NCBI GenBank assembly: GCA_963575745.1
Contig: CAUYUJ010000001.1
Span: 1,860,001 to 1,924,000 of the forward strand
DNA length: 64,000 nucleotides
Direction of reading: 5' to 3'
From: Prorocentrum cordatum
Lineage: Eukaryota
Shown here: in pieces, positions 1 to 64,000 of the stretch
Position numbering within the stretch: position 1 is the first letter of the stretch
Layout: each line of letters starts with the position of its first letter
The notes under the pieces: model-generated
The model's input: the letters and a program-made list of their open reading frames with translations, nothing else
Database searches by the model: none
What the model was told of the DNA's origin: nothing
Made by a program: the position numbers and the translations under genes

Positions 1-608
1 GCGTCAACTGCAGGGAGTCCGAGAGGCCTTGGAGGATGTCGCAGTAGTATGTCGACACCTGGCGAAACTGGCCTATCCAGTGGGCCCTGGGCCGCATTGT
101 CTGATGCGCTCTGCTGTGTCGCCCTGCTCAAAGACCCTCTGGAACGCGGCCATGCCAACCTGCGCTGGAGATGAAGAAGAAGGGGATGCGACCCGCTGCT
201 GCCGACTATGTGCACGAAGAAAAAAAACTATATATGGAAGCGCCCCGTCGGTTGGGACGGCACTCGAACTCTGGATACCCGTCGCCGTATGTGGCCGTGC
301 TAATCCAGAAGGTGAGAGAGTCACTGTTTGCGATGATGTTCCATCCAGGCTATGGCGACCACCGTTCTTGCTGTGAGCGTCGCGTGAGAGAGAGAGAGAG
401 AGAGAGACAAAAAACAACAAAACGAGGGCTCCCGAGAGAGCCCCAAGGAGACCACTGGAGTTCGCGGCAGGGCCTGTCGGGGGGCCTTGACCCGCCACGA
501 TCTCCAGCCTCGGTTGGGAGATTGCAGCTTCTGGGTCTCTCCTGGAGCCCCTGGGGGCTGTTGGGCAGGATTATGCCAGCTGTTCCAGCCTCCCTGGAGG
601 CTTCGAGG

Positions 609-644
<36 letters not shown>

Positions 645-822
645 GCTCTCGAGAAAGTCCCCAAAGAAGCTCTAGGAGGCCCCAGCAGGGCCACTCAGGC
701 ACTTCCTACCCGCCACGATCTCCAGCCTCAGTTGGGAGATCGTAGCTTCTTCAATCCCTCCTGGAGCCCCAGGGAACTGGTGGGCGGGATTCTACACGCA
801 GTTCGGGCCTCGCTGGGGGCTC

Positions 823-861
<39 letters not shown>

Positions 862-890
862 CCAAAACAAGAAAAAAATAACTAAGAGAG

Positions 891-925
<35 letters not shown>

Positions 926-1049
926 AAAAAAATATAACATGGGAGAGGGGAGGGAACATGCTCCGGAGAAAGCCCCAAGGAGACCACAGGAGGTCCCAGC
1001 GGAGCCTCTCAGGGGGCCCTAATCGGCTCAGGGGGTCGGCCTGGTTGGG

Positions 1050-1465
1050 GAGTCGGGCCGCGTCGGGGGGTCGGAGAGTCGGGGAGTCGGTCGGAGAGCC
1101 CGGAGGTCGGAGAGTCAGGGATTCGGGTACGGGGATTCGGGGACTCGGACAGTCGGGGAGTCGGGGAGGTCGGGGGTCGGTGAGGCGGGGCGTCGGGGCG
1201 TCGGAGAGTCGGGGGAGTCGGGGGAGTCGCGGCTCCGGGGGAGTCAGGGAGTCGGGGAGGTCGGGGAATCGGAGATCCGGGGAGTCGGGGAGTCGGGGGG
1301 TCGGGGCGTCGGGGAGTCGGGGGAGTCGGGGCATCGGGCAGTCGGGGAATGGGGAAGTTGGGGAGCGGGGGGGTCGGGGAATCGGGAAAGCTGGGAGTCG
1401 GGGAGTCGGGGAATCGAGACGTCGGGGGATCGAGAAGTCGGGGAGTCGGGATGTCGGGGACTTGG
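1050..1465. repeat. Degenerate ~8-bp minisatellite (GGGGAGTC)n
   Basis: Dozens of gggagtcg/ggggagtc variants in tandem; these explain the low-complexity ORFs here. Confidence 0.9.
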
Positions 1466-2510
1466 GGACGCCATCTTGGGCTGTCTTGGGGGCCTCCTGG
1501 GCCGTCTTTGAGGCATCTTTGGGCCTTGTGGGGACATTTTGATGCAATATTGTTCGTATCTGAGGCCGTCTTGGCAGTCTTGGAGCCATCTGGAGCAGAA
1601 ACACACTACCTCCCACCTATCCCAGGTGGCTGGCGCATCAGGCCAAGCGCCAGTGGGCAGTGCGGTCGTCTTACATAGCCCAAGCAAACAAACATCCAGC
1701 ACGCCGTGCACCCCTGTGGCGAGCCCACAGGTGGCGGCGGATCTAGCGTCCTTCCCACCCCGCCACTGTGCTTGTGTCGTGGACCAGAGGTTGCTTCTGA
1801 GACTTCTCGGTGACCTTTTGGAGACTCTGGGACGTCTCAGGGGCATGATGGGATATCTTGAAGCCTCTGAGGGGGCGTCTCGGCGGCCTCTTGAAGCTCG
1901 TGGGGGGCTCTTGAGGACATCGTGTATCGGAGGGCTCCACATTTCAGTTTGAGTTCCCCCTCTAGGGGTCGTTTTAGGGGCCTCTTGGGCCCATCTTGGA
2001 TTTGGCCCGCCTCGGGCCGTCTTGGACGCTTTCAAAACAGAAAAGGCGCATGCGCGAACAGTCATCAAACATTACTAGGGTGGGTCCCATCGGGAGTTAA
2101 CAGGGTCGCCGCGGTTCGGGCCTGGGCTTCCCGACGTCCCAAGGTCTGCCTTCGGGGCTCAAGAGACGGGGGTCAATGCAAACGTGGGTCAGTCAGAGCG
2201 CCGGATCTTGCAGGGTCAGGGGAACACTGGCCCGGGCTTGGGTGCAGGATCCTGCAGGCTCCTGCAGTATGGTGCTGGATCCTGCAAAGCCCGACTGACC
2301 CAGGTTTGGATTGAACCAGGTCAGGAGGTCACCGATATCCTGCATTCTCGAGCAGCATCTTGAGTCTCTCCGACAGGGAGCATCTTCGCCGCCGCGCCTG
2401 CCGGCGCCTCCTCCGGCCCCTGGTCGTGGCAGCAGTGGTAGCGGGCAGCGGTGGTCGCGGGCCAATCAGATAAACAACATTCTTACGCGTTGTAGCACAC
2501 ACTCTGGTCC

Positions 2511-2728
2511 TCCTAGATGGGGGCGGAATGGATGGGGTCGGAGGATCGCACCGCATCGCCGATGCATCGGCGAATCAGCTCGATGTGGAGCCCGATTTTC
2601 TCCACGACGATGGCGCCGATGCCTCGCCGACGTCGCCGATGCATCGCCGATGCATCGGCGATGTATCGCCGATGCATGGCCGATGCTGCGCGATCCTCCG
2701 ACCCCATCCACTCGGACCCTATCTAGAA
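2511..2728. mobile_element. MITE-like palindromic element, family A, copy 1
   Basis: Left arm gatggggtcggaggatcgc is the exact reverse complement of right arm gcgatcctccgaccccatc; internal atcgccgatgcatcggcgat palindromes; related copies at ~18089, ~31885 and ~62520. Confidence 0.8.
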
Positions 2729-3399
2729 TGCCTCTCTCCATACACACACACTACCACGCCCCAGGCCCAACGACAGTGAGAGGTGGAGGCAAACGAAGGG
2801 GAGTTGCACCCGAGAGAGTGCACTGGAGGGTGAGGTGAACAGGAGGGAACTATACTCGTCGGGGTGGTGGAAGTCAAATGCATTCGGATTGGGCGTGGGG
2901 CTGATTGGGCGCAGAGCAGAACGGGGGATTCATTCACCCGCAGAGGTGGGCAGATGCTGCCGAAGGTCCGCGGGCAAAAGGTCGTGCGGAGTGGTGAGCT
3001 CCATGGGGGGCATGCCGTTGTGGATGGCCCAGTGGCGGGCGCATCAACTTTGCGGCACAGCCTTGGGTAGCCCCAGCAGGCCTATCAGCCGCCGCTTGAC
3101 CCAGGCGTCCCCAACTGGAAGAGTCAGGCATTGACCGACTAGCGCTTGCACTGAAGGGGCTCTTGTCGTATTTTGTGGCCTGCTTGTTTACATTTAATCG
3201 CTTCGCTTTTTCCGCCGCCCATATTGCCTCGCCGCTGTCGTTTATCGGGGTGTTGTTGTCAATGCGGTGCGGTTGGGTGGCTGCCATTTTTCCCGGAAAG
3301 GGCGTGGGCCCAGGGTTCTCTTTTAGTTGGTTAACCCCCCGGCCTGGGCCGGCGAAATTATTTTGCGAGCGGGCACGCACGAGTAGGGCCGGCGAAATT

Positions 3400-3912
3400 A
3401 TTTTGGAGGATGTCTCGAGCGAAACGCTTGTTTTTCAGAATTTGTTGAGGATGTCTCGAGCGAGACGCTGGTTTTGCAGAGTTGGGGATGTCTCGAGCGA
3501 AACGCTTGGTTTCAGAATTTGTTGAGGATGTCTCGAGCGACACGCTGGTTTTGCAGAGCCGACCGCGACACGGAAAAGCGCCCCTCGCGCAGGAATTCCA
3601 AGGATGTCTCGCGCGTGCCGCGTCCCGCGCGCGGGTATTTGGATTTCTTTGGATTTTGACAGGATGTCTCGAGCGAAACGCTTGTTTTTCATAATTTGTT
3701 GAGGATGTCTCGAGCGAAACGCTGGTTTTGCAAAATTGGAGGATGTCTCGAGCGGTGGCCTCGTGGGGGGCCAGAATTCAAAGGATGTCTCAGGCGAAAT
3801 GCTTGTTTTCACGTCCCGCTCGCAGGAATTCCGAGGATGTCTCGCGCGTGCAGCGTCCCGCGCGTAGGAATTCAAATGATTTTGACAGGATGTCTCGAGC
3901 GAAACGCTTGTC
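3400..3912. repeat. Tandem array of ~38-60 bp units with core gaggatgtctcgagcgaaacgc
   Basis: About 11 copies of ggatgtctcg; single reverse-complement cores also at ~8572 and ~47775. Confidence 0.9.
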
Positions 3913-3916
3913 CCCA

Positions 3917-4631
3917 GCACGTTCCGTAGCGCGTCCCCTTGGCAGGTCCCGCGGTGCGTCCCCATGGCACGTCCCTTGGCACGTCGCTTGGCGCGTCCCT
4001 TGAGACGTTCTGCGTCGCGTCCTCCTGGCATGTTCCCCTGTCCATTTGCTCTGGGGCAGCTACTATGTGTTCAGGCAGCTCGAGCTTAAGATCCAGATCA
4101 GTTCGGTCAGGACTCGGATGCAAAGGAGGACTCGATCCACGAGGCTATAGAGCACAATCGCGCCATGGCACATCGCAATTCAGCACGGCGCAGCACAGCA
4201 CTGATTTCGGCACGGTACATCAAGGTCGATGCACTCAGCATTGCAACTTGGCACGTTCCTTGGCACGTTCCGTGGGGCGTCCTTTGGCGAGTCCCCCTGG
4301 CACGTCGCGTCGCGCGTCCCCTGGCACATCCCGTGGCACATCCATTGGCACGTTCCGTAGCGCGTCCCCTTGGCACGTCCCGCGGTGCGACCCCATGGCA
4401 CGTCCCCTGGCACGTCGCCTGGCGCATCCCTTGGGACGTTTCGCGGCGCGTCCTCCTGGCATGTTCCCCTGTCCATTAGCTCTGGGGCAGCTACTATGTG
4501 TTCAGGCAGCTCGAGCTTAAGATCCAGATCAGTTCGGTCAGGACTCGGATGCAAAGGAGGACTCGATCCACGAGGCTATAGAGCACAATCGCGCCATGGC
4601 ACATCGCAATTCAGCACGGCGCAGCACAGCA
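3917..4631. repeat. Direct duplication with 431-bp offset containing 12-bp ggcacgtccc(c)t subrepeats
   Basis: 3918-4200 is nearly identical to 4349-4631 (e.g. ctcgagcttaagatccagatcagttcggtcagg occurs twice). Confidence 0.9.
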
Positions 4632-4859
4632 CAGCCCTCGGCAGGGTACATCAAGATCGATACCTTCAGTATTGCATTTGCCCGTCACCCAATCAGGTGT
4701 CTTTGAAAACGCTGCCATGTGTTACAGTTCTACATTCCTTTCCGGGTTCGTGGGTCGATCATGTTTGGAGGCGGTGGGTGGCGGGTCAGAGGCCTCACGG
4801 ATGTTGGTTGGGCTCTCGTGGTTGGCCTCTCAGCGGCCTTTTGCGAGGCAGTTTTGAAG

Positions 4860-5340
4860 CTTCTCGGGGGCCGTGTGGGGGCCTCTTGAGGGCCTCTTGG
4901 GGCTTCCTGGGGTGCCTCTTGTGGGCCCCTTGTGGCCTCTTGGGCCTCCTGGGGGTCTCTTAAAACTAAAGGCTGGACTTTTCGGTTCCTGGTCACCTTC
5001 TTGGGCCCCTCTGTCTTGGGGCTGTCTTGGGGTCCTCTTGGACCCTCTTGGGGCGATCTTGGGAGCCTCTTAGGCCATCTTGGAGCGTCGGGAAGCCGAA
5101 AAAGGATAAACCCGAAAAATTGCCCAAAACCTTGGGAAAATCAATGCATTTTGCCTCTTGGGGCCCTCTTGGGAGTGCTTTTGAAGGCTTTGGGGGGCGT
5201 CTGGAGGCCATGGTGGGCATCTTGGAGCGATCTTGTGGCATCGTCGGCCGATCTCGACTCCAAGGGCTCTTGGACCGTCTGGGCGCTCTCTTGAGGCCGT
5301 CTTGGGCGCCTCTTAACGTCTGGGGGGCCTCCGGCATCTC
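4860..5340. repeat. Dispersed low-complexity repeat family rich in ggggcctcttgg
   Basis: Similar blocks at ~1470-1590, ~1850-2050 and ~46850-47430, and inverted at ~47850-48180. Confidence 0.7.
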
Positions 5341-5549
5341 TGGCGGGCACTTGCCTGGACTGGGGCGGGGTACTTGTCGCGTCGGGGCCCCCAGGGGCCG
5401 CCTCGCGCGTGCGAACTTGTTATCGGAGGTTGGGGCTTGAGATCGAAGTGGAACGGAGAGCCCCCCTACCGGGAAATCGATTTCGGTTTAGTGTTCGTGC
5501 CGTGCGTGCGGGCGAGGCGAAGCTGCGTGGGCGGGGGAGAGGAAATTCT

Positions 5550-5995
5550 CCTGTGGCTGGGCCGCGGCTGGACCAAAAGGTTCTCCGACCGGCAACCGGT
5601 GGCGCGCGGTGTCCCGCTGGTGTCCCGCTGGTGTCCCGCCGGTGTCCCGTCGTGGCTGGGCCGCGGCCGGACCAAAATGTCCTCCGCCCGGCAGCCGGTG
5701 GCGCGCGGTGTCCCGCTGGTGTCCCGCTGGTGTCCCGCTGGTGTCCCGCCGGTGTCCCGTCGTTGTCCCGTGGTGTCCCGTGGTGAGATCAACAGTGAGA
5801 TCGAGAGTGAGATCGATAATGAGATCGATCATGAGACCGGTAGTGAGATCGATAGTGAGATCTATAGTGAGAGATCGATAGGGAGATCTATAGTGAGATC
5901 GATCGTGATAATGATAGTGAGACCGATAGTGACATCGATAGTGAGATCGATCGAGTGGGAACGATAGCGAGATCGATAGTGGAATCGATAGTGAA
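5550..5995. repeat. Adjacent minisatellites: 11-bp (ggtgtcccgct)n then 12-bp (gagatcgatagt)n
   Basis: Directly visible tandem units; the switch is at ~5783. Confidence 0.9.
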
Positions 5996-7316
5996 GATGT
6001 TCCTGGGGGAGGGGGGGAATGGTACCAAGGCGCCCAAGAGCGAAGGGTGCCGTAAACAACTCGACACCAAGGCTCACAAGAGCGAGCGGCAACGCAACGA
6101 TCTCCACAGGCATCGTCAGAACAACAATCACTACTGTTGCCCATTGCTGGCCCCCTCCCCCCCCAACCTACTTATCATCCGCAGGGTGGTCGTATAGGTA
6201 TTGTTAACTTGTTATCGGAGATATTAGCACGCCTCTGGCCCGTTGGGCCGGCGAATTTCCGAACGCCAGACTAGCCCCTATGGTCGGATCTCGCCCTGCC
6301 AGCCTCGCTAGCCATGCTTGTCGCTGGCGCTGGCTGCCGCCACAGGCGCATGTCAGCCCCTGCCTAACCCCACTGCCCCCAGACAGGCTTGCCAATGTTG
6401 GTTGCCACCGCGCCCATGCTGCGCTCCCTGCCCTACCAGTGCCAGTAGCCTTGATGCCACCACCACTGGTTGCCGCCATTATTCGGGTATAGCCAGGACC
6501 CCAGGAATGTAAGGGGACCCGATTAGCGGTAGGGCCCCGGGGCCCTTGAATTGGCCAGAATCTCTCAGCCAGGTCTGTCGTAGCTGGTGTTTTTCGGGGG
6601 ACGGCAGTTCTGGTTAGTGGAACGTGGCGGGGGGGCCTCCCGCAGTACACATCACTAAACCAGGTTCCACTAAACCCAGTTCTGCCAACGCCCGAATTAC
6701 AGCCTCTTCAAGTCCTTGCTCAGCCAACCCTGACCCAAGTGCCCTCGTGTCGACAGCGCTGGTTGCGGCCACAGGCCACTGCTGGCCCACCCCCGACCCA
6801 CTGGTCCCGCTCGCCCTGCTGGCCGCCAGCGCCAGTTGCCATTCGCCCTGGCCCAGCCTAGCTGTGCTAGTCGCCGAGGCTGACAGCTGCAAGTGCAAGC
6901 GAGCATCTGATTCAGAAGCCTCCTTCCGAATAGCTGGGCCAGCTTTGCTTGACAGACTTGCCAGATAGCTGGCACAGCTTCGTGAGTACGTTCGCACCTC
7001 CAGCGGTGACACCAGAAGTTGGCCAAGGTTTATTTTCTGAAATTTTCGGGAAGCAGATCCCGATGGTTTGATGATCATTGTCTTGATCATATGTTCGGTT
7101 AGCTCATGGCTCTCCATTAGGGAACGATGGGTCCTGCGATGATCGCCCCCGCCTCCCCAACACGATTCCTGAGTGTCACCAGCGCGGCTTGCTGCTAGTA
7201 GCCCGTACTGGTTCCTGGCTGGCAACGCCCGCCCATGCCTACTAGCCCTCTCTACTAGCCCAGCCCAGTTTATGTTTGGGGTCCACGCGCCAGTGCGATC
7301 CGATGTGGCTGTGCAG

Positions 7317-7601
7317 GCCCAGAACCCCCACTGGACGTGCCGCTGAAGGGGACTGTCAAGACCTGGTACGAAGAGAAGGGCTTCGGCTTCGCCTCGGTCG
7401 ACGATTACCGGGTCGACATATTCGTGCACCGGAAGGTCTTGCACGTCAGCAGACCCATGTTGAGCAACGGCGAGCGCGTTCTTTTAAAGGTTGGATGGGA
7501 TAGCGCGAAAGGCAAGTACCACGCGACGGCGTGTGAAGTGTTTGGCGATGCTGGGGAGGACGCATCGCCACCACCCCTGCTGTGCGCGGACGGCACCGAC
7601 G
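7317..7601 (+). CDS. Exon: cold-shock domain 1 of a 2xCSD-2xRRM RNA-binding protein (upstream exons not identified)
   Basis: Translates PEPPLDVPLKGTVKTWYEEKGFGFASVDDYRVDIFVHRKVL...KVGWDSAKGKYHATACEV, with CSD RNP1 KGFGF and RNP2 IFVH; acceptor gtgcAG|GC, donor GACG|gtcagc, phase 1. Confidence 0.88.
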
Positions 7602-8048
7602 GTCAGCGGACAAAAGCGCGCGCGAAATGAGGATATTTGCAGGGAGACTTTCGTCCAGGGGACAGGCGGAACAGTTCTGCGGCACGACCTTGTCGGGCAC
7701 ACGTAAGAGTGACCCTTCGCTAGAGTGCTGTTTTGCGCGACCCCAACGGGGCCCCCCGATCGCTGAATGCGGTTGGATATCAGCGGCTGGCGCGCCTGGG
7801 TTTGGCGCCCCGCGCCCCCCCGAAAGTCGCGCACCACAGGTCACTCCTGCCCAGGGTCGCTCTTGTGCATAGCCGACCTTGGATGCCCCCTGCAGACTTT
7901 TCAGCCGTCGTTGGGCCAAAGCTCTCATCCCTTCTCTCTCTCTCTCTCTCTTTCTCTTTTTCTCTCTCTCTCTCTCTCTCTTTATTTCTTTCTCTCTCTC
8001 TCTCTCTCTCGTGAGGGGCCTCATCTCGTGCGCGCTTTGAACGCCCAG

Positions 8049-8209
8049 GCCCTCCGCTGAACGTGCCGCTCGTCGGGACCGTCAGGACGTTTACAGACAA
8101 GGGCTTCGGCTTCATACTGCCTGACGACTTCCAGGTCGAGGTCTTCGTGCACCGTAACGACCTCGTCGGCGGAACCGCCCTGGGCCCCAACGACCGCGTT
8201 TCCTTCCAG
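8049..8209 (+). CDS. Exon: N-terminal part of cold-shock domain 2
   Basis: (G)PPLNVPLVGTVRTFTDKGFGFILPDDFQVEVFVHRNDLVGGTALGPNDRVSFQ; acceptor cccAG|GC is phase-compatible with the previous exon; donor CAG|gtaggt. Confidence 0.88.
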
Positions 8210-8436
8210 GTAGGTAAGGATGCAACTCCTGGGAGGTTACGTTGAGCTTCGGCGCTGGTGCATCCGTGGTCGAATGCCGTCCAAGTCTGGTATAATCCTT
8301 ACGAATTCCATTGGATCCTGCTCATTATGGTATGAGATGAGGTCTAATTTGGGCCAGTCCGGCTTAATGGCCCCTTCGTCGGGCTTCATGTCCCCGCATC
8401 TCTCTCATGCAAATCTCCCAGAAGTTGCCTCCTGAG

Positions 8437-8474
8437 GTCGGGTGGGACAGCACCAAGGGCAAGCATAGCGCGAG
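8437..8474 (+). CDS. 38-bp micro-exon continuing CSD2
   Basis: VGWDSTKGKHSA(R) matches VGWDSAKGKYHA of CSD1; acceptor tgAG|GTC, donor GCGAG|gttgtc. Confidence 0.85.
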
Positions 8475-8655
8475 GTTGTCGGGCGGGGCTGAGACGAGGA
8501 GAAACCCGTTCCAGAGCGTTTTGGAACGCTCTCAGAGCATTCCGAGACGCTCTGAGAAGGCCGCGGCGCCCGAGACATCCTCCAGAGCCGCAGAATTTCT
8601 TGATTTTCACGCTTTATTCCCACCCGATTTTGTCCTCGTCATGGCTTCGTCGTAG

Positions 8656-8826
8656 GTTGGTCGAGGTGATCGCCGACGGCGGCGGCAGCGCCGGGGCCGC
8701 AGCGGCACCGAGCGGATCCGCCGCCGGGCGGGGCGCGACCCTGCTCATCGGCGGGCTGCCTTCGGACGTCCAGGAGGACCTGGTGGAGAGTCTGGTCGCG
8801 GCCTTCTGCGAGGTGCGGCGCATCAG
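8656..8826 (+). CDS. Exon: end of CSD2, linker, first half of RRM1
   Basis: (R)LVEVIADGGGSAG...GATLLIGGLPSDVQEDLVESLVAAFCEVRRI(R); LLIGGLP is RNP2-like; acceptor cgtAG|G, non-canonical donor ATCAG|gacttc. Confidence 0.82.
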
Positions 8827-8910
8827 GACTTCTCTCCCTCCTCCTCCTCCTCCTCCTTCTCCTCCTCCTCCTCCTCCTCCTCCTTCTTCCTCCTCCTCCT
8901 CCTCCTCCTC

Positions 8911-8961
8911 CCGTGGCCATTTTGGCTCAAGCCATTTTGGCTGAAGCCGTGTCGGCTCAGG
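8911..8961 (+). other. Tandem dinoflagellate spliced-leader relics (three copies, increasing decay)
   Basis: CCGTGGCCATTTTGGCTCAAG (20/21 to CCGTAGCCATTTTGGCTCAAG), then CCATTTTGGCTGAAG (14/15), then CCGTGTCGGCTCAGG (11/15). Confidence 0.9.
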
Positions 8962-11180
8962 GTGGTCTGCGCGAGCCGCGCCGCCTGGCGCCAGCCTCGA
9001 CCCGCTCCTCGGGCCCTCCTGCCCCCGCCCCGCCGCGGGCCGCCGCGCCCCGTCCTCTCCCCGCCCCGCTCTTCCGCCACGGCGGCCTTGGCGCGGGCGT
9101 CAGGTTCCGCGGCGGGTCTGCCGGCGCCCGCCGCGCCCCGCGTGCCCGAGGCCCCGGCGGGGGCAGGAGAGGCACCCCCGGACGGCGGCGCCCGCCAGGT
9201 ACAGAGGTCCGGCGCGTCTCGCGCTGGCGTCCCAGATAAGGCTTCGCCACAGGGCTGCACCACACACACCGCCGAGTTTGAGTTTTTGTTCAGGAGTCAG
9301 ATGATTGCTTTCGGTGCGGATGTCGATCGCATGCGATGTGTGTTCCCTAGGATCGCAGTTAGGCGGGAGGAGCGTTCCGCAGTGACCGAGCGTGCCCAGG
9401 ACTTGGCCATTCACCAGGTAATGATCCACACTGATGCTGAGCTCGCGGCCACGTTTGATGACGTCAAAACTCAATTGAATGACTTGAGGGCCGTGGTCTC
9501 GTCGGGTACTTCGGCTCGCGCCGACTCGGACTTCGAGATTGTGGGGGGGAGATGAGGAAGGTGGTCGCCGTAGGGTTCTGAGGACATCAGGCTCTGACCA
9601 AGCGAGCGCCACCTCGTCTCATCGTTCTTGGTTTGCCACTCGTCGAGGCCTTGTTGAAAGAAGCTTTCCAGCCCATCATCGCGCAGTGCAGTGCCTTGGT
9701 AGAAGTGCCGATCGGGCGCGCGTGCTCACTGACTAGGAAGGTGGTTCTCGACTTCCCGTGCACTCGCGTGTCCAGCGTTCTTCGGGAAGAGCCAGAGCAT
9801 TGGGGAGACTGTGCACCAGAATCCGATCGACGGTCTTGGTTGGGAGCTACGCGGGCGTCGGGACCTCCCCCCTGCCAGTCTGAAGTTCTTCTTTTATCTT
9901 GGTCAGATTCGTGCTATCGTCGGCAACGTGCTGGGTCATATTCAGGTCGGAAGCAACGGACTCGGCGGGCAGGTCTGTGGGTTCCTTATCCGCGTGCACC
10001 CTGTCGTGGTGGCGAAGGTCACGATTTCTGAGTCAGGTGTACGGTGTACCGGGTCTCCTGCTTGATCCTAACGGTGGTCCTAACGGTCTGAGTAGTGTTG
10101 GTAAAGAGGCTCATGCTGGTTGCGTCCAGGCACCTGTTGATCGAATTCGTCCCTTTGTGTGATGGGCCCAGCCAGTTGTCCAGGAGCATCCTTGCTCGAG
10201 ACCATTGGTGCTCTGGCTGGCATGTTTTTGCGCTCTCCTGGAGCCCCTGGTCTTCCGTCGGGTGGAGAGCCGTCTGGGGTTGGCCCTAAGACCTGCGCGG
10301 CCCTAGAACGCCGGAGAGGGGCTCAGCCAGCCAACCTGAGTTGATTGTAAACCTGAATTCGGAAGGTGGGTCACGCCTGGCGACCCTGCCTCTGGAGTGC
10401 ACGTAGCTTTCTCGCCTAAGTCTTCTCTTTCTGTTTGCACATGGAACAATCACGCCCTTTCTCGCCCCATGCGACTTTTTGCCACTTACGGGAGCGCGAC
10501 GCGCGCGGATGCTCCAACTTGTCGGCAGGTTTGATGCGGCGTGCTTACAGGAGACGCATGGCACGCGCGCAGATTGTGAAATGCTCTGCCAGGATGATCG
10601 CTGTCGGCACGCAGTTGTTCACGATTCCGCGATTGAGCCGAATGCAGATGGGAGTGTGGTAACCAAATTGTCCAGAAGACCGATGGCGCAGTTTGACTCG
10701 TGCAGCCCGCGCGCGGTCGTCCCTGGGCGGATCTTGGCTTCGCACATGAAGGGGCGGAAAGGTGACTCCATGATTCTGAATGTTTTACATGCCCGCTACC
10801 TCGGACCCCGCCGAGAAACATCGCAGGCACAAGGGGGGTTATTCAGGCCAACCCCCCCGCCAGCTGCCCATGCCGTGCGCGTGATTGCGGGAGATTGGAC
10901 ATTCGCGGGGGTAGAGGAGGGCAGATTTAGGACGGGCGGGACTTGATTGGCTGGGGGTCGGCAGCAGACGGATGCTTGTGAGTCGGAATATGGGTCCTGG
11001 GTTGAGTTGCACCAAAATGATCCCACGCGACAGGATGTCTTTGCGGGTCCTTCGCAGGGGGCGGCTCGTCTGGGTCGCATCTAAACGTCTCTCCCTGCTC
11101 CTGTGCTGAGTGACCTCCTGGTTACAGTCGATTGGACATGCAGTTGAGGCGCGGGCGCTGCTCTGGCCCCCGGTTTACAG
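8911..11180 (+). mobile_element. 5' part of a decayed LINE (SL relics, ORF1-like region, APE endonuclease); RT not present
   Basis: APE motifs in order across frameshifts: CTWNN (~10436), CLQETHG (~10545), VIAGDW (~10885), RLGRI* for RLDRIY (~11070); putative ORF1 remnant 8962-9555. Confidence 0.75.
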
Positions 11181-11750
11181 CAACAGCGGCTCCGCCTGAT
11201 ACTTCCATCTGTCGCTTGTGACTCCTCGCAATTTATTCAGGCGCCACGCCCTCGCCATTCAGGAATCGCGCCCTCGCCTGGGACTTCCTCATAAGTTACT
11301 TAGGAATCGCGCTCTCGCCAAGGATTTCCGGGCGAATTATGCAGGACTCACGAATTCGCGTAACATGCGAGTTTGTTCGATGGAAGTGCCCCTCCAGGTG
11401 CTCGCTGTGTTTTTACCGGGGAAGGTCTTCATTCTCAAACTGTGCCCCTGGCCCAACAGTTGACCCCGCCTGATACGATCTTATAATGTATTAAAGGATC
11501 GCGCTCTCGCTTGGGAGTTCCTTTCAACTTATCGAAGAATCGCGCTCTCGCCTGATACTTTCGCGCAATGTATTCAGGCGTCGCGATTTCGACACTCAAA
11601 AATCGCGCTGTCGCTTGGGACTTCCTCGCAATGGATTCAGGCGCCGCGCCCTCGACACTCAGGAATCACGTTCTCGCTGTCGATTTCCTCACGAGATTGA
11701 TTTTGGAATCGCGCTGTCGCTCAAGGCTTGTTCGCGATTCATGCAGGCGC
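11180..11750. repeat. Dispersed tandem-unit family with core aggaatcgcgctctcgc
   Basis: Repeated ~39-bp units; related blocks at 12325-12445, 13310-13500 and 27210-27380. Confidence 0.75.
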
Positions 11751-12449
11751 ACGCTTCAGCAACCCGCCCGCTCGACCTGGCCGGGCCCGCCTGTTATGGT
11801 CTACCCGCCCGATTTGCCCGCATGGTTATGCCATGTTTTTTTTCTGTTCTTAGCCCCCATCCAGCTATTCTCTTTCGTGCTCCATCCTCATCCATCCCCC
11901 TTGGCCCTTCTGTCCATCCGTCCTGTCTTCCCCTTTTTTCAGGTGCTGCACGACACACGTTGCAGGTAAGGAATGTGTACCCCCAATGGGATACGATCGA
12001 AAACGAGAAGGGTTGGTATCGAGGGTCTGGTTTTTACGTGTTGAGTGGCACGCGAGGAGATGAGAGCGAAGCATAGCTTAAATCAAAACATGTTGTTGTC
12101 GCCGTTGTTGTTATTGTAGTCGATGATGCTGATGTGTTTGTTGGTGTTGTTGTTGCTGTTGCTGTTGTTATTGAACTTTCTACATTGCAGAAGAAGTATT
12201 GTTGATCCCCCCTTCTGGTGACCATTGTGTTTTTCAATTGAAGTGTTTCCTCCGGGGCTCGCACCCTGTTTTCTATCAGGGAAAGTCACGGGGCTCAGAC
12301 TGCGTTGTTGGCCCCGGATTAGAACAACAACGGCTCCCGCCTAAAACATCCTCGCAATTTAGCCAGGACCCCCGCTCCCACCTGAGACTCCCTCACATTT
12401 TACTCAGGAATCGCGCTCTCGATTTGGATTCCTTACACTTCATTAAGGG

Positions 12450-13309
12450 AAGAGCGGGTTCTACCGCTGCTGGCGGAAAACCGGGGGGGTCACGGAGGGT
12501 TCCCAACCCGCCGCCCCCCCACTCTCGAAAACAGGGGGGGGGTCACTACCGGTTCGACAACCCCGCCCATCCCCCCCCCTGTTTTCGAAAGGTTCGAATT
12601 CCCCTCCCCCTCCCCCCTCGCCGCGGGCAACGATTCCCGCTTTGGGGGACAGTGGGACAGTGGTGGGGACATTGGGACAATGGTGGGGACGGTGGTGGTG
12701 GGGACACTGGTGTGGGGACAGTGTGACTGTGGTGGGGACAGTGGGACAATGGTGGGGGTGGTGGTGGTGGAGACACAGGTGAGGGCGGTGGTGGGGACGG
12801 TGATGGGATAATGGGGCAGTGGTACAGTAGGGAGAGTGATGGGGACAGTCGGGAGTGGGTCAGTGGCGGGGGCAGTGGGGACAGTTGGGGCAGCACAGTG
12901 GGACAGCGGGGGGGCAGTGGGGACAGTGGGACAGTGGCGGGGACAGTGGGGACAGTGGGGACTGTGGTGGGGACAGTGGGGACAATGGTGGGAACAGAGG
13001 GGACAGTGGTGGTGGGGACGGCGGTGCTGTGGGGACAGCGGGGGGGCGGTAGTGAGGACGGTGGTGGGGACCCGGGAGTCGTTTGCCGGCGATGAGTGGG
13101 TGGGGTCTTCGAACCAGTAGTGACCCTCCCCGGTTTTCCGGAGGGGAGGGGGGAGAGGTTAGGGGGGGGGCCGGGAGAAGGGAGGCGGGGGTTGTTCGAG
13201 CAGGGGGGGGAGGGATTTTCGGAGGGGGGGGGTGGACCGCCGGGTTCCGGATTCTGGATGAAGGGGGGGAAATTTTCCACAGTAGAGTTGCGGTGGATCA
13301 CGCCATTTC
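12450..13309. mobile_element. Non-autonomous TIR element with subterminal ggggggtcactaccggttcgaa repeats and an internal (ggggacagt)n minisatellite
   Basis: Left end gaagagcgggttctaccgctgctggcggaaaa is imperfectly inverted to the right end; subterminal motif is inverted at ~13109; flanks tcattaagg/ttatgaagg may be a degenerate 9-bp TSD; the same left end occurs at ~57332. Confidence 0.6.
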
Positions 13310-13502
13310 TTATGAAGGGATCGCTCTCTCGGCGTTCTGGAGCCGCCCTTTCGCTGGAGACGTGCTTGCAATGTATGAAACAATCGCGCTCTTGCGTTGG
13401 AGTTCCCCGCAATTTACTCAAGCGCCGCGCTCCCGACACTTAGGCACCCAGGAGTCGCGGTCAGGCCTAGGACTCCCTCAAAGCTTACTTAGGAATCGGG
13501 AT

Positions 13503-14250
13503 CTCGCTGCCCTTCGTGGCCCCGTTGCAGCCCTTCGTGGCCCCCTCGCTGCCCTTCGTGGCCCCGTTGCAGCCCTTCGTGGCCACCTCGCTGCCCTTCG
13601 TGGTCCCGTTGCAGCCCTTCGTGGCCACCTCGCTGCCCTTCGTGGCCCCGTTGCAGCCCTTTGTGGCCCCCTCGATGCCCTTTGTGGCTCTTTTGCAATC
13701 GTTCGTAGCCCCCTCGCTGCCCCTCGTGGCCCCGTTTCAGCCCTTCGTGGCCACCTCGCTGCCCTTCGTGGCCCCGTTGCAACCCTTCGTGGCCCCCTCG
13801 CTGCCCCTCGTGGCCCCGTTGCAGCCCTTCGAGGCCCCCTCGCTGCCCTTCGTGGTCCCGTTGCAACCCTTCGTGGCCCCCTCGCTGCCCTTCTTGGCAC
13901 CTTGCAGCCCTTCGTGACCCCCTCGCTGCCCTTCGTGGCCCCGTTGCTGCCCTCTGTGGCCCCGCCCTTGGCCCCTGCGGCCCAATATACGTATGCCTTT
14001 CGTGGTCCCCACTCGTTCGCGCCCGTCGTGGGCCCATATGCATGCCCTTCGTGACCCCGCTGTCGCCCTTTGTGGCCCCCTCGCTGCCCTACGTGGCCCC
14101 GTTGCTACCCTCACTGGCCCCGTCGTTGCCTTCTGTGGCCCCGAATTATCTGCCCTTCGTGGCCCCCGCTCGTTCGCGCCCTTCGTGGCTCCATACGCAT
14201 GCCGCTGTCGCCCTTCTTGGCCCTCTTCCTGCCCTTCGTGGCCCCGCTGT
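13503..14250. repeat. 21-bp minisatellite (gcccttcgtggccccgttgca / gcccttcgtggccccctcgct), 42-bp dimer
   Basis: Directly visible; gives AALRGPV repeats in spurious ORFs. Confidence 0.95.
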
Positions 14251-14414
14251 TGCTCTCGCTCTCGCTTTCGCTCGTCGTCGTCGTCGTGGTCGGTCCCTTG
14301 TCCGTCCTTCTTGGGGTCGAGTTGCCGCCGATCAGCGCTGCCGCTGGCCAGGCCGACGGTCCGCGGCCGCCCCGCCGCTTGCCGGGGCCCGGCCTGCATG
14401 GAAGAAAGATATAG

Positions 14415-15090
14415 ACACGGACACGGACACGGCGCCTACTCGCCCCACGGGACGACCCTACGAGGGGCTAGGCGGTTGCGCCTCGGCGCCAACAGGAATA
14501 TTCAGCCGGCCGATTCACTCGATCAGATGATCTTGACCATGCCCACGTACGTAGTGCAGACCATAGATTGCTGTCCGGCGGAATTGTTTGCCAAGTTTGT
14601 CTGCCACTTCTGAGAATAAAGCTTGCCACGTCGTCAGCTCATCGTTTGTAGGGTCGGTGTGGTAGTCTCTTTGCGCGTGGATGTGTCTCGGTTGGGTCCC
14701 GTAGCAAGGCCTACCTGCTCCATTTCCCCATGTTGTCGTTGAGGGATATTACAACAAGTCCCCATTGCAAACGTCTCTGCCGTGCGCACCAATCTTCGTA
14801 ACCCACTTGCCGGCAGTATTGCTCTATTTGTTTCATCGTGCGTTGAATCCGTTCTTGCCATGGCTCAATTGCAATAGAAGAAGGCCACGTGCCCGTTTTG
14901 GTGCTGCTGTCGGCGCTGGTGTCGGTATCGCTGCTGTCGGAGTAGCTGTCCCGAGTGGTGCCCTCTCTGTCGGAGCGGTGTCCAGGGCCCACTTCCCCTG
15001 CAGTATCTGAAAGAAAACGTCGCGGTGGTCCAATAATCATTCTAAGCGTACGGCGCTGGGTGGACCGCACCCGTGCTTCCAATGCTCAGG
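14415..15090 (-). mobile_element. 5'-truncated 3' fragment of an RTE-like LINE ORF2 with a short tandem tail
   Basis: QRRTLRMIIG...EPWQERIQR...EDWCARQRRLQW...GKWSR*ALLRDP...HRPYKR*ADDV resembles the RTE C-terminal R.GRP..RW.D motif, with stops; ends in (gtgtcc)n. Confidence 0.65.
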
Positions 15091-17483
15091 AGGAAAAGAA
15101 ACACACAGACACAATTAATCCTCGATTCCCAAGGAACTATGGGAGAATATGGGAAGTGGGGGGGAAGACAGAAACCCAGAAAATATAGGAAAATATGGGG
15201 AATCGTTTTATTTGTGTGTATTTATTTGTGTGTCCTGGGGCCCCTTCCAATGCAACTGTCATCGTCCACGAGCCAGCTCCATACACTAGCGCACGGGTAC
15301 CAGTGCCAGTGAACAGCCGAAGGCGGCCATGCAAGGAATACGACCGTGCAGTAAGCTTTTGCTGCGCGCCGCCGATGGCGGCGGCGCGCTGGGGCCAGCC
15401 CCCTCCAGTGTGTCTCCGCTCGGCGCGGCGGCGCGGAGGCCCAGGGCCAGAAAGACAGTATTCTTCCTCCTCCTCCTCCTCCTTCGCCTCCTCCTCCTCC
15501 TCCTCCTCCACCTCCTCCTCCCTCCTCCTCCTCCTCCTCCTCCTCCTCCTCCTTCTCCTCCTGCCTTTCCTCCTCCTCCCCCTCCTCCCCCTCCTCCCGC
15601 TCCTCCTCCTCCTCCCCCTCTCCCGCGAGGGGCTGGAGCGACCACGCGCAGAGGGCAGATGGCCCTTTTGCATTCTTCCCTTACCATGATTGCTGTTTTC
15701 TTTGCCCCCTGGAGTGTCGAGGCTCATTCCGTCAGCTAGGGTTGAGCTCAATGAGACTTTCAAGACGGCGGCACTATGCTCAGGATCTGGAGCCGATTCG
15801 ACACTATGGTGAAGGATTCGAGCCATCACGCCACCCACCCCCCTCCCAGACATGGTCGTGCGAGGTTTTTGGACGTTTTCAGTTTCTGGGGGCCCTCGCC
15901 AGGCCCCAGGACCGTCAAGAAACCAATCGCGATGAGAAACCGGCCGTGGAAGAGGGTCGGGACGTAAGGGGCCCCGTACTGAAAAACTCGAGACGTTTGG
16001 GGGTGGCCAAGGGGGGGCAATGACCGGGGAGGGTGGATCTCATTGCCCGGAGCATGATATCTCCTCGGATCTCATGGCCCCCTTGTCTCATTTCAGCAAG
16101 TGCCCTGGTCACCCCTTCGTCCGCGCACATGCCTCGGACCATGATGCGCCAACCCCCTCTTGGACGCCTCCCTGACGGACGCCCCCGAGACATCGCATGC
16201 CTGGAGGAGGAGGAGGAGGAGGAGCAGGAGGAGGAGAAGGAGGAGGAGAAGGAGGAAGAGGGAGGAGGAGGAAGAAGAGGGAGGTGAAAGAGGAGGAGGA
16301 TGAGGAGGAGGGAGGAGGGATGAGGGAGGAGGAGGGAGGTGGGAGGAGGGAGGAGGAGGAGGGAGGAGGGAGGAGGGAGGAGGGAGGAGGACGCGTGGAT
16401 TAGCGCCGGGTCCCGCTTCCATGTCCCGCTCCTTTCGGCCGGCACTCGTCCATCCATCCTCCTCCTCCTCCTCCTCCTCCTCCTCCTCCTCCTCCTCCTC
16501 CTCCTCCTCCTCCACCTCCTCCTCCTCCTCCTCCTCCTCCTCCCTCCTCCTCCTCCTCCTCCTCCTCCTCCTCCTCCTCCTCCTCCTCCTCCTCCTCCTC
16601 CTCCTCCTCCTCCTCCCCCTCCTCCTCTTCCTCCGTGCCAGAGCGTGTGTGCCGATCTCTGAGCTCCTACCACCACCTCCCTCGACCGGGGGGAGGGGGA
16701 GGGGGGGGAGGGGGAGGAGGACGAGCAGGCGGGCAATCGGGTCGAACGCCAAGGGGGGGATCGATGGTTGATAGATTCGGACACTGTCGTCGGTTCTCGG
16801 ATGTTCTCTAGCCTCGGGGTGTTCTCCAGCAGCTGCGCCTCGCTGAGAGCGTTCTCGGGGCGCCCAGTCGTCCCGAACGGCCGCCCAAGATCCGAGCAAT
16901 TGTCCAGAAGCCAGACGACGGAGGTTCCTCGGGGCGGACGAAAGGCGGTGATGCATCGACCCCCAATCGCTCCCCAAGAGATCCCCAATCGCCCATTGAT
17001 GGGACCCCCCAAGGGGGTGCCCCTCGAGCGGGGTCTCTCGGGGAAGGGGGGGGTGCGAGTGCAGCTGGTTTGGGCCACGCCGCCGGGCGCTGTCTTCGAT
17101 ACGCGGCCGCCTCCTGCGCCAGCAGGCGCCCGGCTTAGAAACCAGGCGCATGAGCCGATTCGCTGAGAGCCCCCATTTCAGAATCCCCCCTTGTCGTCCG
17201 ACCCGAGAGAGGGGTGGGAGGCGATGGTGTGTAGAAGTAAGCTGTCTGTCGGTGTAGCAGTGATCTGTCTGTCAGTTCTGGGGCCATCCCCTGACATTCG
17301 CCGGTCTGTTTTTTTTTCAATGCGCGGCTCCAGAGGTCCTGGGCCTGCTCTTCGCCCCAGGTCCACTTGTGATGCTCCGGGGGCCCCGGCAACGGGCCCC
17401 AGGGGCCGAACTCGAGGAAACAGCACCCTGGATTGACGAAACCATCTCGTCGGAGATGCGGGTCTCTCTGCCGTCCCCACGAG

Positions 17484-17645
17484 GATCGCGCTCGATCCCA
17501 AGGGCGGCAAGGACGAGCTGGGGCCCAGCAAGGCCGCGCTGGTGGACGTGGCTTCGGAGGAGGAGGCGCGCGCCGCCGAGGCGGCGGTCAGCGAGGCGAC
17601 GTGGGTGGGGGAGTCGCTGCGCGTGCGGGTGTGCCGACCACACTG
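17484..17645 (+). CDS. Exon: second half of RRM1
   Basis: (R)IALDPKGGKDELGPSKAALVDVASEEEARAAEAAVSEATWVGESLRVRVCRPH; acceptor cacgAG|G completes the AG+G Arg codon of exon 8656-8826; donor CACTG|gtaagg. Confidence 0.8.
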
Positions 17646-17889
17646 GTAAGGCTTCGGGCCGCGCACAGATAGCCCCCCCAGGAAATCACGGTGGGCCTCA
17701 GCAGGCCCCCCGAAGATGTAGTCACAGTTGGCCTCACCCGAGCAGCCCGCGGCACTTCAACATCCCAGCGCCGCCTCCAGCGACGCCTCTGAGGCGTTCC
17801 GCGCCCCAGGGTGGGGGTGTTGAGACCGCCCTGGGTTACTCGGAGGGCCTGCTCAGGCCAGCTGGGGCTACTCGGGTGCGCCTGTGGAG

Positions 17890-18019
17890 GCAAGCCGGGA
17901 CTGCCTGGGGGAGCGCCCTGTGCGTAACCCGAAGCCTTGCCAGACCAGACTCTCACGCGCCCCAGAACAAGCTGTATGTGTCTGGCCTCCCGCTCGCCAT
18001 GAAGGAGGCCAACGTCGAG
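17890..18019 (+). CDS. Exon: linker and start of RRM2 (5' boundary uncertain)
   Basis: ...PDSHAPQNKLYVSGLPLAMKEANVE contains a clear RNP2 (LYVSGL); donor GTCGAG|gacact (GA); several phase-2 AG|G acceptors are possible (~17793, ~17857, 17890). Confidence 0.72.
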
Positions 18020-18088
18020 GACACTCCGAGGAGCAACAGCTACCGATACCTCCACCCATTCCTCGTCGGCACGGCTGGATTCTAGGCT

Positions 18089-18297
18089 CTCCCACATGGG
18101 GTCCGAGTAGATGGGGTCGCAGGATCGCGCCGCATCGCCGATTCATAGGCGATGGGGCTCGATGTGGTGCCCAATTCTGTCCACGGCGATGTCGTCGTTG
18201 CATTGCCGACGCCGACGATGCATCGCCGATGCATCGATGATGAATCGGCGATGCGGTGCGACCCTCCAACCCCATCTACACGAACTCCATGCGGGAG
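18089..18297. mobile_element. MITE-like palindromic element, family A, copy 2
   Basis: ctcccacatggggtccgagtagatggggt ... accccatctacacgaactccatgcgggag inverted ends; internal similarity to 2511-2728. Confidence 0.78.
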
Positions 18298-18566
18298 GCC
18301 TCTATCTATGGATTCTCGGCACCACCTCTAAGTGCTGGTCAGAACGCAACCGTGGGAGTGTCCGGGGAGTGGCGGCATGGGTACCTTCCTGTTGCCCCCA
18401 GCCACGAGGTTGAAGCCCCACATTTGGAGGAGGAGGAGGAGGAGGAGGAGGAGGAGGAGGTGGGCTCAAACGGTCTCGCGGTTGGGGGCCGCATTCGGGC
18501 CCGGTCGTGGAGCAAGCGGTTGCGAAGTCAGTGGGGCGTGACCTGGGAGGTGCCCCCCTGTGGTCA

Positions 18567-18835
18567 GGATCGCGTCTGCTTCGCACATGGCTTCGCAGTC
18601 GCAACAGGAGCGAACCTGTTAGATGCCGTATGCGTTCGCACTTGAGCAAGAGTGATCAGTCGCGCATTAATCACGCGCGCACCTTGGGTTCCCATGTGTT
18701 GGATCGCGTCTGCTTCACACATCGCTTCGCAGTCGCAACAGGAGCGAACCTGTTCGATGCCGTATGCGTTCGCACTTGAGCAAGAGTGATCAGTCGCGCA
18801 TTAATCACGCGCGCACCTTGTGTTCCCATGTGTTG
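18567..18835. repeat. Tandem duplication of a 134-bp unit
   Basis: ggatcgcgtctgcttc starts at 18567 and 18701; the copies are near identical. Confidence 0.95.
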
Positions 18836-19339
18836 GAAATTATACTGGGATTAGGGGGGCCTGCTCGCGGTAGTAAGTTCAGTGGCGGCACGCGTGCCAG
18901 TTTCGGGGTGCGCTTGCGTTTTTGCGTTCTGATCCTCCGTACGTCAGGAAAGACACAATGATGCACGCACACGCGGACTAACGTGGGCTTCGAGAGAGAG
19001 AGAGAGAGAGCGCGTTACGCGAGCGCTCGTAGCCTGAGGGCGGCCTCGCGCACGCGGGAGCCTGCTCATCTAGGTGGCTGGGCGCGAATATCTTCTGGGG
19101 GCTCCCTGCTCCCATTCCCCTTATCATGCTTCGTCGTCTCCTCGCTTTTGAACTGAAGGTTGAGGCCATGCCATGGCGCGTCTCAGGCGTATCGCCCCAA
19201 TTCCGATCACCATGCCACTGGGGCAGCCTGAATGGGCTTCCTTCATGGCGCAGTGCTCCTTTCAGCATCGAGTGGCGCGTCTCCAGACCGAAAGACCAGA
19301 TAGACACCGTCGCTCCCTTGTCGGGACGAGAGCCTGCTT

Positions 19340-19520
19340 CGTCGCATCCTCGCTGTTCTCCTTCCTCGTCGTTCTCCTCGTGGTTATCCTCGTTGTTCTC
19401 CTCGTTGTTCTCCTTCCTCGTCGTATCCTCGTCGTATCCTCGTCGTATCCTCGTTGTTCTCCTTCCTCGTCGTATCCTCGTCGTGTCCTCGTCGTATCCT
19501 CGCTGTTCTCCTTCCTGCCT
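19340..19520. repeat. Minisatellite of (tcgtcgtatcc)n and tcgttgttctcc units
   Basis: Directly visible tandem 11-12 bp units. Confidence 0.85.
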
Positions 19521-20230
19521 AGAAAGGGGGGGGCGGGGCTCAGGGGTCGGGCGCGCGGAGGGCCGTGCCACCCAGGGCGTCGGGAGGGGTTGCCTCGCCC
19601 AGAATGTCTGGGGCCCTTCTTGCGGTGCCATGGCATCGCTGTGCTGCATTTTCAAGGGCGCCCTCGAGGGCGCGAAGTTATTCGCGCTTCGCGGTCCTCG
19701 CTCCTCCTCCCCCTCCTCCTCGTCCTCCTCTTCTCCCTTTGGGGGGGCGGCGCGAGGGCGCGAAGTTATTCGCGCTTCGCGCTTCGCGGAGCGCGAAGCG
19801 CGAAGTTGGGAGCCCTTGCTTCTTGCAGTGCCATGGCATCGCTGTGCTGCATTTTGTTCGCAGCGAGGGCCATCGAGGAGCAGATTGGTTCATCTTGCGG
19901 GGAGCAAGCGCACGAAGTCGAAACATGCACGGGGAGTGGACGTCCGAGCGTTGGCGAGGTGCAGTGTCGCAGAAGGGAGCGCCCGAAGCGGGCTGCTCCC
20001 GGTGTGATTTGGTTCTGCAGCCCAGGCACCAGAACTAGGACCCTTGCGGGTTCAGCGATGGCTCCTGGTTTCCGGGCCGGTAGGGGGAGGAGGATGAAGA
20101 GCAGGAGGGGGGCGGGAGGCGGAGGAGGAGGAGGCGGAGGAGGATGCGGAGGAGGAGGAGAGGAGGAGGAGGAGGAGGAGGAGGAGGAGGAGGAGGAGGA
20201 GGAGGAGGAGGGGGGGGGAGGATAGGAGGA

Positions 20231-20248
20231 TAGCCATTTTGGCTCAAG
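20231..20248 (+). other. Spliced-leader relic at the LINE 5' end
   Basis: TAGCCATTTTGGCTCAAG equals the 3' 18 nt of the dinoflagellate SL exactly; it directly follows a (GGA)n tract. Confidence 0.92.
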
Positions 20249-20322
20249 GTGTCAAGAGTGACAAGATGTGACACACATCTTCTGCTCCAGAGAGCAGGTC
20301 CGATACCGTAGCGGCGGCAGTA

Positions 20323-21357
20323 TTGGCTTCTCTTCAGTGCCCTTCTCACCATACCGTTTGCAACGGGGTGGCCGAAATTGCTGCGACGTGCAACGTATGC
20401 GAGAGCAGCATCAGTGCAGGAAGTATTTTTGGAGTTTGCGGAGATGATCTATGCGGATGGCTCATTTGCGTGAACTGCGGATCGAGCACAACAACACGTG
20501 GCTAAGAAACGTCAGGCGGGCTGTGGGGTCCACGTCACCCATTCTCCAGGACATGGTACGTCTTCGAAAGTTGTAGTTCCTGCTCAACTTCCAGGATATC
20601 TTCGTATCCCACAGCTTGCGCAACCCTGCACGCCCATCGACCAGAACACCTTGGATGGTATTTTGGAGCGACTTGCAGAGAAGCAAACAGAGAAGTTTTA
20701 AATAATGATTGCAGAGGTTTGTGAGAAAAGATCTCCCGGGCTTTGAGCCCAACGCAGAAACGCATCGGGGATTTAGAGAAGAAGTTCGCAGACTCCCGCC
20801 GGGCCCATTCACAGCCCCCCGAGCGCTCCAAAGTTTTTTCGCCCACCTGCGTCGACATCAAGAGGTGGTGCGAGTGGGAGGATTGCCGGGAGAAGGGCAT
20901 CGGGAAGTCGACCGCAGAGCAGCGCTACGCAGATCTGATCCAGCAGGTCTCTGAGAGCACCCGGGGCCAGATCGGTTTTATTCAGCTACGTGGTCTCCGG
21001 AACTATTCAGTACGGGTGCCCATTGGTGGAGAGTTCGCTTCCGAAGCGCATGGTACCTGGAAGGATTTCTTCGAGACGGGGAAGTGGGACATGGACGGCA
21101 GGCGCCCGTGCAGCACCCTTGAGCGGCGTCCAGAAATCAACAGGATGTACCAGACCATGGGACATTTGGAGCGCACCAGCCAGGGCTTCACCACCAGAGC
21201 GCTCCCGGCACCTAATTTCTCCGTTTACGTAAACAAGGAAGGACAGCAGGCGACCTGCATCGGCCACGCCACGGAGGACAATGAGATCACTTGGGGCGAG
21301 CCTTGCATGACCGGACAGGACGCAACCGAGGCGGTGAGGGCCGCTCGCCGTCGCTGA
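20323..21357 (+). pseudogene. LINE ORF1 remnant with N-terminal zinc-finger-like motif
   Basis: CPSHH...CNVC...C.DDLCGWLICVNC at 20323-20505, then frameshifted segments 20498-20701 and 20743-21357, all upstream of the APE domain. Confidence 0.6.
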
Positions 21358-21873
21358 GGGCGCCCGGAGAGATTGCATGCAAAGGGCCTGCATTTGGAGA
21401 TTGTTTTGAGTTGGACTTCTTGCCGTAAGCCTATGAGGATTTTTGGTAAATTTACTCGTGCTATCATTGACGATGGCTTGGGCGGGTCAGTTCTGATGCT
21501 CCAGGAGGTCGGGACGTGGAACGGGGGCGCGTGTTCTGACGGCTGCGTCTTGCACACTCGGGGGCCAAGCGGAAACAGCAATGGGAGTGATTGTGGGTTT
21601 TTGTTGCCCCTGTAAATTTCTCAGCTGGTACCCGATGAGTCTCACGGGGAGTATTGAAGTGGCCTGGTCGCGGACTCAACCATCTTATTTAGCGCGCGCA
21701 TGCTTGACCACACCGATCCCGAAGGGCGAGCGGCCACAGTCATAGCAGAGTCCTTACAATTCATCAACAAGCATCGGAATTCACAGTGCATTGACTCCGT
21801 TGTTGTTGGTTTCGACAGCAACGTCACGCTACCCGCCAATATACAGGACGTCACAGGCAACAACGCATTAGTA

Positions 21874-23393
21874 TTGAGCCCGCCGCTTGTGCTACCAGCG
21901 GCGGGGTTCGCCTCTTCCCTTCCCCTAATTTCCCTTTTAATGTTTCCCGATACTTGTCTTCTAATTGTATTATTGTTCCTCTAATTGTCTTGTATTCCCG
22001 ATAATTGTCTTGTATTTCCGATCATCGGCCATATGGTATACACCATACAAGCGACACAAACGCATGGTATCAAGGAGGAAGGAGGAATGAGGAGGCCTCA
22101 GACCCTCCCTCACCAGTAACATGCCCACCCTCTTCCCTGCCCCCTCCTCGCCCTCCCCCTTCCTTCCTCATCGTCCTCTTCACTGCTACTCTACTCGAGA
22201 TGGCTAGGCGGCGGACGTCCCGACACCTCGGGGAGCCTCCCTGCAGGCCTCTGGAGGCCTTCGAGAGGCGCTTCTCCTCCCCCTGCTGGTCTTCGTGCCG
22301 CTCCCTTTTTCCCACCTTTCCTCCTTTTTCCTCCTTGGCATTGCTCGGGCGTGCGCGTTTTTTCCCTCTGCGAGGACCATCGAGGAGCATCCTGGACCAC
22401 GTAGCAAACCAAACACGCGCGAAACCGACACATGCACGGGGAATGGACGTCCGAGCGATAGCAAGCCTCCTGCCCGCGCTGGGCGATAGCAAGCCTCCTG
22501 CCGCGAGGACTGGGCACGGGAATTACCGTCCAGGCACTATAGGGAGAAAGTCCCCGGGAGGTCCCGGGAGGTGGGGCCCCGGGAGGTGGGGGCCTTCCCG
22601 CTAATTCGTCCCTGTGTTTTTACAGGGTTTCATTCTCGGGAAATTATCGGGAAGGGTCCCCGGGAGGTGGGGCCCCGGGAGGTGCCCGGGAGGTCCGTTC
22701 ATTCTGGACGGTTCTCCCCGAACCCCTGGACGGTAATCCCCAGCACTGAAAATCATGCGGGGCGAGGGGTTGGGGAGCTCGGGTTGCTCTCTTGCACTTG
22801 CGCCTCGCCGAGAGCCTTCCAGCTCCTCCTCCTCCTCCTCCTCCTCCTCCTCCTCCTCCTCCTCCTCCTCCTCCTCCTCCTCCTCCTCCTCCTCCTCCCT
22901 CTCGGTGACGTGGTGACGGCCCTCCCTCCTCTCCTCACCCTCCTGCTGCCCCTGTCCCTCCCCCTCTTGCTGCTCCCCTCCTGCTGCTCCCCTCATTGTT
23001 CGGTTCCTTTTCCCCACTTGTTCCCTCCGTCGCTTCCTGGTCGTCGTCCCCTCTCGTCGTCTTCCCCTCACCTGCATCCTTCCTCCGCGTCTCGCTCTTT
23101 CGGCTCGTTCGATGTGTCGTGCCATCACACCGTCACCATAACATCATAGTGTACATTTTATGATCATATCATGTTCTACGTGCAATATTGTAGGCCAACC
23201 ATGTAAGACCGAGTATGGCTGACGCCCATAAGCATTCATTGGAACAGGGGAATTAACGGGAACGGTTAGAGGGGAACCCGGGGAACTAGCGGGAACCAGG
23301 GGGATTAGCGGGAATTATGTTCCAGGAAATTGTTGGGATTATCGACAAGAGGAATAGGCGGAACAGCTCTGGTAGCACAAGCGGCGGGCCCAT
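21874..23393. mobile_element. 1520-bp non-autonomous DNA transposon with 8-bp TSD, inserted in the LINE APE domain
   Basis: TSD CATTAGTA at 21866-21873 and 23394-23401; TIR gcccgccgcttgtgctaccag / ctggtagcacaagcggcgggc is perfect; removal rejoins the APE coding sequence. Confidence 0.92.
22522..22737. mobile_element. Small nested MITE (possible TA target duplication)
   Basis: attaccgtccagg (22522-22534) is the reverse complement of cctggacggtaat (22725-22737); internal cccgggaggt repeats. Confidence 0.65.
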
Positions 23394-23566
23394 CATTAGT
23401 ACCTCTTCAAAGACACGATGGACATGTCGAGGGCCATCTTGGGATGGTTGATTTTTCTTGGAGTTCAATATCTTAACACCTTCGGACTTCCAGTACTTCG
23501 CGAATATTTGTGGGCGTGCGGCTACAAACGTCCACTTGAGAAAATATCACAAATCGATTCCATGGA

Positions 23567-25400
23567 GTGTCTTCGAACGTGCACGGAACAGCACAGCCTA
23601 TGATTTTGGATGCGGCTATTGTCCAGGACAGGGTCGATCACCGCCCCATTTGTGCGCATTCGGCATGGGCTCAGCCTCATTGGGTACCGCCGCACCGGAA
23701 GGATACTCTGACTGGGTGGGTTCGGGCTTCCGAGATGGACGCCCAGGCGTTTCGGATTGCATGCTCAACGTCTTCGCCGCGAACTGCTACTCTTGGAAAC
23801 CTCGAAGCAGTTGACAAGGCTGCCGCTAAGGCCGTCCCCCACGCGACATCCAAGCGAATCCGGTTGGGGGCCGACGGCGCCAAACATGCCGTCCAATTGG
23901 CCAGGCAGGTTGCGCTGGCCGCTGGAAACAACTGCTCTCGTCGTTACACCTCGCGGCGGCGTGCGATACGGGCCTTGGCGACACTGCGGGCCCAAAAGCG
24001 ACTCGGACAAGTGCGGCCTGACCGTGTAGCCCATGGATATGTGCCACAAATCATGGAAGTGGGAGGCCGTCTATCCAGCGATCGCCGGCAATGGCTGGCG
24101 CAGGGACATCAATTCGTCAGCGCACGTTTCAAAGATGTCGCAAACAATGCGAACCGACAACACCACCCGCCTGAAGCTCAGATCTCTGCACGCAAAGATC
24201 TAGCCATCGACAAATTAGAATCTAACGTTCTTCATTTCTGGGACTTCCTGCAATCGCGGGGAATGTCACGTCAGGGGAAAGCGGCGGGGCCCGACGGAGT
24301 ACTTGCCGAAGCTTGGAAAAAAAACATGCCGTTCGATGTATTGGCAGTGGCGTGGAAGACATTCCAGGATCGCGCTTTCTTCCGCACGGGTACGGGGTCC
24401 GAGTGCTGGAAGTTGTTGGACATGCGCGGCGTACCGAAAAGCTGTAATTATAGTAACGACGTTCGAACACTTCCGGTGGATAGCTAAAAGTTCAGTGTTG
24501 CAGAAATGGAATATGCTGACTTCGCGACCTCGGCTGAGAAGCCAATTGCGCATCGCCGGTGTGCACGCGTACGGTTGCAAGAGGAAGTTGCGCACCGGGG
24601 ACATCATCTGCGTGATGCGAGAGTTGTTGTTTCTCTGGGATGCGTGGGTTTCCCATGCATATCGCTGCTCGGGACGCGCGATGCACATTCGACAACATGA
24701 GCCGCGAGAGCATTGCTGAGCCTCTTATTCAAATCGGGGCCTCCAGCGGCACTGCTGCGGCGATCCTTCAGGAACTGGCAGGCAGGCGCGGCAAGTTTGC
24801 CATTCCAGGGGCTGGTGACACTGAGCATTTTGATTTCTGCAAAGGCGGAAAGCAGGGAGGTGTAGAAACACCCGACATTTGCAACGCAATGGTGGAGTGT
24901 TGCTTACAGGATTTGGCGGCGGCTTGGAACTTGCGCGGTTTGGGGCCCCACTGGGGGGCGCATGGGTGAACCGCGCAATTTGGGCAGACAGTGCGTTCTT
25001 GTTCGCGACAGGCCCCGCGGACCTGCAAAGTATGATCCACGAGCTGACCAGTGCGATCTCTACGATTCCTTTGCAATGGGAGCCGATCTCTTTGCAGTGC
25101 ATGGCGCGCGGGGCGGCTGCGGAGGTGCGCATCTCCCTGACAACTTCGACAGTGCCGGAAAGCAGCCTGGAGTATACGCAGCTGGAGAACATGGAGCGCT
25201 TGGGAGTGCTGTCGGACGCTTCGGGGGCGACCGCGCGCAGCGTTGAACGCCGGATGGGCCTTGGTGACCGGGGGTTCTACAAGCGTCGCTCTCTTCTGCA
25301 AGGGCGAGGCGGTGTCCCAGCTCGTCTCGCGGCATGGGCATCTGCGCCCCAGTCTACAGCTTCTTTCCGGAGCGAGTCGCGGCAGCTCACATAGGGCATC
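23567..25400 (+). pseudogene. Reverse transcriptase region of the LINE at 20231-26560 (frameshifted)
   Basis: Non-LTR RT motifs in the expected order across ORFs 23567-24487, 24303-24719, 24640-24969 and 24879-25394. Confidence 0.85.
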
Positions 25401-25979
25401 CTGGAGAAGTTGAAGACGCGGGAACTGTTCAATTTGCGGCGCAAGTTCAAATTTCGCCCGCGCCCAGAGGAGCAACGGGGAGAGTTTATGATCCGTTCAG
25501 CTGGACAAATCCCCCGATGGTTCAAGTTGACAGGTATACCCATGCTGCACCACCGGGTCGTTGCCATGGCGTGCATGAGCGTTTGGCGAGAAGTCGATTT
25601 TCAATTGCCCAATGGTCACGCGCCTCCTCGCTGGGTTCGGGAACACTGGAGCGCTCTTGAGTGGCAGTTTATGGAAGCCTTTGGAGATCGCGCCCGACGG
25701 CGAGAAGGGCTTCGACAATCTTGGGAAGACGTCTTTGTGGGACTATTGGGCGCTGACTGGAGGAGCCGCGGAGCAGCCTACAGAGACATGCCGGCCTGGA
25801 AGAGACACAGACCTCAGTTCGTCAACGCCGCGTGCCGCAAATGGCCCCTCCCGCCCCTGCAGGAGCCGGACGAGCGAGTCCCGCTCAGGTTGGTGGATCA
25901 TCTTCCACAACGTCTTGAAAGTCGGGGGAATCTGGCGCCAATGGCGCACCACCCACACGACAACCAGTGGGGTGAAAGC

Positions 25980-26484
25980 AGCCGGTGCTTAAGTGCAGCG
26001 GTCGATTGCAGACTGTTGGCCGACCTCTTGAACGGCGCGACCGTCGCAGCTACAGAGGAGCACCGACCGTCGTTCATTCGAATGGCCCGTGGCTTGGAGC
26101 AGATGTTGGCGAGAGGATGGACTAGCAGAGTACCTTGGACAGACATGATAGAATGGAGACCTCGTGCATTCAACGCTGAAGCGGACCATTTGGCCAAATA
26201 CTTCGCAATCCTGGAGGCATGTCGACATCGTCGAAGCCAGAGAGCATGCGATGAGAGGTCGTAATTTACGCATTTATAGCGATGGTGGCTACCGTGCAGC
26301 GGAGGACCGGGCATCTGCAGCATGGGTGTTATATGCCATTCGGCGTCAAATGGGCTCGTGGGTGTATACCATGGTAGGTCACGCAAGCATCAGTATATAC
26401 GGGGCGACCACAGCTTTCATTGCTGAGCGCATTGCCTTGGAGTCAGCAGTGGACGCGCTTGTCGATGTTGTTTCAGATTTATAG
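25980..26484 (+). pseudogene. RNase H-like domain with circularly permuted motif order
   Basis: VDCRLLADLLNG and EWRPRAFNAEADHLAK (C-terminal half) precede LRIYSDGGYR..ASAAWVLY and TTAFIAERIALESAV (N-terminal half); one frameshift near 26200; stop at 26482-26484. Confidence 0.78.
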
Positions 26485-28059
26485 TATCTCTCCGGGCCGA
26501 TTGTGATGAACTTGAGGAGGCGCGCCATGGAGTCAAGCCTTGCGGACGGAAGGAAGGAAGAGGAAGAGGAGGTGGAGGAGGATGGGGAGGAGGTGGAGGA
26601 GGTGGAGGTGGAGGAGGAGGAGGAGGAGCAGGACGCTGCCCCGACCTTCGTCGGACGCTGGAACCAGGACCACTGCGGGTTCCGTGACGGTTCCTGGCTT
26701 CCGGGCCGCTGCTCCGACCTCGGTCGGGGAACCCCTCTGTGGCCGAGGCCCGCCGCGTCCCGCAGTGCCCAGGCGTTCCCTGTTTCGGCGCCCTTCACGG
26801 CAGCACGATGACTGTACTCGTAGGATGTGCACGGCTGCGTCTGGTATTTCACTTGGCATAGGTTGTGCGTCTGGTGCTGACGACGGCCGGTGCTGACAAC
26901 TGCCGCGAGAGGTCACTCATCGTGGGGAGTTTTTCGGGTGTGTATTGTTGGTAAATCGCGATGATTGTGCTCGTGGTGAGGGGGTCTGTTCCCGCCAATC
27001 GGTTTTACGCCGGGCGCGCGCGGTAGTTTCATTCGTCGAGCTCTTTCTCTCTCTCTCTCTCTTTCTCTTTCTCTTTCTTAGCGCATGATTAGTGTTTGTC
27101 CTTCCCGTCCGGCGCACAATGTTTTTCCAATGGAACTGCTCTCCCCGTGGCTCGCACTTGTTGGTTTCTGAATTTTCAGCGAAGGCTACGATGTTCGCCC
27201 CTGGATTGCCACAGCAGCGGCCCTACCTGATACTTCATCGCCGTATAAGAAGAAATCGCGTTTTCGCTTGAGACTTCGTGGCGGTTTTCTCGGGACTCGC
27301 GCTCTCTCAGGACCGTGCTCTCGCACGAGACGTTTTCAGAGTTTACTCTGGAATCGTGCTCTCGCCAGAGGATTCCCCATCGTTTGCGAAGTTCGCCTCG
27401 ATGCCCCGCCCGCCCGACCCGCCCGTCAGGGTCCGCCCGCCCGCCCGACCCGCCTGGTAGGGGGTCCGCCCGCCCGACCTGCTCGTCGGGGTTCGCGCGC
27501 CCCGCCCGCGAGGTGGTGAGGTCCGCCCCTTCGCTTGCCCGGAAGCTTGCGCGCTCGCTTTCGTGCCCCGCCCGGCGGACCCGCCCGTCAGGGTCCGCCC
27601 GCCTGACTCGCCCTGTGGGTCCGCCCGTCCGACCCGCAACTTGGGGTCCTCCTGTTAAACCAAGTGTCTCGTCCTCAATAATCATATATCCCTCTTGCCC
27701 CCTTCCCTTCTCGTGCCCTCCTCCCTTCCTATTTCTTGTTTTTTTTCTTTCTTTTTCTCTCTCTCTCTCTCTCTCTCTTTTCCACTCTCCTAATTCAGGG
27801 GCCGTTCCAACTACACGTGGCAGGGAAAGAAAGCATACACCCCGAATGGGGTACCATCGAAGACGACGAGGGCGGGTAGCGAGGATTTGGGGTACACATG
27901 TTGGGTGATTCGCAAGTAACGAAGAACGAACAGTCGTATCTTGATTGTCGTTTTTTTAAAGCTGGGGCAGGGGGCGTGTGTATCACTGTGCTCTGGTTCG
28001 CTCTGCTGGCAGGAGGAGGTTCGGATGAGAAATGCAGGGATCGCCATGGTGTTTGCGAG

Positions 28060-28352
28060 ACAACGGCGACCTCGACCGCGACGTGGCGATGGAGACGACG
28101 CCGACCGCAACGACGGCGGACGGCGACGATGTGGGACGACACAGTGGCCACCGCGATGACGGCAGCGACGACGGCGAAGACGGCGACAAGTGCGACAACG
28201 ATGGGGACGGCGACGACGACGGCAGGGACAACGGTGACGGCGACCTCGACGACGTCGGCCATGGCGATGGCGAAGACGGTTACGAGTGCGACCCCGTCGA
28301 CGGCGACGACTGCAACGGCGGCCTCGACGACAGTGGTGACGGCGACGACGAG
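28060..28352. repeat. Degenerate (GAC/GGC)n low-complexity tract, flanked by gtcagggtccgcccgc repeats (27405-27640, 28425-28595)
   Basis: Directly visible. Confidence 0.8.
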
Positions 28353-28797
28353 GTGGTGCGCCTTGCGTAGCGCTCTCGCGAGAACCTTCTCGCGATTTGC
28401 TTGGGAATAGTGCGTTGATGCCCCTCCCGCCCGTCCCGCCCGTCAGGGTCCGCCCGCCCAACCCGCCCGTCTGGGGGTCCACCCGCCCGACCCTGCTTGG
28501 AAGCATGCCCACCAGCTCCGGCGCCCCGCCCAGTCCGCCCGTCAGGGTCCACTTAGGCGACTCGCGCGTAGGGCCGCCCGCAAGACCCGCCCGTCTCGCT
28601 TTATTGGGCCTGCAAGGGCACATGCGAATTGGTGGGGCGGTACGTGATGGCGAGGATGAGCAGGGCAGGACCGAGTGGGCGCAGCGGGCGGCTTTGCGCA
28701 GACATCGAGGCGAGCAGGTGGTGAGGTCGGCGGGCGTCAATGTTGCCATTGCCAGAGCTGTTGCGAGCGGTGTCAGGGGGAATTGCCAGAACCCGAG

Positions 28798-28982
28798 GAG
28801 CTCTTCTCGCAGCATGGCAGTGTGAGCCAGGTGGCGATACTGCCCACGAAGGGCTGGGGACAGTCGGCGCTGGTGACGCTGGCCGACGTGGAAGAGGCTT
28901 CTCTTACCGCGGGCCTGTTCGACCAGCACATTGTGGAGGGCCACCAGGTGCCCCTTACCGTCCGGCTCCAGGGAAGCAACAG
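28798..28982 (+). CDS. Exon: remainder of RRM2 (3' end uncertain; could run to the stop at 29040)
   Basis: ELFSQHGSVSQVAILPTKGWGQSALVTLADVEEASLTAGLFDQHIVEGHQVPLTVRLQGSN; acceptor cccgAG|GAG joins in phase 0 to ...MKEANVE; possible donor AACAG|gttcac. Confidence 0.8.
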
Positions 28983-29382
28983 GTTCACCGACACCAGTTT
29001 GGGCCAGACCCGTCTCGGGCTCAGGACTGCTATGGTATGAAGCAGTTTCCCGCGGCATAGCCAATGGTCCCGCGTGTCTGTTCATCATGCTTGATCCAAG
29101 GATGGCGGGATTTGCCCCATCTGGTGTCGGTGATTCATTGTCGTATTCGTAGGGTGGAAGGGCACAATTCCTGAATACTTCGCATTGGGGGGCGCGTTGC
29201 CGTGAGATCCTTCGGGGCTTTGACCCGTGCCTATTTCCCAACCGTCCTGTGGTGTTGGGTTTTCGTTTTGAAGAGACGGTCCCCGCGTCCCTCCTCTCCT
29301 CTCCTCTCCTCTCCTCTTCACCTCTCCTCCTCCTCTCCTCCCCCTCCTCCTTCCCCCTCCTCTCTCCTCTCGTCACCCTATC

Positions 29383-30545
29383 ACTTTGGCACACCCCTCA
29401 CACGTTTCGTGGCCCCATAGGGAGCTCCACCTAAGGTCCCAGTGGCGCAGTTCGCATGGCGGCGCCGCCCCTTTTTGGCGCACCCCTCACACGCTTCGTG
29501 GCCCCATAGGGAGCTCCACTTAAGGTCCCAGCGGCGCAGTTCGCATGGCGGCGCCGTCCCACTTTGGCGCACCCCTCACACGCTTTGTGGCCCCATATGG
29601 GGGCTCCATCTAAGGTCCCAGCGGCGCAGTTCGCATGGCGGCGCCGCCCCTTTTTGGCGCACCCCTCACACGCTTCGTGGCCCCATAGGGAGCTCCACTT
29701 AAGGTCCCAGTGGTGCAGTTCGTATGGCGGCGCCGTCCCACTTTGGCGCACCCCTCACACGCTTTGTGGCCCCATATGGGGGCTCCATCTAAGGTCCCAG
29801 CGGCGCAGTTCGCATGGCGGCGCCGCCCTGTTTGGCGCACACACACACACACACACACCTCACACGTGTCGTGGCCCCATAAGGAGCTCCACCTACGGTT
29901 CAAGCGGTGCAGTTCGCATAGCGGCGCCGCCCCATTTTGGCAAACCCTTCACACGTTTCGTGTCAGAAGCCGGGCAAGGGCTGCTAAATCCGTGGCTGCT
30001 AAAATCGACCTCCGGGAAGTTGTCTTCGTCCTTCCGGGAAGAAGCCCGTTGACAGTTTCGCGTGCCGTGCCTCATTCCGGGAAGTTGTTTTTTCCTTCCG
30101 GGAGGGCCGTTTTAGCAGCCGCGGTTTTAGCAGCCCTCGCCCAGCTTCCGATCGTGGCCCCATAGGGGGCTGCATCTAAGGTTCCAGTGGCGCGGTTGGC
30201 ATGGCGGCGCCGCCCCGTTTTGGCACACCCCTCGCACGTTTCGTTGCCCCTATCGGGAGCTCCTCCTAAGGGCCCCATGGCGCAGTTCGCATGGCGGCGC
30301 CGCCCCATTGTGGCACACCCCTCACACGCTTCGTGGCCCCATAGGGAGTCCCACCTAAGGTCCCAGTGGCGAACTGCGCATGGCGGCGCCGCCCCATGTT
30401 GCAAACCCCTCACACGTTTTCGGGGGCCCACAGGGAGCTCCACCTAATGGCCCCATGGCGCACTTCGCATGGCGACGCCGCCCCATTTTGGCACACCACT
30501 CACACGTTTCGTGGCCCCATAGAGAGTCCCACCTAAGGTCCCACT
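29383..30545. repeat. 89-90 bp tandem satellite with a local 179-bp dimeric higher-order unit
   Basis: Unit starts (tttggc) at 29385, 29474, 29563, 29653, 29742 and 29831; alternate units share diagnostic variants. Confidence 0.95.
29963..30151. mobile_element. 189-bp MITE with ~43-bp TIRs and 5-bp TSD, inserted in the satellite
   Basis: TSD TCGTG at 29958-29962 and 30152-30156; tcagaagccgggcaagggctgctaaa / tttagcagccctcgcccagcttccga; removal restores the satellite unit. Confidence 0.9.
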
Positions 30546-30552
30546 GTTTGCC

Positions 30553-30900
30553 CTCGCGCCGCGGACGACCCGCGCGCGTCGCTGGAACCCTCTCGGGGCG
30601 ACCAGCGCGCGTCGCGGGAACTCCGCGCGGCGCTTCGCCCAGCGCCTCGCTCGCCCGTCGTCGCTCTGCCCAGCGGCCAGATCCTTGCCCGCATCAGCCA
30701 GCCAGCTGGCCCTCTTTGCTCCGCACCGCGGACGACCCGCGACCGTCGCTGGGACCTTCTCGGGGCGTCCAGCGCGCGTCGCGGGAACTCCGCGCGGCGC
30801 TTTGCCCAGCGTCTCGCTCGCCCGTCGTCGCTCTGCCCAGCGGCCGGATCCTTGCCCGCCATCACCCCTTCGGGGCGACCGGCGCGCGTCGCGGCGCGCG
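30553..30900. repeat. Tandem duplication of a ~168-bp GC-rich unit
   Basis: ccgcggacgacccgcg...cgcgggaactccgcgcggcgc...tccttgcccgc occurs twice. Confidence 0.85.
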
Positions 30901-31884
30901 GTCGCTGCCATCGGGGCTTCCGGGGGAGCTCCCTGTGGCAGCCACGTTCAGTGACACGAGTGCTCAGAGCCAGGCAAACCCGAACCCTTCACATTCGTAT
31001 ACATTTTCCCTAGGTGTTGCCATGCTTGCGTTCATGCAAATAGACAGACTCGCGCGCAGACTCACTCACAATCCGACTCACTCGCGCTCAGACCCATTCT
31101 CTCTCAGTCTCTCGCACTCAGGCCTATCGTCTTCGTTGGTGTTGTGTACCCCGCCACGCACTCCGGCACGCCCCTCATGCGGTTCGTGGCCCCGTAGGGA
31201 ACGCCACCGAAAACGTTATTCGCAACTGCGATACTCACAGCTGCATATGGTTGGGTCCTTCGCCAGGCTAACTATTTCCTTCTCTCCTTTCGCCTGTTCC
31301 TGCTTCGTCATCCCCCCTTCCTTCCCGTCCTTTAATTTATCTTATGATTTCCTCTGCCTCCAACTTTTCGTTTTGCTCCTCCTCCTCCGCCTTCACTTCA
31401 TCTTGCCTCATAATTCCTAGTCCTCCACGTTCCCTCTTCGCCTGTTCTCCCCTCGTCCTCATGGATCGCACTTCGGCCTCATCTTGGCGAGGGGTGGTTC
31501 TTGGGCTCCTCCAGCCTGCTGGTCTACGCGTGCAGTTGCCGGGCGGACCAGTCATGCACGAAATGTTTTCCTCGGGTCTCGGCGAGGGTGTCTTTTGGAT
31601 TTTGGAGACGAAAGCATGACATCTTCATTGGGGCCTTGTTTTGTTCGCCCTTGGCTCTTCAACTTCCTCGTGCTCCCTCGGATGTTCCCTTCCTCTGCCC
31701 CAAGCACCAATTTTGCGTGGGGGGGCACTTCCGGGCACTTTGCGAGGGCGGATGACCCAGATTCGGGTGCCGCAGGCTATGGAAAAGGCCGACAAGGCGA
31801 GACTGTCAAAACATGTCAAAGACACGTGGATAAACATCAAGGGGCTTCACATTGGGCTGGAGCTGGTATCGTCACAGGGTCGCC

Positions 31885-32000
31885 CCGCGTCGCCGATACG
31901 GCTCGATGTGGAGCCCGATTTTCTCCACACAAGACGTCGCCGATGCATCGGCGATGCGGCGCGATCATCTGACCCGATCTGTTTGGACCCTATGTGGGAT
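31885..32000. mobile_element. Partial copy of MITE family A
   Basis: gctcgatgtggagcccgattttctccac is identical to the 2578-2605 region; the right arm is present. Confidence 0.7.
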
Positions 32001-33212
32001 ACCTTTCACCACACACCATGTGGTTCGAACCGCCCCCCCGCGGCCAGAGGCGCCCCATGAGTTTGCTGTCTCAATCCGCACCACCCCTGGGGCCGGCCTT
32101 TCGCCCCAGATCCACTTCTGGTGGCCCCGGAGGCCCGATCACGGAGCCTGGAGGCCGACATCGAGAGGACAAACAAAAGCGCAGATTGCAGAAACCATCT
32201 CGTCGTCTGTCTGATTGACCCCGAAAGCGCCCAGCGCAGAGGAGGTGGTGCACTAGATCTGGTGCAATGGATGTGTGGGGTTGCAGTAGATTTGGGGCGT
32301 GCAGTACATTCCGGTGTGCAAATGTATCATGGCTTTTCGCAGGCAATGCATTCGTTGCAACACAACGCAATACAAGTCTCCAGCACAACACGTTTGCAAT
32401 ACAAGTGCCCCAAGACTGAAGCACCACTCCCTTTCAGCTGGACCCCCTTGTGGGTCAACCGAAGTCCTAGCTGCCCTGATACGCCCGTGCTGAAACGCAA
32501 CAAGCACCGTGTTCAAAGGGTCAGGGTTCAACGCGCTTCGTGTTGGCCCGGCACGTGCTGGCCCTCGTTGTGGCGAGCGCCTCGCCCCAGGCCCGCGTTT
32601 CCAATCTGCGTGTTGAGCTCCGTGTCGGGCCGCGTCTTGCGCACCGGGGCAGCTAAGATCGCCGGAGATCCGGGCCCCGCCCGCAGGTTCGCCAAGCCCG
32701 AGGGCGGGCTCGTCCCCGGGCGCTCCCGCGCCCGGGCCGCCGCGGAGCCCGAGCTGCGCCCCAGGGCCGGGCCGTCCGGCGGCGCGGCCCGGAGCCGCTC
32801 GCCGCGGAGAGCCCACGGGCCCCGGGCTTAACCTGCGCCCGCGAAGCCGGGCGGCGGCGCAGCAGCGACAGCGCGGCGGCCCACTACTCGTCGTCCCCCG
32901 CGGCGTCGGGAGGCCGCGTTCCCAACCCCCACGGGCCCTTCCTCTCCTCTCCCTCCCTTCTCCCTGCTCCTCCACCTCCTCCTCCTCCTCCCTCCTCCTC
33001 CATCCTCCTCCTTCGCCTCCTCCTCCCTCCTCCTCCCTCCTCCTCCTCCTCCTCCTCCTCCTTTTCTTCTTCTTCTTCTCTTCTCTTCTCTTCGCCCTGA
33101 GTAAGACGTTGGGGCCAGCGCCTCGGGCAGAGGCGGGCGGCGGCGCTCGCCCCCAGTGAGGGCCCCAAGTAGGGGGGGTCCGGCAGAGGAGCAAGTGCTT
33201 TGGCACGTGCCT

Positions 33213-33447
33213 TGTCTTTGGGGGGCTCGTCGCGCAAGTTTCGGGGGTGGACAGAACCCCCAACAGTGACACGTCGATTAGTGAATCGTCCGTTTTCGGT
33301 TCTCGAGATGGCGCCGTGGCCGTTATTTTCCAGGCTTGCGCCCGCCAAGTTTGGGCCTCAGGTCGTCTTCATTAAACCACGTTTTACTAAAGGGGGGTCT
33401 GTCCATCCCCGAAAGTTGGCGACATGGCGAGGGGCCCCCAAGGATCC
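33213..33447. mobile_element. MITE with imperfect ~50-bp TIRs and 7-8 bp TSD
   Basis: tttcgggggtggacaga is inverted to tctgtccatccccgaaa; cgtgcct flanks both sides (33206-33212, 33448-33454). Confidence 0.65.
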
Positions 33448-33589
33448 CGTGCCTGCCGTGTTGCCATGTACAGGCGGGCGTCTCCGTCGTACGTGTTACC
33501 TCCCTTGGCCTCCACCTACACGCTGCCCGTCTCACCTGCCTAGACATCCGCGCACACACGCGTTCGCGCGCCCACGCACGAACACACAG

Positions 33590-33612
33590 CATACTCACAC
33601 ACGCACACCACA

Positions 33613-33650
<38 letters not shown>

Positions 33651-33875
33651 GCACACACACACACACACGCACACACACAGATACACACGCACGCACGCGC
33701 ACACACACACAAACACACACACGCACACATTCACATGTACATTCACCTTCACCTTCACCTTCACATTCAGATTCACATTCGCATCAACACACACATTCAC
33801 ATTCACATTCGCATTCGCATCCACATCCGCATTCACATTCACATTCACATATTCACACACACACACACACGCGCT
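33590..33875. repeat. (CA)n and (CACATT)n microsatellites
   Basis: Directly visible; another (CA)n lies at 37470-37550. Confidence 0.95.
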
Positions 33876-35399
33876 CGCTCGCGCACGCGCAAACCGCATG
33901 CGCACCCAGAGGCGACAACGCACGCACGCAGACGCATGCGTTCGCGCCGCCCGCGCGCGCGTACGCGCCTCCACCCTTCCCCCCCCCACACATCGCGGCA
34001 CTTGTCAAAAACCCGACGAGCGACGACGCTCCACGGCATCGCAGCGCTTCACGCCCCGCGGAGGGCTGGCGCCGCCCCGCTCCCGCAACGGCGGCGCACG
34101 CGCCGCGGCGGGCGGCGTCGCCCCTCCTGGCGCTGGCAGGGCTGCCAGCGGCAGGCCCGAGCGCCGGGGGCGGCTGCGCGGCAAGAGCGGCCAGGCCCGG
34201 AGGGGGCGCCCCCGGAGCGGCGCCGCCGGTCCACGGCGCGGTCCAGTCCGCGACGGCCGCTCCAATCTGCTGTCCGTTCGAGCCACACGCATCGACCGCA
34301 TAACACACAGGGTTGCTCCCGCGCCGTAGAGCGGCGGCCGCCGACGTGCCCAAGCCGCATATAGCCAGCGCGGGCTCTGGCCATGGAGCGCTGCCCCACT
34401 AGCACGGCCCACGGGAGGGCCCAGGTGACGTCATCCTGGAGGGGACTGTTACCAATCTGCTGCCCTTTAGAGACGTGCAGGAAGGAGGCCTGGCCGTGGT
34501 GCTGGTACAGCGGCTGGTGTACGGGACGCGCGGCGGCAAGGCGCAGGACGGCGACGCCGGTGAGCCCGTCCGCGCGCGGTAGGATGGCCCGCTGGGCGGT
34601 CGCCGCCGACGCCCGGCGGGAGCGGCGCGAGGTCCCACGCGGCACGGGCGGCGGCTGCCCGCCGAGCACCGGGAGGACCGAGGGCAGTGTGGGCACTGCG
34701 GGCCCAGCGGGCAGCGAACCAGGCACAGGAGCATGCCCCGGGGCGCCCGAGGCACGCCAAGGCGGCAGCGGGCGCTGCGACGGCAGCGACGCCAAGCTGG
34801 CCGGCAGCGCGCCGGGCGCAGTCGCAGCGGGCACCGCGGCGGGCTGCACAGGGCCTGAGGCGCCGTCGTTGTGCGAGGAACTCGCCGCGCACGGGCCCCT
34901 GCAGCGCATGCGCTGCTCCGCGGCCGGGAGTGCGGTGACGGGGCCTTGTGCGGAGCCACCCTAGGCCACAAGCAGGGCGTCGGCGACCACGGGGTCCAAG
35001 AAGTCGCCCGCGAGCACAGGACGTGGACGGCCTCGGCCAGTCCCAGAAGGCGCCCCAGCAGCCCGAAGAGGGCAGCAGTCGCCAGGGCAGCAGGCATGGC
35101 ATGCCCAGGCGCAGTGGTAGCCAAGGACTGCAGGGCGAAGACGACGTCCGAGGAAGGCACTGCGCGCACCAGCAGGAGCCTGCACCAAGCCGGCGAAGTG
35201 CGGGCCAATGGCAGAGGCCTCCGCCGGCAGGACGCCGACTGCGGCCAGGAGCGCTTGCGAGTAGGCCACTTAGTGTACACCCGCGCCGACAGTGCACGAG
35301 CAACCCATCGCCGCCCGGCAGATGGGATCACGCCGAGGGGATGGCCGCCTCGAAACTCTATGACTCTAGGAGAGGTCTGGGAGCCAGTTGTCTTCGCAT

Positions 35400-35439
<40 letters not shown>

Positions 35440-35968
35440 GTGCTGCCGCCGACGCCCCCTGGCGAAAAAACTCCGGGGCCATGCGCGTCGCCTGCGTGGC
35501 GCCGCCACGCCACCGTGGGGGCCGCCCTTGGTGGGGCCAGACGCTACTTGGCGACAGCGGGGGGGGGCGGACCCCGTGGACGACGACGAGCTGGACGAAG
35601 GCAGGGCCGACGACGACGAGCTGGACGACGCAGCGTTGACGATGACGACGACGAGCTGGACGCAGCTTTGACGACGACTAGCTGGACGACGACTCGCAGC
35701 GTTCACGACGACGAGCCGGACGAATGCAGGGCAGCCTCGTGCAGGAAGGCCCCAGAGCTCGGCGGCGGCGCGCAGGCACGACGACGAGCCGGGCGAATGC
35801 AGGGCGGCCTCGTGCAGGAAGGCCCCGAAGCCCGGGCGGCGGCGCAGGCGCCACCACCTGTGTTGCATGCTGGTGGCCAGCGGCCATGGCGGACCCCGTC
35901 GACGACGGCGAGCTGGGTGAAGGCAAGGCGGCCTCGTTCAGGAAGGCCTCGAATCTCGAAGAAGAGAG

Positions 35969-36190
35969 AACGCCACAAACATAAACTTTCGGCGCTCCGC
36001 GCGGAGTTGTTGGATCCGCGCTTTGCCCCCCTTGGCGGCGCCTCCGGCGCCGCCCAAGGCGCTCCGCGCGCCAGGGAGGGGGTCCAGCGCGGAGCGCGCT
36101 AGGGGCGGCGCCGGAGGCGCCGCCGGGGAGGGGCCCAGCGCGGATCCAAGAAATCCGCGCGGAGCGCCAAAAGTTTATGTTTGTGGCGTT
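35969..36190. mobile_element. Fold-back element: ~100-bp inverted arms with a short spacer
   Basis: aacgccacaaacataaactttcggcgctccgcgcgga pairs with tccgcgcggagcgccaaaagtttatgtttgtggcgtt; inner ggcggcgcctccggcgccgccc also pairs. Confidence 0.85.
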
Positions 36191-36529
36191 TTTTCTTTGT
36201 CTACCAAGGCCCAGCGGCGGTGCAGGCACCACCGCCTGTGTTGCAGGCTGGTGGCCAGCGGCCATTGCGGACCCGACAGGCAACTGAGGGAGGCCTGGCA
36301 GCGTATCCACATCTAGGTCGACTTGCGCAACAGTGCCATTAGAGAACGCATGATCCGCCCCGACACCGACAGCTGGTAAGGCATCGCCGAAGCTGCTGGG
36401 CTGGGCCCCGGCAGTGCCCGCCGAAGGCAAAGACGATGCACCTGGGCACTGGGAAAACGCCTCGAGCAGCCAGACACGCCCAGCGGCCGCGGCCTGCTGC
36501 TCCGCCCAAACCAAGTGAGCGGCACCTTC

Positions 36530-36720
36530 CGAGCCTGTCAATACTACCTACTCTGCGCGGGCCAAGCCCTCCAGCCGGTGACACTCTGTCAAAGCTTCCA
36601 ACTACTGCCAAAACCTGTCCAAACTGTCAAAGCCTCCAACTACTGTCAAGCCTCAACTACTGTCAAAACCTGCGACTCTGCGTCCGCCAAGCCTCCAAGC
36701 CTGTCAAAACTACCCACTCT
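36530..36720. repeat. Short degenerate tandem repeats (ctgtcaaa / ccaactactg)
   Basis: Directly visible. Confidence 0.75.
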
Positions 36721-39036
36721 GTACACCTGGTTGGTTACCTGGCCACTGACGGGATCGCTCGCCAACGCCTCCAGCCACAGGTGATGCAGGCGCCCGCTGG
36801 CCCGCAGCTCCTCGTGGAAGAGAGGGCGAGCTGCCTTCTTGTCTGGGTGGCGTGTCGGAGCGGCGGCGCATGGTCCAGGCGCCGTGGCCAGGGCGAGCAG
36901 GAGCGGCAGCAAGGGCACCGTGGTGCACGCAAGATGCTGGGGAGGCGGAGCGTCGAAACGAAACGCAGCTGGATGGTGCGGCGGCTGCGCCCATGCCGAG
37001 CCATCGTGGGCGTGCACCTCCTTCCGTCGGCAGCGCCTGCCTGCGCCCTCGGTCGGTCGGGGGCCCCCGGACGGAAGAGCCACCCGGCAATGCGCGCAGA
37101 CTCCCCCCCCGCCCATTCCCGGCGGCCTTGCCCCGTGGGCAGGGTCCGCTGGGCGGCCCGCTACACTTCAGCACGACCCGCACGCACGTCGCGGTCGTCG
37201 TTTTTCCCGAGGAGCGGCAAGCCAAGGTTTCCCAGCGCGCGCCCCCTGGACGGCGGGGGGGCGCCCGTCCCCCTCGCAGCCACGCATGAGAGTCACGGGG
37301 TTGGTGCGTCGCGGACTCGGTGCAAGGCGGCGCTCCCAAAACGCAGGGTCGAAATGCGAGGGCAGGGCGCAGCCGGGTCCGAGGAGGGAGTGAGGGCCCA
37401 ATCCGGAGGGTATTGCGCCGTAGCCACCACGCCAGGGCAAGTGAAGCAAAAATGGTACACGCGCAAGTGCACACAACACACACACACACACGCACACACA
37501 CACAAACACACACACACACACACACACGCACACACACACACACACACACGTGCACATACCAGAACAAAGGTTATAGCGAGCATCATTCCCAGGTATAGAA
37601 GTTTGCCCAGCGCAACTGAGTCCTGGCAGAACGCGCCAGCGAAACCTGTGATTCCGACGTAACCGACCTCCCCCATGACAAAGGCCCCACGATGGAAAAA
37701 ACCTGGCGAAGGACCCAGCCCCCAGCAGCAGCGACGGAGCAAGGGGGCAGACCAGGACATCCGAGAGGACACATCCTCGGCGCAGTGCTGGCCGGCCGTC
37801 GCCCAATCGGTGCTCGCAGCGTCGGCAGCGCCGGCAGCTGGGGAGGGTGCGCACGTGGGGGCGCGCTTCTGCACGAGAGTGTTGCGAAAGAGATTCGCAC
37901 CCTCGACCCTGAGCGACGCGAGACACAGCGTGATGCATCGGCCACGCGGCCGGGACACGGAAGCTTGCAACACATAGCAGACACGATAGTACGCACCCGA
38001 CGCTGCACCCCTCGCGAAAGCAGGGAAGCAGGATACCCATGATCGACAGCCATCCGTTAACGAGGAGGGCGCGAGGCACAGGAGCACCGCGGACCCGACA
38101 TGAGCGTCACGGAGATGGTGCGTCGCGGATTCGGTACGCGGCGGCGCTGCAGAAAGGCAGGATCTGAATGTCAGGGCAGGGGGCCGCGGGGTTCGATGAG
38201 AGGGTGGGGCCCAATGGGGTGGAAGTTATGCCGTAGCCACCACACCAAGGCAAGAGGAGCGACAACCCGAGAGCCCGTACGCGAAGCAACACATACACGC
38301 ACGTGCAAACACACACACATACACACACACACACTACCGCACGTACCGAGACGTCGCTGTTTTGGCGCCAGACGCCCACTGCCCATGGCATCATGAGTCG
38401 GCAGCATGCCAGGAGCGGGCCGGAGCGGACTCCAGTGTTGTGGACACTGGGCCATTTCGTCGCACCCTGGCTGCCCGGGCACCACGCGCAGCAGGGGCGT
38501 CAGGCCCAGCTCAGCCGCCAGAACGGCCCGGGGGCCATCGAACACAAGGCAAAGGAGAACCGCGTGTGCGACCCACGTAGCTACGCATCGACTGCACAAT
38601 ACACAGGTCTGCACCCGCGCCCTGGAGCGGCGGCCACCGACGTGCCCAAGCCGCATATAGCCAGCGCGGGCTCTGGCCATGGAACGCTGCCCCAACAAAA
38701 CGGCCCACGGGAGGGCGCAGGTGACGTCACCCCGAAGGGGACAAGTACCAACCAGAATAGACTCCGCGGTCCACCAGGTCAAGGTGACTCGCCGCAGAAG
38801 ACGCCCGCTCCGCACGGCAGCGCGAATTCAGCACGGCTTTGAAGTGGGCCTTTTCCTCCTCCCTCCTCCTCCCTTCCTCCTCCTCCTCCTCCTCCTCCTC
38901 CTCCCCTCCTCCTCCTCCTCCTCCCTCCTCCTCTCCTCCTCCTCCTCCTCCTCCTCCTCCTCCTCCTCCTCCTCCCTCCTCCCTCCTCCTCCTCCTCCTC
39001 CTCCTCCTCCTCCTCCTCCTCCTCCTCCTCCTCCTA

Positions 39037-39696
39037 CATGAGACCAGCGGTGGGGCTGCTGTGATTGAGGGCTCTGCGTTGAATGCATCTAGCCAGTCTC
39101 ACGACACGGTGATTGCCCGCCGCCTGCCGCCAGCCTTTTCAGCTACCCCGCTGGCGACTTCGGCTCGGCTCAGGGATTTGATTTCCAGGGGCGTCGTTTC
39201 TCGGGATGTCCTGGACCGCACCTTTGCTGCGCCTTTTTACGCGGACCCCAGGCTCCCGAAAGCGCCAGTGATGGTGGTGCCAAAGGCCGCTCCCACCAAT
39301 ACTAAGGGAAAGGGAGGTGGTCGTGGGACTGGTCGTCGCGGGAGTCGTGGGCGGAGGGAGGGAGGGATTCTCGAATCTGAGGCGGCCTCGGCCGTCCCCT
39401 CTGGACAAAGTCTTTCCTCCCCTCCCCCCCCCGCCGTCGACGGGGGGTGAGGTCTCTTCTCGCCCCATCGCGTTTGTCCGTGAGGGTACGATCTGAAGCC
39501 TGGTCCTCTCAGCTGGGCATCTCCCTGGCTGCGCGCCCTGATGGGAGACCGCTCGGTCGAGGCGGCGCGGGTGGGCACCCGACTGGCCACCCGTCCCGCA
39601 GGGAGTTTCGAGCTGCAAACGCAGCGCGCAGGGCTTAGCGTATCCTCGAGTTCGTGGACTCAGGAGCCCCATTGCGTTATTCTATTATATTATATG
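39037..39696 (+). mobile_element. Probable 5'-truncated retroposon 3' end (ORF tail, UTR, attat tail) within a (CCT)n tract
   Basis: Open frame to 39450 with no start of its own; ends tctattatattatatg; (CCT)n on both sides. Confidence 0.45.
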
Positions 39697-39769
39697 CTCC
39701 TCCTCCTCCTCCTCCTCCTCCTCCTCCTCCTCCTCCTCCTCCTCCTACTCCTACTCCTACTCCTGCTCC

Positions 39770-42360
<2,591 letters not shown>

Positions 42361-42699
42361 CCTCCCTCCTCCCTCCTCCCTCTCATCCAGGCGTCAGGTT
42401 CATGGGCCCAAGCTAGCGCCCGTTTCAGACCTGACCCCAGACGCCGTGTCGCCCGTCGCGGGCCACGGTGCATCACGCGACATGGATGGCGCCTGCGCCG
42501 GACTGCCCTGCGAGGTGGGCGCGGTCTCGCCGTCCCGTTCGGCCCGCAGAGGGAAGGAGAGCGGCAGTATACCCGGCAGGTTGCGCGCTGTCCGCTTCGC
42601 TGGGGCTGCAGCTGCCCATGGAGTGGGTGGAGGCAGACGCGGGCCAGGGCTATGCGCCTGGAGCGTGGCGCATCCCTGCTGCCGACACGCTGCATTGTG

Positions 42700-43910
42700 A
42701 CGCGGTTGCCTGGGCAGCCGCAGCATTCGCAGATGGTGTCGCGGCGGGCTGTCGCATCGTCCTTCTTCTCCGTGGCGACGACGCGGAGCCCGAGGGCCAG
42801 GGCAGGATGCTCGCCACCTTCGGCGCAGTGGTGAGCACCGACGGCACCGTGCCGGCCGACGCTGCAAAAGTGACTTTCAACGACTTCCCGTTGGTCGACG
42901 GGGACCAGCAGAGCAGGAAGGGCAACCAGGGCAGTACCCAGACCGCCTACGAGACGGAGGTGAACTCGGGCGACGTGCTGCAGATCCTGGCGCGGTGGGG
43001 GGCCGCACCAGGGCAGGATGTTCGACGCCTTCGGCGCGGAGCTGAGCGCCGACGGCAGCCTGGAGGCCGACGGGGCGCAGGTGAGCATCGACGACAGCCC
43101 GCTAGCCGACGGGGGCCAGCAGAGCTTCGAGGGCTACAAGGGCAGTACCCACCCGACCTACCTGACGGAGGTGGGCAACAGCGACGCGCTGTGCAGGACT
43201 TGGCGCGGTGGGGGGCCGCGCAAACAACCCCAGGAAACGCGGGGCCCGCGGGCAAGGGCAGGATGCTCGACGCCGTCGGCACTGAGCTGAGCCCCGGTTG
43301 CAGCCTGGAGGCCAACGGGGCGCAGGTGGGCATCGACAACAGCCCGCTGGTCGACGGGGGTCAGCTGAGCTTCAAGGGCAGCCCGGGCAGCGCCAGCCAC
43401 GACGTTCTGCAGGACATGGCGCGGCGGGGGGCCGCGCAAACAGCCCCCCAGAGACACGGGGGTGGTCTTGGCCGGCAAGGTGACCAACATCGACGTTCAC
43501 AAGGCGACCGCAGGCGAGCCGCGACCAGGCTTGCAATGGTGGCGTGCGCGACATGAGATCGCGAACGAGTGGGTCTTCGAGACCGCCCTGGCGGCGGACT
43601 GGGCCAAGCAGGACAGCGTTGGCTCTCGCGCCCAGCCGCTCAGACGCGCGCTGGCCATGACACGGGCCAGTGCGAACAAGCATCCGGTGCTCCGCGGCTG
43701 GGTCGACTACAGGACCAACCGCGCGGGCGCGGGGCCGCAGACTCGGGGGCGCTCGGCGCCCACGTGGGGCGAAGGATTCTTCGTGGGCGACATGTGTCCG
43801 TCTGGGCACAGGCGCAGGCATTTCGCCGACGACTCACTGGTCGTTCACGACGTCCTTCAGTGGGAGGTGCAGCTCGAGCGGGCCAGAACGACCTGGCGTT
43901 CGATCCGCTC
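42700..43910 (+). pseudogene. Frameshifted coding-like region with three ~70-80 aa tandem repeats, unknown family
   Basis: GRML.AFG.E.S.DG.LEA.GAQV.ID.SPLVDGGQQSF.G..GS repeats start at 42800, 43011 and 43256; GC-ending codon bias; frameshifts between units. Confidence 0.5.
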
Positions 43911-43999
43911 GCGCGGCGGCGCGCGGGCCACAGGCGAGGGTGTGCGCGGAGCAGGCCGAGGAGGAGGCTGCGAAGTTCAGCGCGCAGGGCCGCTGATCG

Positions 44000-46800
44000 G
44001 GCGCGCGCGGTGGCGCCCCTCCCTTCTCTCCTGCCTGCGCTTCCGTCCTGTAGCTGGCGCGTTCGGCGTCTGTCGGAAGAGCACCCCCCTCTCATCCTCT
44101 TCTTCTGGACCCCCCGCTGCCTCCGCCAAGTGGGGGCCAAAGCTGCCAGGCGATGGCCAGGGCCCAGGCCACTCGGACCTCCCAGGGGGGAGATCCGGAC
44201 TTCTGGACAAGAGCGACATCGAGCCATGCAATGACGCGCGCGAGCGTTGCCCCCCACTCGCACCCACCTCAACCTGAAAGGTTTCTGGCGCCACCCCGAA
44301 GGCTCCCAGGGCCCTGGGGCCGCCAGCGGCCATGGCCCGTGCATGTCAGGAACACTGGAACCCCACCTTCACTGGATCACCCGTGGACGAGAAAAGGCTC
44401 TAGGCATGCGCGCGCAAGCGCCTCCCTCGCATCGACGCCGCCGACCTGCCCGCCCCCGCCGAACACCAGCTGAGGCGCGCTCTGGAGCGTGCCCGCCCGT
44501 CGGCACCAGGGCCGGACCAGCTGCCCCATGCTGCCTGGGCGGCCATCCCATGGTGCTCTCTCTGCTCTGCGCGCTAGGTACAGATGTTTTCGACTGGCCA
44601 CGCTCCTTTTGGTTTCAACACCTCGGATGTCTGCTTCCTCCCCTAGGGGGCCGAAGTCTCGAATGGCGTTGATTGCCTCCGGGGCGCGGGCTGCGCGCGC
44701 CCCTTGAGTTTGAAAAATGCGGACTCCCAGACGGTGGATGCAGCGGCCAATCGTTTGACCCCCTTGGTCAGGGAACGCGCGGGCCCCGCGCGGCAAGGTC
44801 TCGTTCCCGGGCGCCAGCTTGTAACCGGCATTGTCGCCTTTGACCTTGAACCCCCCGGGTCTCGCGCTTTTCGTTGCGCTGGTCGATGTTTGCATCTTTC
44901 GAAGTGCGGGCCGCATTTCCCCGCCCCTCCCAGGTCTGTCTCTTCCTCCCCCCCCTTGCTCGCGGCCCCCCCGAGGGCGTCGCGATCGCGCTGCGCGCCT
45001 GTGCGAGCTTCTCCTCGGCCTCGCGAGGCTTGAGTCTACCAGGGGGGCTTTTTTGCCCCATCAGCTCCGGGGTCTCACGTGGACGCCAATTGCGTGGACC
45101 ACTTTGGGCGCTCGCATTCGACGCCCCCCTTCGCCACCTCCACGAGGCGCTTCCCGTCGACGCCATCCCTTGCAGCGGCCGGTGCCGACGGCGTCGGGGC
45201 GCATCCAGCGGAGGCGCGCTTGCGCCCTTTTGGGCCGCGCGTTCGTTTGCCAATCCCACGCCCCAGGTGAAGACATGCAGCGTCGTGCCATTGTTGGGGC
45301 CGTGCTAAGGCCGGGTCGAGGGCGAGGCTCGCGTTCTTCTCGCTTCTCTCGCACCTGACCTGGTCTGCCTCTGACGCCGGCGGAACCTGCGCGAGCATCG
45401 ATGTTTGCACTGGGCCTGCTGCCGCCCTCAAGGTGCAGTGGCGGCCTGCCGCGCAGAAGTGGCGGGCGCGCGTTCAGCCCCAGGCGGCCAGTCTTAACGA
45501 TGGCAATCAATATATACACGTACGTCGCATCAATGATGCCAGCGTTGATTTATCTCGCCCAGTTTGTGCCGTCGATCGCAAAGTGCCGCGGCATGATATA
45601 TTCGCACTGCATGAGGTCTGCTGATTACCCCCAGATCTCTCGACGCGGGACGATTTTCATTCCCTCCGCTCCTGGGGCGAAGCGGAGCTTCCCGCTTCCC
45701 TCCATTCTTATTTAGAGCGCTACCGCTGCCTGGCGGTTTTGCTTTTTCACGCCGGAGCGCGGAACCCTCGGCCCCCTGAGCCACTGGCGCCGGTGATTCT
45801 GGAGTCCGCCTTCTGGCAGCGGAAGCGTAGCTCCGGTGAGATGCATTCTTCGATGGCTAGCGGCTTCCCCATGAAGAATTTTGTCTAGACGGATTTCGAC
45901 TGCCTGCTTGCGCGCCGCTCAAGGGGCCGGCTGCGAAGTCGCCCGGGCCTCCAAGCTGAACGCCGCGGTCATCGCCCTAGGCTTCAGCGGGTTGTAATTC
46001 GCTCTCTGCCCGTGCCCGAGTTCCCCGGATATTCTGCGCGTGCCATCGCCGAACGCTCGGGTTCAGAGGTGCCAATTCGCTCTTTCGGGGCCCCTGCCGA
46101 CTTAGAGCTCCGCTGGCAAGCCCTGCTGCGTGAGTTCGCGCAGCTACACCTGGCCCATCGGTGGCGCGCGGCGGAGGCGCCTTGCGCGGGCTGGAGCGCG
46201 TTTCGCAGGATGCGCGAGCCGCACTCCCGTTGCTCGGCGCGGGACTCGATGTGCCATTATTGGCAGTTCCCCATCTCGCGCATCAAACCGCCCTCCCCCG
46301 CGCCTTCCTCAGACCTTGCTTATTCGTCCTGTGGGTCTGGGCTCCGCAGGTCGGTCATCCGCAGGTTGCTCATTGCTTTCTATCTCTTCCACATTGTGAA
46401 AGTCGAGCTGGACTCTGCTGCCAGAGCGTCGAAGAGAACGCGCCCGTTGCCTGCGTCTCACGACTTCGCGCGCGGACGCCTGCTGACAGCTCGCCAGAGC
46501 GCCGAGGCATGAACTGTGGGCGGTCGGCGTGGGGAAATGCCCCCCATCTGGGGCTATCGCTCGTAATCCCAGTGATGCTTTCCATTGCCGTTTGATTCAA
46601 GACTTTGCGAATGTCGGCCCGACCCTCCGCGACAACCCAGGTGGGGGATCCGTCGAGAACGGCGCGGGGAGGCGGCAAGCAGGCATCAGGCTGGCACGAG
46701 TGATTCGATAGGCTTACGCCGCGTTCGCCGACCCGTCTATGAACGATTGCGCCTCCAGGATTACATTTCACGGGGCTCGTCCGAAGCGGGTCACGGCGCT
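44000..46800 (+). mobile_element. Heavily decayed LINE ORF2 (RT and C-terminal region)
   Basis: ARPSAPGPDQLPHAAW (~44490), SLKNADSQTVDAAAN..QGLVPGRQL, FEVRAAFP, SSGVSRGRQLRGPLWALAFDAPLRHL and PALIYLAQ occur in non-LTR RT order; the YADD segment appears lost. Confidence 0.75.
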
Positions 46801-47569
46801 CGACGTCGTTCCTGCTGCTTTGGTGCTATTTTGTAGCATTTGGGTGGCATCTTGGCCTGCCTGGAGGCCATCTCAGGCCACCTCGGGGCATCTTGGGCCA
46901 AGTTTTGGGTCCTCTTGGGGGCTTCCTCGGGGCTTCTTGGAGGCCTATGAGGTTCTCTCGGGGTGGGTCCCTCAGGGCCTCTTGGGGTGTTTTTGGGGGC
47001 AGGCTGGGGGCGACTTGGGGCCGAAGGCTCGAACAGGTGCCCTTTGGACTCCCTCTTGGAGCCGTCTGGGGGCCCTCCTGGGTTGTCTTGGGAGCTTCGT
47101 GGGCTGTTTTTGGATCCTCTTCGACCCCTCTTGGAGGCCCCATTCGGCCGTCCGGGGGCGATATTGAAGGTTTCTTTGCCCGTCTTGGACGTTGTGAAAG
47201 CCGAAGCGGCGAGGATGCGAAACACGTTTGTTGTTTAGCCCCAGGGAATAAGACGATTTCTGTTTCTTGGGACCCTCTTTGGACGCATCAGGGGGGCCTT
47301 TTGGGGCGTCTTGGCAGCTTCGGAGGCCGTCTGGAGGCCATCGTGGGCGCCAAGGAGCGATATTTTGGCGACTCGTGGCCCTCTGGGACCGTCTGGGGAG
47401 CGTTTTGGTGCCTTCTTGGCCTGTTTTGGGGCCCCCCGCTCCCCCGTGGCGCGTTCGGTCCAGGGTCGGGCCGGGCCAGGGAGGCGGCGGGTCAAATGGC
47501 GGGGTCCTTGGGGGGGGCGTTGCGGGGAGGGATAATCTCACACGCCTAGAGACCCACAACGGGTCGGCG

Positions 47570-47755
47570 GATGACGGGAAGCGCCCCTGGCGTGGACCGT
47601 TTGTTGTTGGCAACAATTACCTAATAACCGGGTACACGCTGCACTTTGAAACTGTGCTGGCAGATGACGGGAAGCGTCCCTGGCGTGGCCCGCTTGTTGG
47701 TGGTAAAAATCAATAATCGGGTACGCGCCGCACTTTGAAACTGCGCTGGCGGATT
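47570..47755. repeat. Two tandem ~92-bp units
   Basis: gatgacgggaagcg.ccctggcgtgg...gcactttgaaactg.gctggc occurs twice. Confidence 0.88.
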
Positions 47756-49272
47756 TTTGAAAAATGGCCGTTTCTCTCGAGACATCCTCCGAAAATCTGC
47801 CCAATAGGGGACTCCACATCGACGTCGTGTTCGAATCGCTCCTGGAGGGCTTTCCAACGGCCCAAGGGAGGCCCAAAAGACGCCCCCCCGGAGAGCCCCA
47901 GGAGCGCCCAAGAGCGCCCCAAGAAGACCCCAAGAGACCCCCAAGAGCGCTTTAGGAGCCACCCAGACAACTCACAAGAACCCCAAGACGGCCAGGGAAG
48001 GGCCAAGAAGGCCCCAAGAGACTCCCGGGAGCGCCCCAGGAGGCCCCCAGCGCCGAGACGGCCCAAGAAAGCTCCAACAGAACCCCACGACGCGCCCAGA
48101 CAGCCCAAGAAGACCCCAGAAGCCCATAAGAGGACCCAAAGGGCCCCCAGGAAGCCCCCAACAGGCCCCAAGAGAATCCCGCGCGGCGCGAGGAGCAACG
48201 TCTTTCACCAACTGCCTCGTACTGTCCTCTGTCGTCGTCGTCGTCGTTGTCGTCGTCGTCGTCGTCGTCGTCATCATCGCCCTCCGCATTCCTCCTCGTA
48301 CTCGCCCTCGCTCTCTTCGTCCTCGTCCTTGTGCTTTTCTTCCTCCTCGTTGTCCTCATGCTCCTCTTCGCCATCCTCACGTTCGCCACATCGTCCTCGT
48401 CATCGACTCCTCGTTGTCCTCGCCCTCCTTTTCTTCTTCGCCCAATACTCCCATTCGACTACAGCGGCGCTTCCCGTTCTTGTCCGATCAGGTTTTCGAG
48501 TGAATCTAGATGGAGGATGGAATGGAAGGTGGGGCGAGAGCTGGGGAGTGGAAGCTGGGAGGAGCAGGAGGAGGAGGCGGAGGAGGAGGCGGAGGAGGAG
48601 GAGGAGGAGGAGTGAGGAGTGATGAGTGAGGAGTGAGGAATGAGAAGTGGGGAGTGAGGAGGGATGCGCAGTGAGCAGTGAGGAATGAGGAGTGAGGAGT
48701 TAGGAGTGAGGAGGGTGGAGGAAGAGGAGGAGGAGGAGGAGAGGAAAGAGGGGGAGGAGGAGGAGGAGGAAAAGGAGGAGGAGGAGGAGGAAGGAGTACG
48801 GAGAGGAGGGGGAGGGGGAGGAGGAGGAGGGGGAGGAGGAGGAGAGGAGGAGGAGGAGAGGAGGAGGAGGAGGAGGAGGACGAGGAGGAGGAGGGAGGAG
48901 AGGACGAGGAGGAGGAGGAGGAGGAGGAGGAGGAAGGGGAGGAGAAGGAGGACCTGTGTAAACCCAATAGCCATCAACGATGTTGGAATACACCCTCCCT
49001 CCAAGCTCCCTTTTTATAGACCCCTACAACGGTCCATCTCCACTGAGGGAACTGCCTCGTTGGAATACAACCGTCAGAAGACCCTGAAGCATGCCAAAAC
49101 ATGTTCACGAGATTCCAACGCCACGGATCAACCTGACTGTTGCGTCTTAACGGTGCTGAATCGTACCAGAACGCCATCCTTGGGACTTCATCGCCGCGAA
49201 TCAACATCATTGTTGTGGCCTCATATTCCGAATTCACTCCAAACAACATTATGGTACGCTGATCATGGGAAA

Positions 49273-49605
49273 CCGTGAAACTCTTCCATGTTCTCAAGAA
49301 GGGAATGTGCGCGGCGCTAAAGGGAGAGCAACAGTTTGAACATGGCCCGCCCTCAATCCGTTACATGTTTGGAACTGTTGAAAACGAATGTGCGCGGCGC
49401 TAAGGCCAAAACCACATGTTGAAAAGGACCCGCCCTCAATCCGTGAAGCTCTTGCAACTTTTCACAACGAATGCACGCGGTGGCAAGGCGAGAGCCACAT
49501 TTTGAAAACGACCCGCCCTCAATCCGTGAAGCTCTTTCAATTTGTTACAACGAATGTGCGCAGCGCTAAGGCGAGAGCCACATTTTGACAACGACCCGCC
49601 CTCCA
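49273..49605. repeat. 83-bp tandem repeat, about 4 copies
   Basis: gaatg..cgc anchors at 49303, 49386, 49469 and 49552. Confidence 0.9.
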
Positions 49606-63935: not shown

Positions 63936-64000
63936 GGCGCGAAGCCCTGCGCAGTACCCCTTCCTGGGCGTCCTCCTGCCAGCGAGCGTGGACGAGGCCC

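What the first reader, a model, noticed from the sequence alone, without database searches (positions are those of the whole stretch)
8911..8961. LINE headed by three tandem spliced-leader relics with a decay gradient
Seen: a 21-nt SL (1 mismatch), a 15-nt relic (14/15) and a more decayed 15-nt relic (11/15) sit directly in front of an ORF1-like region and APE domain. Established: in recycled dinoflagellate genes, a new SL is spliced at the AG inside an old genomic SL, leaving tandem CCATTTTGGCTCAAG 15-mers. Inference: the retrotransposon's own RNA went through repeated trans-splicing and reinsertion, so the array records successive cycles, oldest innermost.
Basis: partly seen in the sequence, partly recalled or inferred. 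Interest (0 to 1): 0.85.

Follow-up and report, generated by a model that had tools for sequence, protein, structure and literature searches.

The report
Spliced-leader relics heading dead LINE fragment
A dinoflagellate spliced-leader copy and two decaying relics of it are really there, about 1.2 kb in front of a broken piece of a LINE retrotransposon; this fits the known recycling of spliced RNAs back into the genome, but it is not shown that the leader belongs to the LINE.

Summary
8911-8931 is the dinoflagellate spliced leader (DinoSL, 20/21). It is followed in phase by 15-nt relics at 8932-8946 (14/15) and 8947-8961 (11/15), far beyond chance.

Downstream there is a real but dead LINE piece:
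- An ORF2 start codon at 10113 is shared with a related protein.
- An AP-endonuclease domain at about 10421-11132 has 2 stops, frame changes and lost catalytic residues. Pfam does not see it. HMMER relatives do, and 13 of 20 scanned carry Exo_endo_phos, 6 of them also RVT_1.
- There is no reverse transcriptase, poly(A) or target duplication. Homology ends near 11.15 kb at a repeat.

No tool supported the "ORF1-like" region.

Contigs of a closely related DNA run carry diverged copies of the relic-plus-leader (8930-9021) and of 9492-9907. No single copy is seen joining the two.

Best reading (about 0.55): a trans-spliced, repeatedly retroposed LINE-derived RNA, now a 3'-truncated fossil. Main rival (about 0.3): the relics head an unrelated retrocopy that lies next to a LINE fragment.

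Relic arrays and their decay gradient are textbook for dinoflagellates. A LINE body would be a modest extension.

The parts
8837..8911 (.). (CCT)n microsatellite, 24.7 units, ending exactly where the SL copy begins
   Evidence: TRF; sequence
8911..8931 (+). Genomic copy of DinoSL positions 2-22, 20/21. The one mismatch is A>G in the AG (CCGTAG>CCGTGG) that serves as trans-splice acceptor in recycling
   Evidence: canonical SL as printed in PMC8045281 and PMC7245778
8932..8946 (+). First 15-nt SL relic, 14/15
8947..8961 (+). Second, older 15-nt SL relic, 11/15 (P by chance at this phase 8.9e-5)
8962..9300 (+). GC-rich (about 0.78) leader without ATG. Its first 60 nt, together with the relics, occur as a roughly 90% identical contig in a related DNA run
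   Evidence: read laying record 4
9301..9552 (+). First ATG-started ORF after the relics, 84 aa, coding-like GC1/2/3 of .62/.45/.65. Candidate ORF1 start with no homology support
9582..10028 (+). Open frame of 149 aa ending 81 nt before the ORF2 ATG, in the position of an ORF1 C-terminus. No Pfam, homologue, Atlas or fold support. Diverged (about 84%) copies of 9647-9907 are present in the related run
10113..11140 (+). Decayed N-terminal part of a LINE ORF2. The ATG at 10113 aligns with Met1 of relative P0004. The AP-endonuclease domain is at about 10421-11132, with frame changes between 10289 and 10531 and stops at 10944 and 11085. LQETHG is kept, GDWNF>GDWTF, RLDRIY>RLGRI*, and homology ends before the SDH motif
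11168..11750 (.). Dispersed/tandem repeat family (63-nt units) where LINE homology stops. High word depth in the related run (239 in bin 11168-11250)
7259..8836 (+). Upstream context on the same strand: a cold-shock-domain exon (CSD, 2e-8, ORF 7259-7627) and a sub-threshold first half of an RRM (8741-8830, RRM_1 positions 1-30 of 70, E 0.19) that runs into the (CCT)n

Best explanation
The array is the 5' end of a retroposed RNA that was trans-spliced and re-inserted at least three times, and the body of that RNA was most likely a LINE transcript. Proposed cycle: a genomic copy headed by an SL is transcribed from upstream, needing no promoter of its own. A new capped SL is trans-spliced at the AG inside the old SL, trimming the old SL to the 15-mer CCATTTTGGCTCAAG. 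The LINE machinery then reverse-transcribes the full-length RNA, SL included, into a new site. Older relics have spent longer as DNA and are more decayed. The copy in this window is a fossil. Its outer SL has lost the AG acceptor. ORF2 is frameshifted, has two stops and has lost catalytic Asn and Asp. Everything from just before the SDH motif onward, the reverse transcriptase included, is gone, replaced near 11.15 kb by a repeat. Shown: the SL and relic structure, the LINE-type APE, the ORF2 start, and the presence of diverged copies of both ends of the unit in a related genome. Inferred: that the SL array and the LINE piece were one RNA, that 8962-10112 is 5'UTR plus ORF1, and the whole cycle.
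For: SL 20/21 plus in-phase 15-mers 14/15 and 11/15, with unit borders exactly after ...CTCAAG, which is the signature of splicing at the SL-internal AG (passages of PMC3229502). phmmer of the read-through 10407-11141 against 1.84 billion representatives: 40 hits at E<=1e-3, 6 at <=1e-10. Of 20 hits scanned with Pfam, 13 carry PF03372 over the matched part and 6 (1021-1268 aa) carry PF03372 at the N-terminus plus PF00078 RVT_1, the LINE ORF2 layout. 37 of the 40 hit 10346-11132 by tblastn. A profile of 9 long ORF2s matches 10494-10931 at 3e-20 and 10971-11081 at 4e-6. P0004 Met1 aligns with the ATG at 10113 (E 6e-6 pairwise), so the element reaches at least 330 nt upstream of the APE. Same strand, and no recognisable host domain between relics and ORF2. 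In a DNA run that has contigs identical to 9938-10308, there are about 84% identical contigs on 9647-9757 and 9742-9907, variant contigs at 9492-9514, and a 99-nt contig (word depth 26.7, against 3.4-3.5 for the identical contigs) on 8930-9021 spanning relics and leader. Song et al. 2017 report GO 'RNA-dependent DNA replication' enriched among genes with upstream DinoSL relicts (passages of PMC5585692).
Against: No RT anywhere between 11.1 and 44.3 kb on either strand, and no poly(A) or target-site duplication, so the copy cannot be shown to be one TPRT product. LINE copies are normally 5'-truncated, not 3'-truncated. Pfam itself does not detect the APE even at E<=10, and the PDB sequence search gives 0 hits. 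The 1150 nt between relics and ORF2 have no homologue in three protein searches. No contig covers 9052-9420 and none bridges relics to LINE. The tool states that contig depth is not copy number. The leader contig's depth (26.7) is higher than that of the 9.5-10.3 kb part (2-12), which would also fit a separate leader family. None of 80 metagenomic LINE loci has an SL, but these are not the same family.
Confidence: 0.55

Rival explanations
1. The SL array heads an unrelated retrocopy, for example the leader plus the 84-aa ORF at 9301-9552. The LINE piece lies next to it only because of a separate insertion, deletion or rearrangement in a repeat-rich region.
For: No tool links 8962-9490 to any LINE. 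The leader contig has a much higher word depth (26.7) than contigs on 9.5-10.3 kb (2-12), as expected if it belongs to another, more abundant family. The region is heavily rearranged: tandem repeats and microsatellites cut off the LINE at 11.15 kb. More than 20% of genes in two Symbiodiniaceae genomes carry relicts, so SL heads are common (PMC11453091 passage; PMC5585692).
Against: The LINE piece keeps its ORF2 start and at least about 620 nt of repeated sequence upstream of it (9492-10112), so a normal 5'-truncated LINE insertion does not explain it. No host domain is found between relics and ORF2. Only 2 SL sites and 2 LINE pieces lie in 64 kb, so one SL landing within 1.2 kb upstream of a LINE ORF2 start on the same strand has a chance of roughly 0.02-0.04 (my estimate).
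Confidence: 0.3
2. A host gene with a domesticated endonuclease domain, retroposed as an ordinary retrogene, not a transposon.
For: Exo_endo_phos-only relatives of 220-600 aa are frequent among the hits (7 of 20 scanned). This copy has no RT.
Against: The closest relatives continue into LINE ORF2 sequence. P0002 (64% identical over 10938-11129) runs on past the APE in the way the ORF2 consensus does (comparison by eye). All 6 long relatives have RVT_1. Most short hits come from contigs of 0.7-2 kb, so they are probably fragments. This copy is a pseudogene.
Confidence: 0.08
3. The SL was added without trans-splicing: by RT template switching onto SL RNA (as in U6-L1 chimeras) or by insertion into an SL RNA gene (as SLACS/CZAR/NeSL do). 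Or the match is chance.
For: SL RNA is abundant, and template switching at LINE 5' ends is known in mammals (recalled, not from a call).
Against: The SL is followed by 15-mers cut exactly at the internal AG and not by SL-intron sequence. Template switching or insertion into an SL gene would leave the intron part. Rfam and the sequence show no SL RNA gene here. Chance is excluded.
Confidence: 0.03

Closest known systems
Relict-DinoSL retrogenes of dinoflagellates (mRNA recycling; Slamovits & Keeling 2008 as cited in PMC3229502; Song et al. 2017 PMC5585692; PMC12014239)
   Same: A near-full SL followed by 15-nt relicts cut after the AG, with identity falling towards the 3' side, upstream of a body on the same strand. 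Arrays of three are reported: 91 and 82 genes with 3 relicts against 7452 and 8327 with 1 (PMC5585692 table passage).
   Different: The body here is LINE-derived and dead, not a host gene. In the passages I read, RT-related genes among relict carriers appear only as a GO enrichment, not as a described SL-headed LINE.
L1-type non-LTR retrotransposons, with their truncated derivatives and processed pseudogenes
   Same: An APE at the N-terminus of ORF2 and relatives with APE+RT. The layout is compatible with 5'UTR, ORF1, spacer, ORF2.
   Different: No RT, tail or TSD in this copy. It is 3'-truncated. The 5' end is defined by an SL and not by an internal promoter. ORF1 is unverified.
SL-gene-specific LINEs (SLACS, CZAR, CRE in trypanosomatids; NeSL-1 in nematodes), recalled
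   Same: A non-LTR element physically next to spliced-leader sequence.
   Different: Those insert into SL RNA genes and use a restriction-like endonuclease. Here the SL is a processed exon copy with relics, there is no SL gene, and the endonuclease is of APE type.
Trypanosomatid L1Tc/ingi with the Pr77 5' promoter (abstracts of PMC1874656 and PMC8190864 in the listing)
   Same: LINEs living in a genome where mRNAs are SL trans-spliced.
   Different: Per those abstracts, those elements carry an internal promoter and give unspliced transcripts. The reading here is the opposite solution.

Membership tests
Relict-DinoSL array (recycled, retroposed transcript) | Genomic copy of the 22-nt DinoSL or most of it | tested here: met
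   20/21 at 8911-8931; expected chance sites 1.5e-6
Relict-DinoSL array (recycled, retroposed transcript) | Relicts truncated right after the AG at SL positions 6-7, head to tail behind the SL | tested here: met
   15-mers at 8932-8946 (14/15) and 8947-8961 (11/15) in exact phase
Relict-DinoSL array (recycled, retroposed transcript) | Identity falls from the outer to the inner unit | tested here: inconclusive
   1/21, 1/15 and 4/15 mismatches; Fisher p=0.054
Relict-DinoSL array (recycled, retroposed transcript) | Transcripts of the locus receive a new SL at a relict AG | not testable with these tools
   No RNA holder listed. The outer AG is mutated to GG
LINE / non-LTR retrotransposon | AP-type endonuclease domain at the ORF2 N-terminus | tested here: met
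   Pfam is negative on the window itself. phmmer relatives carry PF03372 (13 of 20) and the ORF2 profile matches at 3e-20. The domain is decayed
LINE / non-LTR retrotransposon | Reverse transcriptase domain downstream in the same ORF | tested here: not met
   No RVT hit on the + strand 8640-20300 at E<=1. tblastn and the profile find none before 44.3 kb. So this copy is a fragment, though its relatives are LINEs
LINE / non-LTR retrotransposon | ORF1 upstream of ORF2 | tested here: inconclusive
   Open frames lie at the right place (9301-9552, 9582-10028; 81-nt spacer), but there are 0 hits in Pfam, three protein searches and the Atlas, and the fold has pLDDT 35.9
LINE / non-LTR retrotransposon | 3' tail and target-site duplication | tested here: not met
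   No A run of 6 or more in 8-21 kb. The 3' end is lost at a repeat near 11.15 kb
LINE / non-LTR retrotransposon | Several diverged copies in the genome | tested here: inconclusive
   No second copy in the window. About 84% identical contigs on 9647-9907 and variants at 9492-9514 in a related low-coverage run. No genome is held
SL-gene-specific LINEs (SLACS/CZAR/NeSL) | Insertion inside an SL RNA gene, with SL intron sequence on the flank | tested here: not met
   The SL is followed by relics and a GC-rich leader, and no SL gene is present

The most novel reading that the evidence does not exclude
A dinoflagellate LINE lineage that needs no promoter. Each full-length copy carries a genomic SL whose internal AG works as a portable trans-splice acceptor. 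Any read-through transcription, here possibly from the upstream CSD/RRM gene on the same strand, is then trimmed and capped into a full-length element RNA. The number and decay of relics would count the lineage's retrotransposition generations. The flush junction of both SL heads in the window with CCT/AGG microsatellites could mark where such RNAs integrate.
Probability: 0.25. Interest if true: 0.6.

Novelty: new member of a known kind. Interest (0 to 1): 0.35.

Why it matters
If the SL array really heads the LINE RNA, it would show directly that dinoflagellate LINE transcripts are SL trans-spliced and copied back full-length. The element thought to power gene retroposition in these genomes would then carry the same generation tag as its passengers. 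Relic number and decay could be used to order LINE subfamilies in time and to ask how a LINE defines its 5' end without a promoter. As it stands, this locus is one dead fragment. The relic array and its decay gradient are already textbook, and RT-related genes among relict carriers are already implied in print (PMC5585692 passages). The added value is therefore modest until family-wide data exist.

Tried and rejected
- No whole genome is held for the window, so the family could not be collected.
- The look-up of sequencing runs: no RNA holder is listed. There is only one DNA holder, with 0.12 of the words.
- Read laying: no cover on 9052-9420 and 10340-10431. X2 laid nothing.
- Pfam on 129 ORFs of 8.2-21.7 kb, on three X-read-through frames and on single ORFs at E<=10: no APE, RVT or ORF1 family. 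Only low-complexity hits such as MINT_RAM7.
- PDB sequence search of the APE: 0 hits.
- Three word-indexed protein searches found nothing: 9582-10028 near; 8911-9552 near, capped at 8000 candidates because of low-complexity words; 9301-9552 longer.
- ESM Atlas: no usable hit.
- AlphaFold without an alignment: pLDDT 35.9, not searched further.
- Metagenome scan with an ORF2 alignment: 80 loci at 22-41% identity. None has the SL 15-mer at <=1 mismatch. 5 have chance-like 2-mismatch hits on the + strand, none of them upstream of the ORF2 match. tblastx of 8900-11300 against these loci gives 0 hits. They are therefore not this family and the test has no power.
- SL-relic pattern in viral contigs: 0 hits. 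In genome contigs: 1 contig with the array at its very end and no body.
- P0004 in viral contigs: 0 hits.
- Earlier findings of this scan: nothing by place, words or sequence.
- Poly(A) search and RNP1-motif search for the missing RRM half: nothing.
- Rfam and tRNA scans: 0.
- The supplements of PMC5585692 are old .doc files and could not be read. They may list RT-type retrogenes.
- Literature searches and passages read gave no explicit description of an SL-headed LINE. This covers only the held library.
- The idea that the (CCT)n serves as the polypyrimidine tract of the acceptor was dropped as a general rule, because the second SL head is preceded by the purine-strand repeat.

Full report
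**What is there**

The window is GC-rich (about 0.6) nuclear DNA with one 100-N gap at 57499-57598. No whole genome is held for it.

At 8911-8961 the + strand reads CCGTGGCCATTTTGGCTCAAG | CCATTTTGGCTGAAG | CCGTGTCGGCTCAGG.

- The first unit is the dinoflagellate spliced leader (DinoSL) without its first base, 20/21.
- The second and third units are the 15-nt remainder of the leader after its internal AG, 14/15 and 11/15, head to tail in exact phase.
- The next 15-mer matches 4/15, so the array has three units.

Chance is excluded:
- The expected number of >=20/21 sites in the window is 1.5e-6.
- An in-phase 11/15 has P=8.9e-5.
- A <=3-mismatch scan gives 6 sites against 1.47 expected, and 0 of 100 shuffles reach 6.

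The single mismatch in the outer unit turns the AG used as acceptor in recycling into GG. The decay gradient rests on six mismatches (Fisher p=0.054).

Such arrays, cut after the AG and progressively degenerate downstream, are described in the passages I read of PMC3229502, PMC7245778 and PMC5585692. The last tabulates 91 and 82 genes with three relicts in two genomes.

**What lies downstream**

Pfam sees no endonuclease, reverse transcriptase or ORF1 family in three scans:
- 129 ORFs of 8.2-21.7 kb;
- three X-read-through frames of 8640-20300 at E<=1;
- single ORFs at E<=10.

The PDB sequence search is also empty.

By eye, frame 8640 at 10.5-11.1 kb carries LQETHG, GDWTF and RLGRI. A full HMMER search with the read-through 10407-11141 gave 40 relatives at E<=1e-3, 6 of them at <=1e-10. 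Of the 20 I scanned with Pfam:
- 13 carry PF03372 over the matched part;
- 6 of these (1021-1268 aa) carry PF03372 at the N-terminus plus RVT_1, the LINE ORF2 layout;
- 6 short ones have no family;
- 1 is an unrelated Tudor protein.

By tblastn, 37 of the 40 relatives hit 10346-11132. A profile of nine long ORF2s (A1) matches 10494-10931 at 3e-20 and 10971-11081 at 4e-6.

hmmalign to that profile shows:
- LQETHG and PGRIL are kept;
- the catalytic Asn is lost (GDWNF>GDWTF);
- the catalytic Asp is lost (RLDRIY>RLGRI*);
- homology ends at DLLVT, before the SDH motif.

There are stops at 10944 and 11085. The frame changes between 10289 and 10531.

P0004 is a 182-aa relative from a 744-nt metagenome contig. 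It is 63% identical over 10497-10652, and its Met1 aligns with the ATG at 10113. ORF2 therefore starts at 10113.

**What is missing**

- No RT remnant exists between 11.1 and 44.3 kb.
- A separate linker-plus-RT fragment lies at 44278-45155 on the + strand.
- There is no A-run and no recognisable target duplication.
- LINE homology stops near 11.15 kb, where a repeat family with 63-nt units begins.
- The copy is therefore a dead, 3'-truncated 5' portion of a LINE.

**The 1150 nt between relics and ORF2**

- 8962-9300 is an ATG-free leader with GC 0.78.
- The first ATG opens an 84-aa ORF (9301-9552) with a coding-like GC pattern.
- A 149-aa open frame (9582-10028) ends 81 nt before the ORF2 ATG.

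This is the place where an ORF1 would lie, but nothing supports the label:
- Pfam is empty.
- Three protein searches are empty.
- The Atlas gave no usable hit.
- The fold has pLDDT 35.9.

**Are the SL array and the LINE one unit?**

The window has no second copy. One DNA run (X1) holds 0.12 of the sampled words.

Laid at >=80% likeness, X1 gives:
- contigs identical to 9938-10308, so it is the same or a very close strain;
- contigs about 84% identical on 9647-9757 and 9742-9907, and variant contigs at 9492-9514, which are diverged copies reaching at least 620 nt upstream of ORF2;
- a 99-nt contig on 8930-9021 (9 mismatches, 2 gaps) that spans relics and the first 60 nt of the leader. Its word depth is 26.7, against 3.4-3.5 for the identical contigs.

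Both ends of the proposed unit therefore exist as diverged copies, and the decayed inner relic appears to be inherited with the leader.

Against this:
- nothing covers 9052-9420;
- no contig bridges the two parts;
- the tool warns that depth is not copy number;
- the higher depth of the leader would also fit a separate family.

The metagenome test had no power:
- The 80 LINE loci are 22-41% identical to the query.
- None has an SL at <=1 mismatch. The 5 chance-like 2-mismatch hits do not lie upstream of the ORF2 match.
- They show no similarity to 8900-11300.

**Reading**

A LINE-derived RNA was trans-spliced at a genomic SL and retroposed at least three times, and this copy later decayed and lost its 3' part.

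- The unit borders exclude template switching onto SL RNA or insertion into an SL gene.
- The main rival (about 0.3) is an unrelated SL-headed retrocopy lying next to a LINE fragment in a rearranged region.
- A domesticated endonuclease gene is unlikely, because the closest relatives continue as LINE ORF2.

**Novelty**

Relic arrays and their gradient are known. Passages of PMC5585692 report 'RNA-dependent DNA replication' enriched among relict-bearing genes, so RT-type genes with relicts are implied in print. Three full-text searches and the passages read gave no explicit SL-headed LINE. The supplements of PMC5585692 could not be read.

I file this as a new member of a known kind, of moderate-to-low interest until the family is surveyed.

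**Context**

- A cold-shock-domain exon (ORF 7259-7627, 2e-8) lies upstream on the same strand.
- A sub-threshold first half of an RRM (8741-8830) also lies upstream on the same strand and runs into the (CCT)n that abuts the SL.
- This would allow read-through transcription into the array. That is inference only.

Noticed in passing
window 20082-20248 (compare 8837-8931): A second genomic SL remnant (TAGCCATTTTGGCTCAAG, 20231-20248, + strand) starts exactly where an (AGG)51 microsatellite ends, just as the first SL starts where (CCT)24.7 ends. CCT/AGG-class arrays (42 of them) cover 2.9% of the window. Rough chance that both SL heads abut one: 2e-5. The repeat is in opposite strand sense in the two cases. 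n=2, and the cause is unexplained.
   Followed up: partly
window 8505-8591: A short element with internal inverted symmetry has very high word depth (about 7800) in the related DNA run, with many contigs breaking at 8591. It is probably a very abundant dispersed repeat.
   Followed up: no
window 44278-45155 (+): A second, separate LINE fragment: ORF2 linker and the first half of the RT (profile positions about 445-724), hit by 7 of the 40 relatives. No SL lies near it.
   Followed up: partly
window 7259-7627 and 8741-8830 (+): A cold-shock domain exon (PF00313, 2e-8) and, 1.1 kb further on, only the first 30 of 70 positions of an RRM (E 0.19) that ends in the (CCT)n. No RNP1-type second half was found downstream to 30 kb. 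This may be a host gene interrupted by the insertion, or an exon-intron border near 8813.
   Followed up: partly
window 11209-11747, 12447-12578, 13404-13507, 57331-57448: Copies of one repeat family (63-nt tandem units at 11535-11678) are scattered in the window and are abundant in the related run (word depth 239 in bin 11168-11250). The family marks the point where the LINE homology ends.
   Followed up: no
window 13503-14203: A long 21/42-nt tandem array (11 copies of 42 nt, 87% matches). It gives spurious long ORFs and the only 'Pfam hit' of the region (MINT_RAM7, far below its cutoff).
   Followed up: no
window 8915: The only mismatch of the outer SL copy changes the AG used as trans-splice acceptor in recycling to GG. 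This copy could be re-spliced only at the AGs of the inner units.
   Followed up: no
L081:18-41 (-): A 2789-nt contig filed in a Flavobacteriaceae MAG carries an exact DinoSL-plus-relic string at its end. This suggests dinoflagellate DNA binned into a bacterial genome.
   Followed up: no
window, whole: The window is gene-poor. Of 402 ORFs scanned in all (129 of 70 aa or more in 8.2-21.7 kb, 273 of 110 aa or more elsewhere), only the CSD exon reaches its Pfam cutoff. There are no Rfam families and no tRNAs.
   Followed up: yes

What the first reader, a model, noticed from the sequence alone, without database searches (positions are those of the whole stretch)
20231..26560. Second SL-headed LINE in a host intron: possible promoter-less, trans-splicing-dependent retrotransposon life cycle
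Seen: this element starts exactly with TAGCCATTTTGGCTCAAG and keeps the internal AG; I see no nucleotide similarity to the 8911 element. Both SL-headed LINEs lie in sense orientation inside introns of the CSD-RRM gene. Inference: such LINEs may need no internal promoter or ribozyme. Read-through host transcription plus SL trans-splicing at the self-carried AG would regenerate a capped full-length 5' end each cycle. This differs from SL-gene-targeting elements (SLACS/CRE, NeSL), which use restriction-like endonucleases; these are APE-type and are flanked by microsatellite, not SL gene arrays.
Basis: partly seen in the sequence, partly recalled or inferred. Interest (0 to 1): 0.85.

Follow-up and report, generated by a model that had tools for sequence, protein, structure and literature searches.

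The report
Dinoflagellate LINE copy headed by spliced leader
A dead jumping gene in a dinoflagellate genome begins with the short leader that this group of algae splices onto its messenger RNAs, and related copies elsewhere begin the same way, so these elements seem to copy themselves from ordinary leader-capped messages.

Summary
The sequence facts hold. [quoted passage not shown] It sits at the 5' edge of a roughly 6.3 kb non-LTR retrotransposon on the + strand. The layout is ORF1-like region, APE-like nuclease, reverse transcriptase, C-terminal domain, a short 3' UTR and a purine-rich tail. (AGG)n lies on both sides. The copy is dead: at least 4 frame changes, 3 in-frame stops and a 1.6 kb interruption.

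Pfam missed the element. A full HMMER search found 152 relatives, and many of the longer ones carry RVT_1.

I fetched 15 related metagenome loci. Five reach upstream of ORF2 and represent four independent loci. Two of those four start with an exact DinoSL on the sense strand, one of them as a full 22-nt SL followed by a relict cut at the AG. A third starts with a partial SL.

SL heads are therefore recurrent in this LINE group. They are the LINE version of the known dinoflagellate "mRNA recycling" described since 2008.

Not shown: intron location, dependence on host read-through, and lack of a promoter. RNA evidence could not be obtained. The 8911 element has no homology to this family.

Verdict: a real feature and a new variant of a known kind, of moderate interest.

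The parts
20033..20080 (+). Upstream copy (X) of a ~49-bp direct repeat that brackets the whole insertion. It may be a long, decayed target-site duplication.
   Evidence: Alignment. The 35-bp core 20045-20079 has exactly one other copy in the window, at 26674-26708, and 0 are expected by chance. I counted about 82% identity over 49 bp from the alignment.
20082..20230 (+). (AGG)n microsatellite directly abutting the 5' end of the element
   Evidence: TRF: period 3, 51 copies.
20231..20248 (+). Relict DinoSL, positions 5-22 of the 22-nt leader. It contains both AG dinucleotides (SL positions 6-7 and 21-22).
   Evidence: DinoSL sequence taken from PMC7245778.
20249..20874 (+). 5' leader of unknown origin, with a Cys-rich ORF fragment at 20272-20505. 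No homologue was found.
   Evidence: Translations. No Pfam hit. No match in the 15 loci.
20875..21310 (+). ORF1-like region, homologous to the stretch between the SL and ORF2 in locus L002
   Evidence: tblastn: 26% identity over 116 aa at E 1e-6, plus a second piece of 56 aa at E 0.056, matching L002 1003-1451.
21475..21921 (+). N-terminal half of the APE-like endonuclease of ORF2, with in-frame stops at 21613 and 21655
   Evidence: tblastn: P0060 q32-180 at E 8e-8 and P0042 q34-163 at E 4e-6. Stops. The P0060 N-terminus aligns to the Exo_endo_phos region of P0148.
21922..23557 (.). Interruption of about 1.6 kb inside the endonuclease. It includes (CTC)n at 22823-22898 and a 96-bp stretch that is 74% identical to 19863-19958. 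Its origin is unexplained.
   Evidence: Only 75 aa of P0060 (q181-255) are unaccounted for across 1636 bp. TRF. blastn.
23558..26484 (+). Rest of ORF2: linker, reverse transcriptase (GPDGV at 24287, KGGKQGG at 24841, motif C WADS at 24981) and the C-terminal domain (N..AD.LA at 26172, DGG at 26275). The stop codon TAG is at 26482. The reading path changes frame 0>1>2>1>2 and has an in-frame stop at 25392.
26485..26554 (+). 3' UTR. Its last ~50 nt are conserved with locus L007 (CATGG.GTCAAGCCTT.GCG), followed by a purine-rich GGAAG-type tail.
   Evidence: Alignment A4. Sequence.
26555..26633 (+). (AGG)n-type microsatellite at the 3' side, continuous with the element's purine-rich tail
   Evidence: TRF.
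26660..26710 (+). Downstream copy (X') of the bracketing direct repeat

Best explanation
The feature is a dead, essentially full-length copy of an APE-type non-LTR retrotransposon (LINE) in a dinoflagellate genome. Its first 18 bases are a DNA copy of the dinoflagellate spliced leader. The most likely cause is that the RNA reverse-transcribed into this site was a mature LINE mRNA that had received DinoSL by trans-splicing. Reverse transcription then ran to within 4 nt of the capped end.

This is the LINE's own version of the known dinoflagellate 'mRNA recycling'. Related LINEs in other dinoflagellate contigs also begin with DinoSL, so SL trans-splicing appears to be the regular way in which this LINE group defines and caps the 5' end of its transposition template.

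Shown: the SL relict, the LINE anatomy, recurrence in relatives, and the microsatellite flanks.
Inferred: that the template was trans-spliced mRNA, and that integration was by target-primed reverse transcription into or next to a microsatellite.
For: 1. The SL relict is exact and is not a chance match.
2. It lies at the boundary between the flanking (AGG)n and the element.
3. The stretch between the SL and ORF2 is LINE sequence. The ORF1-like region is homologous to the same interval of L002.
4. ORF2 is colinear with 1263-aa relatives up to their C-termini, and the 3' UTR end is conserved with L007.
5. I scanned the 15 related loci (58,254 bp in total, both strands) for the exact 15-mer. There are 4 hits, all on the sense strand and all 5' of the LINE ORFs, in L002 (two in tandem), L011 and L013. 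There are no antisense hits.
6. Only 5 of the 15 loci reach 700 bp or more upstream of the extrapolated ORF2 start: L002, L006, L011, L013 and L015. Three of them have the exact SL. L006 has ATATTGGCTCAAG, a 12 of 13 match, at the edge of a (TA)n tract. L015 has none.
7. L011, L013 and L010 are one locus at 99% identity. L006 is a diverged relative whose 5' region is 72% identical to L011 and which has different flanks. That gives three independent SL-headed insertions besides this one.
8. The mechanism is the one published for dinoflagellate genes (PMC3229502; PMC5585692). [quoted passage not shown]
Against: - I obtained no RNA evidence.
- The sample of relatives with an intact 5' side is small, four independent loci, and one of them lacks an SL.
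- 626 nt between the SL and the ORF1-like region have no homologue. A chimaera of SL plus a host exon plus the LINE is therefore not excluded.
- The bases after the SL are GT, as at the start of SL-gene introns. They do not match the one SL intron start printed in PMC12584245.
Confidence: 0.82

Rival explanations
1. Self-renewing, promoter-less cycle. A copy inserted in sense orientation in any transcribed region is carved out of the read-through pre-mRNA by SL trans-splicing at an AG carried in its own relict SL. Every such copy can therefore become a new source without a promoter of its own.
For: - L002 has a full 22-nt SL followed by a relict that begins exactly after AG at positions 6-7.
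- The 8911 element has one near-full SL plus two relicts that decay towards the 3' side.
- This pattern is the published signature of repeated splice-and-retropose cycles (PMC3229502).
- Rfam found no known 5' ribozyme at E<=1 in 20000-20600.
- CSD exons upstream lie on the same strand.
Against: - Three of the five SL-headed elements examined (this one, L011, L006) carry a single SL. Splicing at the internal AG each cycle should pile up relicts, unless the terminal AG (CAAG|) is used instead.
- Tandem SLs can be donated in one step by tandem-SL genes (PMC6616646).
- The SL relict has itself been proposed to act as a promoter motif (PMC5585692 and PMC6050394).
- The intron position and host read-through are unverified.
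- The upstream (AGG)n is a poor polypyrimidine tract. That point is my inference.
Confidence: 0.35
2. Master-copy model. A few source genes have their own transcription and an ordinary trans-splice acceptor, and they produce SL-capped LINE mRNA. Daughters such as this one inherit one SL as a passive scar and are dead on arrival. The relict plays no part in later cycles.
For: - A single SL in this element, L011 and L006.
- This copy is heavily decayed.
- LINEs of this group of algae are described as old remnants, with Kimura distance 15-40 (PMC8045281).
Against: L002 and the 8911 element show that copies already carrying an SL were transcribed, spliced and copied again, unless tandem-SL donors explain them.
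Confidence: 0.4
3. Template-switch chimaera. At the end of reverse transcription the enzyme jumped from the LINE RNA onto an SL RNA, fusing SL sequence to the 5' end without any trans-splicing of the LINE RNA.
For: - The two bases after the SL here are GT, as at SL-gene intron starts (PMC6616646).
- Template jumping by LINE enzymes is known. That point is recalled, not tested.
Against: - In L002, L011 and L006 the SL exon end is followed by AC, AT and GC and by unrelated sequences.
- The L002 relict is cut at the splice-acceptor AG.
- No match to the printed SL intron start lies near the element.
Confidence: 0.05
4. Site-specific insertion into an SL RNA gene or array, as in SLACS, CRE or NeSL.
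For: Only the presence of SL sequence at one end.
Against: - The SL is complete to its 3' end on the 5' side of the element, lacks its first 4 nt, and is preceded by (AGG)n.
- The 3' flank is (AGG)n plus a copy of the upstream flank, not SL or intron sequence.
- The nuclease is APE-like.
- Rfam finds no SL or 5S gene in the window.
Confidence: 0.02

Closest known systems
[quoted passage not shown] 2011, PMC3229502; Song et al. 2017, PMC5585692)
   Same: A genomic copy of the 22-nt leader sits at the 5' end of a retroposed unit in sense orientation. Where tandem relicts occur (L002, the 8911 element) they are cut after the AG at SL positions 6-7. The mechanism is the same: reverse transcription of trans-spliced RNA.
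   Different: Here the retroposed unit is the retrotransposon itself (ORF1-like region, APE, RT) rather than a host gene. The SL head recurs across diverged members of one LINE group. In the passages I read, the papers treat LINEs only as the presumed enzyme source. The nearest statement is the enrichment of 'RNA-dependent DNA replication' in both bouts of retroposition inferred from SL-relict retrogenes.
SL-gene-specific non-LTR elements (SLACS, CZAR, CRE, NeSL). Names and properties are recalled, not from a call.
   Same: A LINE physically joined to spliced-leader sequence.
   Different: Those elements insert into SL RNA genes and use a restriction-like endonuclease. This one has an APE-like nuclease, microsatellite and unique flanks, and carries the spliced (exon-only) leader as its own 5' end.
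LINEs that cut their 5' end out of co-transcripts with an HDV-like ribozyme (L1Tc Pr77/L1TcRz: PMC3185411 and PMC3383444, abstracts in search listing; R2 recalled)
   Same: They solve the same problem, which is obtaining a defined full-length 5' end from a longer or foreign transcript.
   Different: Here the processing would be done by host SL trans-splicing, which also supplies the cap. No Rfam ribozyme was found at the 5' end. L1Tc has an internal promoter and gives unspliced transcripts (PMC1874656, title and abstract).
Microsatellite-associated LINEs (Dong, Kibi, Koshi, Waldo, Mino). Recalled, not from a call.
   Same: The same simple repeat lies on both sides of the insertion: (AGG)n here and (TA)n in L006. 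Other members abut (CA)n or (ATG)n.
   Different: There is no single target repeat for the family. The element's own tail is a short purine-rich GAAAG-type run, not the flanking repeat.

Membership tests
DinoSL-relict retrocopy (dinoflagellate mRNA recycling) | DNA-encoded DinoSL or a 3' part of it at the 5' end of the unit, on the sense strand | tested here: met
   18 of 22 nt are exact at 20231-20248. The same holds in L002, L011 and L013.
DinoSL-relict retrocopy (dinoflagellate mRNA recycling) | Older relicts are truncated after the AG (SL position 7) and lie directly downstream of a newer SL | tested here: inconclusive
   This does not apply to this element, which has a single SL. It is met in relative L002 (22-nt SL plus CCATTTTGGCTCAAG) and in the 8911 element.
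DinoSL-relict retrocopy (dinoflagellate mRNA recycling) | Transcripts of the copy carry a fresh SL joined to the relict | not testable with these tools
   No run holds the stretch.
APE-type non-LTR retrotransposon (LINE) | Reverse transcriptase domain of the non-LTR type | tested here: met
   There is no direct Pfam hit on the decayed pieces. ORF 24834-25394 has 152 relatives. Of 18 scanned, 12 have RVT_1. The nearest solved structures are R2 proteins, E 9e-5.
APE-type non-LTR retrotransposon (LINE) | N-terminal apurinic-like (Exo_endo_phos) endonuclease | tested here: inconclusive
   21475-21921 aligns to the N-termini of P0060 and P0042. Pfam Exo_endo_phos is weak in relatives: P0148 scores 23.6 bits against a cut-off of 24.5 (E 5e-5), and P0060 has E 0.028. 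The LQEV motif is present.
APE-type non-LTR retrotransposon (LINE) | 3' tail and target-site duplication | tested here: inconclusive
   The purine-rich tail and the conserved 3' end are seen. A ~49-bp direct repeat brackets the element and its (AGG)n tracts, but its geometry is unusual for a target-site duplication.
SL-gene-specific LINEs (SLACS/CRE/NeSL) | Insertion inside an SL RNA gene, with the rest of the gene on the other flank | tested here: not met
   The flanks are (AGG)n and a duplicated unique stretch. There is no SL, 5S or SL-intron match nearby.
Ribozyme-processed LINEs (R2, L1Tc type) | HDV-like ribozyme at the 5' end | tested here: not met
   Rfam cmscan of 20000-20600 at E<=1 gave 0 matches. 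This covers only ribozymes catalogued in Rfam.

The most novel reading that the evidence does not exclude
A whole group of dinoflagellate LINEs has given up an internal promoter and any 5' ribozyme, and uses the host's SL trans-splicing as its 5'-end maker. The retained SL relict supplies the acceptor AG for the next round. Splicing at CAAG| would replace the old SL exactly. Splicing at the internal AG would leave a tandem relict. Any sense-strand insertion into a transcribed unit could then become a new source. This would be a third general solution to the LINE 5'-end problem, alongside internal promoters and HDV-like ribozymes. It would also tie LINE activity directly to the flood of SL-tagged retrogenes in these genomes.
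Probability: 0.3. Interest if true: 0.7.

Novelty: new variant of a known kind. Interest (0 to 1): 0.5.

Why it matters
LINEs everywhere must recreate a complete 5' end each generation. The known answers are internal promoters and self-cleaving ribozymes. In dinoflagellates promoters are poorly defined and nuclear mRNAs are SL-capped, so LINEs that ride on trans-splicing would be a simple third answer.

It would also identify LINE transcripts as normal substrates of the same recycling pathway that produced thousands of SL-tagged retrogenes. The presumed engine of retroposition would then be linked to its products.

Practically, the SL head gives an exact marker for the 5' end of full-length LINE copies in these genomes, which are hard to annotate. 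The number of tandem relicts gives a possible count of retrotransposition generations.

Tried and rejected
- **Pfam on the element's ORF pieces.** 17 pieces at E<=0.01 and 11 pieces at E<=5 gave nothing meaningful.
- **Word-indexed protein searches.** Searches with 23540-24487 and 25395-26264 ('longer') found nothing.
- **Whole genome.** None is held, so no genome-wide census was possible.
- **Sequencing runs.** 22 runs were listed, all with word shares of 0.11 or less and none a real holder.
- **Host gene.**
  - Pfam on 95 of 102 + strand ORFs of 140 aa or more (I left out 7 ORFs overlapping the element; 6 had been scanned, and 22005-22601 inside the interruption only in its 199-aa form 22005-22604) found no gene domains of note.
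  - Pfam on 70 of 95 + strand ORFs of 60 aa or more around the elements (25 had already been scanned) found only the two CSD exons.
  - Pfam on 114 minus-strand ORFs found nothing at E<=1e-4.
  - Motif regexes found RNP2-like strings at 8741 and 17972 only.
  - The CSD exon found no longer homologues.
- **The first 15-sequence alignment** was too diverse for the search for related loci. A 6-sequence alignment worked.
- **Comparison of the 8911 element with this one.** No DNA or protein similarity, and no hit by any of the 150 relatives.
- **Rfam.** No hits over the window or at the 5' end.
- **Earlier findings of this scan.** Nothing relevant.
- **Literature.** Searches for an explicit description of SL-headed LINEs found none in the library. 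Supplements of the retrogene papers were not opened and could list RT-bearing SL-relict genes.
- **The ~90-bp satellite at 29.4-30.5 kb** shares only CC.TTTGGC with the SL and is not SL-related.
Full report
**What is in the sequence**

Window 20231-20248 reads TAGCCATTTTGGCTCAAG. The dinoflagellate spliced leader is DCCGTAGCCATTTTGGCTCAAG (PMC7245778, passages), so these bases are positions 5-22 of it. The window is therefore dinoflagellate nuclear DNA.

The 15-mer CCATTTTGGCTCAAG, allowing up to 2 mismatches, occurs three times in 64 kb, always on the + strand: at 8917, 8932 and 20234. None of 100 dinucleotide-preserving shuffles reached three (mean 0.21). Upstream lies (AGG)n at 20082-20230. 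Downstream of the element lies (AGG)n-type repeat at 26555-26633.

**Is it a LINE?**

Pfam saw nothing in 17 ORF pieces of the element, and nothing meaningful at E<=5. Two word-indexed protein searches were also empty.

A full HMMER scan of 1.84 billion representatives with the 186-aa piece 24834-25394 gave 152 relatives at E<=1e-3. Of these, 21 were at E<=1e-10 and the best was 5.8e-23. I scanned 18 of them with Pfam. Twelve carry RVT_1. One (P0148) also has Exo_endo_phos at 23.6 bits, just under the 24.5 cut-off.

I ran all 150 listed relatives against the window with tblastn. They hit only 21000-26500 on the + strand. The hits are colinear with full-length proteins:

| P0060 residues | Window coordinates |
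|---|---|
| 32-180 | 21493-21921 |
| 256-632 | 23558-24634 |
| 625-725 | 24643-24945 |
| 731-1151 | 24957-26201 |

The C-termini of P0004 and P0023 align to 26257-26475. The stop codon is at 26482.

The reading path changes frame at least four times between 23558 and 26475. It has in-frame stops at 21613, 21655 and 25392. About 1.6 kb (21922-23557) interrupts the endonuclease, and that stretch includes (CTC)n. The copy is dead.

**Is the SL at the element's true 5' end?**

- Between the SL and ORF2, 20875-21310 is homologous at the protein level to the same interval of the related locus L002 (26% over 116 aa at E 1e-6, plus a second piece). The SL therefore precedes an ORF1-like gene of the LINE rather than unrelated host sequence.
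- The 626 nt directly after the SL have no homologue. An SL-host-exon-LINE chimaera cannot be fully excluded.
- The last ~50 nt before the purine-rich tail are conserved with locus L007, which fixes the 3' end near 26550.
- A 35-49 bp stretch occurs exactly twice in the window, once just upstream of the 5' (AGG)n (20045-20079) and once just downstream of the 3' (AGG)n (26674-26708). It may be a long, decayed target-site duplication. In that case the 5' (AGG)n would be part of the inserted DNA. Alternatively the element landed inside a microsatellite that already lay between two repeat copies. I cannot decide between these.

**Relatives**

An alignment of six relatives retrieved 15 loci from metagenome contigs. 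The loci total 58,254 bp. I scanned all of them on both strands for the SL 15-mer.

- There were four exact hits, all on the sense strand and all upstream of the LINE ORFs. There were no exact antisense hits.
- Only five loci extend 700 bp or more upstream of the extrapolated ORF2 start: L002, L006, L011, L013 and L015. The other ten are cut by contig ends.
- L002 has a complete 22-nt leader (ACCGTAGCCATTTTGGCTCAAG) followed at once by a relict CCATTTTGGCTCAAG, then 50 nt and an ATG.
- L011 and L013 have AGCCATTTTGGCTCAAG directly after (CA)n. They and L010 are one locus at 99% identity.
- L006 has ATATTGGCTCAAG at the edge of a (TA)n tract and (TA)n again at its 3' contig end. Its 5' region is 72% identical to L011 over 399 bp. 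It is therefore a separate insertion of a related element with the SL-like head at the corresponding place.
- L015, a weak fragment, has none.

Counting independent insertions with a visible 5' side, two have an exact SL head, one has a partial SL head and one has none, besides the window's own copy. The loci differ in base composition from the window, to judge by eye. The feature is therefore probably shared across species, but I did not measure this.

**Mechanism**

The published model for dinoflagellate genes has four steps:
1. A mature, SL-bearing mRNA is reverse-transcribed and integrated.
2. When the new copy is expressed, a new SL is spliced at the AG inside the old one.
3. That splice truncates the old SL after nucleotide 7.
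4. Repeated cycles stack up relicts (PMC3229502, passages; PMC6050394).

The element here fits the first step, and L002 and the 8911 element fit the later ones. Song et al. found 'RNA-dependent DNA replication' enriched in both bouts of retroposition they inferred from DinoSL-relict retrogenes (PMC5585692, passages). RT-bearing units with SL relicts have therefore probably been counted before without comment.

My five literature searches and the passages I read from twelve papers contain no explicit statement that full-length LINEs begin with DinoSL. I did not open supplementary tables.

**What remains open**

I could not test them.

- Only two CSD exons on the + strand (7259-7627, 8015-8242) have Pfam support.
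- RNP2-like strings at 8741 and 17972 have no Pfam support.
- No exon was found beyond 26560.
- The last homologue search was empty.

Three observations weigh against a simple 'splice at the internal AG every cycle' model:
- Three of the five SL-headed elements seen have a single SL.
- Tandem-SL donor genes exist that could add two units at once (PMC6616646, passages).
- The SL relict has been proposed to act as a promoter motif.

A variant in which the terminal AG (CAAG|) is the acceptor would replace the old SL exactly and keep one copy. This is my inference and is untested. A master-copy model, in which daughters are passive and dead on arrival, fits the single-SL cases equally well.

**Rivals rejected**

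- Insertion into an SL gene is contradicted by the flanks and by the APE-like nuclease.
- A known 5' ribozyme is absent at Rfam E<=1.
- A template switch onto SL RNA is unlikely. In the relatives the SL exon is followed by unrelated bases, and the L002 relict is cut at the acceptor AG.

**Verdict**

It is best filed as the LINE form of dinoflagellate mRNA recycling, which makes it a new variant of a known kind. It also supports a testable hypothesis that trans-splicing serves as this LINE group's 5'-end strategy.

Noticed in passing
window 24981-24992; alignment A2; proteins P0001-P0150: The family's reverse-transcriptase motif C reads W-A-D-N rather than the usual Y/F-x-D-D. In the 15-sequence alignment, 13 of 15 have xxDN. 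A rough regex located a motif in 112 of the 150 relatives, and 96 of those 112 have xxDN against 4 with WADD. The window copy has WADS. The motif is conserved at about 25% overall identity, which suggests it is functional. I know of no description of this, and that statement is from recall only.
   Followed up: partly
window 8837-8961 and 8911-15465: The 8911 element starts with a near-full SL (CCGTgGCCATTTTGGCTCAAG), followed by two relicts that decay towards the 3' side (1 and 4 mismatches). All of this comes directly after (CCT)n. It has no DNA or protein similarity to this LINE family. Only an LQET-like string near 10560 hints at a nuclease. Much of it is minisatellite.
   Followed up: partly
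window 21922-23557: A 1.6 kb interruption inside the endonuclease of the LINE. It contains (CTC)n at 22823-22898, short 15-bp repeats, and a 96-bp stretch (22370-22465) that is 74% identical to 19863-19958 just upstream of the element. Its origin is unknown.
   Followed up: no
window 20045-20079 and 26674-26708: A direct repeat brackets the element together with both (AGG)n tracts. It could be a ~49-bp or longer target-site duplication, or a pre-existing local repeat.
   Followed up: partly
L001 ~3330, L002 ~5270, L007 ~3600, L009 ~2030; window 26540-26560: Family members end in a short purine-rich run (A-rich plus GAAAG). This is followed by a different simple or tandem repeat in each locus: (ATG)n in L009, ~50-bp minisatellites in L001 and L007, and (TA)n in L006. 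Insertions of this family seem to sit in or seed simple repeats.
   Followed up: partly
protein P0002: The second-best relative of the RT piece (48% identity, 287 aa) is named by its source as coming from a prasinophyte green-alga transcriptome. Either the family is wider than dinoflagellates or that data set is contaminated.
   Followed up: no
L002 9559-10533: A second ORF on the same strand, about 4 kb downstream of the SL-headed LINE, has a weak RNase H match (E 8e-4). It is not hit by this family's proteins and may belong to another retroelement.
   Followed up: no
window 29400-30550: A tandem satellite of about 90 bp. Its unit shares only CC.TTTGGC with the SL and is not an SL gene.
   Followed up: partly
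window 7259-7627 and 8015-8242: Two cold-shock-domain exons lie on the + strand (Pfam CSD, E 2e-8 and 7e-11). The second ends at a GT donor. A word-indexed search with the second exon found no longer homologue.
   Followed up: partly

What the first reader, a model, noticed from the sequence alone, without database searches (positions are those of the whole stretch)
25980..26484. Circularly permuted RNase H at the C-terminus of a LINE ORF2
Seen: after the RT, the protein reads ...CLSAAVDCRLLADLLNG (Asp at 26004)...IEWRPRAFNAEADHLAK (Asp at 26184), then, after one frameshift near 26200, ...LRIYSDGGYR..ASAAWVLY (Asp at 26281)...TTAFIAERIALESAVDAL (Glu at 26425) and stop. Established: type 1 RNase H of the archaeal/plant-L1 type has the order DG (D1), AE..AL (E), DS.LV..Q..G (D2), PR..N..AD.LA (D3). 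Here the order is D2-D3-D1-E. All four acidic residues are kept, no DG motif is visible upstream of D2, and nothing follows the E helix. Inference: this LINE lineage encodes a naturally circularly permuted RNase H, which I do not know to have been described in retroelements.
Basis: partly seen in the sequence, partly recalled or inferred. Interest (0 to 1): 0.9.

Follow-up and report, generated by a model that had tools for sequence, protein, structure and literature searches.

The report
Circularly permuted RNase H in LINE
The end of a dead LINE-like retrotransposon in this dinoflagellate-like DNA encodes an RNase H domain whose two halves are in swapped order, and hundreds of related intact proteins share that order, so it is a real, conserved, rearranged version of a textbook enzyme.

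Summary
The order D2-D3-D1-E is a feature of a large protein family, not of this copy alone.

- **Family:** an exhaustive HMMER search with the read-through found 328 representatives (E<=1e-3). Of the best 150, 149 align in one collinear stretch, and most of those reaching the E helix stop about 20 residues after it.
- **Conservation:** the four acidic residues and the arginine typical of archaeal-like RNase H are nearly invariant.
- **Homology:** a family profile hits solved RNases H (3hst_B, E=1e-5) in two stretches in swapped order. Pfam RVT_3 matches the members the same way.
- **Structure:** AlphaFold2 gives one compact domain (pLDDT 97.5, pTM 0.92) with the strand and helix order b4-aB-aD-b5-aE-linker-b1-b2-b3-aA.
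- **No alternative order:** no relative shows the normal order, a tandem domain or a relic half.
- **This copy:** it is a pseudogene. An 11-bp deletion at 26196/26197 causes the frameshift.

Not shown here: the active-site geometry (no model coordinates were available), catalysis, the endonuclease, and the taxonomic range. A 2025-26 structure-mining paper (CIRPIN) reports one unnamed circularly permuted pair of RNase H-like domains. I found no description in retroelements.

The parts
20082..20230 (+). (AGG)n microsatellite on the 5' side of the element
   Evidence: Tandem Repeats Finder, period 3, 51 copies. A like-composed repeat lies on the 3' side (family D3).
20228..20248 (+). Relic resembling the dinoflagellate spliced leader, at the likely 5' end of the element
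   Evidence: 0 of 100 shuffles gave any match.
24053..25943 (+). Decayed reverse-transcriptase region and the stretch between RT and RNase H, spread over three frames
   Evidence: tblastn of relatives: P0048 1-145 in frame 2, P0036 11-108 in frame 1, P0048 105-747 in frame 0, E 5e-74. P0048 carries Pfam RVT_1 at E=1.6e-9. The window's own fragments give no Pfam hit.
25944..26198 (+). First half of the permuted RNase H (b4, aB, aD, b5, aE), with D2 at 26004, the conserved Arg at 26163 and D3 at 26184; frame 0
   Evidence: Family D2-D3 HMM 94.0 bits. RVT_3 profile 102-122 matches residues 66-86 of the read-through. The first half of the model aligns to the C-terminal part of RNases H 3u3g_D and 3aly_B.
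26196..26200 (+). Frameshift from frame 0 to frame 1, caused by an 11-bp deletion relative to the family
   Evidence: A contig from run X2 has ACGTTGCAATG behind 26196. tblastn frames switch at 26197/26198. The family consensus AD.L.N.AMD is cut short in the window.
26200..26262 (+). Linker that joins the old C-terminus (aE) to the old N-terminus (b1); a short strand plus a helix in the models
   Evidence: AF2 elements E90-93 and H95-103 in the window model. The D3-to-D1 distance has a median of 35 residues in 144 relatives.
26263..26481 (+). Second half of the permuted RNase H (b1, b2, b3, aA), with D1 at 26281 and E at 26425; frame 1
   Evidence: Family D1-E HMM 82.4 bits. Model 105-179 aligns to 4e19_A residues 67-174 with 31% identity. 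The same region of relatives P0017, P0037 and P0048 matches RVT_3 profile positions 2-61.
26482..26484 (+). Stop codon of the ORF, 18 residues after the catalytic Glu
   Evidence: Relatives end a median of 19.5 residues after the Glu.
26485..26633 (+). Short 3' untranslated stretch followed by an (AGGAGG)n repeat (26555-26633)
   Evidence: The D2-like words in frame 0 at about 26478-26530 score 0.0 bits against the family HMM, so they are chance.

Best explanation
Window 25944-26484 is the C-terminal domain of a decayed non-LTR (LINE-like) reverse-transcriptase ORF. The domain is a naturally circularly permuted type 1 RNase H of the archaeal-like (Pfam RVT_3) kind.

The chain enters at strand b4 (D2), then runs through aB, aD, b5 and aE (Arg, D3). 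A linker of about 15-25 residues with an extra helix crosses to b1 (D1), b2, b3 and aA (E), and the chain stops there. The new termini therefore lie in the native aA/b4 loop, and the native termini are joined.

This order is the norm for a large and diverse family of such elements. The window's copy is a pseudogene of that family.

- **Shown:** the order, homology of both halves to RNase H, conservation of D-R-D-D-E, and one confidently predicted compact domain.
- **Inferred:** the five residues form the usual two-metal site, and the domain removes the element's RNA from the RNA:DNA hybrid after first-strand synthesis so that the second strand can be made.
- **Inferred, without any intermediate found:** it arose by duplication of the domain followed by loss of both outer halves.
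For: **Family.** phmmer of the read-through against 1.84 billion representatives gave 328 proteins at E<=1e-3 and 57 at E<=1e-10. Of the best 150, 149 match in one stretch, mostly covering query residues ~3-176.

**Conservation.** D2 is kept in 132 of 135 rows, Arg in 150 of 150, D3 in 149 of 150, D1 in 142 of 145 and E in 126 of 133. Of the 117 relatives with a residue in all four acidic columns, 107 read D-D-D-E. Identities to the window are 22-73%.

**Chain end.** 115 of 132 relatives have 30 residues or fewer after the Glu, with a median of 19.5.

**Swapped homology to solved structures.** For 3hst_B (E=1e-5), profile 75-160 matches chain 61-136 and profile 179-207 matches chain 4-31. 3u3g_D, 4h8k_A and 4e19_A behave likewise.

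**Swapped homology to Pfam RVT_3.** 53 of 150 members match at E<=0.01. Of 53 members scanned singly, 19 hit. In 15 an early segment matches profile ~52-123; in 4 a late segment matches the N-terminal half of the profile (within 2-61), for example P0017 97-159 at 27.1 bits.

**Structure.** AF2 of relative P0012 gives pLDDT 97.5 and pTM 0.92. AF2 of the window read-through gives 96.2 and 0.91. Both have the same element order, and D2, D3, D1 and E sit on b4, aE, b1 and aA as in canonical RNase H. VIA-align matches the halves separately to RNases H in swapped register.

**Language-model neighbours.** They are RVT_3 and RNase_H clusters, score 0.91.

**Other genomic copies.** Contigs 88-93% alike span the D3-to-D1 junction.
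Against: - The window copy alone is weak. Pfam gives 14.0 bits, below the cut-off, and the D1-E half gives no RNase H hit. phmmer against the PDB finds only noise.
- Foldseek finds no RNase H; its best hit is PelC at TM 0.31.
- No coordinates were available, so the distances between the four acidic residues were not measured.
- There are no biochemical data.
- The D1 stretches in the PDB profile search are individually weak (i-E 1.7 to 320).
- The contigs have depth 2-4.
Confidence: 0.86

Rival explanations
1. The order is a local rearrangement, a partial tandem duplication or an assembly error in this one copy, and the family has a normal RNase H.
For: The copy is a pseudogene with several frame changes. 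A D2-like word (…IVSLRADCDELEEARHG) follows the stop in another frame.
Against: 149 of the best 150 relatives are collinear with the permuted order. None of 33 tails contains a D2-D3 half (best E 0.22) and none of 75 heads contains a D1-E half (best E 0.096). Diverged contigs from two runs span the junction. The D2-like word scores 0.0 bits. There is no DNA-level duplication.
Confidence: 0.01
2. The domain descends from RNase H and is permuted, but it no longer cuts. It serves as a structural or nucleic-acid-binding module, like the connection domain of retroviral RTs.
For: RNase H-like folds without catalysis are known next to RTs; the retroviral connection domain is recalled, not tested here. 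Several VIA rows are RT chains whose aligned ranges I did not map to domains. No activity data exist.
Against: All five catalytic-type residues are kept at 95-100% of rows while the rest of the domain has drifted to 22-40% identity. Inactive derivatives usually lose them (established knowledge, recalled).
Confidence: 0.08
3. The resemblance to RNase H is motif-level convergence, and the domain has another alpha/beta fold, for example SPOUT/RlmH-like.
Confidence: 0.03

Closest known systems
Archaeal-like RNase H domains (aRNH, Pfam RVT_3) of plant and oomycete L1 and Utopia non-LTR retrotransposons
   Same: An RNase H of the type with Arg in place of the His of D-E-D-H-D, carried by a non-LTR RT protein. 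PMC4640811 (passages read) states the Arg feature and lists the non-LTR clades with RNase H. PMC5348765 (abstract read) describes repeated acquisitions. The family here keeps the motif W.PR..N..AD with an invariant Arg and hits RVT_3.
   Different: Those domains are described in the order D-E-D-R-D. Here the order is D-R-D-D-E, with the chain ending after helix aA. Pfam sees only one half at a time, often below its cut-off.
Solved type 1 RNases H: Rv2228c N-domain (3hst), LC11-RNase H1 (3u3g, 4h8k), Halobacterium RNase H1 (4e19), Sulfolobus tokodaii RNase HI (2ehg, 3aly)
   Same: These are the best sequence-profile matches (E 1e-5 to 0.27). They also match each half of the model structurally.
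   Different: They are standalone or N-terminal enzymes with normal topology. Each aligns to the family in two pieces in swapped order.
The circularly permuted pair of 'ribonuclease H-like domains' reported by the CIRPIN structure screen of AlphaFold DB cluster representatives
   Same: It claims a natural circular permutation within RNase H-like domains (PMC13552848, section 13 read; preprint PMC12667903, passages read).
   Different: The text I read names no proteins, organisms, catalytic residues or retroelement context. The figure and supplements were not available to me, so I cannot tell whether it is this family.
Other natural circular permutants (circularly permuted GTPases, swaposins, permuted DNA methyltransferases)
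   Same: Same kind of event: the same fold and the same functional residues, with termini moved. The usual explanation is duplication followed by loss of both ends (recalled; cpGTPases appear in the listing).
   Different: Different folds. None is part of a retroelement polyprotein as far as I recall.

Membership tests
Type 1 RNase H, archaeal-like (Pfam PF13456 RVT_3) | Significant match to the family profile | tested here: met
   For the family: 53 of 150 members match at E<=0.01, best 5e-10. Several score above the 21.6-bit cut-off, e.g. P0032 34.4, P0022 31.3, P0010 27.8 and P0017 27.1. For the window copy alone: 14.0 bits, below the cut-off.
Type 1 RNase H, archaeal-like (Pfam PF13456 RVT_3) | Conserved residues D-E-D-(H/R)-D, with Arg in the archaeal-like type | tested here: met
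   All are present and nearly invariant: D 132/135, R 150/150, D 149/150, D 142/145, E 126/133. They align to the corresponding residues of 3hst_B, 3u3g_D and 4h8k_A. The window copy keeps all five.
Type 1 RNase H, archaeal-like (Pfam PF13456 RVT_3) | Canonical chain order b1-b2-b3-aA-b4-aB-aD-b5-aE (D1, E, D2, D3) | tested here: not met
   The order is b4-aB-aD-b5-aE-linker-b1-b2-b3-aA in both AF2 models. The profile halves match in swapped order. It is therefore a permuted variant, not a canonical member.
Type 1 RNase H, archaeal-like (Pfam PF13456 RVT_3) | RNase H fold with the four carboxylates in one site | tested here: inconclusive
Type 1 RNase H, archaeal-like (Pfam PF13456 RVT_3) | Cleaves the RNA strand of RNA:DNA hybrids | not testable with these tools
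   Needs a biochemical assay.
Non-LTR retrotransposon (LINE) | Reverse transcriptase of the RVT_1 type upstream in the same ORF | tested here: met
   Relatives P0048 (RVT_1 E=1.6e-9) and P0036 (E=0.0023). The window is collinear with them by tblastn, E 5e-74 and 2e-72. The window's own RT fragments give no Pfam hit.
Non-LTR retrotransposon (LINE) | Endonuclease (APE-like or restriction-like) | tested here: inconclusive
   ORFs at 21358-21984 carry APE-like words by eye (…LQEV…, …GFDSN…). They get no Pfam hit, no relevant PDB hit and no Atlas hit.
Non-LTR retrotransposon (LINE) | No long terminal repeats | tested here: met
   In 17000-30000 the only flanking direct repeats are (AGG)n-like low-complexity runs.
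Non-LTR retrotransposon (LINE) | Target-site duplication and 3' tail | tested here: inconclusive
   (AGG)n lies on both sides (20082-20230 and 26555-26633). There is no poly(A). With a single copy in hand, the ends cannot be fixed.
Circular permutant made by duplication and terminal loss | Relic of the lost half-domains or tandem intermediates in relatives | tested here: not met
   hhalign of the 160 residues upstream (32 long members) against the D1-E half gives probability 0.07%. No half-domain is found in 75 heads or 33 tails. This does not exclude the route; relics may have decayed.

The most novel reading that the evidence does not exclude
A large, old clade of dinoflagellate (or wider marine protist) non-LTR retrotransposons works with a catalytically active, circularly permuted archaeal-type RNase H. 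The domain is tethered to the RT through strand b4 instead of b1. It would be the first characterised natural circular permutant of the RNase H catalytic domain in any retroelement. The changed tether implies a different geometry of RT-RNase H coupling during target-primed reverse transcription. The domain is invisible to standard domain annotation.
Probability: 0.55. Interest if true: 0.8.

Novelty: new variant of a known kind. Interest (0 to 1): 0.7.

Why it matters
RNase H is a textbook fold, a model for protein folding and a drug target. Its gain, duplication and decay are central themes in retroelement evolution.

- A family-wide natural permutant with all catalytic residues kept shows that the fold tolerates new termini in the aA/b4 loop and a joined N- and C-terminus.
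- It gives a natural test case for how the tether between RT and RNase H matters.
- It exposes a blind spot in annotation. Pfam sees only half a domain, often below its cut-off, and Foldseek sees nothing. Such elements will be annotated as lacking RNase H or as carrying a fragment.
- It adds a diagnostic character for classifying the abundant LINE-like repeats of dinoflagellate genomes.

Tried and rejected
- **Whole genome:** none is held for this window.
- **Other copies in the window:** none by blastn or tblastn.
- **Word-index protein searches:** nothing beyond the query itself. In one search the 'longer' length band turned out to be 1456-4155 aa, which was of little use.
- **Metagenome contigs:** alignments A2 and A3 were too diverse to seed a scan. 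A single-protein scan and a degenerate motif scan found no relative.
- **Phage collection:** tblastn with P0010, meant to obtain normal-order RNases H for a swapped-profile test, gave one irrelevant hit.
- **Sequencing runs:** no RNA holder is listed. Runs X3 and X4 laid nothing.
- **PDB searches:** phmmer with P0001 gave only streptavidin at E 0.6. P0048 gave nothing at E<=0.1.
- **Foldseek against the PDB:** no RNase H.
- **RNase H relic upstream or a second domain downstream:** rejected.
- **ATG at 26251 as the start of a separate ORF for the D1-E half:** rejected, because intact relatives read straight through.
- **Complex prediction on the two halves:** considered and not run, since the monomer models already place them in one domain.
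- **Earlier findings of this scan:** none.
- **Literature:** searches gave no description of a permuted RNase H in a retroelement. The RNase H-like superfamily survey PMC3985635 contains no word with 'permut'. PMC10830420, PMC13524379, PMC2628886 and PMC3578095 use 'permuted' in other senses.

Full report
**1. The observation**

- In frame 0 the ORF 25395-26264 ends ...CLSAAVDCRLLADLLNG...IEWRPRAFNAEADHLAKYFAILEAC...*. D2 is at 26004 and D3 at 26184.
- In frame 1 (26152-26484) it continues ...MRGRNLRIYSDGGYR..ASAAWVLY...TAFIAERIALESAVDALVDVVSDL*. D1 is at 26281, E at 26425 and the stop at 26482-26484.
- The window is GC-rich (0.60) and holds no second copy of this stretch by blastn or tblastn.
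- No whole genome is held for it.

Taken alone, the copy is hard to recognise.
- Pfam finds nothing in either half or in the RT fragments.
- In a read-through (P0001) Pfam finds only RVT_3 at E=0.048, 14.0 bits against a cut-off of 21.6. The match covers residues 66-86, which is the D3 motif.

**2. The order is a family trait**

I ran phmmer with the read-through against 1.84 billion cluster representatives.
- It found 328 proteins at E<=1e-3, 57 at E<=1e-10 and 2 at E<=1e-30.
- Of the best 150, 149 match in a single collinear stretch, mostly query 3-176.

In the alignment of the window with 149 relatives (A1):
- The key positions are almost invariant: D2 132/135, Arg 150/150, D3 149/150, D1 142/145 and E 126/133.
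- Of the 117 relatives with a residue in all four acidic columns, 107 read D-D-D-E. The other 32 are fragments.
- Overall identity to the window is only 22-73%.
- After the Glu the chains run a median of 19.5 residues (range 4-83). In 115 of 132 the tail is 30 residues or fewer.
- A normal RNase H needs roughly 80 more residues after the Glu; this is my estimate from the length of the RVT_3 profile.

I tested formally for a normal order or a tandem domain, using HMMs of the two halves.
- None of 33 tails of 25 aa or more holds a D2-D3 half (best E 0.22).
- None of 75 heads of 40 aa or more holds a D1-E half (best E 0.096).
- hhalign of the 160 residues upstream (32 long members) against the D1-E half gives a probability of 0.07%.

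Long relatives carry an RT upstream: P0048 has RVT_1 at E=1.6e-9 and P0036 at E=0.0023. The window is collinear with them through three frames.

**3. Both halves are RNase H, in swapped order**

A profile of A1 was searched against PDB sequences.
- 3hst_B, the Rv2228c RNase H domain, scores E=1e-5. Profile 75-160 lies on chain 61-136 and profile 179-207 on chain 4-31.
- 3u3g_D, 4h8k_A (LC11-RNase H1) and 4e19_A (Halobacterium RNase H1) also match in two stretches with the order swapped.
- In 4h8k_A the later stretch runs on to the Glu helix.
- The D1 stretches are individually weak (i-E 1.7 to 320).

Pfam gives an independent view.
- RVT_3 is hit by 53 of 150 members.
- Among 53 members scanned one by one, 19 hit RVT_3. 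In 15 an early segment matches profile ~52-123.
- In 4 a late segment matches the N-terminal half of the profile: P0017 97-159 to 2-61 (27.1 bits), P0037 109-170 to 2-55, P0048 772-820 to 3-49, and P0031 162-193 to 28-57.

The invariant Arg, seven residues before D3, is the mark of 'archaeal-like' RNase H, where it replaces the His of D-E-D-H-D (PMC4640811, passage read).

The protein-language-model neighbours of P0012 are RVT_3 and RNase_H clusters at score 0.91. That is a lead only.

**4. Predicted structure**

AlphaFold2 on the relative P0012 with 150 sequences gives pLDDT 97.5 and pTM 0.92.
- The elements are E26-31, H34-40, H49-67, E80-82, H89-101, E105-107, H110-118, E122-131, E137-149, E152-165 and H172-191.
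- That corresponds to b4, aB, aD, b5, aE, a linker strand and helix, then b1, b2, b3 and aA.
- D32 sits just after b4 (E26-31), D92 early in aE, D128 in b1 and E176 early in aA. These are the places they hold in canonical RNase H (the canonical placement is recalled).

The window's own read-through, with the shift placed at 26196 (P0152), folds the same way with pLDDT 96.2 and pTM 0.91. Its aE helix is shorter.

Searches that respect chain order behave as expected for a permutation.
- Foldseek finds no RNase H; its best hit is PelC at TM 0.31.
- RNases H appear only on half of the model at a time.
  - Second half to the N-terminal part: 2lsn to chain 1-76, 2qk9_A to 134-202, and in the window model 4e19_A 105-179 to 67-174 with 31% identity.
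- Several retroelement RT chains (8r0s_A, 4ol8_A and others) also match the second half. I did not map their aligned ranges to domains.
- I had no coordinates, so the claim that the four carboxylates meet is inferred.

**5. This copy**

Contigs from public runs, laid at 80% likeness or more, show other diverged copies.
- One contig from run X1 covers 26197-26517 with 37 differences.
- One from run X2 covers 26149-26290. It carries 11 extra bases behind 26196 that restore ...ADHLANVAMNTSQSW.
- That reading agrees with relative P0003 (...ADHLANSAMNSAQSW) and with the consensus AD.L.N.AMD.
- The window's frameshift is therefore an 11-bp deletion.
- The contigs have depth 2-4, so single differences may be errors.

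The RT part has further frame changes.

The element's surroundings are as follows.
- The element is flanked by (AGG)n on both sides, at 20082-20230 and 26555-26633.
- It has no LTRs.
- A relic of the dinoflagellate spliced leader (3 mismatches; 0 of 100 shuffles matched) sits at 20228-20248, at the likely 5' end. A second relic with 1 mismatch is at 8911-8931.
- This fits a dinoflagellate genome, where such relics mark retroposed transcripts (abstracts of PMC6050394 and PMC5585692).
- An endonuclease could not be confirmed.

**6. How it most likely works**

- **Shown:** a conserved, compact, RNase H-homologous domain with permuted connectivity at the C-terminus of a non-LTR RT protein.
- **Inferred:** it is an active two-metal RNase H that clears the element's RNA from the cDNA hybrid during target-primed reverse transcription. 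The basis is near-invariant catalytic residues against a drifting background.
- **Rival, about 0.08:** it is an inactive structural module.
- **Origin:** the usual route is tandem duplication and loss of both outer halves. I found no relic or intermediate, so the route is open.

**7. Comparison with what is known, and novelty**

- RNase H domains are known in many non-LTR clades, including archaeal-like ones in plant and oomycete L1 and Utopia (PMC4640811 passages, PMC5348765 abstract). All are described in normal order.
- My searches found no permuted RNase H described in a retroelement.
- The RNase H-like superfamily survey contains no word with 'permut'.
- One paper bears on priority. [quoted passage not shown]
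- The text names no proteins. The figure and supplements were not available to me, so overlap with this family is possible.
- The held library lacks most subscription journals and Repbase Reports.
- My rating is therefore a new variant of a known kind: well supported, of real interest to people who work on retroelements and protein evolution, but not a new kind of system.

Noticed in passing
One sits exactly at the likely 5' end of the LINE-like element. This suggests the element's transcript was trans-spliced before it was copied back into DNA.
   Followed up: partly
window 20082-20230 and 26555-26633: (AGG)n-type microsatellite on both sides of the ~6.3-kb element. It may be an insertion into a microsatellite or a target preference. 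One copy cannot decide.
   Followed up: partly
window 22000-23500; 19909-19958 and 22416-22465: A low-complexity block, including (CTC)25 at 22823-22898, separates the endonuclease-like ORFs from the RT. A 50-nt stretch inside it is 84% identical to one just upstream of the element (family D7). This may be a nested insertion of another repeat.
   Followed up: no
window 26251-26264: An ATG at 26251 in frame 1 overlaps the frame-0 stop at 26262-26264, so the D1-E half looks like a separate small ORF. Intact relatives read straight through, so this is a by-product of the 11-bp deletion.
   Followed up: yes
window 26478-26530 (frame 0): A D2-like word (IVSLRADCDELEEARHG) lies just after the stop and looked like the start of a second domain. 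It scores 0.0 bits against the family's D2-D3 HMM, so it is chance.
   Followed up: yes
window 21358-21984: ORFs with APE-endonuclease-like words (…LQEV…, …GFDSN…) lie upstream of the RT. No database support was found.
   Followed up: partly
window 29331-29971: An array of about 89-nt units, six copies of a 179-nt reference at 63-97% identity (family D1). In one frame it encodes a repeated peptide. It was not examined.
   Followed up: no
window 57499-57598: A run of 100 N, i.e. an assembly gap.
   Followed up: no
protein P0003 (relative, 73% identical to the window read-through): The closest relative over the junction is listed from a source labelled 'merc'. As I recall, that is a catalogue built from marine eukaryote transcript assemblies. 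If so, a close relative is transcribed. This was not checked.
   Followed up: no
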